A stretch of 64,000 nt of DNA from Hemiscyllium ocellatum (Eukaryota): assembly GCF_020745735.1 (NCBI RefSeq), contig NC_083411.1, positions 87,778,328 through 87,842,327 on the forward strand, written 5' to 3'. Shown here one piece after another: positions 1 to 64,000 of the stretch (its first letter is position 1; each line of letters begins with the position of its first letter). The translations under genes and the position numbers were made by a program. The notes beneath the pieces were generated by a model. It saw nothing but the letters and a program-made list of their open reading frames with translations. It had not been told where the DNA came from and did not search any database.

Positions 1-130
1 TGGAATTTACTGGGTTTTGTTAAAACAGAAAATTGGGCAAATGATGAGTAAAGCTATCAACTGAGAAAAGGAACTGTTGCATTTGAATTTTGGACCTAAC
101 AAGATATTCAATTTCTCATAAAGTGGAGGA

Positions 131-240
131 CCGGTGTTGGACTGGGGTGTACAAAATTAAAAATCGCACAAAACCAGGTTATAGTCCACCAGGTTTATTT
201 GGAAGCACTAGCTTTCATAGCGCTGCTGCTTCATCAAGTC
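131..240 (-). mobile_element. Penelope-like 3' end fragment with degenerate hammerhead
   Basis: Reverse complement ac-TTGATGA-A-GCAGCAGCGCTAT-GAAA-GC-TA-GTG...aataaacctggtggactataacctgg; related copies at 37225-37280 and 41414-41620. Confidence 0.55.
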
Positions 241-2204
241 AATTTCTCAGGCGGTTCCTGGTGCTTTTCTGTTGTCCAGAAGAGGAGAGGGACTCAACTG
301 TCACAGCCTGAATGGCTAGTTAATGTTGTATGTACAATTACTCCCACGGACAATTTGAGGGCTTACTTTGATCGTCATCTTCCAACTTCTGTCAGATTTT
401 GTCTGACATGTCCTCATTTGGCTACTGGGCTTTGATTTCTTACAATATAGTAATTGCAGCTTGTGTATGTTTTATTCTATTACAGGATAAAATGGAACTC
501 CTACCTGGCTCTGCAGGAACCACAACATGACGCTTCCTAACTGTTGGATCAAAGATGTCAATCAGTTGCTCAGTAGCTAGTGTAGGATCTGTTTCATAAT
601 CTCTACAGCTACATCTGGTTACTGGGTCTCTGATGACATTATCAAACTACAAATATTGCTCATTAGGAATAAGAGAAACTTCACAACTGTACGATTGTTG
701 GGCAAACAGCAATGTCATCCTGTTCTAAGTTTTGTAAATGCATTTAACTGCAATTCTGGCATTCATAGTATAACAATACTGCCCAAACACCAGTTGGTTC
801 TGTTTATCCCATGCACACTATTATTGCAGGCTTTTGTTATCGTAAACAAACTACCAGATAATGTTACGGCATTAATGGGTCAAATTAATCAATGCAGACA
901 ATAAACCATAGATATGTAGAACTTTAATATAATGGAAAAGTAAGAATAAATTGAAAGGAGGAGATGCAGCATATGAAGACAGAATGAGAAATATTTCAGA
1001 AGTGTGAAGACAAGTGAATATATTTGGATCATTCAGTGTTATCTACTTCATGCTGAGGCATCATGACAGCCAATAATTTCACAGATATAGTTCATAAAAC
1101 ATATTCAGTTTGTCTTCTATCAGCTGAGGACCTTTCAAAATAAGTCAATACCAAGTATTATTCATAATAAAGGCACAAAAAACAGGACTGCAAATAGTTT
1201 GATGTTGGAATTACACCAGTAAGGTTGGAATGCAGATGATTGACTCAGTTCCGGCAGTGCTGTGCTGACCTCAGTAATGCAATGTGTTATTGATACAATA
1301 CAATTCAGCACTGACACCTCAGTAACACTGATGGTGTTTCTAATGCCACACAATCTTGCACTTAGGTCTCTAAACCCTTTCACATCACATCTGATGACAA
1401 GCTTTCTATTAACAAAAGTCGTGTATCACTTTAATTCTAAACAAAAATCGAAACCTACATAATTATCACTGTATTCTAACATCAATCTTTCTTTACTCTA
1501 CAACATTATTGTGTTGCTGTATTTCAGCACTAGGCTCTCTGACACCTACATATTCACTATGTCGCTGCAATATCGTACAGAGTTCTCTAATTGCTGCCCT
1601 TAATACATTATTGCAGTGCTGCACGTAGGTTAAAATGCCACACATCACATAATAAATGTTACTGTGGGCATAAATATCTTTGCCTTGTAAGCCCAGTAAT
1701 GGCCATTAGACCTCGGGAGTATTCCCTGGATAGACTTATCTGATTCCTCCCCAGTGCTTACTCCTGAGTTCTGATGGAATGACTCTCCATGTTGTTGGGT
1801 GGCCTACATTCTTGGGCTTATGATACTTGATATTATTCGATAGACACACCTGTATATACAAACAGTATAAGTTAAAACTCATGTGTTGTAAGATTTACCT
1901 AATAACAAAGTTATATTCTGGGCCACCACAGTATATATGCAAACAATCATTTTTTGCTAATAAAATCAGAATGTCCATGTGTAACGTGGTAGGAAAACAT
2001 TTCAGTGGTGAGGTGGAGGCAAAGTTTGTAAGGAAATATATTCAGAAGCATTTTAAAACTATATTCCTTAATAAATATTCTTAGAAACTGTATATGCTTG
2101 GTGATGTTCATCTCATTTGGAATAAATTTTGAAAATTCTTCACTTTCAGTGCAGTGTAAATTTCTTGTCTCTGTATCTGTCTATTAATCTCTGTTTCCCT
2201 ATAG

Positions 2205-2354
2205 TCTAGATTATAGTGGTGCTGGAAAAGCACAGCTGGTCAGGCAGCATCCGAGGAGCTTCCTGCTCCTCGGATGCTGCCTGACCTGCTGTGCTTTTCC
2301 AGCACCACTATAATCTAGACTCTGGTTTCCAGCATCTGCAGTCCTTGTTTTTAC
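2205..2354 (+). mobile_element. Short PLE-derived fold-back insertion
   Basis: 55-bp inverted arms 2205-2259 and 2265-2319 plus a 35-nt tail; perfect 16-bp TSD CTCTGTTTCCCTATAG at 2189-2204 and 2355-2370. Confidence 0.85.
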
Positions 2355-2960
2355 CTCTGTTTCCCTATAGCTCTTGCAGTTTTTGCTGGTGCAGGCACAA
2401 TGGAATTCATGGGCTCATTCTGGATCAGAAGACTTCTGAAGTTTTTTACTTGTGTTTGTTACCTGCAAAATTATAACATTGTTGGAAAATATGTAAAGAT
2501 TTATAAAATATATTTATTTCTGTGTGCACGTTCCTACAATGTTCAATGGTACTCCTGAGAGTTCCAATCCAGAGGTAAAGAGATGACAGAAACAAGCCAC
2601 CTCCCGAGCTTAATCTAATAACCAGAAACAGAAGATGATAGTGAGCTACTTTCTTGAACCACTGCAATGTGGTCCACCCATAATGTTGTTAAGAAGGGGG
2701 TTCTAGGATGTTGGTGCAGCAATAGTGAAGGAACATCAATATATTTCCAACTCAGGATGGTGATTGGTTTAGAGGTGATTTTGCTGGTGGTGGTTGTCCC
2801 AAGTATCTGTTGCCTTTTCCCTTCCAGATAGTAGTGCTCATGAGCATGGAAGCTATGCTTTAAGGAGTCTGAGAATTTTTGAACTCCATTTTGAAGATGA
2901 TACACACTGCTGCTTCTTTCTATCAGGGGTGAAGGGAGTGAATAGAACAAAGAACAATAC

Positions 2961-3140
2961 AGGAGAAAGTGAGGACTGCAGATGCTGGAGACCAGAGTTG
3001 AAAAGTGTGGTGCTGGAAAAGCGCAGCAGGCCAGGCAGCATCCGAGGAGCAGGAGAATCAATGTTTTGGGCATAAGCCCGAAACGTCGATTCTCTTGCTC
3101 CTCGGATGCTGCCTGGCCTGCTGCTCTTTCCCAGCACCAT
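2961..3140 (-). mobile_element. Short PLE-derived fold-back insertion
   Basis: Inverted arms with the axis in GGGC-ATAA-GCCC; TSD AAAGA(A/G)CAATAC at 2949-2960 and 3141-3152. Confidence 0.8.
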
Positions 3141-4925
3141 AAAGAGCAATACGGCACAGGAACAGGCCCTTTGACCGTCCAAGCTTGTGAAGACCCATTT
3201 TGCCCTTCTAAAACTGTCTTCAATTACAGGATCCCTTTATTCCCCTTCTAATCATATTTTCATCCAGATACTTCTTGAATGCTACTATTGTGTCTGCTTC
3301 CACCACCTCCTCTAGCAGCCCATTCCAGGCACTTGTCCTTGTATCATCTACAAACTTAATAATTAGACAAGCCATATTTTCTTCTAAATAATTTATGCAG
3401 ATCACAAACAGCAGAGGGCCCAACACTGATCCCTGTGGTTCACCACAACCCTCCTTTCCAAAAATAATCCTTCCGCTGCTACTCTCTGTCTCCTATGACT
3501 AAGCGAGTTCTGTATCCATCTTGCCAGCTCTCCTTGATATCATGTGACTTCAACTTTTGTACCAGTCTGCCATGACGGGCCTTGTCAAAAGCTTTAACAT
3601 CAACCATCTTTCCCCCATCAATCATCTTCGTCACCTCCTCAAAAATCTCAAATCAATTAGTGAGGCACGACCTCCCCCTCACAACTGTCTATAGCTAATA
3701 AGTCCATTTGCTTCTAAACGTAGATAGATTTTGTCCCTGACAATCTTTTCCAATAATTTCCCTACCTCCAATGTGAAGCTTACAGGCCTGTAATTTCCTG
3801 GATTATCCCTGCTACCCTTCTTAAACAATGTGACAACATTGGCTATTCTGCAGTTCTCTGGACCTCATCTGTGGCCAAATAGGATACAAAGATATCTATC
3901 TATGTTCCAATGATTTGCTCTCTTGCCTCCCTCAATATTCTGGAATAGATTCCATCAGGCCCCAGGGACTTATTTACCTTAATAATTTTTAGGACACACA
4001 ACATCTCTCCATTTTTTAATAGCAGCTTGGCTGAGAAATTTGATACTCCATTCCCTGAGAACATCCTCCACCAATTCCTTCTCTTTGGTGAACACTGACA
4101 CAAAGTATTTGTTTAGGACCTTAACTACCTCTTCTGTTTCTACATATAGATTCCATTCTTTGTCCTTGAGTGGGCCAACCCTTTCACTTTCTGCCCTCTT
4201 GCTTTTTATATATGAATATAAAGTTTTGGGATTCTCCTTAATTCTGTTTGCTAATGAGTGTTCATGACATCTTTCAGCCCTTCTAATTCCTTGTTTAAGT
4301 CCTTTCCTATTTCCCTTATATATTTCAAGGGCATCATCATTTCCCATCATCCTAGATATTACCTATGCTTCCTTTTTCTTTTTGACCAAGGTCAATATCG
4401 GAAAAGATTCACAGGGACACGATTTGTATGCATTTAGTAGCAAATGGACTTCTTAGCTATAGTCAGGATGGTTTTGTGAGGGGGAGGTTGTGCCTCACTA
4501 ACGTAATTGAGTTTTTTGAGGAGTTGATGAAGATGATTGATGGGGAAAATGGTTGATGTTAAGGCTTTTGACAAGGCCCGTCATGGCAGACTGGTATAAA
4601 AGTGAAGTCACATGGAATCAGGGAGAGCTGGCAAGATGGATACAGAACTAGCTTAGTCATAGGATACAGAAGGTAGTGGCAGAAGGATTATTTTTGGAAA
4701 GGAGGGTTGTGACATGCCTGGCCATCCAAAATTCATGTAACTTCCCAAATCTATTCTTCACTCTCGATGGAATGTGCTGCTTCTGAACTCTTATCAAATG
4801 CCATTTGAAATACTCCCACGTCTGATGTGGATTTACTCTCAAACAGCTGCCTCCAAACAAAATTCACCAGTTACTGCCTAACATTGTTGTGTTCGCCTTC
4901 TCCAGTGTAGTACCTTCACCAGAGT
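3141..4925 (-). mobile_element. Decayed CR1 LINE containing an inverted internal segment (4395-4712)
   Basis: ORF-track peptides [37 protein letters not shown] and KSLGPDGIYSRILRE. Confidence 0.85.
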
Positions 4926-7145
4926 ACTGTCATTGAGTATATATTTCTTTGTTTGTGTCAAAATGCTGCACATGCTGTTATTAACAACAACAAGGCTACA
5001 TAGAATTTTCCTGGCTGCTGTGTATTGACTGTGATATAAGGAGTACTGAAATTGATGTTCACATATGAAGGCTCATAATTTGAGTATAGCCAGTTAATCT
5101 GTTTTGATTAGCATGTCGATTCAGGAAAAAGTATTTACCAGCTAGAGAGTAAATGACACGTTGTCAAGATTTCTTATCTAAGAACTAGGACAACTGAAGT
5201 GTTAGGGAGGGAGTTACAGGACTTTGACCCAGCATCACAGAGGCTGAAGCATTTCATAAAGACCACCATCTTCTCAAGAATAATTAGCAATGGGCTAGAA
5301 AAGATAAAACAAACACAGAAAATACCAGATAAAATCAACAGACCTGTCAGCAATTGTGAAGAGAGAAGTAGAGTTAACATTATAAGCCTGGTATGACTGT
5401 TCTTCAGAACTGAGGGCAGAACCTTTGTTTAAGCATTCACAGTATTTCGCTTTTGTTTGACTATACATGATGTACCTTGCCACTAATACCCACATTCCCA
5501 AAATGAAAAAGGGTAGTGGAAAATGCTGCATCATCATCATTCTATGTCCATCCCAATTTAACCAACACTCATTGACACTAAATTTGGTCAATCTTTTTGA
5601 AGACAATCACTTCAATATCACATTGTTCTGAAGAAAGGTCACTGAACCTGAAATGAGAACTCTGTTTTCTCTACACAGATGCTGGCCTGCTGAATTGTTC
5701 TAGCAATTTCTCATTTTGTTCCCGATTTCCAACATCTGCAGTTTTTGGGGTTTTTTTATACTTCAGTGTCACTTCTGGAATTTGGTTCTTTCAGCTATTT
5801 GTGAACCAGAGCTGTAAAGCTCTCTTGAGCTGAATGGTCCAGCATCTGTTAAGTAGTTTTTGATGAATAAGTACATCTTGGCACTTTCATTGATGACACA
5901 TCCCATCACTTTGATCATGACTGAACATAGATTGATGAGGTGTTAATTGGTCAGACTAGACATGCTACATTTTTGTATAGGCAGAGCATTCCTGGGCAGT
6001 TTTTGACTTTGGTATATTCCATGCTTGCAAGTATATTAGAGCAACTTGGCTAGAAGCACAATTGAATCTGGAGCACAAGTCTGTATGTTGTCAGTACTCA
6101 CAACCTTTGTTTTATGTAGCCATTTCTTGATATCACATGGAAAGGATATACTCATCTGAATTCTAGTATCTGTGATGCTGGGTACCTGAAGAGATGGCTT
6201 TTCTGGGCCATTTACTTTAAATGTATAGTTGAAGATGGTTGCAAACATTCCAACCTTGTCTTTTTCGTTGAATGCTGGACTGTGCGATCATAATGGTTGT
6301 AGCGGTTGTGGACACTTCCTAATTGTTCACCATCATTGATGACTGCAAGTGGCAATACTGTAGGACTTGGATCTGAACAGTTGGATATGGAATCATTTAG
6401 TCCTATTTTTTAGCATATTGCTTCTGCTGTGTTGTAAGGTTCTAACTTCAGCAGGTTGGCACCTTTTTTTGAAATGTATGGTATGCTGTTGAGCAGACTT
6501 TCTTCATCAAAAATTTGTTCCCTGGCTTAATGCTTATGGCAAAAATTAGGGATATGGCATGTATGAAAGATTGTGGTAAATATAAATCTCTGCTTCTTTT
6601 GGTCCTAATGCTTTTAGATCTGTTCTGAAACCATCTCATTTAGCATGGTGGTCATTCTATATAATTTTATGGCATTTGTCCTCGAAATGAAGAATATTTT
6701 GTCTTTAAGACCAGCTAATAATATACAACTCAATACTTACTGAAGATGGTCAATTGGCTTTTTTCTCTTTTATTGGTCCCACCACCACCTGCTGCAGACT
6801 GAGCTGATTTAATTAGTATTGGTTCTACTGAGCCATTTTGAACATTAACATTAAATGCTTCCTCTCCATTATAATGTTTATAATGTTGGAACACTACAGA
6901 AAGGTCCATTTTGTTTCTTTTTTTGTACTTGAGGGGGTCTTGAATACATTAGGTGGTAGTTGCTAAATGCAGATGATGATGTTTTTGTTCTAATCAAACC
7001 GTTCAAAGATGTTATTGCACACCTCCAAAGCAGTTGGGGGACTTGAGCCTGGTCCTCTCAGTTCAGGGGGTGGGACACTACCACTGTGCCACAAAGAAAC
7101 TGATCATTTTTGATAAGATACATAGTTAGAGTGGCAGACAGAGAC

Positions 7146-7457
7146 TTAGATTAGATTACTTACAGTGTGGAAACAGGCCCTTTGGCCCAACAAGTCCACA
7201 CCGACCCGCCGAAGCGCAACCCACCCATACCCCTACATTTACCCCTTACCTAACACTATGGGCAATTTAGCATGGCCAATTCACCTGACCCGCACATCTT
7301 TGGACTGTGGGAGGAAACCGGAGCACCCGGAGGAAACCCACGCAGACACGGGGAGAACGTGCAAACTCCACACAGTCAGTCGCCTGAGTCGGGAATTGAA
7401 CCCGGGTCTCTGGTGCTGTGAGTCAGCAGTGCTAACCACTGTGCCACCGTGCCGCCC
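7146..7457 (-). mobile_element. HE1-like (V-SINE) tRNA-derived SINE
   Basis: tRNA A/B-box head GGGCGGCACGGTGGCACAGTGGTTAGCAC...GGTTCAATTCCC; V-domain TGTGGAGTTTGCACGTTCTCCCCGTGTC; (TAATC)n tail. Confidence 0.85.
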
Positions 7458-7759
7458 AATCATCAGATTGGTTGAGTGCTGTCTATTTCCAAAATGAGAT
7501 CAGCTATATAGCAAAAAATAACAATTTACAGTCAAAGGGAGAGTGGATACATTGGACACATCCTTTAAGTTAGAACAGTTACTGTGGACTTGCTTCTTTT
7601 CTGGACAATAAACTAATTTCTTAGAACACATGGCATGGAAAATGACCGTTCAGCTTTAGTGCTGTCAAAATTTTAGTTATGTGTTTACTAGCACATCATT
7701 ACCTGATAAATCCCACTATATTAATGTATATCACGAACGATGTAGAACTACCATCAGAT

Positions 7760-8170
7760 CCTAATTTGCATCAATAAAATTGTATATCTTCCAGTACAGA
7801 ATTCATTAACAAAACAGACTTACAAATTATATTATTCTTTAATCAAAATACACCACAAATAACAATATACAAACAATGCCATCTGTCACCCTGCTGTAGG
7901 TTGCAGACTGGACTCAGCACTTGAATGATTGACAGCAGGCCGGGCACGTGCACCCAGTTACATCACTTCCGCTGGCTTGAAGGGATTGTTTCCGGGTGAG
8001 AGGGCAGAGCAGGATGGAGGAGGCGAAAGGTGAGTTAGTGTGCTGGGAATTAGTGTTTGTTAGGTGGGCAGTTTGGGTGAGAGCCTGGGGAGAAGAGTTA
8101 GGCAGCGGCAGCGGTGGGTAAAGACCGAGCGGAAGGAGGGTGGGAGTGAAGTCAGCGTTAACATGGGGCG
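7760..8170 (+). promoter_or_regulatory. FUNDC2 promoter and first-exon GC-rich region
   Basis: Local CpG enrichment; CACGTG at 7945-7950, GTTACATCA at 7957-7965, CACTTCCG at 7964-7971 and TTTGCATCA at 7765-7773, upstream of the ATG at 8014. Confidence 0.6.
8014..8029 (+). CDS. FUNDC2: FUNDC2 coding exon 1
   Basis: aggATGGAGGAGGCGAAAG|gtgagt in a GC-rich promoter region; phase 1 joins in frame to exon 2. Confidence 0.75.
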
Positions 8171-11100
8171 GGAGGGCCCACTACAGTGTTAATCGCTGAG
8201 TGATGTCGTTTATTAATAGATGAAAACTGTACAGTCATGTCAGTATCCGTTATAATGTTTGATATCTTGTAATAATGTCAGTGTACATCAGTGTTTGACA
8301 TATAAGTATCAGTGATTTACATTAATATTAAAAGGCTGTGCAATAAAGTCTAAATTAGGGTCTGCTGCTGTAATTATGTCAATGATGTACATTATTACTA
8401 AAGACTAGAGTAATGTTAATGTACATTAATGTTTACTGTACTATAATTATGCCATTATCCTTTATTAATATAAAACACTACAGTAATGTATGTTATAGTG
8501 CATGATATACTGTAATCAGATCAGTAATCTTCTTCATTAATTTATAAAGGTTGTCTCAATTTCACTATTTTGCATGATATACTGCAATGGTATCAGTAAG
8601 GTTCTTTGATATTAAGTAAAGACTATACAGCAGACACTTTGCAGGTGAATTACAATGCAGAGAAATGTGAGGTGGAAGAAACATGGGGAAACAATACAGG
8701 CTCAATATACAATTTTGAGGGGACCTCAGAGTTCATGTGCATAATTTTTGGTGACCAGGCAAGTTGAAACAATTGTTAAGAAAACTTGCAGGATCCTTAG
8801 ATTTATAAGTAGAGATGTAGAATATCAGAGCAAGAAAATTATGCTACACTTGTGTAAATCATTGGTCAGACCACATTTGGAATATTGTGATCAGTTTGGG
8901 CACCTTATTTAAGGAAGGATGATAAAGCCCTGGTGAGTAAAGGAAATTTACTGAAATGATACCAGGAATGAAGGATTTTAGAGAAAATTATGATGTGACC
9001 TTATTAAGGTGTTCCAAATTATGAACAATTTTGACAGGATGAAGAAATTATTCTGTTTCCACCAGTTGGTATGTCAATAATTAGGTTTTGAGTGAAAGTG
9101 AGGACTGCAGATGCTGGAGATTAGGGTCGAGAGTGTGGATCTGGAAAAACACAGCAGGTCAGGCAGCATCCAAGGACCAGGATAATACTTAGGGGTAGTA
9201 ATTTCAGGATTGACAGCAAGAGAGCTAAAAATAAGATGTAAACCTCTTTACACAGAGTTGTTCGGATTTGGACTGTGCCGCCTGCAAGAATGGTGGAGGT
9301 GTAATCCATTGGATGTTTCACTTTTGAAAGTGTTGAATGTAGAGACCCATAGAAACAGGGCTGAAGAATGGGACAAGCTGGGTAGCTCTTTTGGGAACTG
9401 GTCCAGACACAATGAATTGAGTAGCCTCCTCTACTGTAAATTTCTATGATTTATAATATCTGATATACTGGTCAGTGGTGTGCATTAATATATGAAGACT
9501 ATACAGTAATGTCAGTGTACATTAATTCTCTATGCTGCAAAAGTGTCAGTGATGTGCATTAATGTATAAAGATGGTTCAATAATATCCATGTATGTTACA
9601 GTGACCATAGTACAGTAATAGTGTACATTAGTAGTATATCAGAGGATGGTTGTGATTATTGGAGGTCACCTGTCTCAGCTCAAGGATATAAGCAGGAGTT
9701 TCTCAAGATAGCAGCTTTGGCTCAAACACCTTCAGCTGCTTCATTAGTACCTTTCCTCATTCTAAGATCAGAAGTGAGGATGTTCACTGATGATTTCATG
9801 TGGTGCTCAATGCCCCTTGTGACTCTTCAGATACTGAAGCAGTTCAGAATGACTTGGATGATATGCTGTTTTGGGCTGATAAGTGCCAAGCAACATTCCC
9901 ACCAGAAATGGGTCAGCCATTCATCATCTCTAAAAAGACAGTATCTAAACATAGCAGCTTGATGTCTAATGGCGTTACCATTGCTGGATACCCCACATTA
10001 ATATCCTGTGAGTTACCACTGAAACTGAATTAGATAGTCGTATAAATACTGTGGCTACAAGGACAGGTCAGAAGTTAGGAACTCTATCGTGAGTAACTTG
10101 CCTCTTGACTGCCTGATGCCTGATCACCTTCTCCCAGGCAAATGTCAAGAGTATGATGGAATGCTGTCTACGTGCCTGGATATGTGCAGCTCTGGCCACA
10201 CTTGAGAAGCTTGACACTGCCCAAGACAAAGTAGATGATTCTATTCGCATCCCATCGATCATCTTCGACATTCACTTGTTTCACCACTGATGGACAGTGA
10301 CAGCCATAACTTGCTGAGCTCTGCTTTGACCATCCAGCTTTATGTTAATGGTAGAGTGGGATTATGTGCATTTTTGTAACAGTGTCCCATCAGGGCCTAT
10401 CTTTACCATTTTTGTTACCATTACCTTCCATTTAAAAAGTGGAGAAGTAGCTTTACTTTAAGTTTTAAAAGAGTAAAGTGGAGGATATGCCAGACAACAA
10501 AGTTACAAATTGTGGTTAAATACAGTTCTGTTGGTGGCCCATAACAGCTCGTGGATGCTCAGTTTTGAGTTACTGGATCTGTTTAAACTTTATTCCATTT
10601 TACATGGGTTGTAGTCCCATACAATATCATAGAGAATATTGTCAATATGAGGCCAAGACTATATGATGGTTACTCTTCCTGATACTGTCATGGACAGGTG
10701 CATCTGTTATAGGCAGATTGATGAAGACCAGGTCCCACCTTCCACCTGTAATTTGCCACTGAACCGATCTGGCAGTTATACTCTTTAGGACTTGTCCCAT
10801 TCACTCAGCTGGTGCAACTGAGCCACCTTTGGTGATGGATGTTTACAGTCCCCATTCAAGTACGTGATCTGGTAACACTGTGGCGACTTTACTTTTACCT
10901 TTACTTCTTTCAAGTGATGTTCAATGTCGAGAGTACTGCTTTATCAGATGAGGAAGAGTGGTAAGTTGTAACCAACATGAAATTTCCTTTCCCCTATTTG
11001 AGTTGATGTCTAGAGACTTCATGGGATCTGGAGTCAATGTTGAGGACTCCTAGGGCAGCTCTTTCTGACTCCAAAACCATTCTGTTGCCACCTCTGGTGT

Positions 11101-14100
11101 ATCTATCTTGGTAGTGGGACAGGATGTGCCCAAGGATAGTGATGGTGGTCATGGACTTGTCGGTAAGGTATGATTCCGTGAGTGTGGTGATGCCTTACTG
11201 TTGCTTGACTAGCCTGTGAGATAGCTCTCCCCGTTTTGGCACAAGCACCCAGGTTTTGGTTAGGAGGACTTTGCAGTGTTGATGTTGTCATTCTTTCTGC
11301 CTAGGTGATGCCAGGTTGTCCATCTGTTTTCATTCCTTTTGAGAGTTTGCACCTGTTTGATAAAATGGAATAGCTTGTGAGGCCATTTCTGAGGTCATTT
11401 AAAAGTCAACTACGTTGTTGAGAGCCCAGAGTCACACACAGTCTGTCTTCTTACTGTCAGACTCTTCGGTCAACTCATCCATGCCAACAAAGTTTCCCAA
11501 ACTAAACTCGTCCTACTTGCCTGTATTTGGCCTATATCCCTCAAAATCTTTCCTATTCATGTGCCTGTTGAAATATTTCTTAAATGTTGTAACTACCTGC
11601 ATCTACTACTACCTCTGGTGGTTTATTCCACGCACAAACCACCCTCTGAAAATATTGCCTCTTGGGTCCCTTTTAAATCTTTCTCTCGCCTTGCATATGC
11701 CCCCAAGATTTTATAATCTTTTATAAGGTCACCTTCTCAACGTCATAAGCTCCAGTGAAAAAAATACCAGCCTAACCCTACAGTCCTGGCAACGTCCTAG
11801 TAAATCTTTTCTGAACTGTTTGCAATTTAATAATATCCTTGCAGAGCAGTATGTCCAGAACTGTACACAGTACTCCAAATGTGGCCTCACCAATGCCCTG
11901 TAAAATCTCAACATGAAGTCCCAACTCCAAGACTGAATGGTTTGAGCAATGAAGGCAAGTGTGCTAAATGCTTCATAATCACCCTGTCCACCTATGACAC
12001 AACTTTCAAAGAATTATGTACCCGAACTCCTACGTCTGTACACCACCCAGGCCCCTACTGTTAACTGTATAAGTTCTGCCCTCCTTTGTTTTACCAAAAC
12101 GCACTACCTTATTCAAATTAAAATCTATCTGCCAATTCTCGCCTCGTTGACCCACTCAATCAAGATCCCTTTGTAATCGTAAATAACCTTCTTCATATAG
12201 TCTATTTTGATGTCATCCACTAACTTACTAACCATGCCTCCTAAATCCTCATCCAAATAGTTTATATCAGTTGCAAACAAAAGTGGACCCAGCATCGATC
12301 CCTGCGGAACTTCGCTGGTCACAGGCCTTCAGTCCAAAAACAACCCTCTACCACCATCCTCTGTCTCCTATCGTAAAGCCAATTTTGTATCCAGTTGGTA
12401 AGCTCTCCCTGAATCGTATGACATTTAACTTTATTCATTAGCCTACCATGTGAAACCTTGTCAAAGGCTTTACTAAAGTCCATGTAAACAACATCTACTA
12501 CTCTGCCCTCATCAAACTTGTTGGTTATATCCTCAAAAAACTCCATCAAAAACTTATTCCCCTCCCTTTTTGAATAAGCCTGACAACTCTAAGTCACTGA
12601 GTCTAGCATCAGTGATGGAGAAGTTTTTCAGGCCAACCATCTGGGACAATCTGAATTGTCCCTTAGAAACATATGGGTTGATAAATGACAACCAGCATAA
12701 TTTGTAAAGGTAATTGAGGTTTGATTACCTTATCAAAGCATTGTGGATGATAGAATGATATTGCAGAAAAGGAGGTCATTTGACCTATAGCGCCTGTGCC
12801 AAAATTAGTTCCATTCACTTATTCTTTTCTCATTGTCCAGTATTTGTTTTTTCTCATTTGTTGCCATTGAATCCACTTCTGTTACCCTTTAGAGTGGCAC
12901 ATCCTTGATCCTAAATAACTCAGTACATTATAAGAACTCTACTTCATCGCTGATTGTCGTCAGTAACCTCAAATCTTTCTCTCCTTGTAGGCGAGCCCAT
13001 GTAAGGAGAACAGATTTCCTTTCCTAAAGACTGATATTATTTATTGACTTCATCGTAAATGTATTGGTCATTAGTGAACAAGCTATGAATCAGCTATGTT
13101 TTTATGTTGACAATCAACAGTGGTTGCATGCTGTTTGTTAGGCGATGTTTTAAGTTCGGATTTTTGTATTGAATTCTAATTTCACCACCTATCATGGTGG
13201 GTATTGAACCCTAATGCCCAGAACATTAACTTAGGGTTCTGGGTTACTACACCACTACCACCTGATACAACTGACATTGTTATAGTATTTACATTCATAA
13301 TATTTAAATATGAGATGGTTATCATTATTATGTATCATGTGTTCTACTAGTGTCGATGGTGCAGGTTATTAATCAGAGATCTTGGTATACAATAATGGCA
13401 CCTGAACTCCATTGGACAACAGTGTTTAATCGTTAAGTATATCGTTTGGATGATACATTAAAGCCAGGCCTAGTCAGTGCTCTCAGGTGGATGTCCAAGG
13501 TCCCATAGCATTATTTTGAATAAGTGCGGGACAGTCATCCCACTGTTCTGGCCAATCAACTAACTTCATGAAAATAGCTTAACTGGTCATTTCCTTATTG
13601 TTATTATGGAAGATTGCTTGCTATATATGTTTCTGCATTTCTTATATTACAACAGTAACTGCATTATGATGTACTTTGGAATGTCCTGAGATTGTCGGTC
13701 TCTTTGCTTCCATCTTTCCCTCTTTCCCTCCTTCTGTTTTGATCCCTTAAATGATGTTTACCATTCAGTTCATAGAAGAATTGTTCTTTGGTCAGAAAAT
13801 GTATCGCTATTGAAATAACATAAACCAACCGTTGGAAAAGCCTACATTGTAATTTTACTATGTGTAGTCTCTATGCCGCATAACCACTCCTATAGGCATA
13901 ATGTTGGTTATATTCAGCCAGTTTATGACAATACAGCCCTGTATTACAGAGTGTAGCCATTTTTAGACCCAATGCATTGACTGCGTGACTTTTGATTCTT
14001 CCCAGAAGTGTATGATCTGTTGTGTATATCCAGCTTGCTTTTCATTTTCTTGTTTCAAGTATCTTTACTCCCTTGCGTTCTGCCAATATTCTTGATTGGG

Positions 14101-17100
14101 TGCTTATTAGCTGACTTGGCGGAACAGCTGGTTTATGATGCAGTGTGATGCCAACAGAGTGGGTTCACCGTGCAGTGACTGAGGTTACCATAAAGGACTC
14201 TGCTTCTCAACCTCTCTTCCTCATCTGAGGCATGGTGACCTTCAAGTTAAACCATCACCAGGCATCTCTAATTAGAGTGGCGCGATGGTTTGCTAAGACT
14301 AAGGTGACTTTATTTTTATCCTTAATTAACTTTACAGGAGGTTGATTGGTTCTTCATTGGCTTACTCAGAACAGTTGTGAAGCCCTGACGTTTCAAGTCA
14401 AACAGTGCACTAATTGGAACAAGCTTTCATAACAATATGGATTACATATGGGTGTTTTAGCTATATCTACATTCTAATCCTTTAGTAAAACTCCATATCT
14501 TTACCAATGATTCTGTCATCCTCCTTGACCATGATCGTGATTTGAATGAGAGTGAATCTCTAAGACAATGAGGTGAGCTTCTAATACTATCACAATTGAC
14601 AGTGCTGCTACTCTGTTATCCTTTCTACTCTGAAACTCCAGTATATTCCAAAACTCTGTTGCCAATATCATACCACATACCAGGTCACACCTTTGCTGAT
14701 CTTGTTTTTTGACATTGGCTCCTATTTCCCCAATGTCTCATTTAAAATTCCCTTCCTTTTATTTAAATCCTGATATAGCCTCACCCCTCTGCCCTTTCAC
14801 TGTAGTCTCTGTCAGTTGTACAACACTCCACATCCTCCCTGAACTGTGTTCCTCCAATTCTGAGCTCTTGTCGACCTGTGGTACCAGTTATGCAGTCTGT
14901 GCAGGATGCAATTTCTCCCTAAATGCTTGACTCTTTTTTTCATCAAAGTTTTGATCACCTTCATAATTTGTCTGAAATTTGGCTCAGCATTCATTTTGGC
15001 TGACCACAGTCCTGTTATTGTTTTGGTCTAAGGAGAAAAGGCTTCCAGGGTTACTGACCTTGATGAATTTTGCATAAGCTGTACTATAAAGTGTAAAAAG
15101 GATTCGATCTGGTTTGCATCACCATGCTGTCTTGATTAAAAACGCTTGTTTTCCTGTTCAGCTTTAAAAATGGGCACATGGGGAGATACTGCATATTACA
15201 ACTACATCTCGCCCTTCACCCATCTCCAATGTTTGATGGCACACTGAACTACCTCTCGCGTATATACACAAAAGGCAGTTGCCAATGTCTGTCACTTTAC
15301 AGCTGCTGGATTGAAATCTTGCAAGCATTCCATTCATGGTTTGAGCATGCTGAAAAGTGACAGCTGATGTGGGAGTTTGAAATTAACCAGCAGAATCATC
15401 AGCTCTTGGAGACAAGTTTATGATAACTCCTTCATGAGGCTGAAATGGTTTAACAGCAACTTTGTTTGTGAACTTGAAAATTGGAAAGGACTGCAAGCAG
15501 ACTATTGAGTCTGTGCACCTTAGACACACTCAGTTGGAGTAATATCCACGTCTGTAAAATGTAAATGTTAGCAAATTATCAATAAATATAATTGTCTCAT
15601 TATTTTGTTCTGCTTATTTAGTCATTTTGCTGAATAACAATATTCTCATCTCTTGTGGTTGCAACTTTGGTTCATTTTTGTTTTCCTACTGTTCAGTGGC
15701 AGAATGAAATAATAACATGTCGAGACATCCCAGCGGTGTCGGTGTGTTCAAACTGCAAGAATAATGTAAAAAAAGTAACATATATCCCAGCTGGAAACCA
15801 CTCAGCATTTCTGAACTGTACTCTAAAACGTCTAGCGAGGGGCTGTCCTTTGTGGCTCTTGTTTCTGCATTGATATAATTTTGTGTCTTGTTATGACAAC
15901 TTTGAAAAGGTCAGAGTTAAAAATAGAATCTGAAAATAAATTCTTTTGAAGTGTACCTGCTAGGCTGGTTCACATTATCTCTGCTTACATCCAATTACTG
16001 TGCCACCTTGGATTCAATTACCAGTGTCCCTCCAAAAAGAGAAAATGCTGGAAAATCTCAGCAGGTCTGGCAGCATCTGTAAGGAGAGAAAAGAGCTGAC
16101 GTTTCGAGTCTAACTGACCCTTTGTCAAAGCTTTGACAAAGGGTCAGTTAGACTCGCAACATCAGCTCTTTTCTCTCCTTACAGATGCTGCCAGACCTGC
16201 TGAGATTTTCCAGCATTTTCTCTTTTGGTTTCAGATTCCAGCATCCACAGTAATTTGCTTTTAACCAGTGTCTCTCTTCTGATCATTGTGGTGTGTGATA
16301 CAATTTTAAAATATTTATAGTCCAGAATGGAGAAATTGTTTGGAGCTGGAGTACTCACAAAGATTTGAGTTTTGTTGTTTGTTGGTTATCTTACCTTTTT
16401 ATAGTTTTTTTTAAAAAGGAGGCTAATTTACTGTCCCCATAAATGCCACCAGTTCCTAACTTCCAGCTCAGCACTGTCCCATGACTTGTCCAGACTTGTC
16501 CTTCCTGCCTATCTCCTTTTCCACCTATCCACTCCAACCTCTCCTCCCTGACCTATCACCTTCATCCCCTCCTCCACTCACCCATTGTACTCTGTGCTAC
16601 TTTCTCCCCACCCTCCTCTAGCTTATCTCTCCACGCTTCGGGCTCACTGCCTTTATTCCTGATGAAGGGCTTTTGCCCGAAACGTCGATTTTCGCTGCTC
16701 CTTGGATGCTGCCTGAACGGCTGTGCTCTTCCAGCACCACTAATCCAGAATCTGGTTTCCAGCATCTGCAGTCATTGTTTTTACACAGTTAGGTTCTGTC
16801 TGGTGTCTCAGTGAGCACGGAACCATGACTCAGTCATATTCTGCTATGAAAATATTTCTCCAATCAATTATTAAGTTAGTCGATTATAAATTATTTTAGC
16901 ATTGTTGCAATTTTTTAAAAAATGTTCAATATTGTATCTTCTCAAATTTATGCATTTGGATGTTTCACTTTCAAAGGTTCCAAATGCTTTTTGGATACGG
17001 GAGCAAATGTGCCTTTAGATTTGAATGTAAATGTCTTTGTAAAATGTTTCGTGATGGAGCGAAAATGAAAGCTATTATTAGATGAGAAGAAAGCAAGAGT

Positions 17101-20100
17101 ACTGTACAGGTCCTGTGTTGTTTGTTCTGTTCTAAGATGTCAGATTCATTAGGTATAATGTTCTTACAGGCATTTTGTAAGTTTATAAGCCAAGAAACTA
17201 GAGTTTCCTGGAAGTATGTTGAATCTATATCAAAATGATTGAGATCTTGTTGTTTCTTCCCAGAGAAAACCAATGATAATAGCCAGTTTGAGGTGTTGGA
17301 TTTAGCTGAATATGCCAAACGACAAAGATGGTGGAACCGATTCTTTGGAAGAAATTCTGGACCAATTGCTGAGAAATACACAGTAGCAACACAGCTGATG
17401 ATTGGAGGAGCCAGCGGGTGGTGAGCTTTAACTTTTGATTCACCTTCAGCAGAGTTTTTCTTTCTTTTGATAAAAATGGACAGAATTTGTGACATTGAAG
17501 ATCATGTTTAGAAAACTATCCTCTGTTGTTTGATTCATATTAGCTAATTATAAATGTATCACTGTTGCCAAAGTTACTTGATTTTTAAGAAACATTGGGA
17601 GAGTGTATGCAAATTCAATCTGTTGAACTGAATTGGAAATGTTTTCCATTACAATATCCCAATGAACAGATTGCTAGTGTAATGTAGTGGTGTATTTTTT
17701 TAAGTCTACACAAGGTTCAAGAAACTACTCAGAATTTAACATTCATAGTTTCAACTGGTGTTGTTCACTAAGATCAAAGTATTTCAAATCACTATTGACT
17801 ACATGAATAAAAAGGAAAGAGATATTTTAGTAAAACTGAGACCACACATTCCCAGAGAGTCCCTGACTGCTTTTAAACTGCTTGGTTTGTGCTCAATGAT
17901 TTAATTAGCATAAGTATTTAGAACAATATTTTGAGCCCAGAGACTCCAGGTCATGGCTCACTTACTCTAGAGGTGCGTCATAACTTAACTGTACAGATTG
18001 AATAGAAAATATCTTCAGAACAAATTCCAAATCTTCAGATAAAGAGGAGGGATTTCAGTTACTTGTTTACTGTAAGCGTGAAGGTTCCTCAAGTTCCCAA
18101 TAATGTGAGAGTTCTAACCTGAATTATCTTCTGTACCAGCCATCCTTAACATCTCTGAATAAGCCTTTGAATTATTATGAACCTTTGAATAGTAGGTGTG
18201 GATTCATGTGGTCGTTGGGGCCTACGTTGTTTCTACTTGATTCATTTCTCTCTGGGTCCTTATAACTGTGAAGTAACTCTCTGAAAATATATTAAAGCAA
18301 AATAATTGCATGTTGGGGGAAACTCGGGTCTGACAACATCTAGCAGCGATAAACAAAATTAATGTATCAGGTCTGATGTGATCATCCTGAAAATACATAT
18401 CTGACTCAACTTGATGAATTTCCCCAGCATTTTCTGTGTTTGTTTCTTTCATACTGTTAGTATAAGCTGCATTCATAGGAGCAGCAGTAGGCTATTCAGC
18501 CCCTTTAGCCTGTTCCACCATTCAGTGAGATCATTCTCTAATTCCATATCCTTAGTACCTTTTGCTTAACTGAAATTTATCTATATCAGATTGAAACTTT
18601 AACAACTGATCCTTCATTTACTGTTGTCAGTGGAAGAGTATTCCAAATACCTACTATCCTTTGCGTGTAGAAGTACTTCCTAACATCTCTCCTGAATGGT
18701 CTGGTCATAATTCTCAGACTATGTCCCCTAGTTCTAGAATCCCCAACCAATGGAAATAGTTTATCATTATCTACCCTGCTTTTTCCTTCTGTCAGTTCAT
18801 GCCTCAATTTTCTAAATTCTACAGAAAATATGCCTACTTTGTATGATTTCTTCTCATAACCTAACCTCTGAAATCGAGTTTTATTATAAACCTATGTTGT
18901 ACTCCCTTAAAGGCCAGTGTATCTTTTCTAAAGTGTGGTGCCCAGAGCTGCTGTCAGTACTTCAAGTGAGATATAACCAAGGTTTTGTATAACTGCAGCA
19001 TAACTTCTGCATTGTTGTACTTCAGTCCTCTAGATATAAAGACCAGATTCTATTAGGGTTTTCTTGATTATTTTCTGCATTTCACATTTTTAAAGATGTA
19101 TGAACCTGAATCAAAGTCTCTTTGGATATCAGACCTGAAACACTAATTTTGTTTCTCTCTCCACAGATAACTTCACACCATCTAGAAACACTTTTTTTTT
19201 GGCCAAAACTGGGTAACCTCATACTTACATTTGAACTCCATGAGCTACAGTTTTGCATATTCACACAGTTTACCAATATCCCCTTGTAATTTTATGCTAT
19301 CATCTACACTGTTTGCAATTCTGCCTAACTTTTGTGTCATCAGCAAACTTGGATATATGACTTTCTGTGCCATTATCCAAGTGGTTAATAAATAATGTAA
19401 ATAATTGAGGCCCTGACACAGATCTTTGTGGGACACCATTGGTCACTTCCTGCCAATTTGAGCACCAGCCCATTATCTCTACTTTCTGTCACCTGCTGCT
19501 CAACCAATTTCCCACGTTTGCTTTTAATTCTGTATTCCGCAATACACGGGCCTGTATTTCATCGGTGAACTTCTTAGTTGTTCTGTAACTTATAGACGTT
19601 CAAGTTTTTACAAAATAACTTGTGCGTGAATCCATGTCCCATTTCCAACTGAATCTCAAGAAGGCAAATCTTTTGGAGAGAGATGAGTGAATCTGTTTTC
19701 TCAATCTGCTCATAATTTTAAACGTTAAATTTCTGCCATTTTCTTTGTAGGTGTGCAGGGTTTTTGTTTCAGAAGGTTGGAAAATTAGCTGCAACAGCAG
19801 TTGGTGGAGGTTTCTTCCTGCTCCAGGTGAGTCAGTTGTTGATTTGGGAAATTAAGTCTTTTCAGAATGGTAGAGTGAGGGAAGAGCTTTTAGCTATAGA
19901 CAGGGACTGAAAGGCTGAGACAATGTTTAAACCAATGGTAACCTATCATGATCTCTGCACCCATGCATATTTTGGGGTTTAATCCTGCAAACAAAAACAG
20001 TAATTTTTTGGGGTGTGTCTAATATGAATTTGAGTTGATATTCAGTAAATGTAAATGTAACACACCAATGAGGGCATCACACATGCATTTGCTGATTCCT

Positions 20101-23100
20101 AGCTGGTGGTGGATGATAAGTGTGCCATTCGTTTCATTGCTGTCTTTGAAAAGTGCTAAATCAAGTGTGCAGCCTGAATAGAATAACTAAGTTAGTCTAA
20201 TTAATTACTAAAGTATGATCCAAGTTATTGATTTCATTAGTTTCAAGCATTTTTGCATTTCATTTATGTCCCTACTGTCAGAGTATATAAAGGGGGTTGT
20301 ATTGACACTTATAAAATATTGGTGAGTTTAAAACTATCACCCAACTGTCCTTTCCTAAGTCCTTTAATTCATAATTACTATTCCATGCGTCTGTATTCTG
20401 TTTCATTTCGAGTGTTTGATCTTTTTTGATTTCATTGCTCTTCATTGGCAGCAGCTATCCCAGTACTTTTTTTTCGAAATACCACACGAAGCACCTTTGT
20501 TTTTCATACTGTAGTATTTGTGGGGAAGGAAGGAAGGAAGAAAAATGATACAAGGGACCTGAAAATGAACAGGCCAACAAACTAAAAAACAGTCTCATAC
20601 ACACAGAAGGCCACTGAGCCCACAGACCCTATATTAACTGTTCAAAGAATTAACCAATGAGTTTTAATTCCATGTCTCCTATTTTGCTTTTCTCCAAATT
20701 TTCCCCTTCCAAATATTTACCTAATTTCCTTTGTCCCTTTCAGGGAGTGATCAGGACAACTCACTGTTTCAAAAAAAGTATTAACCTTGCATTTGATTCT
20801 TTTTACATTTACCTTGAATCTTTGTCTTCTGGTTGCTGACTATTCTGCCTTTGAAAAGATGCTCCCTATTTATTAAAACACTTCATAATTTTGAAAATCT
20901 CTCTTAAAGATCTCCCTTAATCGTTTGTGTTTTAATGAGAATAATCCTGGTTTTTCCAAACCTGTCAACAGCTTTGGTCCAAATGTGGACCAAAAAAATC
21001 TGACTCCCTGACTGCCTTTGACATCAAATAGCATTTGACTTGAATGTGGTATTACACAATTCTGATAAATTGATGGGAATCAGGGAATATTCCCACTAGC
21101 TAGAAGGTGTCATGCCCAAGCACAAAGGAAGATTGTTGGACACCTATTATTGCAGCCCTAGGACCTTGCTGCAGAAGTTTATCAGACCATAGGCCCAGCC
21201 AATCCTCAGCTGCTTCATCAATGACCTCCCCTCCGTCACAAGAGGAAATGTTCACTGATGATTGTACAATGTTTAGTTCTATTTTCAATCTTTCCGATTT
21301 TTGAAATAATTCATATCTGTATATTGTCAGGCTTGGATTGATTATTGACAAATATCATTTCTACCACACAATTATCAAGCAGTGACCATCGCCAACAATA
21401 TTAAGTGATATTACCGTCACTGAATCTCAAATTGGAGAAGGGGGATTTCAAAGTTTGGGAGAAGATTTGTAGCTCGGGTGCTCGTTGTTGTGGTTCTGTT
21501 CGCCGAGCTGGGAATTTGTGTTGCAGATGTTTCGTCCCCTGTCTAGGTGACATCCTCAGTGCTTGGGAGTCTCCTGTGAGGGGGATTTGCAGGATAGTTG
21601 TACCATTGAAGAGAAACTGGGGTACAAAAGTCAGTTAGATCACCTCCTGACTCTCCATTAATTTTCCACCATGTATATGAAACATTCTCAGCTTAGTACA
21701 GCTCTAACCATACTCTGGAAGCTTGACACCATCAAGGACAATGGATTCTGGATTGGTGGTGCTGGAAGAGCACAGCCGTTCAGGCAGCATCCAAAGTGCA
21801 GCGAAATCGACGTTTCGGGCAAAAGCCCTTCATCAGGAATAAAGGCAGTGAGCCTGAAACGTGGAGAGATAAGCTAGAGGAGGGTGGGGGTGGGGAGAAA
21901 GTAGCATAGAGTACAATGGGTGAGTGGGGGAGGGGATGAAGGTGATAGGTCAGGGAGGAAAGGGTAGAGTGGATAGGTGGAAAAGATAGGCAGGTAGGAC
22001 AAGTCCAGACAAGTCATGGGGACAGTGCTGAGCTGGAAGTTTGGAACTAGGGTGAGGTGGGGGAAGGGGAAATGAGGAAACTGTTGAAGTCCACATTGAT
22101 GCCCTGGGGTTGAAGTGTTCCGAGGTGGAAGATGAGGCGTTCTTCCTCCAGGCGTCTGGTGGTGAGGGAGCGGCGGTGAAGGAGGCCCAGGACCTCCATG
22201 TCCTTGGCAGAGTGGGAGGGGACAAAGCAGCTCTCCTGACTGACATCCTATCCATTACCTTAAACATTTACTCTCTCCACACTGGTGCACAGTGGCTGCA
22301 GTATGTATTATCTACAAGATGCACTGCAATAACTTGCCAAGGTTTCTTGATTTGCACCTTGCAGCCCCATAACTTCTACCACTTTGACAGGAAGAGTATG
22401 GGAACACCACCACCTACATGTTTCCCCCGCCCAAAAGAGACAAAATGTATCACAAATGTTCCTTCATCACTGAACCAAATACTTGAACTGTCTCCTTCAA
22501 GGCATCTTCACCATCATCTTCCGAAGTTCATTTGTGGCTGCTGAATTAGTGTTGATTTGGTCCAGGTTGCATTAAATTGGTATTGTTCTGTGATTTTGCA
22601 TGTCTGCATTCATAAATATGTATACTGTGCACACTGTCTGTGCTGTTTCTTCTCCTGAGGGAAAAGAAAGAACAGAAAAGTTAATCCAATTTCTAGAATG
22701 CAAGTTAAAACAGCTGTATTTTTTGCTACTACTGTGGGAATAGTGATAATCAATTTCCTAAAAAAAAAAATTCCATTCATTATTGGAAGGAAGAGAAAAA
22801 CTATTTTGACAATAATTATGGTAAAGAAACAAGCATACAGTTGCATTTCACATGATTTATAACCAAACAGTGCATATCCATTAGGAAAAGATACTGAAAA
22901 TCTTAATACAGAATCCTGTGAAAAGTCATGATTGTAGTGACTCTCAACAGGTGGATGGAGTGATGTTCTAATTTTTCTTTCAGATTGCCAATCATACGGG
23001 ATACATCACTATTGACTGGAAGCGAGTGGAAAGGGATGTAAATAAGGCAAAGAAACAGTTGAAAATTGGCAAGAATAAGGTTGCTCCAGAAGTGCACGGT

Positions 23101-23546
23101 GCAATTGATGAGGTAGGAAAATGGTGAACTTGTGTTATTACAGTACAGTTTTATTCGCCAAATAAAAGCCACAGTAGTGAAAAAATATTACCTTAGCATG
23201 GTTTTTCTGTTCCATGAAATTTGAGGGATTTATTTCTTAATCCAGACATGACTGCTGACAAAAGAAAACTGAACTTCAAAAAACTGGAATTTTTTTTACC
23301 GTTAGACAGAATGTCTTAAGATAATACAAACCATAAAGCTGATAGTGAATTCTGGTTTAGTAAAAATTTAAACATGACAAACAATTCCATTAGGTACGTT
23401 ATCCTTTGTTTCTTCACAACTGCTGTGAAATGGAAAATGTTAATTATTCTATCCTTCTCCCCCATCAGGTGACTGTGTTTGTGAAGAAGAACATTGTCCT
23501 TACTGGAGGTTTTGTTGGTGGATTCCTACTTGGACTTGCTTCATGA
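8014..23546 (+). CDS. FUNDC2: FUN14 domain-containing protein 2 (spliced, 5 exons, 151 aa)
   Basis: join(8014..8029,17264..17420,19751..19826,22984..23112,23469..23546). All introns are GT-AG and phases are consistent. Translation [151 protein letters not shown] is FUNDC family. FUNDC2 is preferred over FUNDC1 because of synteny with CMC4 and BRCC3. Confidence 0.9.
8190..9645. repeat. Degenerate AT-rich tandem repeat (TACAGTAATGTCAGTGTACATTAAT-like), interrupted by a decayed CR1 (about 8630-9450)
   Basis: Recurrent motif at 8200-8630 and 9450-9645. Confidence 0.55.
9650..11410. mobile_element. Decayed L2/CR1-clade LINE fragments (+ about 9650-10310; - about 10500-11410)
   Basis: RT remnant 'VRMFTDD' and '[21 protein letters not shown]'; similar fragments at 5780-6860 and 21020-22480. 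Confidence 0.6.
11430..12550 (-). mobile_element. 5'-truncated CR1 LINE
   Basis: [40 protein letters not shown]. Confidence 0.9.
13440..13695 (+). mobile_element. DeuSINE (SacSINE1-like), decayed
   Basis: Deu-domain-like ggtggatgt..tcccatagcattattttgaa..ctggccaat..ctggtcatt..attacaacagt..tttggaatgtcctgag, recognised from memory of the family consensus. Confidence 0.55.
16033..16263 (+). mobile_element. PLE-derived near-perfect palindrome
   Basis: About 97-bp inverted arms centred on AAG|CTT (16130/16131) plus a tail of about 37 nt; TSD ACCAGTGTC(C/T)CTC at 16020-16032 and 16264-16276. Confidence 0.85.
16094..16132 (-). ncRNA. Hammerhead ribozyme with U3-A8 variant core
   Basis: AGCU-UUGACAA-A-GGGUC(AGUUA)GACUC-GAAA-CG-UC-AGCU. 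Confidence 0.7.
16449..16784 (+). mobile_element. Penelope-like 3' fragment
   Basis: Pyrimidine-rich 3'UTR plus hammerhead; near-identical to the reverse complement of about 21745-22050. Confidence 0.8.
16655..16690 (+). ncRNA. Minimal type-I hammerhead ribozyme (PLE)
   Basis: AUUC-CUGAUGA-A-GGGC(UUUU)GCCC-GAAA-CG-UC-GAUU. Confidence 0.75.
17264..17420 (+). CDS. FUNDC2: FUNDC2 exon 2
   Basis: ttcccag|AG...GGGTG|gtgagc; [21 protein letters not shown]...GGASGW. Confidence 0.95.
18470..19520 (-). mobile_element. Decayed CR1 LINE
   Basis: [37 protein letters not shown], a CR1 ORF2 C-terminus. Confidence 0.85.
19751..19826 (+). CDS. FUNDC2: FUNDC2 exon 3
   Basis: tttgtag|G TGT...CAG|gtgagt; [25 protein letters not shown]. 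Confidence 0.95.
21449..21578 (-). mobile_element. Penelope-like 3' end (same family as 25471-26743)
   Basis: Matches the reverse complement of about 26615-26743; TSD AGGGGGATTT at 21439-21448 and 21579-21588. Confidence 0.8.
21523..21562 (-). ncRNA. Slightly decayed hammerhead ribozyme (same family as 26629)
   Basis: GCA-CUGAGGA-U-GUCACCU(AGAC)AGGGGAC-GAAA-CA-UC-UGC. Confidence 0.6.
21742..22219 (-). mobile_element. Penelope-like 3' fragment inserted in an older LINE
   Basis: Same GIY-YIG C-terminal DNA as 43025-43150 plus a hammerhead; flanked by GGACAA repeats. Confidence 0.8.
21805..21840 (-). ncRNA. Minimal type-I hammerhead ribozyme (PLE)
   Basis: Reverse complement is identical to the 16655 motif. 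Confidence 0.75.
22984..23112 (+). CDS. FUNDC2: FUNDC2 exon 4
   Basis: tttcag|ATT...GAG|gtagga; [27 protein letters not shown]... Confidence 0.95.
23469..23546 (+). CDS. FUNDC2: FUNDC2 exon 5 (stop)
   Basis: catcag|GTG...TCA TGA; [25 protein letters not shown]; candidate AATAAA at about 24449. Confidence 0.95.
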
Positions 23547-25470
23547 GGATTAGTTGAAGATGTTACTACAATTAATGAATTACAATCCGTTAATACTTCT
23601 CTCCCCGCCCCTGAAACCATTGATAGATTGTACGTGCTTTTGTGTTGGGTTTGCGTGCCCCACAGACAGTACTGAGCTAGTATCTTCAATTTACTTTACT
23701 AGAAGGGATTTGCATCATTGAGTTGACTCTGTGACCTCCATCATCTGAGTCACATGTTAAGAATATTATCAACATTGACTCTTGTCCCGGTTTATGATGA
23801 TACTCAAAATGGTGATACAATGTTTTAATGTGGTTGGCTGCACTGATTGAGATGTGGGCCTCACATTTTAACTTCATTGTACAATCACAGATGCTCATCA
23901 TCTTGTGACTTCTCATGCTTGACATCTTGTACATTTTACCACCATATTGAACTTCTGAATTGACATTGTTTCTATGTTTGCATGTTTTTGGGGCTATATG
24001 CTACACATCACTTACAACATGTATTTCTAAATATTAAGATTTTATGAAAGCTGGACACTCCCCTTAATGACACTTTAAATGGACTGGAGCTTGTGCGATT
24101 TGTTTGTGTTGCATCACACACACTGTAGTTGCCTGAATGACACAGGTATAGCGACAAATTCAGTGTGACATGGCATTACAAAAACTGGATGTGCTTTTCA
24201 AAGTTAAAACAATATCTTAAGAGATCAGGTGACTTTTTATATGCACTCTTTCCTGGTTTGCTTCATCCTTTTATCTTTGAGCTTTAAAAGCTACTCCCAG
24301 ATGTCTTCTAACTTATTAATTACTTTGCCATAAGTATTCTCTGATCATGTTGCTTATGAGCAAAGCCTGAATTATATCTTTCCAATACTTCATGTTAATT
24401 ACTGGAGTACACCCAAGAGTTCGAACTTGTTTGGCTTCAGCTGTAGGCAATAAAAGATTCTTTATGTTAGAACCTCAAGAGCCCTGGTGTCCCAGTAAAA
24501 AGAAAAGTATTCTGTATGTTTACTGTGTAGCTATGCATGGCATATTGCTGATTACGTTGGAAGATTATAAATTCAGATCCCACTCCATTTGAATTCAGCA
24601 TAAAATCCAGGTTGATACTAATGCAGTATTAGAAAGTGCTGCATTGCTCTAGGGGGTGATTTTTGGATAAGGTATAAAATTGGGACCTTGTATTCCTCCT
24701 TGTAGGTGCAAATTGATCCTGTAATAGTTTTCAAATCATAAAGGAGAGTTTGGTACTAGCCCATATTTGACCCTTGACTGAAATTATGATAGCAGATGTC
24801 TGGTCACTGAGACTTTAACCCCTTCCCCAGCGACTTTTTTTGGAGAAAACGTTTCATTTTCAGACGAATTTTTTTATTGCTTTTTTTAATAGTATTTTAA
24901 TGCTGATTATGGAAATAACTTTTGTTTTTATCTATTTCCAATATTTTACTTAATTTTATTTTGAAGATACCATTTTCGGCAAAAAAAAATTGGTCTTTCA
25001 AGTAGTTCATCTTTCGACCAGTTCATTTCTTGATCTGGCATTTTCACAATACCCCCAAACATTTTCAAGGCGAAAAATACACAAATTTCTGCCTTTGTTA
25101 CAGGGCGCCACATACAATCTCTCTCTCCAGTTTGTTCAGCAAAGTGATTAGTTTCGTCCACAACTCGATCAATAATTCTGTTGTCACATAAAAGACTAAA
25201 AAAATCCAAAGGAGTCATATCAGCTGTGTCTTGACCAATTGATATTCCAGGATTTCCAGTGAATGGGAAGCGTGGTGGTGGAGGAAGCATGCATTCTTCC
25301 GACACCACATGTCGACACCAAATTCATCCATCCTCCTCCTCCTCCTCACTTGAGAGAGAATAGCCATTATCAGACGCGCTTGCCTCTCATCTGATGTATC
25401 CAAACTTCTAATAGAAGGTTCATACTCATTGTTGTCTTCTGAGCTTGGTATCTGGGCATAATTTGTAAAA

Positions 25471-26743
25471 GGTTCTGTTCGCCGAGCTGGAAGTTTTTGT
25501 TGCAAATGTTTCTTCCGGTATTTATAGTGGTCTGTCCTTGCCGCTTCCGGTTGTCAGTTTCAGCTGTCCGCTGTAGTGGTTGGTATATTGGGTCCAGGTC
25601 GATGTGTTTGTTGATGGAGTTTGTGGATGAATGCCATGCCTCTAGGAATTCCCTGGCTGTTCTCTGTCTGGCTTGCCCTATGATAGTGTTGTCCCAGTCG
25701 AATTCATGTTGCTTGTTGTCTGAGTGTGTGGCTACTAGGGATAGCTGGTCGTGTCGTTTCGTGGCTAGTTGATGTTCAGGTATGCGGATTGTTAGGCTGT
25801 CTTCCTGTTTGTCCTATATAGTGTTTTGTGCAGTCCTTGCATGGAATTTTGGAAACTACATTAGTTTTGCTCATGTTTCCTGTTTGTCCTTGCATGGGAT
25901 TTTGGACACTACATTAGTTTTGCTCATGTTGGGTATCAGGTCCTTCGTTCTAGTGAGTTGTTGTCTGAGCGTGGCTGTTGGTTTGTGTGCCGTTATGAGT
26001 CCTAAGGGTCGCAGTAGTCTGGCTGTCAGTTCTGAAACGCTCCTGATGTATGGTAGTGTGGCTAGTCCTTTTGGTTGTGGCATGTCCTCGTTCCGTGGTC
26101 TTTCTCTTAGGCATCAACAGATGCCTAAGAGAAAGACCACGGAACGAGGACATGCCACAACCAAAAGGACTAGCCACACTACCATACATCAGGAGCGTTT
26201 CAGAACTAGAATGAAGGACCCGATACCCAACATGAGCAAAACTAATGTAGTGTACAAAATACCATGCAAGGACTGCACAAAACACTATACAGGACAAACA
26301 GGAAGACAGCTAACAATCCGCATACATGAACATCAACTAGCCACGAAACGACACGACCAGCTATCCCTAGTAGCCACACACTCCGACAACAAGCAACATG
26401 AATTCGACTGGGACAACACTATCATAGGGCAAGCCAGACAGAGAACAGCCAGGGAATTCCTAGAGGCATGGCATTCATCCACAAACTCCATCAACAAACA
26501 CATCGACCTGGACCCAATATACCAACCACCACAGCGGACAGCTGAAACTGACAACCGGAAGCGGCAAGGACAGACTACTATAAATACCGGAAGAAACATC
26601 AAAGAAGCGCTTCGCAGGAGGCTCCAAAGCACTGATGATGTCTCCTAGCCAGGGGACGAAACGTTTGCAACAAAAACTTCCAGCTTGGCGAACAGAACCA
26701 CAACAACGAGCACCCGAGCTACAAATCTTCGCACAAACTTTGA
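25471..26743 (+). mobile_element. Penelope-like retroelement (GIY-YIG) fold-back insertion
   Basis: VVYKIPCKDC..YTGQTGR....RIHEH GIY-YIG motif; inverted arms around an axis at 26116-26119; 13-bp TSD ATAATTTGTAAAA at 25458-25470 and 26744-26756. Confidence 0.9.
26629..26668 (+). ncRNA. Minimal type-I hammerhead ribozyme (PLE)
   Basis: GCA-CUGAUGA-U-GUCUCCU(AGCC)AGGGGAC-GAAA-CG-UU-UGC: stems I and II pair, stem III is palindromic. Confidence 0.8.
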
Positions 26744-27691
26744 ATAATTTGTAAAAAAAAACCAGAAAAAAAAACGAATGACATTGTGTGCCCAAAAGTG
26801 ATGCATCGACGCTTCTTGCAATGCCTGAAGCGGAAGAGACACAGCTACCAGACATATGAGTCACCGAGTATACTCGTTTCTAGTTGAGAAGGGCCCAGAA
26901 ATGCCGAGAATTCACATATAATTTCAAAAACAACCACAGATGAGTTTATATGTTTTGGATGAGTTTACTCGTCGCACTCTGAAAAAGACAAATTGGGTAA
27001 AGACAAGCTAACTCGTCTTTGGTGGGTAAGGGGTTAATGTGTGTAAACCTGTCTATTATTGAGAGTTACCTTTCAAAAATACTTCAGATATGACCTTTGC
27101 AAAATGTGACAACATCAAAGGTACTATATAAATACAAGTTTATTTTAAATAGTATATTTGAAAAAAGAGCTATCTAGTCACTGGGCAGGCTAAATTGAAA
27201 TTTCCACTCATTACCTGTAAAAATAGAAAGTAGGACAGGAACGTCATTTTTAGCGAATACTTATAAACTAGTAGTGCTACTACATATTTACACATCTAGT
27301 TTTTGGATGAAGTAGTGAATTTGCTTTTTTTTATATAAAAATACTACTATCTATTTAATGCAGATGGGAGTTTTTACCTTTTTGTTATTCAGAATGGACT
27401 CCAAACCTAACTTTCAATTGACTTAAATTTTTCAGATCTATTTTACTGAATATCTCTAATTCTCTAGTATTACATGTTTGTTAATTGACAAAAATTTAGT
27501 CATTTTCATCATAGTGGGAATAGTGTATTTGGGAATAGTCCTTATTTGACCCCTTGTCCTCCACGCTCGCCACAATCCTTTTCAGACCTTGTACTGAAAT
27601 GTAAGTTCTGACCTGGGATGCATGATTACTTATTTGTATTTGTCTGGGAATTATTACTTCAATATGAGGAAATTAATGATTAGTTTCCCTA

Positions 27692-27950
27692 CAGTATGCA
27701 AAAAGGCCATTTTAGCACCAACAAATCCACACTGACCCTCCAAAGAGTAACCCACCCATTTGCCTACACTTACCCCTGACACTGCATGGGCAATTTAGCA
27801 TGGCCAATTCACTTGACCTGCACATCTTCGGATTGTGGGAAGAAACCAGAGAGCACCTGCGCAGGGAGAATGTGCCAACTCCACACAGATAGTCGCGGGA
27901 ATTGAACCTGGGTCCCTGGCACTGAGACAGCAGTGCTAACCACTGTGTCA
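27692..27950 (-). mobile_element. HE1-like SINE
   Basis: Homologous to 7146-7457. Confidence 0.8.
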
Positions 27951-28227
27951 CTGTTTTCTTTAATTAAATCTGTAAGACCACAGAACACCCATATCTGCAA
28001 CTCCCTCTTGTCCACCAAACAAAAGTTGCTTATTATTATTGTAGTTTGAGAGTTGAGGACATTTCCTGGACATCGAATGAGAACATTTACCAAAAATACT
28101 TTTTAAGATGCTCACAATGTAGTCACCACGATACATGATCTGAAATGGGAAATCTGTTTCTTTTAAAATTGATGTGCCTATGCTCCTGGTTCTTCAGGTT
28201 AAAACTCTGAGAAGGGTAAGGACAGAT

Positions 28228-28363
28228 TTGAGTCGAGTGTAGTGAAGGGCTTTTGCTCAAAACGTCAATTTTCCTGCTTCTCGGATGTTGCCTGACCTGC
28301 TGTGCTTTTCCAGCACCACACTCTTGACTCTAATCTCCAGCATCTGCAGTCCTCACTTTTGTC
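28228..28363 (+). mobile_element. Short PLE 3' end with a small inverted 5' piece
   Basis: TSD TAAGGACAGAT at 28217-28227 and 28364-28374. Confidence 0.75.
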
Positions 28364-29597
28364 TAAGGACAGATATGTCCCAGACTTCAATCACCAATGC
28401 TAAAAATTGCAATGTCTTTCAAATTGATGTTGAAAATCTGTGTAATATTGTTTCCTCTCCTACCCTGCCATCACAGTTTAAGTTCCTGCTCAATTCACAG
28501 AAAACATAATGGGATCTGATTTGGTTTTGGGGTAGGGAGAGGGGGGGAGGGGAGGGAGGGAAGGGAAACTGGTGGAATTGCAGTTTGTATTTTCATTCAG
28601 TGGAAGTACAATTGTTTTTTATTTTTAACAAGTATTTGCTTGTTTTAGACAAAACGCAGTATTTTTAAAGGCTGTTTTTTGGCTGGAAAAATTAATTTTG
28701 TTGTGTCTTTGATTTGAAGAAAGCAGCTGACATTCATCATATGTTGCAATTGTGTATTGTATTTAAATGCATTTATAAGTGTACCAAGACACAGGCCTGC
28801 AATCTGATCTGCATTTGAGAAAATTGATCATTTGAATTAAATTCTCATGTGTATATGTAGATTTATATTTAAATATGCAGTTACTTCATTTGTTTAGTAC
28901 AGTTATTGGCTTTAATGAATATTTCGCCAATTTGTGCCTCCTATTACATTATGTTCACTTTATGATTTGTACTTTAGGTGAATGTATAGTTTATTGAAAA
29001 ATAATGCACTACTCTGATAACTTGGTATGGAGGAAATGCTGCATAAAAAGGTTTTACCAAATCTTGCATATTTCATTTCCTTTTGCATTAAGCCTCATTG
29101 ATGGTGTGATTTCAACATGGCAAGATCTCAAGTTCATTCGTAAACACATAACATTGCTAGTCTGTATCAATTTTACCAATGGTGGCTATGCATCTATTGA
29201 GGTGCCACCTCTCAGCTAATTTAGACAATAACCAAGCTAAGTTATTGTAGCAGTTCTATGTGAGGTTTTGGAACTATGGTATTTTGCCAATTTGTGTCAA
29301 ATCCCTTAGAAGTCTTATTTTGTCTCCTTTTATTGGTGATCCCTGTGAGCTAAAAGGAGTGCCAGTAAGTGGAGCTAATTCTTGAATGGTAGTAAAATAA
29401 AGTCGAGAGCAATTACAGCAAAAACACACTAATACCTCCCTCCAGTAGGGAGGGGTGGAGAATTATAGAATGGTACACCACAGAAGGTAGCCATTTAGCT
29501 GATCATATCTATACTGTCTTTGGTACTGCTCTCCAAGTACCAGTAATCTCTTCAGCCATTCCACTAATTGGGTAAATACTTGATGGAAGAACAAGAA

Positions 29598-32136
29598 TCC
29601 AGAGAAAGTATATTTCTGTCAGGGTGAAAGGGAAGGCTGGTAGGTATAGGGAATGCTGGATGACTAAAGAAATTGAAGGTTTGGTTGAGAAAAAGAAGGA
29701 AGCATATGTCAGGTATAGATAGAGCGAATCCTTAGCGTATAAAGTTGGAGTATACTTAAGAGGGAAATCAGGAGGGCAAAACGGGCACATGAGATAGCTT
29801 TGGCAAATAGAATTAAGGAGAATCTAAATGGTTTTTACAAATATATTAAGGACAAAAGGGTAACTAGGGAGAGAATAGGGCCCCTCAAAGATCAGCAAGG
29901 TGGCCTTTGTGTGGAGCCACAGAAAATTGGGGAGATACTAAATGAATATTTTGCATCAGTATTTAATGTGGAAAAGGATATGGAAGATATAGACTGTAGG
30001 GAAATAGATGGTGACATCTTGCAAAATGTCCAGATTACGGAGGAGGAAGTGCTGGATGTCTTGAAACGCATAAAGGTGGATAAATCCTCAGGACCTGATC
30101 AGGTGTACCCGAGAACTCTGTGGGAAGCTAGAGAAGTGATTGCTGGGCCCCTTGCTGAGATATTTCTATCATCGATAGTCACAGGTGAGGTGCCGGAAGA
30201 CTGGAGGTTGGCAAACGTGGTGCCACTGCTTGAGAAGACAAGCCAGGGAACTATAGACCGGTGAGCCTGACCTCGGTGGTGGGCAAGTTGTTGGAGGGAA
30301 GCCTGAGGGACAGGATGTACAAGTATTTGTAAAGGCAAGGACTGATTCGGGACAGTCAACATGGCTTTGTGCATGGGAAATCATGTCTCACAAACTTGAT
30401 TGAGTTTTTTGAAGAAGTAACAAAGAAGATTGATGAGGGTAGAGCAGTAGATGTGATCTATATGGACTTCAGTAAGGTGTTTGACAAGGTTCCCCATGGG
30501 AGAATGGTTAGCAAGGTTAGATCTCATGGAATTCAGGGAGAATAGCTATTTGGATACAGAACTGGCTCAAAGGTAGAAGACAGAGGGTGGTGGTGGAGGG
30601 TTGTTTTTCAGACTGGAGGCCTGTGACCAGTGGGGTGCCTCAAGGATTGGTGCTGGGTCCACTACTTTTCATCATCTATATACATTTTTTGGATGTGAGC
30701 ATGAGGTCCAGTTAGTAAGTTTGCAGATGACACCAAAATTGGAGGTATAGTGGACCGTGAAGAAGGTTACTTCAGATTACGACAGGATCTTGATCAGATG
30801 AGCCAATGGGCTGAGGAGTGGCAGATGGAGATTAATTCAGATAATCTGCTGCATTTTGGGAAAGCAAATCTTAGCTCGACTTATACCATTAATGGTAAGG
30901 TCTTTGGGAGTGTTGCTGAGCAAAGAGACCTTGGAGTGTGTGTTCGTAGCTCCTTGAAAGTCAAGTCGCAGGTAGATAGGATAGTAAAGAAGGTGTTTGG
31001 TATGCTTTCCATGTGGTTAGCAAGGTTACATCTCATGGAATACAGGGAGAACTAGCCATTTGGATATAGAACTGGCTCAAAGGTAGAAGACAGAGGGTAG
31101 TGGTGGAGGGTTGTTTTTCAGACTGGAGGCCTGTGACCAGTAGAGTGCCACAAGGATCTGTGCTGGGCCCTCTACTTTTTGTCATATACATAAATGGTTT
31201 GGATGCTAGCACAAGAGGTGTAAGTTTGCAGATGACACCAAAATTGGAGGTGTAGTGGACAGCAAAGAGGGTTACCTAAGGTTACAGCAGGACCTGGACC
31301 AGATGGGCCAATGGGCTGAGAAGTGGCAGATGGAGTTTAATTCCGATAAATGCGAGGTGCTGCATTTTGGGAAGGCAAATCTTAGCAGGACTTATACACT
31401 TAATGGTAAGGTCCTAGGGAGTGTTGCTGAACAAAGAGACCTTGGAGTGCAGGTTCATAGCTCCTTGAAAGTGGAGTTGCAGGTAGATAGGATAGTGAAG
31501 ACGACGTTTGGTATGCTTTCCTTTATTGATCTGAGTATTGTACAGGAGTTGGGAGGTCATGTTGCGGCTGTTCAGGACATTGGTTAGGCCACTGTTGGAA
31601 TATTGCATGCAATTCTGGACTCCTTGCTATCGGAAAGATGTTGTGAAACTTGAAAGGGTTCAGAAAAGATTTACAAGGATGTTGCCAGGGTTGGAGGATC
31701 TGAGCTACAGGGATAGGCTGAACAGGCTAGGGCTGTATTCCCTGGAACGTCGGGGGCTGAATGGTGACCTTATAGAGGTTTACAAAATTATGAGGGGCAT
31801 GGATAGGATAAATAGACAAAGTTTTTTTCTGGGGTCGGGGAGTCTAGAACTAGAGAGCATAGGTTTAGGGTGAGAGGGGAAAGATATAAAAGAGACCTAA
31901 AGGGCAACATTTTCATGCAGAGGGTGCTATGTGTATGGAATGAGCTGCCAGGGGATGTGATGGAGGCTGGTACAATTGCAGCATTTAAAAGGTATTTGGA
32001 TGGGTATTTGAATAGAAAGGGTTTGGAGGGATATGGGCTGGGTGCTGGCAGGTGGGGCTAGATTGGTTTGGGATATCTGGTCAGCATGGATGGGTTAGAC
32101 CGTAGAGTCTGTTTCTATACTATACATCTCTACGAC
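29598..32136 (+). mobile_element. CR1 LINE, 5'-truncated, with an internal repeat of about 0.5 kb
   Basis: RT peptides (KSSGPDQVYPR, WRLANVVPL, DFSKVFDKV, KFADDTK, LEYCMQFW); CR1 3' end. Confidence 0.92.
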
Positions 32137-32342
32137 CAGTTGGGATGATGAGTAGATTCTCAAACTGGCAGGAAGTCATCGGTAAACAAATACTTATAAT
32201 GAAGCAAAGGCCGATAGGAACACTGGATAGGATGGTGTTGGAGAATACTGGAAAATAGAAGCTGACGAAGTGACACATTTTGTTCATTTTTTTTTGCATT
32301 GAACTTATCAGGACAATTCTCAAGAATTCAACATGTATTCAT

Positions 32343-32594
32343 GTTCAATTCCCGCCTCAGGCAACTGACTGTGTGGAGTTTGCACATTCTCCCCGTGTCC
32401 GCGTGGATTTCCTCCTGGTGCTCCGGTTTCCTCCCACAACCCAAAAATGTGCAGGTTAGGTGAATTGGCCATGATAAATTGCCCGTAGTGTTAGGTGAAA
32501 GGGGGAATGGGTCTGGGTGGGTTGCACTTCGGCGGGTCGGTGTGGACTTGTTGGGCCGAAGGGCCTGTTTCCACAGTGTAAGTAATCTAATCTA
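32343..32594 (+). mobile_element. HE1-like SINE
   Basis: V-domain and TAATCTAATCTA tail. Confidence 0.8.
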
Positions 32595-33309
32595 AATCAT
32601 GTAAGTTCTACCTCATGGCAATGCCTCTACCAGTCACAGTCTATCTGCAAAATAATCAGCACTCTCCTCTCATGCAGTATGGTTTTATTTTGTTATTCAT
32701 TCACAAGATGTGGGTATTACTGGCTAGAGCTGCATGTATTGCCCAGCCCTGATTGCCCAGTGAACTGTTAAGAATCAACCACATTGCTGTAGGTCTGAAG
32801 TCATAGGTCAGCCAGACCAGGTCAGGATGGCAGATTCTTTCCCTGAAGAACATTAGTGAACCAGATAGGTTTTTCTAAACAATCAATATGGTCATCATTA
32901 GACTTTTAATTCCAGATTCTCCCTTAATTCAAACTTCACCATCTGCCTTGGTGGGATTCAAACCCGGTCTCCAGAACATTACCTGGTTTCTGGATTACAC
33001 CACTTGACCAATGTCTCCCATGAAATGTCCTGATAAGTACAAGATGAAAAGTTTTGACAAAACATTATTTCAGCAATTCTCGAAGTAAAAGTATTCTGTT
33101 TTCATGGTAGAGAATATAAAAATCATTTTAGTAATAGCTGTAAATCGGGGGTGGAAGAGAGAGGAACTTAAAGAGGAATTTATAATCACTAGGGAAGTGG
33201 TACTAAGCATACTGATAGAGCTGTGAATGTAAGACCATTATGACGTAGGAGTAGAAGAAATCATTTGGTTTATTGATTGCACTCCGTCATTCAACGAGAT
33301 AGCTTAATG

Positions 33310-35778
33310 TTCCATGATACAAATGCTACAGGAAGGATAGAAAGGGAGATGAGAGGAGGGGGGAGCGGCATTTTTGACAAAGGATAGCTTTATGGCTGTA
33401 CTTAGGGAGGATATTCCTGGAAATATGTCCAGGGAAGTTATTTGGGTGGAACTCAGAAATAAGAAAGTGATATTCACCTTATTGGGATTGTGTTATGGAC
33501 CCCCTTAATAGCAGGAAATTGAGAAGCAAATTTGTAAGGAGATCTCACTTATCTGTAAGGATAATAGGGTGGTTATGGTAGGGGATTTTAACTTTCCAAA
33601 CAATGACTGGGACTGCCATAGTGTTAAAGGGTTTGGATGGAGAGGAATTTGTTAAGTGTGGAAAAAAAAATTTAATTCCGTATGTTGATGAACCCACTAT
33701 AGAAGGTGCAAAACTTGACCTACTCTTGGGAAATAAGGCAGGGCAGGTGACTGAGATACCAGTGGAGGAGTACTTTGGGGCCAGTGACCATAATTCTATT
33801 AGTTTTAAAATAATGATGGAAAAGGATAGACCAGATCTAAAAGTTGAAGTTCTAAATTGGAGAAAGGCCAGCTTTGATGGTATTAAGCAAGAACTTTCAA
33901 AAGCTGATTGGGGGCAGATGTTCTCAGGTAAAGGGTCGGCTGGAAAATGGGAAGCCTTCAGAAATGAGATAACAAGAGTCCAGAGACAGTATATTCCTGT
34001 TCGGGTGAAAGGAAAGATTGGTAGGTGTGGAGAATGCTGGATGACTAGAGAAATTGAGGTTTTGTTTAAGAAAAAGGAAGCACGTCATGTATACAGTAGA
34101 CAGGAGGGATCGACTGAATCCTTACAACAGTATAAAGATAGTAGGAGTATACTTAAGAATGAAATCAGAAGGGCAAAAGGGACATTAGATAGCTTTGACA
34201 AATAAGGTTAAGAAGAATCCAAAGGGTTTTTACAAATACATTATGGACAAAAGGGTAACTAGGGAGAGAATAGGGCCTCTCAAAGGTCAGCAAGGTGGCC
34301 TTTGTGTGGAGCTGCAGGGGATGGGGGAGATACTAAATCAATGTTTATTGTGGAGAAGGACATGGAAGATATAGAATGCAGGGAAATAGATGGTGACATC
34401 TTGAAAAATGGCTGTATTACAGAGGAGGAAGTGCTGGATATCTTAAAATGCATAAAAGGTGGATAAATCCCCAGGACCTGATCACGTGTACCCTAGAACT
34501 CTGTGGGAAGCTAGGGAAGTGATTACTGGGCACCTTGCTGAGATATTTGTGTCTCATAAACTTGATTGAGTTTTTTGAAGAAGTAACAAAAAGGATTGAT
34601 GAGGGCAGAGCACTGGACTTTATCTATATGGACTTCAGTAAGGCATTTGACAAGGTTCTCCATGGGACACTGGTTAGCAAGTTTAGATCTCATGGAATAC
34701 AGAGAGAACTAGCCATTTGGATACAGAACTGGCTCAATGGTAGAAGTCAGAGGGTATTGGTAGAAGGTTGTTTTTCAGATTGGAGGCTTGTGACCAGTGG
34801 AGTACCCCAAAGATACTTTTCGTCATTTATGTAAATGATTTGGATGTGAACATAGGAGGTAAAGTTAGTAAGTTTGCAGATGACACCAACATTGGAGTGA
34901 CATCGAAGATGGTTACCTCAGATTACAACGGGATCTTCATTAGTTGGGCCAATGGGCTGAGGAGTGGCAGATGGAGTTTAGATAAATGCGAGGTATTGCA
35001 TTGTGGGAAAGCAAATCTTAGCAGGACTTAGACACTAAATGGTAATGTCCAAGGGACTGTTGCCGAACAAAGAGACCTTGAAGTGCAGGTTCATAGCTCC
35101 TTGAAAGTAGAGTTGCAGATAGATAGATAATGAAGATGATGTTTGGTATGCTTTCTTTCATTGGTCAGACCACTGAGTATAGGAGTTGGGAGGTCATGTT
35201 GCGGCTATACAGGATGTTGGTCAGGCCACCTTTGTAATATTGCATGCAATTTTGGTCTCCTTCCTATTGGAAGGATGTTGTGAAATTTGAAAGGATTCAG
35301 AAACGATTTACAAGGAAATTGCTTGGATTGGAGGATTTGAGTTATAGGGAGAGGTTGAATAGGCTAGGGCTGTTTTCCCTGGAGCGTCGGATGCTGAGGG
35401 ATGAGCTTATAGCAGTTTATAAAATCATAAGGGACATGGATAGGGTAAATAGACAAGGTCTTTTCCCTGGGGTCAGGGAGTGCAGAACAATAGGGCATAG
35501 GTTTAGGTCGAGAGGGGAAAGATATAAAAGAGACCTAAGGGGCAATGTTTTCACGCTGAGGGTGGTACGTGTATGGAATGAGCTGCCAGAGGAAGGGGTG
35601 GAGGCTGGTACAATTGCAATATTTAAAAGGCATCTGGATGCATATATGAATAGGAAGGGTTTGGAGGGATATGGGCTGGGTGCTGGCAGGTGGGACTAGA
35701 TTGGGTTGGGATATCTGGTCAACATGGATGGGTTGGACTGAAGGATCTGTTTCCATGCTATACATCTCTATGACTCTA
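33310..35778 (+). mobile_element. CR1 LINE (endonuclease remnant plus RT, internally deleted)
   Basis: MVGDFNFP, LDLLLGN, SDHNSISF (APE domain), [16 protein letters not shown]; tail ctatgactcta. Confidence 0.92.
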
Positions 35779-37225
35779 ACTGATAATCATCAACTCCACT
35801 TCCCTGCCTTTTCTCCCATAATCCTTGATTTCCTTAATGATTAGAAATCCATCTCAACCTTGAATATACTTAATAATCCGGCCTCGACAGCTCTCTGCGG
35901 TAAAGAATTCCACAGATTCACTCCCCTTTGAGAGAAGAAATTTTTCCTCATCTCTACCTTGAATGGGTGACTTCTTACTCAGATTATGTTCTTTGGTCCT
36001 AGACTCTTCGACCAAGGGAAACAACGTCTCAGCATTGATCCTGTCAAGTCCCCTTAGAATACCATATGTTTCAATAACATGGTCTCTCATTCTTCTAAAC
36101 TTCAATAAGTACAGATCCAGCCTACTCAGCCTTTCCTCAGAACAAAATATCTCTGTATCCAGATCAACTGAGTGAACCTTCTCCAGGCTGACAAGTTTCT
36201 ATCTCTGGATGGACTTCATCACTCGATCCTAAGAGGTTGTTAATGAGATAGTAGATGCATTGGCATTAATTTTCCAAAATTCCTAGATCCCACAAGAGTT
36301 TAATCAAACTGGAAAGTAGCAAATATAAATCTCCCTTTCAGAATGGAAAAGGAAATTATAGGCCAGTTAGCTTGAGGTCTGTTATGGGAAAGATGACTTA
36401 GAAATGTAGCAAATAAGTATAGGCCATTTGCACTTCTGAGCCTGTTCCACCATTCAATTGAATCACGCTTGATCATCTAACTCAGTACCCTGTTGCTAAT
36501 TTCTCAACCTATACCTTTTGATCCCTTTTGGGCTAAGAACTATATCTCCTCAAAAGCGATCAATGTTTTGTCTTCTGTGGCAGAAGCTCCCACAGACTCA
36601 CTACTCACTGGGTGATCATATTTCTACTTATCCAAGCCCTAAATAGACTAACCCATTTCCTTAATTTGTGACGCCTGGTTCTTGACTCCCTGGTCATTGT
36701 GAACATTATTGCTGTGTTTACCCTGCCCAGTCCTGTTAGAATTTTATGGGTATCTATGAGTTTCCTCTCATTCTTCTAAACTCCCAGTGAATATAATCCT
36801 AACCAATCCAGTCTCTCTTCATACATCAATCCAGCCATCCCTTAAATCGAAGTCTGGTAAACCTTTGTTGTCCTCAGTCCATAGCCAGAACTTCCTTCTC
36901 AGATAAGCCTACCCAAACTGCTTGCAATACTATGAGTATGAGCTCACCGAGGCACTGTATAACTGTAGTGAGACATCCCTTCTCCTGTATTTAAAACCTC
37001 TCAATGAAAACCAACATACCATTTGCAGCCTTCATGTCTGCTGCACCTGCATGCTCACTTTCAGTGACTGGTGTCCAAGGACATCCAGGTATTGTTGCAT
37101 CTCCCACTTTCCCAATATATCACCAATCAAATAATAATCTCTGTGTATTTGCCAACAAAAGGGATAACCTCATATTTATCCACATTATACTTCATCTGTC
37201 ATTTGCCCACTCACTCAATTTATAG
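35779..37225 (-). mobile_element. Older CR1 fragments, mostly on the minus strand
   Basis: IETYGILRGLDRINAETLFPLVEESRTKEH. Confidence 0.7.
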
Positions 37226-37879
37226 TTTCAAATAAACCTCTTGGACTATAACTTGGTGTTGTGTGACTTCTAACCTTATCTATATATGCTCTTAAAATCA
37301 GTATGTATATTACCCACTTACTCTCCTACTCTATTTCTTCTCTCTTAATCACTTTGTCCTCCTTTGCTGAAATCTAAATTGATTCTACTCCTCAAGTCTG
37401 TTGCTTTTTTTTTGGCCAATTTTTTTGTCCTCTCCTTGGGTATAATACTACCTCTAATTTACCTTGTTAGTCACAGTTGGGCTACCTTTCCTGATTTATT
37501 TTCTGCCAGGCAGTAAAGAACGATTGTTACATTTCTGCTGCAGTGAAACTATACAGCTATTCAGGGATGTTATAATTGTTGTGAGTAAAACAAATCCAGA
37601 TCCCACAGAGGTTGGTCTTAAGACCAGGTGGATAGATTCTTGTTAGGCGGGGGATCAAAGTTACCAAGGACAAATAGGAATATGGAATTTGAAGCACAAC
37701 CAGCTCAGCTATGATCTTATTGTTTGGCAGAGCAGGCTTGAGGGGTCAAATGAGCTACTTCTGCTCCTATTTTGTAAGTTCATGTTTATGCTCTCAATTT
37801 GCATTTCAATTCATAAATAGCACAGAAATGTTTTTTCCATCTCAGCAAATTGCATGATTGCAATAAATTGCAATCGGGG

Positions 37880-38121
37880 TACAATAACTATATAAGAGGT
37901 GAGAAGAAATTAGTTTATTTCCATTCTAACTGTTTAAAGTCACAAGGTTGTCAGCATTGAAGCCAGATTTCTTGTTTACACTATAAACAACGGAGTTCCA
38001 TGTAACAGTTGTTTTAGTAACTTCCATTTTCTATTTAAAAAGAAAATTGTTGTAGTAATTTCCATTTTCAATCTAAAAAGAAACAAAGTGCATTTAAACT
38101 GCAACTTCTCGGTGTCTGTTT
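37880..38121. repeat. Direct duplicate of 40941-41144
   Basis: About 200-240 bp, roughly 90% identical by eye. Confidence 0.85.
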
Positions 38122-39325
38122 ATTGAAGAGTATGATAGGAACAATCCCAATTTTGCCAATCTATTCTTGCAAATGAAGTCTGTCATTAGTGGAATCATCC
38201 TTGAGAATCTTTTGTGAACAGATTTGAATGCCTTCAAATATTTCCTGAAATGTGTTTAAAATTTGTCACAGTTCTCCAGTTGAGGCCAAACCAATAATTT
38301 ACAAAGGATCCTCCATTATAAAGAAAATAGAAGCAGGAGTAGGCCATTTGGCCCCGTGAAACTGCTCCACCATTCAACACAGTCACCCTTTGATGCCTAA
38401 GAGCTGTATCTAACACCTTGAAAACATTCAATGTTTTAGCCTTAACCACTTTTTGTAGCAGAGAATTCCACAGGCCCACAATTCTCTAGCTGAAGAAATT
38501 TCTCAATCCTAACTGTCCCATCCCTAACTTACTTGCTTTTGTACTCTGTGTCTCCAGTTATGAAGCCCAGGATCATGTATGTCTTATAAACTACTTTTTC
38601 ACCTGGTTCTGCTGCGTTCAACATTTTGTGTACATATGTTTCCAGTTTTTTTGCTCTTACACCCTTAAAAGCTCACACTGTGTTTGACCAAAATCAATAT
38701 ATAGTCCCACTTTCATTTTTGCTAACATTTAATGATTGAAGTAATATATTTCTATTTATTAGATCTTAATACAGTGAAAGTGAACTAGACAATGAGTGAC
38801 AACATTCTGGCAGAATATGACCATGATTAAATAGAATTCAGAATTACATAAAATCAATCTATAAATAGATAATTAACAAAAAAAAAATCAGTCAATAGAA
38901 TTCTGATATTTTAGTACATTATGATGGTTTGTAATGATTGCGATTACTGCACTTACTGCATCCCTGACTACCTTTTATAAATAACCAACTAAATAGTTGA
39001 AATACCACACACAGAGTCTACTTCCATTCTATTTCAAAACTATATTCACATTCTAGGATTAAATAACTGGCAGTTTACCAAAAATATAGTTGATATCCAG
39101 ACAATCATCAAGTATAAATTTAGAATACATTATTTAATTCAATTTTTGTGCCATTCTGTACACTTCAGATTTCACATTTGACTGGGAGGAGATTTAAAGA
39201 CATTGCTGTGCTCATTATATCATCATTCCAAATTCTCATGGTTTGTTGTGATGTAACTCATAATCGAAGTCTGGTGCAATATTTTGGCAATCTTTGGAAG
39301 TGATATATGACTAAAGGATTTATAT

Positions 39326-39474
39326 TCACTGACAATTAGTGGATATCTGTAAGCTTTTCTTTTCCTCTTCTTTCAAAAACCCTGAACAGCAAACAGATGT
39401 CTTTGCATATATCTTACAGCACTTGTGCATTTCTTCAATTGCATGCTGGCATCTGCTTTCTTGATAATGATTAG
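39326..39474 (-). CDS. CMC4: CMC4 last coding exon
   Basis: ctttacag|CT AAT CAT...CAG TGA; minus-strand AATAAA at 38755-38760. Confidence 0.93.
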
Positions 39475-40843
39475 CTGTAAAGGACACATGAGAAATGAGG
39501 AATCATCCAAAGACCATAGATGTCATTCCAGTTCAGCTTTCATACAGGAACATCTGCCATTGATCCAAGCTGGTCCTTTTTGGCAGCACAGAATGGAAAG
39601 GAATAACCACTTTCCTCTAGGATTTAATTTTTCAAATACTATTAATGAACTGAACTATGTGATGGAGGTGAAAAGTGTTCTCTTAGTCCATTCTTATGAA
39701 ATTACTGACTTCAGGTTTTAGAAGTGTAAGTGGCCAGTCTCGATACTATGTGACAGGCTGCTGCCATGATTTGGAGGNNNNNNNNNNNNNNNNNNNNNNN
39801 NNNNNNNNNNNNNNNNNNNNNNNNNNNNNNNNNNNNNNNNNNNNNNNNNNNNNNNNNNNNNNNNNNNNNNNNNNNNNNNNNNNNNNNNNNNNNNNNNNNN
39901 NNNNNNNNNNNNNNNNAGGAATATTCAGATAAAATCCTAGAAAACATGACATTTAGCTATTCACATCAGCAACTCCAAATATTCACATTAGCAACTTCTT
40001 TTTTTCAAAAACAGAAAATTATATTGTTAAGTATAAAAGTATGTTATGCTGTTAACCTTTTTGGAAGCTGACAGTCAACTTTTTTGCTTCTTTTTTTTAA
40101 TGAAGGTAATTGCAAAAAAGATATAGTTCAGAGTTGCTAGACAAGTATCTGGAATTGAGAGTGTGGTGCTGGAAAAGCACAGCAGGTCAGACTGCATCCA
40201 AGAAGCAGGAGAACTGATGTTTCGGGCAGGAGCCTTCATCAGGATCATGATTCCTGATAAAGGGCTCTTGCCCGAAATGTCAATTCTCCTGCTCCTCGGA
40301 TGTTGCCTGACTGGATGTGCATTTCCAGTACCACACTCTCGACTGATCTCCAGCATCTGCAGTCCTCAATTTCTCCTAATATCTAGAATTGGTGGGTTAA
40401 CTTATGAGGAAGGGTTGGACAAGCTAAACCGGCATTTGTATTTTTAGATATTGAAGGTGTCGAGGGGTATGAAGAGAAAGTGGGAATAAGGCAATGAGAT
40501 AAAGGATCAACCATGAACATAACAAATGGCAGAGCAGGTTCAAATGGCCAAATAACTGTTTCTTGTTTCTATGTATGTATGTATGTATGTATGTATGTAT
40601 GTATTGTAATAACAAAATGTCAAACACCATATGAAGCTGTTCAATAATATTACAAATAAATTTGCATGACTTTAGTGTCTCAATAAAATTTAACTAATTT
40701 GGGATAAATGATAAAGGGCGAATGATGAGTATCAGACACTTCAAACTAAGCACACTGAAGGAGAAAATGAAAACTTAAATTTCACCTTGTAAGCACTTCT
40801 GTATTTCACAGGCTTGTTTCTGACAGGGGTCTTTAGTAGACAT
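39326..40843 (-). CDS. CMC4: Cx9C motif-containing protein 4 (68 aa)
   Basis: complement(join(39326..39474,40786..40843)); MSTKDPCQKQACEIQKCLQANHYQESRCQHAIEEMHKCCKIYAKTSVCCSGFLKEEEKKSLQISTNCQ*. Matches the recalled human CMC4 start (MPQKDPCQKQACEIQKCLQAN...). An acceptor lies 10 nt upstream of the ATG (exon starts 40853), which implies a non-coding exon 1. Confidence 0.93.
39778..39916. other. Assembly gap (139 N)
   Basis: Run of N inside the CMC4 intron. Confidence 1.
40158..40379 (+). mobile_element. PLE-derived fold-back insertion
   Basis: Inverted arms centred on ATCATGAT (about 40244-40251) with two decayed hammerheads; TSD TATCT(G/A)GAATTG at 40146-40157 and 40380-40391. Confidence 0.8.
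40570..40603. repeat. (TATG)n microsatellite
   Basis: About 8 perfect units. Confidence 0.95.
40786..40843 (-). CDS. CMC4: CMC4 first coding exon
   Basis: ttttcag|gtgctttgctATG TCT ACT AAA GAC CCC TGT...CAA G|gtgaaa. Confidence 0.93.
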
Positions 40844-42369
40844 AGCAAAGCACCTGAAAAAGAAATTGGTAGATTGGCATTTTTGTTTGCACTTTTACAC
40901 AGTTCTTTCAATGGCTAAATGTAAAATAAAAGACATGGGATACAATAACTATATAAGAGATGAGAAGAAATTAGTTTATTTCCATTCTAACTGTTCAATG
41001 TCACAAGGTTGTCAGCACTGAAGCCAGATTTCTTGTTTACACTATAAACAACAGAGTTTCATGTAACAGTTGTTTCAGTAATTTCCATTTTCTATTTAAA
41101 AAGGAACTAAGTGCGTTTATACTGCAACTTCTCAGTGTCTGTTTCAGTCATGTGGAAGCCTTTACATCATTTCAGAAGTGAAACATGAATTGATTCTGAA
41201 ATTACATGGGAAGAATAGGCACTTTGACGCTATATGGGAGTAGAACTCTAGAGTCAAAGCTGTGGGGCATTTTTAAAAAGTTATCTGCAGTTAATTTAAA
41301 TACTTTAACTAGTACTGACAAAGTGGGAACAAACATGCTGAGCAGTGTAAACAGAACTGCTAATTATAACCTTACATTTTCAAGCTGGGAAAACTTTTTT
41401 GAAATATAGAGATACCGTGTTGGACTGGGGTGCACAAAGTTAAAAGTCAGACAATCTATTCCTGAGATGCTGCCTAACCTGCTGTGCTTTGACCAGCAAC
41501 ACATTTGCAACACTTATAGTTCAACAGGTTTAATTGGAAGCACTAGATGTCAGAGCGCTGCTGCTTCATTAGGTAGTTGTGGAGTATAAGTTCCTTGTGT
41601 TGTGTGATTTTTAACTTCTTTTTGAGAGCTTGTCTAAAAAATTTGAAGACATTCTAAACATGCAAATGTATCCCAAATTTATTTCTTAAAATACTTGTAT
41701 GAGTCATGTGCCGATTCAGACATCAATTCTTCAAACATTGAAAAAAATTCAGATACAAAAATATTAAATCCTAAATAGTGACCTTTTCCCTGCTCGCCAT
41801 TAGTTTTGAATGTACCAAAAAGTTTCAACTCTGTCTTGAATGCAGTTTCCAAGAACAAGCAAGGATATCTATAATAGGCCTGAATTCTCAATGTTTTGTC
41901 AATCCCTTCCATCTATGAAATTCTACTCCTAAAACATTTGGTTTAAAGATACCCATTTTGCTGCATCCTACAGGCTGCAGATCAGCAATAATCAAGAGGA
42001 GTACTTTGTTTCTGTTTCATTAGTAAGGGGAGGAGGAGGGACTTATTTAGACGCAGCTTCCTGAAAGCTCAAGGGACAAACTTAATCCGTCCTTTTCAGG
42101 AATCTGACCAAAGTGCTGTAACACTAACTATAATAACAATAACCATGTGGGTGTACTTTCTCATCCAACTGACCTGTCTGGCCTCAGGCCTGTAACTGCT
42201 GTGGAGAGCCAGTGTCACCTCATAAATTGCTCGTGTTCAGCCCCCAAGTGAAAATCAAATATCAACATCTTTTCGGCCTGGCGCTGTTACAATCGGTGTG
42301 CACAATGCCAACTCCCTCTGCCTCAAATTTTAAACTGGCGTTGATCACTCGTGATTTTATTTCTCTCTA

Positions 42370-42800
42370 TCTATCTCCCCCCCACGTTAACTCGGGGGGG
42401 GGAGGGAATGTTCCCGGAACCGAGTTGCGAGGCTCGCGCTTGCCGCCCGGCGCCGGTTGTCGGGTCGGTCCCCTCCCCCGTGTTTGTCGGGAAAGGGGGG
42501 GGGGAGAGGATCCGGTTCGGTTTAAAGCGAGCTGAGGGTTTGCCTTCCCCCCGAGCGTTGGGCGGACGATGGCGGTGTGCGGGGTTCACCTGGACTCGGA
42601 TGCGTTCCTCGTGTGTTTAAACCACGCCTTGTCCACCGAGAAGGAGGAGGTGATGGGACTGTGTATCGGAGAGGTACCCACTCGAACCTTCCCTTAGCAA
42701 CCGGGCGGGAGACTGTCACCCTGACAACCCGCCCCCCCCCCTTAGCAACGGGCTGGGCATCGTTACCCCCGGCAACCAGGTCTCAGCATCCCCCCCCTGA
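42370..42800. promoter_or_regulatory. CpG-island bidirectional promoter shared by CMC4 (-) and BRCC3 (+)
   Basis: The strongest CpG/GC-rich island in the window, between divergent genes; a candidate donor for CMC4 non-coding exon 1 lies on the minus strand at 42218 (AG|GTGACA). Confidence 0.75.
42569..42673 (+). CDS. BRCC3: BRCC3 exon 1
   Basis: MAVCGVHLDSDAFLVCLNHALSTEKEEVMGLCIGE|gtaccc. Confidence 0.95.
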
Positions 42801-45800
42801 TGAGGAAGCCTCAGCTTCTGTTTCTCTGAATTGGTGCACTGCCTCAGGATTCGGGTCTGGGTCTGTCAATCCTATCACCAGCACAGGCCCAGCTGGTACT
42901 GTCTGCTGTTCCACTGGAACTAACTCATCACTTCTGCAAGGCGATGCTCTCTACAAGCTGCTGGAGCGCAGCAAAGGTCCCTTTGCCTTAACACTTTAAC
43001 TCTCCCTCCCACTCCACCGAGGACATGCAGGTCCTTGGACTCCTCCACCGGCAAAACATAACAACACGACGGTTGGAGGAAGAACGCCTCATCTTCCGCC
43101 TGGGAACTCTCCAACCACAAGGGATGAACTCAGATTTCTCCAGTTTCCTCATTTCCCCTCCCCCCACCTCGTCTCAGTCGGTTCCCTCAACTCAGCACTG
43201 CCCTCCTAACCTGCAATCTTCTTCCTGACCTCTCCGCCCCCACCCCACTCCGGCCTATCACCCTCACCTTGACCTCCTTCCACCTATCACATCTCCATCG
43301 CCCCTCCCCCAAGTCCCTCCTCCCTACCTTTTATCTTAGCATGCCTGGCACCCTCTCCTTATTCCTGATGAAGGGCTTGTGCCCGAAACGTCGAATTTCC
43401 TATTCCTTGGATGCTGCCTGACCTTCTGTGCTTTAACCAGCAACACATTTTCAACTGTGATCTCCAGCATCTGCAGACCTCACTTTTTATCCCTTTGCCT
43501 TACCCCTTCCTTTGCTGGGGCGTTGACAGAACTCATCAAATTAGTCCTGTCCAGTTAATGTGCACGGATTACTCACTGGGCCGATTGTTCTCTCAATAGA
43601 GCAAATCTCAAAATTCGATATAAATCCAATCCCTGCAGAATTATTGCTTCAGTTCCAATAGGGTACCCGAGCATGAAGATAGGATTTTATTAGTGTTACT
43701 TTCAGGAAATGTTGGTATACAGTGTATGGGTTATCTGAATGTGCCAAGTGCAGGTTGCTTTGGAAGACAAAGTATCATTGAATCTATGCATCCCCCAGCT
43801 CTGCACCACTTGGGTTTTGTTTACATCATGCTATGAAGTAATTCACAGAGTTGCTACAGTGCAGAAGGATGATTTAACCCACTGTGACAGTGCTGGGTCT
43901 CCAGTGGAACAATTTTATGAGCCCCAAATCCCACCTTCTTTTCATGGTCCAGCAATAATTTCAGAATTGTATCCATCATTTTATATTGTCTCTTTGACTT
44001 CTTCCTACCACACTGAATGACATCAGAGTCCTTTGCATGAAATGTCATTGTTTGCCTATACCATCAACCTACTTGTTTTGTCCTGTTGAAGTTCTATAAT
44101 CTCCTCACAAATGTTCAAGTTTTGTATCATCAACAAATTTTTAAATCACTTAACATCAACTCCTGGAGAACTCCAGGTTCCTCCCACAGTCCAAAGGTGT
44201 GTAGATTAGGTGGGTTGGCCATGCTCAATTGCTCATTATGTCTACGTATGTGTAGGTGAGCTATGGGAAATGCAAGGTTACAGGGATAGGGTAAGAGGAT
44301 GAGTCAGTTGGGATGCTCTTGGAGAGTTGGTGAGGACTTGTTGGGCTGACTGGCCTGATTCCATGATGTTGGGGTTCTATGAAACTCTGCCTCTAAACCT
44401 TTCTCCAGTTTGAAAATCATCCATGAACCAATACTGTTTGTTTCAAATTACTCTGCATCTATGTTGTTACTGACCCTTTCATATTGTGAGTTAATTGACA
44501 ACATCACAACATCATTAATGACTGTCAGAAATAATGTACAAATAAAATACAATAGGCTGCCAACTCCAAACGTGTAATCCAAAGTAACCCCTGAATAATT
44601 CAGAAGAAATTTCTTCATATACCTCAAGGCATATTGAAGCAAATAGCGTAGATCTTCAGTATTATAGTTCCAGCAAATATTTTGTCTCGCATTACTTCCA
44701 GCAAACGGATTTGAGCTACCATTATTTCAACAACATGTCAGGGTGTGTTTTTTCCTCACTACTGACTGAACTCAACAAATGAGTAACTCACTGCAGAAAC
44801 TAGCTGTTAGCCATCATTGTTCATAACTGAGAGAAGGGAGAACAAGCTCAGTCACCTAATAGCCACCACACTGTTCTCTTCTTTGCTTCTTGAATCACCT
44901 GGAATGACTCAGCTTTTCCTTGGTAGTTTGCAATTTTGTACTTGTGTTGATAGCTTCATGTTTTGACAGCATTCAGATATTTCACAAGAAAATATAGAGC
45001 TGACTGTGAAAACTGTGTCTTTTAAAGATGAGAAATGGATTCTCAGTTATTTGTTGCAGTACAGCAGTAAATGAGTTCCGGTGTTAATGACAAAAAAAAA
45101 CAGTTTAGGATTAGGGTTGGTTGGAGGTTGTTGGAAGAAGAAGAAAATTAATGAGTGTTTTTATTTTTTTTAGGTTGCATTAGCAATTCTATTCATATTT
45201 AGGCTCCAAGACAGTTGCTCATCAGTTTTTAAAACAAAAACTAATTAAGTTGGTTAAAGCACAATGGTTTCTGGAGACACACCAAAATGCCTTCCATCTG
45301 ATAATGTTTCTATTAAATTTTTTTTAGTAAGGTGAATCGTGTTATCAGCAGGGAAACTGAACACTTTCCATTTTGCTATTCAGTGTCAGCATTTTGTGAT
45401 AGAACATGTATAAAATGCATGTGATACAGAGGTCTCTCTATCCTGCAATTAATTGACCTCTATATACCTCGTACTGTATTGCCCCACTCTAATTTTTTTA
45501 TTTCCATATTGGTCTCCTTTTGAGTATTGCTGAGCAAGGACGTTGTGTTGGAGCATTTCATCTTGTACTCATCAGGGCATTTTACAAGAAGGATCAAAGT
45601 AAAGGGAAATCAACATTTATATCGTATAAATGTAGAGTACTGTTTGGTTGACAAATTGCCTCTGGTAGAGACACTGCCTTGGAGAGGGCACCTATTAATG
45701 ATTGAACATAATTGCCAAGCTTTGTTTAAATGTTTAGACCCGGAAGGTTAACTTGGATTAATCAACGCATTATCCTGAGAAATAAACAAGGGAATGGCAG

Positions 45801-48800
45801 TCACCTATTTTGTTGATTTGATCCTTACAGTTCACTGCAAACACACATTTATGGCCTGCTTAGGACCTCAGGTGATATCCATTTATGCCCGACCTTAATG
45901 CAATTTCCTTGTATGTCCTCATAAGCTCTAGTGTAGTTACTGCAGTTAACTCCCAAGATGATTTCTCTGATTGGAAGAGAAGTTACCAGAGTGCTCTAGC
46001 CAGCTAATCAGCCACTTCCTCAAATTCCATTTAAATATTGTCCTGGTGAGTACAAGATGAAAAGCTTCAGCAACATTTTTTTTCAACAATACACAACTTT
46101 TGTACTACCAAACAGTTATACTCTGTTTGATGCTCACTTTAAAGACCCACTAGAGTCAGTAAAGAGAGATATTCGTCTGTTCCCTCCAGCTGGATGTGAG
46201 AGTATAGAATCCTTACAGTGTGGAAGCAGGCCATTTGGCCCACTGAGTCCATAATGACTCTCCAAAGAGCATCCCACCTCAAACCCCTCCTCCATCTTGC
46301 ATTCCCCATGGCTAATCCACCTAACCTACACATTCTTGGACGAAGGGAGGAAACCAAAGCACCTGGAGGAAACCCATGCAGACAGGGAGAAAGTGTAAAC
46401 TCCACACAGGCATCTCCCTAGTGTGGAATTGAACCCATGTCCCTCACACTGTGAGGCAGAGTGCCAACCATTGAGCCACCATGTTGTCAGGCTCCAGGGA
46501 TAAAGGTTAATGACCTAATTCAGTATGCCATCAGTTCATTTTGACATTGTAGGAAGGAAATAAAGTCAATTAACCTCTCATTTTTTTTTAGGTTGACACA
46601 AGCAGAATTGTTCACATTCATTCTGTCATCATTCTTCGCCGTTCAGATAAGCGGAAGGATCGAGTGGAAATTTCTCCAGAGCAACTTTCTGCAGCATCAA
46701 CTGAAGCTGAGATATCCTTTCAGTTGAGATTTTTATTGAGATTGTATATGATTTCCATAAACTATCATGTTATTGTTAGCAAACAACTGCTGCATTAGTT
46801 ACAATTAGCAGATAATTGTTTCCATCTTTTATCAAGATGAGGCTTCCATGTATGGGAAAGTAAAGTGGATATTAAGTGGAGAGTAAAGCTCCCTCCCTCA
46901 TCAGCTTGTGATACAATTCCACTTAATAGCATGTGTCATTGTACCTGCTCGTGACAAAGCAGACAACTTCCACCCAAAAAAATCCATGGCTTCTGCACAA
47001 ATTCAATGCTAAAATGTCAAAGCTTCTAATGATCTAAATTTGCCCTTTCATGTAGGTTCACACATCCACAAGTACATTGTCCCTCATTTTCATTTCATAT
47101 AGTGCATTTTCATTATTTTATTACTCACCTCCATTATTGTTGTGATAATGCAGTGACTTGATTTTGGTGTTGACTCCTGTTGTTAAACTTTTTTTTCTGC
47201 ATCTATTCTGCTGAATTTCAGACTATCAGAATCAAAAGTCTGGACAAGGAAGATTGTCATTTAAATATCCCAGTGCGGGAGAAACAGTGCAATAATGATT
47301 GTAGTCGCTGAAAATATGTTGTTTAAAAAAAATTGCAATAGTCTATACTTCAGAGATAGAAAGCTGGTGGTGAGTTTAACCAGAAGGTCACCATAACTCA
47401 GGCAGGACCTCCACCCATGGCAACCTCAGCTGATATGGGTATTGAAGCCACAGTGGCGTCACTCTGCATCGTCATTTGGCCATCCTGCCAACTGACACTG
47501 ATGTATAATCATACTGTTGAACTGAGAGTGATGTTGTTCATCAACATCACAAACACCTTCCACCCTGACCTTAAGTTCACTTGAACCATCGCGGACACCT
47601 CTCTTCCCTTCTGGGCCTCTCCGTTTCCCATCTCCGGCAACCAACTCAACACGGACACTTACTTCAAACCCACGAATTCCCACAGCTATCTGTAAAAAAA
47701 CCCTATCCTTTACTCCCAATTCCTCTGCCTCTGCTGTATCTGCTCCAAGGAGGAACAATTCCACTCCAGGACATCCCCGATGGCCTTCTATTTCAAGGAC
47801 TGCAATTTCCCCTCCTACATGATCAAGAATGCCTTTCAGCACATCTCCACTTCCTGCACTTCCGCCCTTGAACCCCAGCCGTCCAACCACAACAAGAATA
47901 GAAGCCTCCTGATCCTCACCTTCCACTCCACTAATCTCTGTATACAGATCATTACCCTCCACCATTTCCGCCACCTACAATCAGACCCCCCCAACCAGAG
48001 ATATATATTCCCTTCCCATCCCTGTCTGTGTTCTGCAGAGACCATTCCCTCCATGACTCCCTCATTAGATCCATGCTCTCCATCAACACACCTTCTGATC
48101 CTGGCGTCTTCCCTTGCCACTACAAGAGGTGTAAAACCTGCGTCCGTACATCCCCCTCACTTCCATCCAAGACCCCAAAGGATTTTTTCAGATCTGGCAG
48201 AGATTTTTTTGCACATCCAAACACCTCATCTACTGCGTCCGTTGCTCTCGATGTCTCTTCTACATTTCAGGGAACATCTCTGGGACATGCACCAAACAGC
48301 CCCAATGCCCTATGGCTGACCACTTCAACTTCCCCTCCCACTCCACCAAGGACATGCAAGATCCGGGCCTCCTCCGCCAAATCCAAGCCACTGACAACTA
48401 GATGAAGAACGCCTCATCTTCTGCCTGGACCTCCCAACCACACGGCATCAAAGTCAACTTCACTAGTTTCCTTATTTCCTGTTCCCCCACCTCATCCCAG
48501 ATCCAAGCCACCAACTTGGCACTGCCCTCTTGAACTGTCCTATCTATCCATCTTCCTTCCCACCTATTCCGTCCACCCTCCCCTCCGACCTATCACTGTC
48601 ACCCCCCACCTCCATCTACCTATCGCCTTCTCAGCTACCATCCCCCCCCCCCCCCCCCCCCCCAAGCCCCATTCATCTCTCAGCTACCCCCACGTTTCTG
48701 ATGAAGGGCTTATGCCTGAAATGTCAACTCTCCTGTTCCTCTGATGCTGCCTGACCTGCTGTGCTTTCCAGCGCCACACTTTTTGACTCTGATCTTCAGC

Positions 48801-51800
48801 ATCTGCAGTCCTCACTTTCTCCTAGTAATCTATAGCCTACACCCTAACATACTGATTATGGGGAGGTGATGGCCTAGTGTTCTATTGCTGGATTGTTAAT
48901 CCATGGACTGAGGTAATGTTTTGGGGACCCAAGTTTGAATCTGACCATAGCAGATGGTGAATTTTGAATTCAATAAAAAAAATCTGGAAACAAGAGTCTC
49001 ATGATGACCATGTTGATTGTCAAGAAAAATACATCTGGTACACTAATGTCCTTTAGGGATGGAAATCTGCCATCCTTCCATGGTCTGGCCTACATGCAAC
49101 TCCAGATCCACAGCAACGTGATTGACTCTTAACTGCCCTCTGAGCAATTAGGCATGATCAATAAATGCTGCCCTTGCCAGATATGACCATTTTGTGAATG
49201 AATAAAATAAAAATTACATCGGTTTGAGTCCCACTGCAACAATGGTTCGATCTGAATTCACAACAAATCTGGAATTAAAAAGCTAGCAAGCATGTAAGCA
49301 TCAGAAATACCCATTTCGTTCAGTAATGCCCTTTTGGGAGGGACAACTGTCATCCCCACCTGGTCTGGCCTATACATGACTCCAATTCTTGGCAATGTTC
49401 TTGGCTCTTAACTGTCCACTAGCTGGCCACTCAGTACAAGAGTAATTAGGGATAGGCAAGTAATGCTTGCTCAACCAGCAATGCCCACATCCCATGAACT
49501 AGTTTTTGTTTTAGAAAATAAAAAACATTGTCTTTAGAGAATTTGCTTCATAAACAGGAAACCAAAGAAGGTGATCTACTTCCAAATTGACATCCCACTC
49601 CATCTCCATCTAACTGTGACCCCGAAATTCATGGTTCTAGATAAGCTCATAACAATGTTCACTCTGTACATGCGTTTTTAAGTTAGATGCAAAATAAAAT
49701 TTGCTAGGAGGCAAAAAGTAAAATTTCCCTCTGTGCTGCTGTATCAAAATATGATACAGGCAAATTTAAACATTTCTTTGCCCATTCAACTGAAAGGTAC
49801 ATGGACAAGATAAGAATTTTTTTTTTAAACAATCATAATATACTTTCACAACGTTATTTTTCTGTATTATTTAGATTAGGAGAAGTTCACATATTTTGTT
49901 GGTTTGATGTCAGAAGTTTCTGGTGAGGATTGCAATTCATTGGCTTTGTGGGTTTGCAGTGTTCTGGGAAAAATGCATCACCTGAAGGTTATGTACTAGA
50001 GATTTCAATTACATACAATCTTTGACGACTTGCACAGGTTAGCTGAAATAACGGGTCGCCCAATGAGAGTGGTAGGATGGTATCATTCTCACCCTCATAT
50101 CACTGTATGGCCTTCACATGTAGGTAAGTGTGTGACTGAACTGGGTGCGTGTCAAGTAATAGTGGAGTTAATGTAACATATGTGAGCAGTTTAAAAGAGT
50201 AGAAATCCCTTGTGAGCAGTGACTTTTGTCCTGTTTGCTCCTGATAGTAAACAAGATAAAAAAATCAACAGTGTGTAATGAATTTAAAATGCTAACTTTA
50301 TTAACACTATCCCATGTGTTTTCAGACCATTTTTTTTAATGATTAGATTACTAACAGTGTGGAAACAGGCCCTTCAGCCCAATAAGTCCACATCGACCCT
50401 CTGAAGAGGGACCCACCCAGACTCATTCCCCTACATTTACCCCTTCACCTAACACTACGGACAATTTAGCATGGCCAGTTCACCTTTTTGGACTGTGGTA
50501 GGAAACCAGAGCACCCGGAGGAAACCCACGCAGACACAGGGAGAATGTGCAAACTCCACACAGACAGTTGCCTGAGGTGGGAATTGAACCCGGGTCTCTG
50601 GCGCTTAAGGCAGCAGTGCTAACCACTGTGCCACCATGCCGCCCGCCATTTGACTGTTGAAGGCATCATGCCTGACCTCAGTTGTATTTTCACTGGTTGA
50701 TCATGGCAGGTGTTGTAGTGACTATAACATGGTCAGCCAGGTGGACCTCATAAAAAATGAGTTCCCTGATTGGAGCTGTTAACATTACCCTTCCTCCCTG
50801 GTTTTGTGATTTCAAATTCTTTTGGAGTCCGTTTTCTACACTGTCTGTGTGGAGTTGGCACATTCTCCCTGTGTCTGCATAGGTGTCCTTTGGGTGCTCC
50901 AGTTTCCTCCCACAATCCAAAGATGTACAGGCTAGGTTAGTTGGCCATGCTAAATTGCCCATCGTGTTCAGGGATGTGTGGGTTCGGTGCATTAGTCGGG
51001 TAAATTTAGAGTGGTAAGGGAATAGGTTGGGCAGGTTGCTCTTCGGAGGGTCGGTGTGAATTTGTTGGACCAAATAGCCTATTTCCGTACTGTAGAGATT
51101 CTCTCTGAAGAAAGGAGTCAAATTATTAAAGAGACATTTGGATATTTTAATAGGGGAGCTATGAGCTCTGTAAACTGAGAGGCCTTTCACATTTGTATTT
51201 AGTATTTTGGATGATTTACATCTACCCCTAAGCCATAAGAGAGCATTTTCATGCAACATACCTACCTGTGACCTGTTGTTTAGTTTAATTCTGTTTAAAA
51301 AGGAACAAGATTGTTTGCTGTTCACTGTGTGTATGATAGACATTTTTACTTGGGCTTTTCCAATGATTTTCTATGGGAGATACACCTCCCTGTTATGGTG
51401 GCTGATGGGATCTTAGGTTTTTGGACAAAATAAGAATGCACCTTGCCATTAAAATTTGAGTTATGTCCAAATGTGCCACTTCAGATCATCAATGTTAAGC
51501 TCTCTTCATTGAAATAATTTAGAGTCCATTTTAGTTTCCTTGCTAGTGCAGTTAATATGGAGTAGTTTGTCAAAGAAGCAAAGCTTGATCAATACCATTC
51601 TAAACCTGCTTTTTTGTCTGTCAGATGTCCGTACTCAGGCCATGTATCAGATGATGGACCAAGGCTTTGTAGGGTTGATCTTCTCCTGTTTCATTGAGGA
51701 CAAAAACACAAAGGTCTGTACCTCTCTATTTTATTGTGTGTTCATTCTTTTGATGGCATTTCATGGTGGTTTAATACTTCCTCATAGTGGGGTGAGGGAA

Positions 51801-54800
51801 AATCTCTGGGGCTGATTTTCCCCATTAGTAGTTAACAATTATGTGCAACTTTTGTGGGACAGGCCAAATTGATAAATCTGAGTCAATGACATCCTGAAAT
51901 GGAAGTATATTACCATTCCTTCACTATTACTAAAAACATCTACCTAACAGCCCTGACTGTGGTTGTTTTAAAAAGGCAAATCACCAGCATATTGTCTAGG
52001 TATATAGTAACGGCCAAAATACAGACCTTGCCATGGTTATCCACATACTTTGAATGAATTTTTAAAAATCCAAACTAGAGAGACTACTATCTGTTGCACC
52101 AGTGATATGTTTTCAATTCCCAGACAGTGCTGCCTTTTTGCCTTGATGTGTGTAAATGCCAATTTGCTATGACTTATCAATAATTTTGTGCTGTGAACAT
52201 TGATTGAAACCACTCCAAGCTAATTTTGTTCCTGCAATTTTACAGCTGTCAGAGGGAAACATCACATTTATCCCTTCAGTCTGGCTTAGATTTAATTACA
52301 TAACCAAAAAATGAGAGAGAGATTTTCTAACTCATATTATGGAAAGTTCCAGAGCAAGGCTAATTGAGGTCTCAGTGCTCCTTGGCAGACCTATTAGAAT
52401 TTTAAGAAACAGTATGCTTATTTGAATAGTTAATTAATAAATTACACCCAGATTTCACAGTAGCTCCTATCATAAAAGCCCAGTTTCAAGGGCTTGCTGG
52501 TTATATTAAGAGATCAATAGAAAATTAGGTGACACCATTAAACAAATACATTTTACCTTTTTATATGTTTTCTTCAGACTGGCCGAGTTCTCTATACCTG
52601 TTTTCAGTCAATTCAGGCACAGAAAGGTTCTGAGTAAGTATAATGCAGCCTGTTATTCTGGTGAAAACAATATAAAGGGTTTTTTAATATGAAGTGATGA
52701 ATTTTGTTATTATGGGGAAATAGTGAATGGAAAGCTTGCAAAGTTTCCCCATCCATGCATATATCCTTACACATGTTTGATTACTTTTATGATAGGTTGG
52801 GATCTGATGGCTATCAATCTCTGCCATGGTTTGAACTTTGTATGAGTTAATTAATTGGAGAAAACTTCAAGATAGAGATTTATGCTCAAAATTAATCAAT
52901 AGTGGATAGGCCTATAATTTAATCTGGGATCATACAAACACCATAAACTAAGATAATAGGTTAGGAGGTCATCTGAATGTCATTAACCTTTTGGTAACTT
53001 GGTTCCAGGTATGAACGAATAGAAATCCCTATCCATGTAGTGCCCCATGAAACTATTGGTAAAGTGTGTCTGGAGTCTGCTGTGGAACTTCCAAAAATCC
53101 TTTGTCAAGAGGAGCAGGATGCTTATAGAAGAATTCACAGGTAAAGTAAGAAATGATATGCATTTTTGTGTTTGAGGCATTAATTAATTAGTGAATTGGT
53201 AGAAATAGTGGAGGTCCAAAGAAACTTTGGTTTCAAACTGTACACAAAATCAGAATGTCATGAACATATACAGAAAGTAATCAAAAAGGCTATTGAAATG
53301 TAGGTCTTTATATCAAGAGGATGAAGGAACTAAGCTCTGGTTGGATCGAACTTGGAGTACTGTAAACATTTCTAAGCATAACACATTAGGAAGAACATAT
53401 AATAGCCTTGGAGGGACTGCAACATAAACTTATTAGAATGATATCTGGAACTGCAGAAGTTAAATCATGAGGGTATGTTATACAATCTGGTTGTGTTTCC
53501 AGAATTTAGAAGGTTAAATGTTGATTTGATGGAACTTTACAAGATAGTAAGAGGGCCAGATTGAGTAAGTTGAGAGAAACAAATTCTGGTAGTTGGAGAA
53601 TGTTGAGCTGGGCATTAATCAAAAATTAGAATCAAAACTGTCAGGTCTGAAATTAACAAACATTTCTTCATGCAAAGGGTGACAGAAATTTGCTAAATGC
53701 TATTATACAACTACTATTAATGGTAGATCAAAATAGTTGTCTGTAGTCCACAGGGGACCATAGCCATCTCTTTATGGTAGAGAGACACAATTGATCATAT
53801 AGCTTGAAGATACCTCTCTGCATCAAACATGGGGTAAAGTGAAGAGGCAGAGTCATGAATTTCCACAGCTCTTAGAGGAAATGAATCTGCACCATTGACA
53901 TTTAGCTAACTATGCCAACCAATTCTCACAGGTCGATTGAATATTAATTGTAAATCTGGGTATGATCAATTTTTGTTAGCCAGAAACATTAAAGGATATG
54001 GTGTAAAATCCATGTGCTGTTGTCAATGAAGTCATGTAATTTTGTTGCTACCATTTTATCCTTTGAACACATGATCATTATAGAGAGAAAATACTGAGGT
54101 CGTAGCTGTAAAAGAATCTCCATTACAGTGTAGACTGAAGGATATCAATGTATTTCCACCCCTGTAAAATTGATTTGTATAGTGGTTTTGTTAATCAATT
54201 GGTTCTGCTGATTTGATTTTTAAAAAAATCTAAACATTTGTACTTAAAATTCTTTGTTTTCCTTTTTACAGTACTGTATTTGACAGGCAAACAATATAAT
54301 GCCAGAATAATAATACTCCCTTTGGCACCTGACATCACTATCAAGAACTTAAAAATATGCACAATATGTGTCAGATATTTTTCCCCAACAGTGTGCCAAA
54401 CCAAGGCTTAAAAGAGAACGATCTTCGCAGACTACTCATCTATATAATTTACCTTAAACTGAAATTAGTCTGGAGTTGAATCTAAATCTGCATCAGATTT
54501 TGTATTTGTTTGACTGAACCTAAGTAAATATTTTTTCTCAAACTTCATGCTCACATATGAACTTGAATTTGCCAAACCCAATTTATTTAAGACTTTTGAA
54601 GAACCTCAGACTGGTTAAACTTTGAATCCCTTGGAGAGGTGAAAGAGCAGCCAACAGTCCAGTTTTACATCCAATCTTTTCGTTCTTCATGATGACCAAT
54701 GTTGCGCTTCTTGTTTATTTGCAGCATTTTAATTTTAAATGATATAATCAAAACCACTACACTTCAAAGAAATACTACAAGGCTGTAACTAACACATTGT

Positions 54801-57454
54801 TGTCCACATCAACAAAGGATTTTTCATAATGAAATTCCTATGCTTTTCTCAGAATATTTTAGTTGAAGCCATTACTTGGATGGTGTTCTTGATCTCATAC
54901 AGTGGCATTTGACCTTGAGATAAAGGAGTAGAATTGGGTCATTCAACTCTCAAGTCTGCTCTGCCATTTGATCATGACTGATATGTTTCTGACCATCATT
55001 CTCCTGCCTTCTCCCTGTAACCTTCAATCCCCTTACTAATAAAGAACCTACATATCTCTGATTTAAATACAGTAACAGTGCTGTAACAGGCACAAGCAAC
55101 AGTTTTATTTATCATCTCTTATGCATACAAGTATGAGTCATTCCTCCACATGAGAGCAGAAAATTCAATTAATTTATTGTTCCTTATTCAAATTCCCAAT
55201 TTAAATTTACTTTGCAGTGTTTTTATTCATTCATGGGGTGTGGGTCTCACTGCCTGGCCAGCCTTTATTGCTCAGCCTTTTATGGGAGGCAGTGGCGTTA
55301 TGGTAATGTCACTGGGCTAGTAACCTCGAAGTCCAGGCTAATTTCCTAGGGATATTTGTTTGAATCACACCAAGACAGGTGTTGAAATTTGAACTCAATA
55401 AATGTCTGAGATAATAGAGTTGGTTTAATCACTGTTGATTGTTGTAAAACACATCTGGCTCGTTAATGTCCTTTATGGAAACAAATCTGCCGTTGGTGCC
55501 TGGTCTAGCCTAAATGTGACTTCCGACCCAAAACAATTGGTTGACTCTTAACTTCCCTCTAGGCTATTAGCGATGACCTATAACTACTGCCCTAGCTAGC
55601 AATACCCACATCCCACAAACAAATTTAAAATGATATTAGTTGCCCCTTGGCAGCTCCTTTATTGAGCCCTCTATTTGGTATAGGTACCAACAAATTGCTG
55701 TAGGGAGAGAGTTCCAGGATTTTGACTCAAAATCCTATTATTGGAAACAGAATAACCATTGTCAAGTGTTTTAGTAGATTCATCTGTGATCTTCCCTGTT
55801 TTTGGTATGGATAAAATTTGTTAATCTAGTTCACATCTTGTTAACAATGTTTGCTTGTATTCAACAGAAGGTTGAAATAAACAAAATCTGTGATCTTTTA
55901 TCTTTTGTTTCAGCCTTACACATCTGGACCCTATAACCAAGATTCACAATGGATCAGGTAGATTATGGCTCACTGTCTCCTTTTTGGAGAAAATAATATA
56001 CACACTATACCAGAAGAGTATAGTTGAAAGCTCACATTTTTGATCCTAATGAGTGCTGGTAAAACAGTTAAAGAACAAGCTATAGGGAACTCTGTGGAAA
56101 TCAAAGATAGCCATTTCACAGATGAACTGTTTTTTTCATTCCTCTGTGTTTATAAAAGGTTTTTGCAAAAAAAAAACTGTGTTTCACTGATTTAAAAGAC
56201 AGAATTACAGGAGAAAGCGCAGAGAGATGTGACATTTAACACTTGCCATTGGTGACCTTTGAGCTTTGTATTGGGGGAGGTGGAAAATGCTAGCTTTCTG
56301 TGTGGAATACAGGAATTATATTTCGAGGTGCAAGAGAAGAATAATTAGTGGGAAGGAAATTTCAGGAGTTCAAAATTTTTCAGGATGTTGTCTTTCTGAC
56401 TCAGCTCCTCATCACCCCCTGAAATGCACATGCCAATAGTGAGGTTAGCACAGGTAAAGAAATTCTATTTTTTTTTCTTGTATACCACTCTTGTTGAATT
56501 TCATTTTGTGCAGCATTAGAAAAGGTACACCTAAAAGTAACAAACACGTGGTTAGGAATTTCAGTGGCAATTTGAGCAGAGCGATACGAACAGAGGAAGA
56601 AATGTTACCAGGATTGAAATAGGTGCATTTTGTGATGGATGTGGAATGTGAGAAGGTTCTGAGGTTGTGCACCATAACGTGCAAAATCTGTGTTGTGAAA
56701 CAGATGATTTTTTTTCCTCACGAACAAATTGATTCAGTAAATTTATTTGATTTTAAAGGGCAGTATTACAGAGGTTAGCTTTCCGTTAGCTCAAAACAGA
56801 AAGAAGAGTTGACAAACCTGTTCAGGAATTCCAAAATCTGGCTAACTTTGTTATTGTCTGCTTTCCAACAAATTGTTTTGCAGGCCTATTATTAAATAAA
56901 TTGCAATAGGTGAATTAAAAGGGGGCAATGGGAAGGGGAAGAGGTATCTTATGCAAAAGCAGACAATTTATATCCTATCCAGTATTCCCATTTAATATTT
57001 ATTTGTTCAAAAATAAATGATAAGAAATGTGAGCAAACTGGCTCAACATCGCCCTAGATGTAAACAAATTGAGTAATTTCTGCATCTTTTTATAAGGACA
57101 GGCTACATTTGGGTTGTGAAAATTTTAGTTAAGATTTTCATTTGCACTTATTTGCTCTGAATTAGTCACATGTTTCTACGATTTGATATTTATGTTTTGG
57201 ACGCAGCAATATTCATTTATGTAGAATATATCCAATGTGGTTTTAAACATTTTAAAATACCCTGACTGACCAATATCTGCATATTCATTTTCATTTCTCT
57301 AGTTTTCACAAAGAATCTGTGTAGCCAGATGTCATCCATTAGTGGTCCTCTGCTACAGTGGCTGGAGGATCGTCTTGATCAGAACAAACAGCACATCCTG
57401 GAACTTCAGCGGGAGAAGGAACAGCTCCTCCAAGAACTTGCGGCCTTAAAGTGA
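42569..57454 (+). CDS. BRCC3: Lys-63-specific deubiquitinase BRCC36 (8 exons, 261 aa)
   Basis: join(42569..42673,46592..46711,50036..50123,51625..51713,52578..52633,53009..53140,55914..55957,57303..57454) = 786 nt. Intact JAMM/MPN+ motif WYHSHPHITVWPSHVD, EEVMGLCIGE, and a C-terminal coiled-coil region. Confidence 0.96.
42991..43489 (+). mobile_element. Penelope-like 3' fragment
   Basis: [30 protein letters not shown] (GIY-YIG C-terminus) and a hammerhead; perfect TSD TCCCTTTGCCTTA at 42978-42990 and 43490-43502. Confidence 0.88.
43361..43396 (+). ncRNA. Minimal type-I hammerhead ribozyme (PLE)
   Basis: AUUC-CUGAUGA-A-GGGC(UUGU)GCCC-GAAA-CG-UC-GAAU. Confidence 0.8.
44175..44382 (+). mobile_element. 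HE1-like SINE 3' part
   Basis: ttcctcccacagtccaaag..ggccatgct..ttctatga tail. Confidence 0.7.
45520..46100. mobile_element. Old inverted pair of PLE-like 3' ends
   Basis: CTG(A/G)TGAGTACAAGATGAAA(A/T)GCT motif on - at 45547-45580 and on + at 46038-46074; related copy at 33025-33062. Confidence 0.5.
46205..46484 (-). mobile_element. HE1-like SINE
   Basis: Homologous to 7146-7457. Confidence 0.78.
46592..46711 (+). CDS. BRCC3: BRCC3 exon 2
   Basis: VDTSRIVHIHSVIILRRSDKRKDRVEISPEQLSAASTEAE, followed by the U12 donor ATATCCTTT. Confidence 0.95.
47534..48822 (+). mobile_element. Decayed Penelope-like element (RT C-terminus, linker, GIY-YIG, 3'UTR)
   Basis: TNTFHPDLKFT-like RT end, RDHSLHDSLIRS..PGVFPC..KRCKTC, and a decayed hammerhead at about 48694-48728. 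Confidence 0.82.
48862..49500 (+). mobile_element. Two tandem copies of a second tRNA-derived SINE family
   Basis: aatgtcctttaggga..aaatctgccatcctt..tggtctggcctacatg..actcca..gactcttaactg; further copies at about 32695-33015 (-) and 55290-55625 (+). Confidence 0.65.
50036..50123 (+). CDS. BRCC3: BRCC3 exon 3
   Basis: RLAEITGRPMRVVGWYHSHPHITVWPSHV|gtaagt. Confidence 0.95.
50340..50644 (-). mobile_element. HE1-like SINE
   Basis: Near full-length copy, homologous to 7146-7457. Confidence 0.85.
50840..51102 (+). mobile_element. HE1-like SINE (5'-truncated)
   Basis: V-domain tgtggagttggcacattctccctgtgtctgc. Confidence 0.78.
51625..51713 (+). CDS. BRCC3: BRCC3 exon 4
   Basis: DVRTQAMYQMMDQGFVGLIFSCFIEDKNTK. 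Confidence 0.95.
52578..52633 (+). CDS. BRCC3: BRCC3 exon 5
   Basis: TGRVLYTCFQSIQAQKGSE. Confidence 0.95.
53009..53140 (+). CDS. BRCC3: BRCC3 exon 6
   Basis: YERIEIPIHVVPHETIGKVCLESAVELPKILCQEEQDAYRRIH. Confidence 0.95.
53170..53720 (+). mobile_element. Highly decayed CR1 3' fragment
   Basis: ttggagtactgt..tttagaaggttaa..gatttgat..tttcttcatgcaaagggtg. Confidence 0.6.
55914..55957 (+). CDS. BRCC3: BRCC3 exon 7
   Basis: SLTHLDPITKIHNGS. Confidence 0.95.
57303..57454 (+). CDS. BRCC3: BRCC3 exon 8 (stop)
   Basis: VFTKNLCSQMSSISGPLLQWLEDRLDQNKQHILELQREKEQLLQELAALK*; AATAAA at 58421 and 58901. Confidence 0.95.
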
Positions 57455-60400
57455 AAGGAATCATGGGACCTCTGGGAAGAGGGACAGGAAATTGCATTCC
57501 AGTTGTTCTTCTGTTACTGATGGACAAGGACGCTATTGGATTGCAACAAAGATCTGTAACAAAGCTTTTAGGTCATGTTTAAGAACTCCTTTTGTTGCTA
57601 TTCATCTTACTTGCTTATCAATCCAGTCTTATGCCCAGACAAATGGAAATGGACACATTATAGCTTTGATCAGCTTTTGTGTCAAAGGGGAATTATTCTA
57701 GTCCTTTATGGATCCAAAATTCCATATTTCAGGTGTCCTGTACTGAAATTTGTGGCTCCATTTACATGAAGTTGTTGGATAGATACATTTTCTGTTGATG
57801 TTTTAACTAATCATTATTTCAGTTATACAGTGTGATAATAGAAGCTACTTCAACTGATATTTCTTGAAACCAGGGAAGTTGTTGATTATTTGATAAATTT
57901 GTCAACAATTTTATTTGTGGCCTGCATTTTGGGTAGCCTTTAGCCAATAGATATTCTGATTACTTTATATTCACCAGCTGTTGGAAAATTTAAGTGAATA
58001 CTGGAAAATACTTTTCAATGCCACAAAATATCAGCTAAATCTAAAGAGGTTAGACTGTTGATTTCTTACTATGTTCCCTGTGAAAGTAAAATAGTGAGTA
58101 GAAAAGTTCTGTTAACAATTTTCTTCTTTACTTCAGTATATTTATGATGGTTTGACATTATTGTATCACCAATCTGCATTTCATTAACTAATTCAAAAGT
58201 TTGGACTATTCCAATGGCATCTTTGATTGTATGTATCATTAAATTAGGCAAACAACATAACTGAATCCTCAGTGAGAGAAGGATCAGTTTTATTTCGGCA
58301 TCTCTAAACAAAGAGGAATGATAGGAGCTGTGGAAAGAGGATCAACAAATTTTGCGCAAGCCATTGTTGTTACAGATGAGAAGGGAAGCCATTAACCTGC
58401 AAAGATACCTAGATTGGCTGAATAAATGTGACAGCATCACTTTACAATCTGTTTTGTTATCACTTCCAGTACTTAAACAGTCTTGATTGTGTCTTTGATT
58501 TTTTTTTGTCTGGCACAACTATTTTCATTCAGGTTTGTGCATTGGTATCTGGATTTGCATAGGAATACATTCCTTATTCATATACATTTGGTGATTGTTA
58601 GGCTGGTACTGCCACATACAATCTGCAATGCAGTGAGGTTCTCAATAGGGTTTGAATGCATTCTTTGTAAAATTAATTGATTCATATTCCACAATGACTG
58701 GTGTTTCACTTGTCAAATTGTAGTTTCCAAGGATAGTAACTTTTTTTACCTGTATACTAATGGTGTTCTAAACGCCCATTTGTGATTTCTGGTATAGTTT
58801 ATTGACCTCTGCAGATAAACCAAAGGAGCTTCGTAGTCATCAGCATAGATACGGTTTGAGTTGGGTGTTTACATTCAAAGTGTCATTATACAGAATTAAG
58901 AATAAAATCTGATTTCTACTGATCTGAAATTAGTTATGAAAACATTTTCAATTATAAGTATTTTCCAATTGTACATGTTTGTTGAATTCTAAAAATTCTA
59001 ATGGAGGTTTTATAAACATCAAAATTTAATTTGTTGTTAATTGCTAATAATGCCTATAACAGAATCATTGTGATCTCTCTCATATATAAAAAAAAGTGCA
59101 CACTTCACACAAAATTTATGTCACTCTTTTGTCATATACATAATTTAAACTGATTGGCTAAATTTGAATTGTTGTGAAAACAACTCTACCAACGTTACAG
59201 CTCACATGTTACGTCTTCAAATTGTCCAGTACACTTTGTACTTGCAGTCAGTTACATGACAAATGCTTACAAGCTTTTCAGCTTTCATTCTCCCTTAAAG
59301 GTACAGTACATGCCTTCAACTTCATCACAGCGGAAACAAAACATGATAATGATGAAAATTACAAAATTTACAAACGATTACATATTCTGTGAAATTATCG
59401 TTTTGTGCATGACAATATTCTTTGGAGGATATATTTGAGACATTCCCACACTTCCCCACCTTGTCCATCTTGAGAAGCTGGAAATTTGATTTCACAGGGC
59501 TTCTCTAGCTCTAATTTCTTAGTAGACTGCAGTTATACTAGTGTTATTCTGCAACTGGTCTGAATAATACTACCAAAATGTTTATATTGCTATATAATTG
59601 TCTCTGTCATTGCACTTTAAAATGATCTCTCCTCTGAATGTACTTAGTGCTATCATATTTTGAAATGCAGATATATGTAACACTGTTGCTATAATTGGAA
59701 ATTGGTTATATTTGTAGGATTATTCAGAAGATGTGCTGTTAACTGTTACAATCCCCATCTGTTCTCATTTTATCCCTGTCATGTGCCAGGTGTAGCAATA
59801 GAAAGAGGTTTGTACAAAGCATTCCACCAAGACCAGTGAGGGTAACTGATTTTTTTTTAAGCATGGAAACATTGAAATGAAGCAACACATGAATCTTTTA
59901 TATTTTTCTACCAAGTAATTGATTAGAAAAACCATGACCTATGTATGTTCATGTATACATCATTGTTTCAACTGCGGTATTCAAGACAAAACAAGAACAA
60001 ATGATCAACTCCCAAAGGTTTTCACAACAAGCCAATTACTTTTCCAATGTAATCAATATTAAGCAGAAGAATGTGAGCTAAATTGTGCAAAGTAGGATCA
60101 CACAGAACAAATTAATGTATGATCAAATAAATGCTTTGCATTGTATTAATTAGGAGAGGTATTGTATATTAGAGTGCTAACCTCACTATTATTTGAATAG
60201 CATCAGAGGATTATGCTCATGATTCTGTGCAAGCAGAGGAACAGATGGATATCTAAATTTCAAAAGAACTATCATTTATATTTCTTTCACAACCTCAGGA
60301 TGTCCCAAAGGGTTTTGCTGTCAATGGAAGACTTCGACGTGTCACAGTTTATTGTGTAGTATAGGTAAACATAGCAAGCAATTAAATAAATAACCAGGCA

Positions 60401-62239
60401 ACCTATTCTAAATAATGTTGATTCAGAGATAACTGGTGCATGGTACCAGAATCGCTTCCTTGACTTTTTTTTAAACAAAGTGCCACAAAGTCTCTCATGT
60501 TAAGGTGAGAGTGCAGACTGGCTCTAAAAGACAGCAACCTTGGAGCTTGACTGAATATGGCTGGATTGTTAGCGTTTGCTGTCACTACTCCGCTGAAATT
60601 GATATCAACCTCCCAAGATTACAGATGTATAGCAAACCTGTAAGTCTGGAGATTCAATTCATTGTGAGTGGTTCTATGCTAACCCTGAGAGTGGGCTACT
60701 GAAGGCAGTTAGATACCACTGAACTATCTTGAAATTCTGCTGTATATTCTTAGACTCCTGAATGCCCCAATTCTAATAAATTCTACCTTTTAAACATGTT
60801 TTATTAGCTTGTTTTTGACTTTATTTTAATCTCGTCTCCATGTCCAATCTATCACAATTTTTCTATTTTAATGTATGTAAAAATTTTAAAAGCAAAGATA
60901 TTTTTAATTTCCTGGTTTGCAGATTGTGGGAATACTTGGCTATTTGTCCTGTTTTCTGACATCGCTGGTGCTAGGATGCTTGGAGATTCCTATGATATGA
61001 TGCAAAATTCAAGCTAACCTCGGGCAAGAGAATGTCTGTGCCATGTAAGTTGCTAGATCTGCTCGGATAATTTTTTTCAAGGTCAGAAAACATAACTAAA
61101 GAACAAAAAGGAACAAAGAACTAGGAGGACCTCAAAAATAAAAACACAAATTGCTGGAAAATCTTAGCACATCTGGCAGCATCTGTGGATAGAAAGCAGA
61201 GTTAATGTTTTGATTCAGTGATCCTTCTTCAGGATTACCACTGCTTCACTGTTGGCTGCAAAATCCAGCTCAGTTTGTTACTAGAGAATCCCACTGGATT
61301 TGATCTTAAATCACCAAAAGCCATTCACAAAAACAAAGTCAAGATTAGGCCCAGATTATCATTTGACTGAGCTTCTTCATTTGCTATTAGTAGGACCTTG
61401 CTATGTACAAATTGGCTGCTACATTTTCCAAAGCACAACGTTTTTGTATTTAAAAAGCTGCTTTTAAAGTATTAACACGCCATAATAAAATCCGTTCTGC
61501 AAATTCATTCATTAGCTTTCTTTAAGAGATGGAAGAAAGTTATAAACTTTGAATATTTTTAATTACCAGTTGAATGCAGCAATAAAAGATGCAAGGTATT
61601 AATGTTTAAAATTTCAATGTCCTTGAATGTTTTTCATTACACCATCATTTGATCTGTTTTAGTCATCTTTGAGCTTATTATGTATCATCAGCTGTCTTAA
61701 ATCACAATAAGCATTGGTAGAGGTTACCATGGCATCTTGCTATTGTAGGGTATGCAAATAATTCCCTCTGACCAAAAGAATAAAATATTTTATAATTGCT
61801 AATTCCTTGTACCCAGCAAAATAGAATAATCCTGGCAAGTTAAAATGGTACAGTTGTTATGTATGGTTGAAACAGTGTCATTAGCATACAGCTATTATAA
61901 GCTCTCAACAATGTAATTTTTGAGATATATGCTGATTCTTGCTATTAACATGTAAATCTGCTAGGTCTATATTTCTATACAGAGCAATTAGATAGCTCTG
62001 CTTACATTAATTTGCACAACAATGAACTCTCAAGTATTTTAGCAAGTTGTTTCATTAACAGCTACAAGAAAGGTAATTTCATGTTTTTTTGTACCATTTT
62101 AGCCTTACTTTTACAATTCATGCTCATACACACTTACATTTGATTCTCATCTTTGATTCTTCACATGAAATAATAAATAAGTAATCCATAACAACCTTGT
62201 CAATGGTCCCTCCTCTTGAGCAAGCAGGAGACATCACAC

Positions 62240-62429
62240 ATACACAGATAAAAGAGGTACGCCTGTGTCGGTCAGTTTAACAGATGAAGAGATGCAGCCT
62301 AGACTGTACAACTTGATTTAGTTACAGCCTAGAACCAAACACAACAGATTGTATAAAGGTAAAAGAAATAATCAAATAGCCATATTCAGGAGCATCTGCA
62401 CAAAAGGCAGGTGAAAACTGACGGTGAAA
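62240..62429 (+). promoter_or_regulatory. TATA-containing promoter and 5'UTR of the MAO-like gene
   Basis: TATAAA at 62352 about 75 nt upstream of the ATG; AGATAA (GATA) at about 62246. Confidence 0.45.
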
Positions 62430-62478
62430 ATGTCCAGTGGAAAACAAGATGTGGTCATCATTGGAGGGGGCTTGTCGG
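62430..62478 (+). CDS. Flavin-containing monoamine oxidase-like gene, first coding exon (gene continues beyond the window)
   Basis: aaaATG...: MSSGKQDVVIIGGGLS(G)|gtgagt. FAD-binding GxGxxG motif with a phase-1 intron at the position recalled for MAOB exon 1 (MSNKCDVVVVGGGISG). TATAAA at 62352-62357. Confidence 0.75.
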
Positions 62479-63099
62479 GTGAGTGTTTTCTAATTCTACC
62501 TTTCAGTTGTGTCTTTCCCCCAAGTTGTCAGCACAATGTACGATTCCAGCTCTAAATACAAAGGAAAAGCAGCTAATGCTTTCTGAATGAATGCATTATG
62601 CCCGAGGATAATAATTTAGGAAGCAATAAAGTGGATTTCGGTCATCCTACATTTGTAGATAATGGAGTTTAACATATATGAAAATGTGTGAAAATGTATG
62701 ATACTGTAGAATTTAATCATGATTTCTGAAAAAAATATTTTCTTCCAAATTATTTGAATAACATTTAAAAGGAAAATGCTTTGATTTTTAAGTACTTTAG
62801 TTCTTATTTAGAATACAGACTTCATATATGTGGGAGCTACACATACCATTGTATTGATCTATGCATTACAAGAAGACAATTATCTGCAGTGTTCTGTTCG
62901 AAGCAGAACTACAAACAATTGGTGTGCTATCAGAACATGTTACAGCAAGCACACATTCTATACAGATGTTTTATTTATTGTCTTCCCAATTATGATGTGT
63001 ATTTTCACAAAATCTATGGATCTTCAGACTAATCCCTTCTGTACTCCATTCCCAGCAAGGCAACCTTTTCTCACTGTTCAAGCATACAGTTACTTTATT

Positions 63100-63825
63100 A
63101 GATTGAGTGTTGCAAGTCACTGTTCTTGGTCCCCATTCCAAACACCATCCTCTTGCTGACAACAGTTTAAGATCAAACAAATATCTTTGCTACCTTGGTA
63201 CCATATTTGACCCTGAGATAAGTTTCCAACCAAACTGCCATGCTATCATTAAGGAAGCGTATTTCCCCCCCCACCCTGCCCCCAGTCACCAAATCTCACC
63301 CCTGTCTCATCTCATCTCATCTAATGCTGAAAACCTCAACTGTACCTCCGTTATATCTCGCTTGATAATTTCAGTGCACTGCTGCCTGATTATAGTCATC
63401 CAGATTCTGTTATGTACATCTTGTAGCAAATCCTTGTGACAGCTCACTGGCCTCTACTGGATCCTGATCAAGTCATGTCTTGATTTTAAAATATTCATCT
63501 TTGCTTTCAAATTCTTCCATGAATCCTAGCCCCAATTGTCAGCAGCATAGCTATTCAAGATATCTGTTCCAATAGCTATTCTAATTCTGACCTCTTGTGC
63601 ATCCGTGATATGAACATCTCATTATTGGTGGCTGAGTCTTCAATTGGCTATCTCCCTTTCCTTTAAGACACTATTTAAATCCTCCTGCTTCAACCAAGCT
63701 TTTGTTCATCTGATATCTATCATCTTCCTATGTGGTTCAATGTAATATTTTGAAGTTCAAAGCTTATGGGATGTGTCGTTGTGTATTTTATTACATTAAA
63801 AGGCTGCTTATAAATAAAAGATTGT
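63100..63825 (+). mobile_element. Decayed L2-like LINE 3' end
   Basis: LGTIFDPEISFQP..AYF..ENL..SVISRL; tail aaaggctgcttataaataaaagattgtt; a similar fragment lies at about 14600-15010. Confidence 0.6.
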
Positions 63826-64000
63826 TCTTTTTAGGTTAGAATTTGGCTCCAGATTACAGTCTCTTGTATGAAAGAAAAATGTCAAGAAAATATTGTGGAA
63901 ATGAAGTGAACTTCAGGAGGACTTCAGGAGACTCTAGTCTGCTTCATGAAGATTTAAACAGCTTGTAGAAAATGTAAACATTTCTATTGAATCATTATGG

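What the first reader, a model, noticed from the sequence alone, without database searches (positions are those of the whole stretch)
62240..64000. Monoamine-oxidase-like gene directly downstream of FUNDC2-CMC4-BRCC3: candidate retained MAO ohnologue
Seen: a TATA box, an ATG and an exon encoding MSSGKQDVVIIGGGLS(G) ending in a phase-1 GTGAGT donor, 5 kb after the BRCC3 stop. Known: in human, MAOA/MAOB lie beside NDP-EFHC2-FUNDC1 (Xp11), while FUNDC2-CMC4-BRCC3 (Xq28) is followed by VBP1 with no MAO; MAOB exon 1 has this motif and intron phase. Inference: this is a further vertebrate MAO lineage from whole-genome duplication, sitting in the FUNDC2 paralogon, kept in cartilaginous fish and lost in mammals. 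It would show an ancestral FUNDC-MAO linkage. Only 16 codons are visible.
Basis: partly seen in the sequence, partly recalled or inferred. Interest (0 to 1): 0.75.

Follow-up and report, generated by a model that had tools for sequence, protein, structure and literature searches.

The report
First exon of shark MAO F

Summary
The ATG is at 62430. It is followed by 16 codons (MSSGKQDVVIIGGGLS) plus one base, then a GTGAGT donor at 62479 (phase 1). This lies 4,975 nt after the BRCC3 stop, on the same strand.

The peptide alone does not identify the family: its best match among solved structures is a bacterial protoporphyrinogen oxidase. Context identifies it.
- The window aligns in the same order with the annotated BRCC3-to-MAO locus of the shark Heptranchias perlo.
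- Exon 1 is 47/49 nt identical to Heptranchias, against about 65% in the flanks.
- The donor is at the same base in Heptranchias and in the ray Narcine. The Narcine protein starts with the identical 17 residues.
- Those proteins are the ones classed as MAO F by Merello Oyarzun et al. (Genome Biol Evol 2025, PMC11833248). That paper reports MAO F flanked 5' by CMC4 and BRCC3, present in non-tetrapod jawed vertebrates and lost in the tetrapod ancestor.
- My tree separates MAO F from MAO A/B with 100% SH-aLRT support.

Exon 2 lies 5.8 to 9.4 kb downstream in the relatives, so it is beyond the window's end. The gene's integrity in this genome is therefore inferred.

An origin by whole-genome duplication is plausible (FUNDC1 and FUNDC2 are strict ohnologues) but not proven here.

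The parts
62430..62478 (+). First coding exon of MAO F. It encodes MSSGKQDVVIIGGGLS plus the first base of a Gly codon. This is the N-terminal strand and most of the GxGxxG loop of the FAD-binding Rossmann fold.
   Evidence: Searches give the sequence. It is 47/49 nt identical to Heptranchias exon 1 and 44/49 to Narcine. The 17 residues are identical to Narcine MAO F and 14-16/17 identical to the other elasmobranch MAO F proteins.
62479..62484 (+). Splice donor GTGAGT, intron phase 1.
   Evidence: The donor is at the same base and phase in Heptranchias (GTGAGT), Narcine (GTATGT) and a teleost MAO A/B gene (GTAGGA).
62479..64000 (+). The start of intron 1. The window ends before exon 2.
   Evidence: No further MAO exon is found in the window. 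Intron 1 is 5.8 kb in Narcine and 9.4 kb in Heptranchias. No repeats or conserved blocks were detected in it.
62313..62340 (+). Conserved upstream block TTGATTTAGTTACAGCCTAGAACCAAAC, a candidate promoter or 5'-UTR element.
   Evidence: It is nearly identical in Heptranchias (TTGATTTAGTTGCAGCCTGGAACCAAAC) while the surrounding sequence is about 65% identical. It is not conserved in Narcine. Its function was not tested.
62352..62357 (+).
   Evidence: It is present, but the aligned positions in Heptranchias and Narcine are not a TATA box. This is weak evidence of a promoter.
42569..57454 (+). BRCC3, the upstream neighbour. Eight coding exons are visible and the stop is at 57452-57454.
   Evidence: Exon translations are. 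A library search with the exon at 52998-53141 returned BRCC3 proteins.
40785..40843 (-). CMC4 first coding exon (approximate limits), head-to-head with BRCC3.
   Evidence: The translation MSTKDPCQKQACEIQKCLQ is on the - strand. Identification rests on the motif and on recalled CMC4 sequence only.
19752..19826 (+). One FUNDC2 exon (approximate limits).
   Evidence: The translation [23 protein letters not shown] is on the + strand. Identification rests on the motif and on recalled FUN14-domain sequence only.

Best explanation
Window 62430-62478 is exon 1 of this shark's orthologue of MAO F. MAO F is the second monoamine oxidase gene of non-tetrapod jawed vertebrates. The exon supplies the start codon and the first beta-strand and glycine loop (DVVIIGGGLSG) that bind the ADP part of FAD. 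It splices in phase 1 to an exon 2 that must lie beyond the window's end. In relatives, exon 2 encodes GLSAAKLL...VLEARDRVGGR.

By homology, the full product would be a protein of about 520 residues anchored in the outer mitochondrial membrane. It would oxidise monoamines (tyramine, dopamine, serotonin, phenethylamine) to imines with covalently bound FAD and release H2O2.

Shown here: the exon, its splice site, its position, and its orthology to annotated MAO F genes. Inferred: that the rest of the gene is intact and expressed in this genome, and its enzymology, which was measured only for tarpon MAO F.
For: 1. Sequence. The ATG, 16 codons and a phase-1 GTGAGT donor are present.

2. Orthology by position. 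Window 56.5-62.9 kb aligns in the same order with Heptranchias perlo locus L002 positions 170-10539. That stretch runs from the last BRCC3 exon into the annotated MAO gene, whose coding sequence starts at L002:10001. In Heptranchias and Narcine, a BRCC3 gene (JAB and BRCC36_C domains) ends 6.8 and 7.3 kb upstream of an Amino_oxidase gene on the same strand. In Carcharodon the gap is 3.5 kb.

3. Selective conservation. Exon 1 is 47/49 and 44/49 nt identical, against about 65% in the flanks. The donor is at the same base.

4. Protein. Narcine MAO F begins with the identical 17 residues. Pristis, Heptranchias, Heterodontus, Chiloscyllium and Pristiophorus differ by one residue. The 21 elasmobranch MAO F N-termini share 14-17 of the 17 residues; the best MAO A/B-type sequence shares 13. 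Leu in GGG-L-SG occurs in 31/31 MAO F sequences, while 68/70 A/B-type sequences have Ile.

5. Family. These proteins include the accessions that PMC11833248 lists as MAO F: XP_032886353.1, XP_043560518.1, XP_038631965.1 and XP_048400495. My own tree splits 19 MAO F sequences from 21 MAO A/B and tetrapod sequences with SH-aLRT 100. [quoted passage not shown]

6. Literature. MAO F is flanked 5' by CMC4 and BRCC3 in bony fish, and the 5' synteny is kept in cartilaginous fish. Tarpon MAO F localises to mitochondria, binds FAD, is active on all six amines tested, and is inactivated by clorgyline but not by deprenyl.
Against: - Only 49 coding bases are in the window. The other roughly 14 exons, the Amino_oxidase domain, the covalent-FAD cysteine and the C-terminal membrane helix cannot be seen.
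- The peptide alone is not diagnostic. Its best match among solved structures is Bacillus protoporphyrinogen oxidase (E 0.68), and no MAO is in the top five.
- The TATA box is not conserved.
- No expression data were available.
- The window's species was not identified, so its own annotation could not be consulted.
Confidence: 0.92

Rival explanations
1. The exon is a surviving relic. MAO F has decayed or been lost downstream in this particular species, leaving an intact-looking first exon.
For: Nothing beyond exon 1 is visible. MAO F has been lost in whole lineages, namely tetrapods. Several shark gene models lack a proper exon 1 or are truncated, although that looks like annotation error.
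Against: The exon keeps its ATG, reading frame and consensus donor. It is 96% identical to Heptranchias while the flanks are about 65% identical. Every cartilaginous fish listed has an MAO F gene.
Confidence: 0.05
2. It is the first exon of a different FAD-dependent flavoprotein, such as a protoporphyrinogen, polyamine or L-amino-acid oxidase. Its N-terminus would then resemble MAO only because it carries the generic Rossmann motif.
For: The 17-residue peptide alone matches a bacterial protoporphyrinogen oxidase best among solved structures. GxGxxG N-termini are widespread.
Against: The collinear alignment places it on exon 1 of the annotated MAO F gene of Heptranchias. The 17 residues match MAO F at 16-17/17. 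Intron position and phase are shared with MAO genes. No other flavoprotein gene is called between BRCC3 and MAO F in three relatives.
Confidence: 0.01
3. It is a chance open reading frame in intergenic DNA.
For: It is only 49 nt long, and short ORFs abound here.
Against: tblastn E values are 2e-5 to 3e-4 against the 64-kb window. The exon lies at the syntenic position with a conserved donor.
Confidence: 0.01

Closest known systems
MAO F (Merello Oyarzun et al., Genome Biol Evol 2025, PMC11833248). The characterised member is Megalops cyprinoides XP_036404314.1. Cartilaginous fish members include Scyliorhinus canicula XP_038631965.1 and Amblyraja radiata XP_032886353.1.
   Same: The genomic position is the same, directly 3' of CMC4-BRCC3 on the BRCC3 strand. 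The N-terminus is the same (MSSGKQDV[IV]IIGGGLSG in elasmobranchs), as are the exon 1 length and the phase-1 donor. Leu in the GGGLSG loop is shared.
   Different: Nothing differs in what can be seen. Only exon 1 is available, and this species' full protein was not recovered. The tarpon N-terminus is longer (MDKTQKPEAPKTDVIILGGGLSG).
MAO A/B of fishes, and MAO A and MAO B of tetrapods (human structures 2BXR and 1GOS).
   Same: They share the fold and the GxGxxG start. Intron 1 is at the same codon position and phase in a teleost MAO A/B gene. [quoted passage not shown]
   Different: They form a different clade (SH-aLRT 100). Shark MAO A/B starts MTSDKCDVIIIGGGISG, only 12/17 identical to the window. 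Ile replaces Leu in the loop in 68/70 sequences. They sit at a different locus: beside GPR82 according to PMC11833248, and near NDP-EFHC2-FUNDC1 by my recollection of the human map. In Heterodontus they are on a different chromosome from MAO F.
Protoporphyrinogen oxidase (Bacillus subtilis, 3I6D).
   Same: Its N-terminus MSDGKKHVVIIGGGITG is the best match to the 17-residue peptide among solved structures.
   Different: The resemblance is limited to the generic Rossmann start. There is no synteny and no shared gene structure. The orthologous full-length proteins are MAOs.

Membership tests
MAO F (vertebrate monoamine oxidase F lineage) | The gene lies directly 3' of CMC4-BRCC3, on the same strand as BRCC3. 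| tested here: met
   The BRCC3 stop is at 57452-57454 and the ATG at 62430, both on the + strand. The same arrangement is seen in Heptranchias, Narcine and Carcharodon and is described in PMC11833248.
MAO F (vertebrate monoamine oxidase F lineage) | Orthology of the exon to exon 1 of annotated MAO F genes. | tested here: met
   There is a collinear blastn alignment to L002. Exon identity is 47/49 and 44/49 nt. Protein identity is 14-17 of 17 residues to elasmobranch MAO F, against 13 or fewer to A/B-type sequences.
MAO F (vertebrate monoamine oxidase F lineage) | Placement of the protein inside the MAO F clade in a tree. | tested here: inconclusive
   Seventeen residues are too few for a tree of the window's own protein. 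The positional orthologues (Heptranchias P0198, Narcine P0195) fall in the MAO F clade with SH-aLRT 100.
Monoamine oxidase / flavin amine oxidase (Pfam PF01593 with PF13450) | An N-terminal dinucleotide-binding GxGxxG motif after a hydrophobic strand. | tested here: met
   DVVIIGGGLSG is at 62448-62480.
Monoamine oxidase / flavin amine oxidase (Pfam PF01593 with PF13450) | Intron 1 splits the last Gly codon of GxGxxG in phase 1. | tested here: met
   This holds for the window, for Narcine and Heptranchias MAO F and for Gambusia MAO A/B.
Monoamine oxidase / flavin amine oxidase (Pfam PF01593 with PF13450) | The Amino_oxidase domain, the SGGCY covalent-FAD cysteine, the aromatic-cage tyrosines and a C-terminal membrane helix. 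| not testable with these tools
   These lie in exons outside the window. They are present in elasmobranch MAO F proteins, for example SGGCYTAYFPPG and WSGYMDGAV in P0081, P0085, P0086 and P0090.
Monoamine oxidase / flavin amine oxidase (Pfam PF01593 with PF13450) | Amine oxidase activity and mitochondrial localisation. | not testable with these tools
   These were measured only for tarpon MAO F.
Protoporphyrinogen oxidase | Full-length similarity or synteny with PPOX genes. | tested here: not met
   Only the generic N-terminal motif matches (E 0.68). The orthologous proteins are MAOs.

The most novel reading that the evidence does not exclude
MAO F and MAO A/B would be ohnologues from the second vertebrate whole-genome duplication. 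Each would have been carried on a duplicated block that already contained a FUN14-domain gene, and perhaps a GPR34-type receptor, next to the single ancestral MAO. The present arrangements would then be FUNDC2-(CMC4-BRCC3)-MAO F-GPR34-like and GPR82/GPR34-MAO A/B-...-FUNDC1.

The MAO F paper does not discuss the mode of duplication. The supporting evidence is circumstantial:
- FUNDC1 and FUNDC2 are strict ohnologues.
- In eel, a FUN14 gene lies 6 kb from MAO F.
- In Narcine, a GPR34-like gene lies 9 kb past MAO F. In a dozen other cartilaginous fishes and a sturgeon it sits on a contig of the same length as that species' MAO F contig, which I take to be the same chromosome.
Probability: 0.6. 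Interest if true: 0.3.

Novelty: already known. Interest (0 to 1): 0.15.

Why it matters
It matters little as a discovery. The gene lineage, its synteny with CMC4-BRCC3, its loss in tetrapods and its enzymology were published in January 2025.

The case has three smaller uses.
- It shows that a 16-codon exon plus synteny sufficed to predict MAO F correctly.
- It marks the true first exon. Several shark genome annotations (great white, starry smooth-hound, basking shark, epaulette shark) appear to miss or replace it.

Tried and rejected
- Peptide against solved structures. The result was non-diagnostic, with PPOX on top, so the family cannot be called from the peptide alone.
- Earlier notes of this scan. 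There was nothing on MAO, FUNDC2 or BRCC3 in this genome, only unrelated QSOX notes that call the genome a shark.
- Identifying the window's species.
  - It is neither Narcine nor Heptranchias: blastn identity is 64-72%.
  - The substitute first exons of the Carcharodon, Mustelus and Hemiscyllium gene models are not in the window.
  - An attempt to build a BRCC3 query from the window's exons gave a bad alignment (A2) and was dropped.
  - I ran no further search on this.
- Neighbours of MAO A/B. In Gambusia and Heterodontus no gene lies within the 10-kb flanks. The FUNDC1-MAO A/B linkage therefore rests on recalled human map positions and on the paper's GPR82 statement.
- Weak tblastn hit at 2327-2437 on the - strand (35% over 37 residues). 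It contains a stop and is noise.
- GPR34 tree. It shows one lineage that follows the species tree, so it cannot separate orthology from hidden paralogy. It was not pursued further.
- Repeats in the visible part of intron 1. None were found.

Full report
**Observation.** The sequence is as described.
- The ATG is at 62430.
- The frame reads MSSGKQDVVIIGGGLS, followed by one G. GTGAGT is at 62479-62484, so the intron is in phase 1.
- An in-frame TGA sits 21 nt upstream of the ATG.
- TATAAA is at 62352-62357.
- BRCC3 is on the same strand. Its exon 1 starts at 42569, the JAMM-motif exon is near 50.1 kb, and its stop is at 57452-57454. The ATG is therefore 4,975 nt past the stop.
- A CMC4 first exon lies head-to-head with BRCC3 near 40.8 kb on the - strand. 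A FUNDC2 exon lies near 19.8 kb on the + strand.
- The window contains one masked N run (39778-39916). I left it alone.

**The peptide alone does not name the family.** I searched the 22 stop-free residues around the exon against all solved-structure sequences. The best match was a Bacillus protoporphyrinogen oxidase N-terminus at E 0.68, and no MAO was among the five hits.

**How I reached the relatives.** The exon is too short for the protein search tools, so I searched the representative library with a BRCC3 exon (window 52998-53141). One hit, P0003 from Acipenser sinensis, is a gene model that runs from BRCC3 exons straight into an MAO sequence starting GLSAAKLL. That is itself evidence that the two genes are neighbours in a sturgeon.

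I used the MAO part of P0003 as a query. The top hits were 'amine oxidase [flavin-containing]-like' proteins of sturgeons, gar, bichir, eel, tarpon, coelacanth, lungfish, sharks and rays. They scored ahead of all MAO A, MAO B and ordinary fish MAO proteins. Listing the cluster members showed that they include the accessions given as MAO F for Amblyraja, Chiloscyllium plagiosum, Scyliorhinus canicula and Stegostoma in Supplementary Table S1 of PMC11833248, where the column is headed 'MAOC'.

**N-termini.** Narcine bancroftii MAO F begins with the identical 17 residues. Pristis, Heptranchias, Heterodontus, Pristiophorus and both Chiloscyllium species differ only by V9I. Over all hits with an intact start:
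- The 21 elasmobranch MAO F sequences share 14-17 of the 17 residues with the window.
- The best MAO A/B-type sequence shares 13. Shark MAO A/B (MTSDKCDVIIIGGGISG) shares 12.
- The loop reads GGG-L-SG in 31/31 MAO F sequences and GGG-I-SG in 68/70 A/B-type sequences.

**Orthology by position and gene structure.** I fetched the MAO F loci of Narcine (L001) and Heptranchias perlo (L002).
- In both, a BRCC3 gene (JAB plus BRCC36_C domains) ends 7.3 and 6.8 kb upstream of the MAO F start codon on the same strand. Carcharodon shows BRCC3 3.5 kb upstream of its MAO F model.
- The window is neither Narcine nor Heptranchias. It aligns collinearly with Heptranchias from the last BRCC3 exon through the intergenic region into exon 1 (window 56583-62942 to L002 170-10539, at 64-83% identity).
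- Within that alignment the 49 coding bases are 47/49 identical to Heptranchias and 44/49 to Narcine. The GT donor is at the same base.
- Exon 2 (residues 17-48, GLSAAKLL...VLEARDRVGGR) lies 5.8 kb downstream in Narcine and 9.4 kb in Heptranchias. Its absence from the 1.5 kb of intron in the window is therefore expected.
- A teleost MAO A/B gene (Gambusia, L003) has intron 1 at the same codon position and phase.

**Promoter.** The TATAAA is not conserved in either relative. A 28-nt block at 62313-62340 is nearly identical in Heptranchias.

**Family placement.** A maximum-likelihood tree of 40 full-length proteins splits the 19 MAO F-type sequences from 21 MAO A/B and tetrapod MAO A and MAO B sequences with SH-aLRT 100. 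The MAO F side separates cartilaginous fishes, ray-finned fishes and lungfish; the MAO A/B side separates cartilaginous fishes, ray-finned fishes, coelacanth and tetrapods. The tree is unrooted, because no lamprey or outgroup sequence was among the hits. [quoted passage not shown]

**What is known.** Merello Oyarzun et al. (Genome Biol Evol 2025;17:evae280, PMC11833248) report the following.
[quoted passage not shown] - It is flanked 5' by CMC4 and BRCC3 in bony fish, with the 5' synteny kept in cartilaginous fish.
- It arose by duplication in the jawed-vertebrate ancestor and was lost in the tetrapod ancestor.
- Tarpon MAO F goes to mitochondria and purifies as a yellow FAD protein.
- It oxidises all six tested amines, with kcat values comparable to the human enzymes.
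- It is inactivated by clorgyline but not by deprenyl, so it behaves more like MAO A.

The mechanism I assign to the shark gene is taken from that work by homology.

**The part not in the paper.** The paper does not mention whole-genome duplication, ohnologues or FUNDC genes.
- FUNDC1 and FUNDC2 are 'strict' ohnologues in the Ohnologs database, with nine paralogous gene pairs between their regions on human X (PMC5526904).
- In Anguilla, MAO F lies between a factor VIII-like gene and a 150-residue FUN14-domain gene 6 kb away. This matches the gene order I recall for human Xq28 (F8 next to FUNDC2).
- In Narcine, an intronless GPR34-like receptor lies 9 kb past the canonical MAO F stop. In twelve other cartilaginous fishes and in Huso, the GPR34-like protein sits on a contig of the same length as that species' MAO F contig. 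Tetrapod MAOA lies beside GPR82 (paper text); that GPR82 and GPR34 are adjacent is my recollection.

A quick GPR34 tree follows the species tree and cannot separate orthology from hidden paralogy. The FUNDC1-MAO A/B linkage therefore rests on my recollection of the human map (MAOA-MAOB-NDP-EFHC2-FUNDC1 at Xp11.3). The whole-genome-duplication reading is plausible, at about 0.6, but it is not shown.

**Limits.**
- Only exon 1 is in the window.
- The species was not identified.
- I have no expression data.
- Whether this genome also has MAO A/B is inferred from other cartilaginous fishes: Heterodontus (on a different chromosome), Hemitrygon and Callorhinchus.

**Verdict.** Interest is low.

Noticed in passing
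L001:69188-70225 (-), Narcine bancroftii, outside the window: An intronless 346-residue 'GPR34 like' receptor lies 9 kb past the canonical MAO F stop. Its best match among solved structures is GPR34 (E 5e-64). In 12 other cartilaginous fishes and in Huso, the orthologue sits on a contig of the same length as that species' MAO F contig. This echoes GPR82/GPR34 beside MAOA in tetrapods and may be a third gene pair of a duplicated block.
   Followed up: partly
L005 (Anguilla anguilla): 1-3188 (-) and 26575-28878 (-): Eel MAO F lies between a factor VIII-like gene (Cu-oxidase plus F5_F8_type_C domains, 1751 residues) and a 150-residue FUN14-domain gene 6 kb downstream. This is a direct FUN14-MAO F adjacency in an Xq28-type neighbourhood. 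I did not check whether the FUN14 gene is fundc2 rather than fundc1.
   Followed up: no
P0003 (Acipenser sinensis hypothetical protein FKN15_060567): This public gene model fuses BRCC3 exons to MAO F from exon 2 onward. It is probably a read-through annotation error, but it shows that the two genes are adjacent in a sturgeon.
   Followed up: partly
P0214 (Carcharodon), P0208 (Mustelus asterias), P0215 (Hemiscyllium), P0213 (Cetorhinus): These public shark MAO F gene models lack the canonical MSSGKQDV... first exon. They have substitute first exons, a fused N-terminus or a truncation. The conserved exon seen here suggests these are annotation gaps.
   Followed up: no
window 40785-42700: CMC4 (- strand) and BRCC3 (+ strand) first exons lie about 1.7 kb apart, head-to-head. 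The G+C-rich stretch just downstream (51% G+C at 42-44 kb) suggests a shared bidirectional CpG promoter.
   Followed up: no
window 43000-43600 and 47575-48750: Long stop-free, proline-rich translations recur in BRCC3 introns, with motifs such as PPTPPRTC and HSTEDMQVLGLLH. They look like copies of a dispersed repeat and were not classified.
   Followed up: no
window 30000-36000: This stretch has a strong G-over-C skew (up to +0.36) and raised G+C. Parts of it match, at 66-68% identity, repeats found in the Narcine MAO F locus. It is probably a transposable-element cluster.
   Followed up: no
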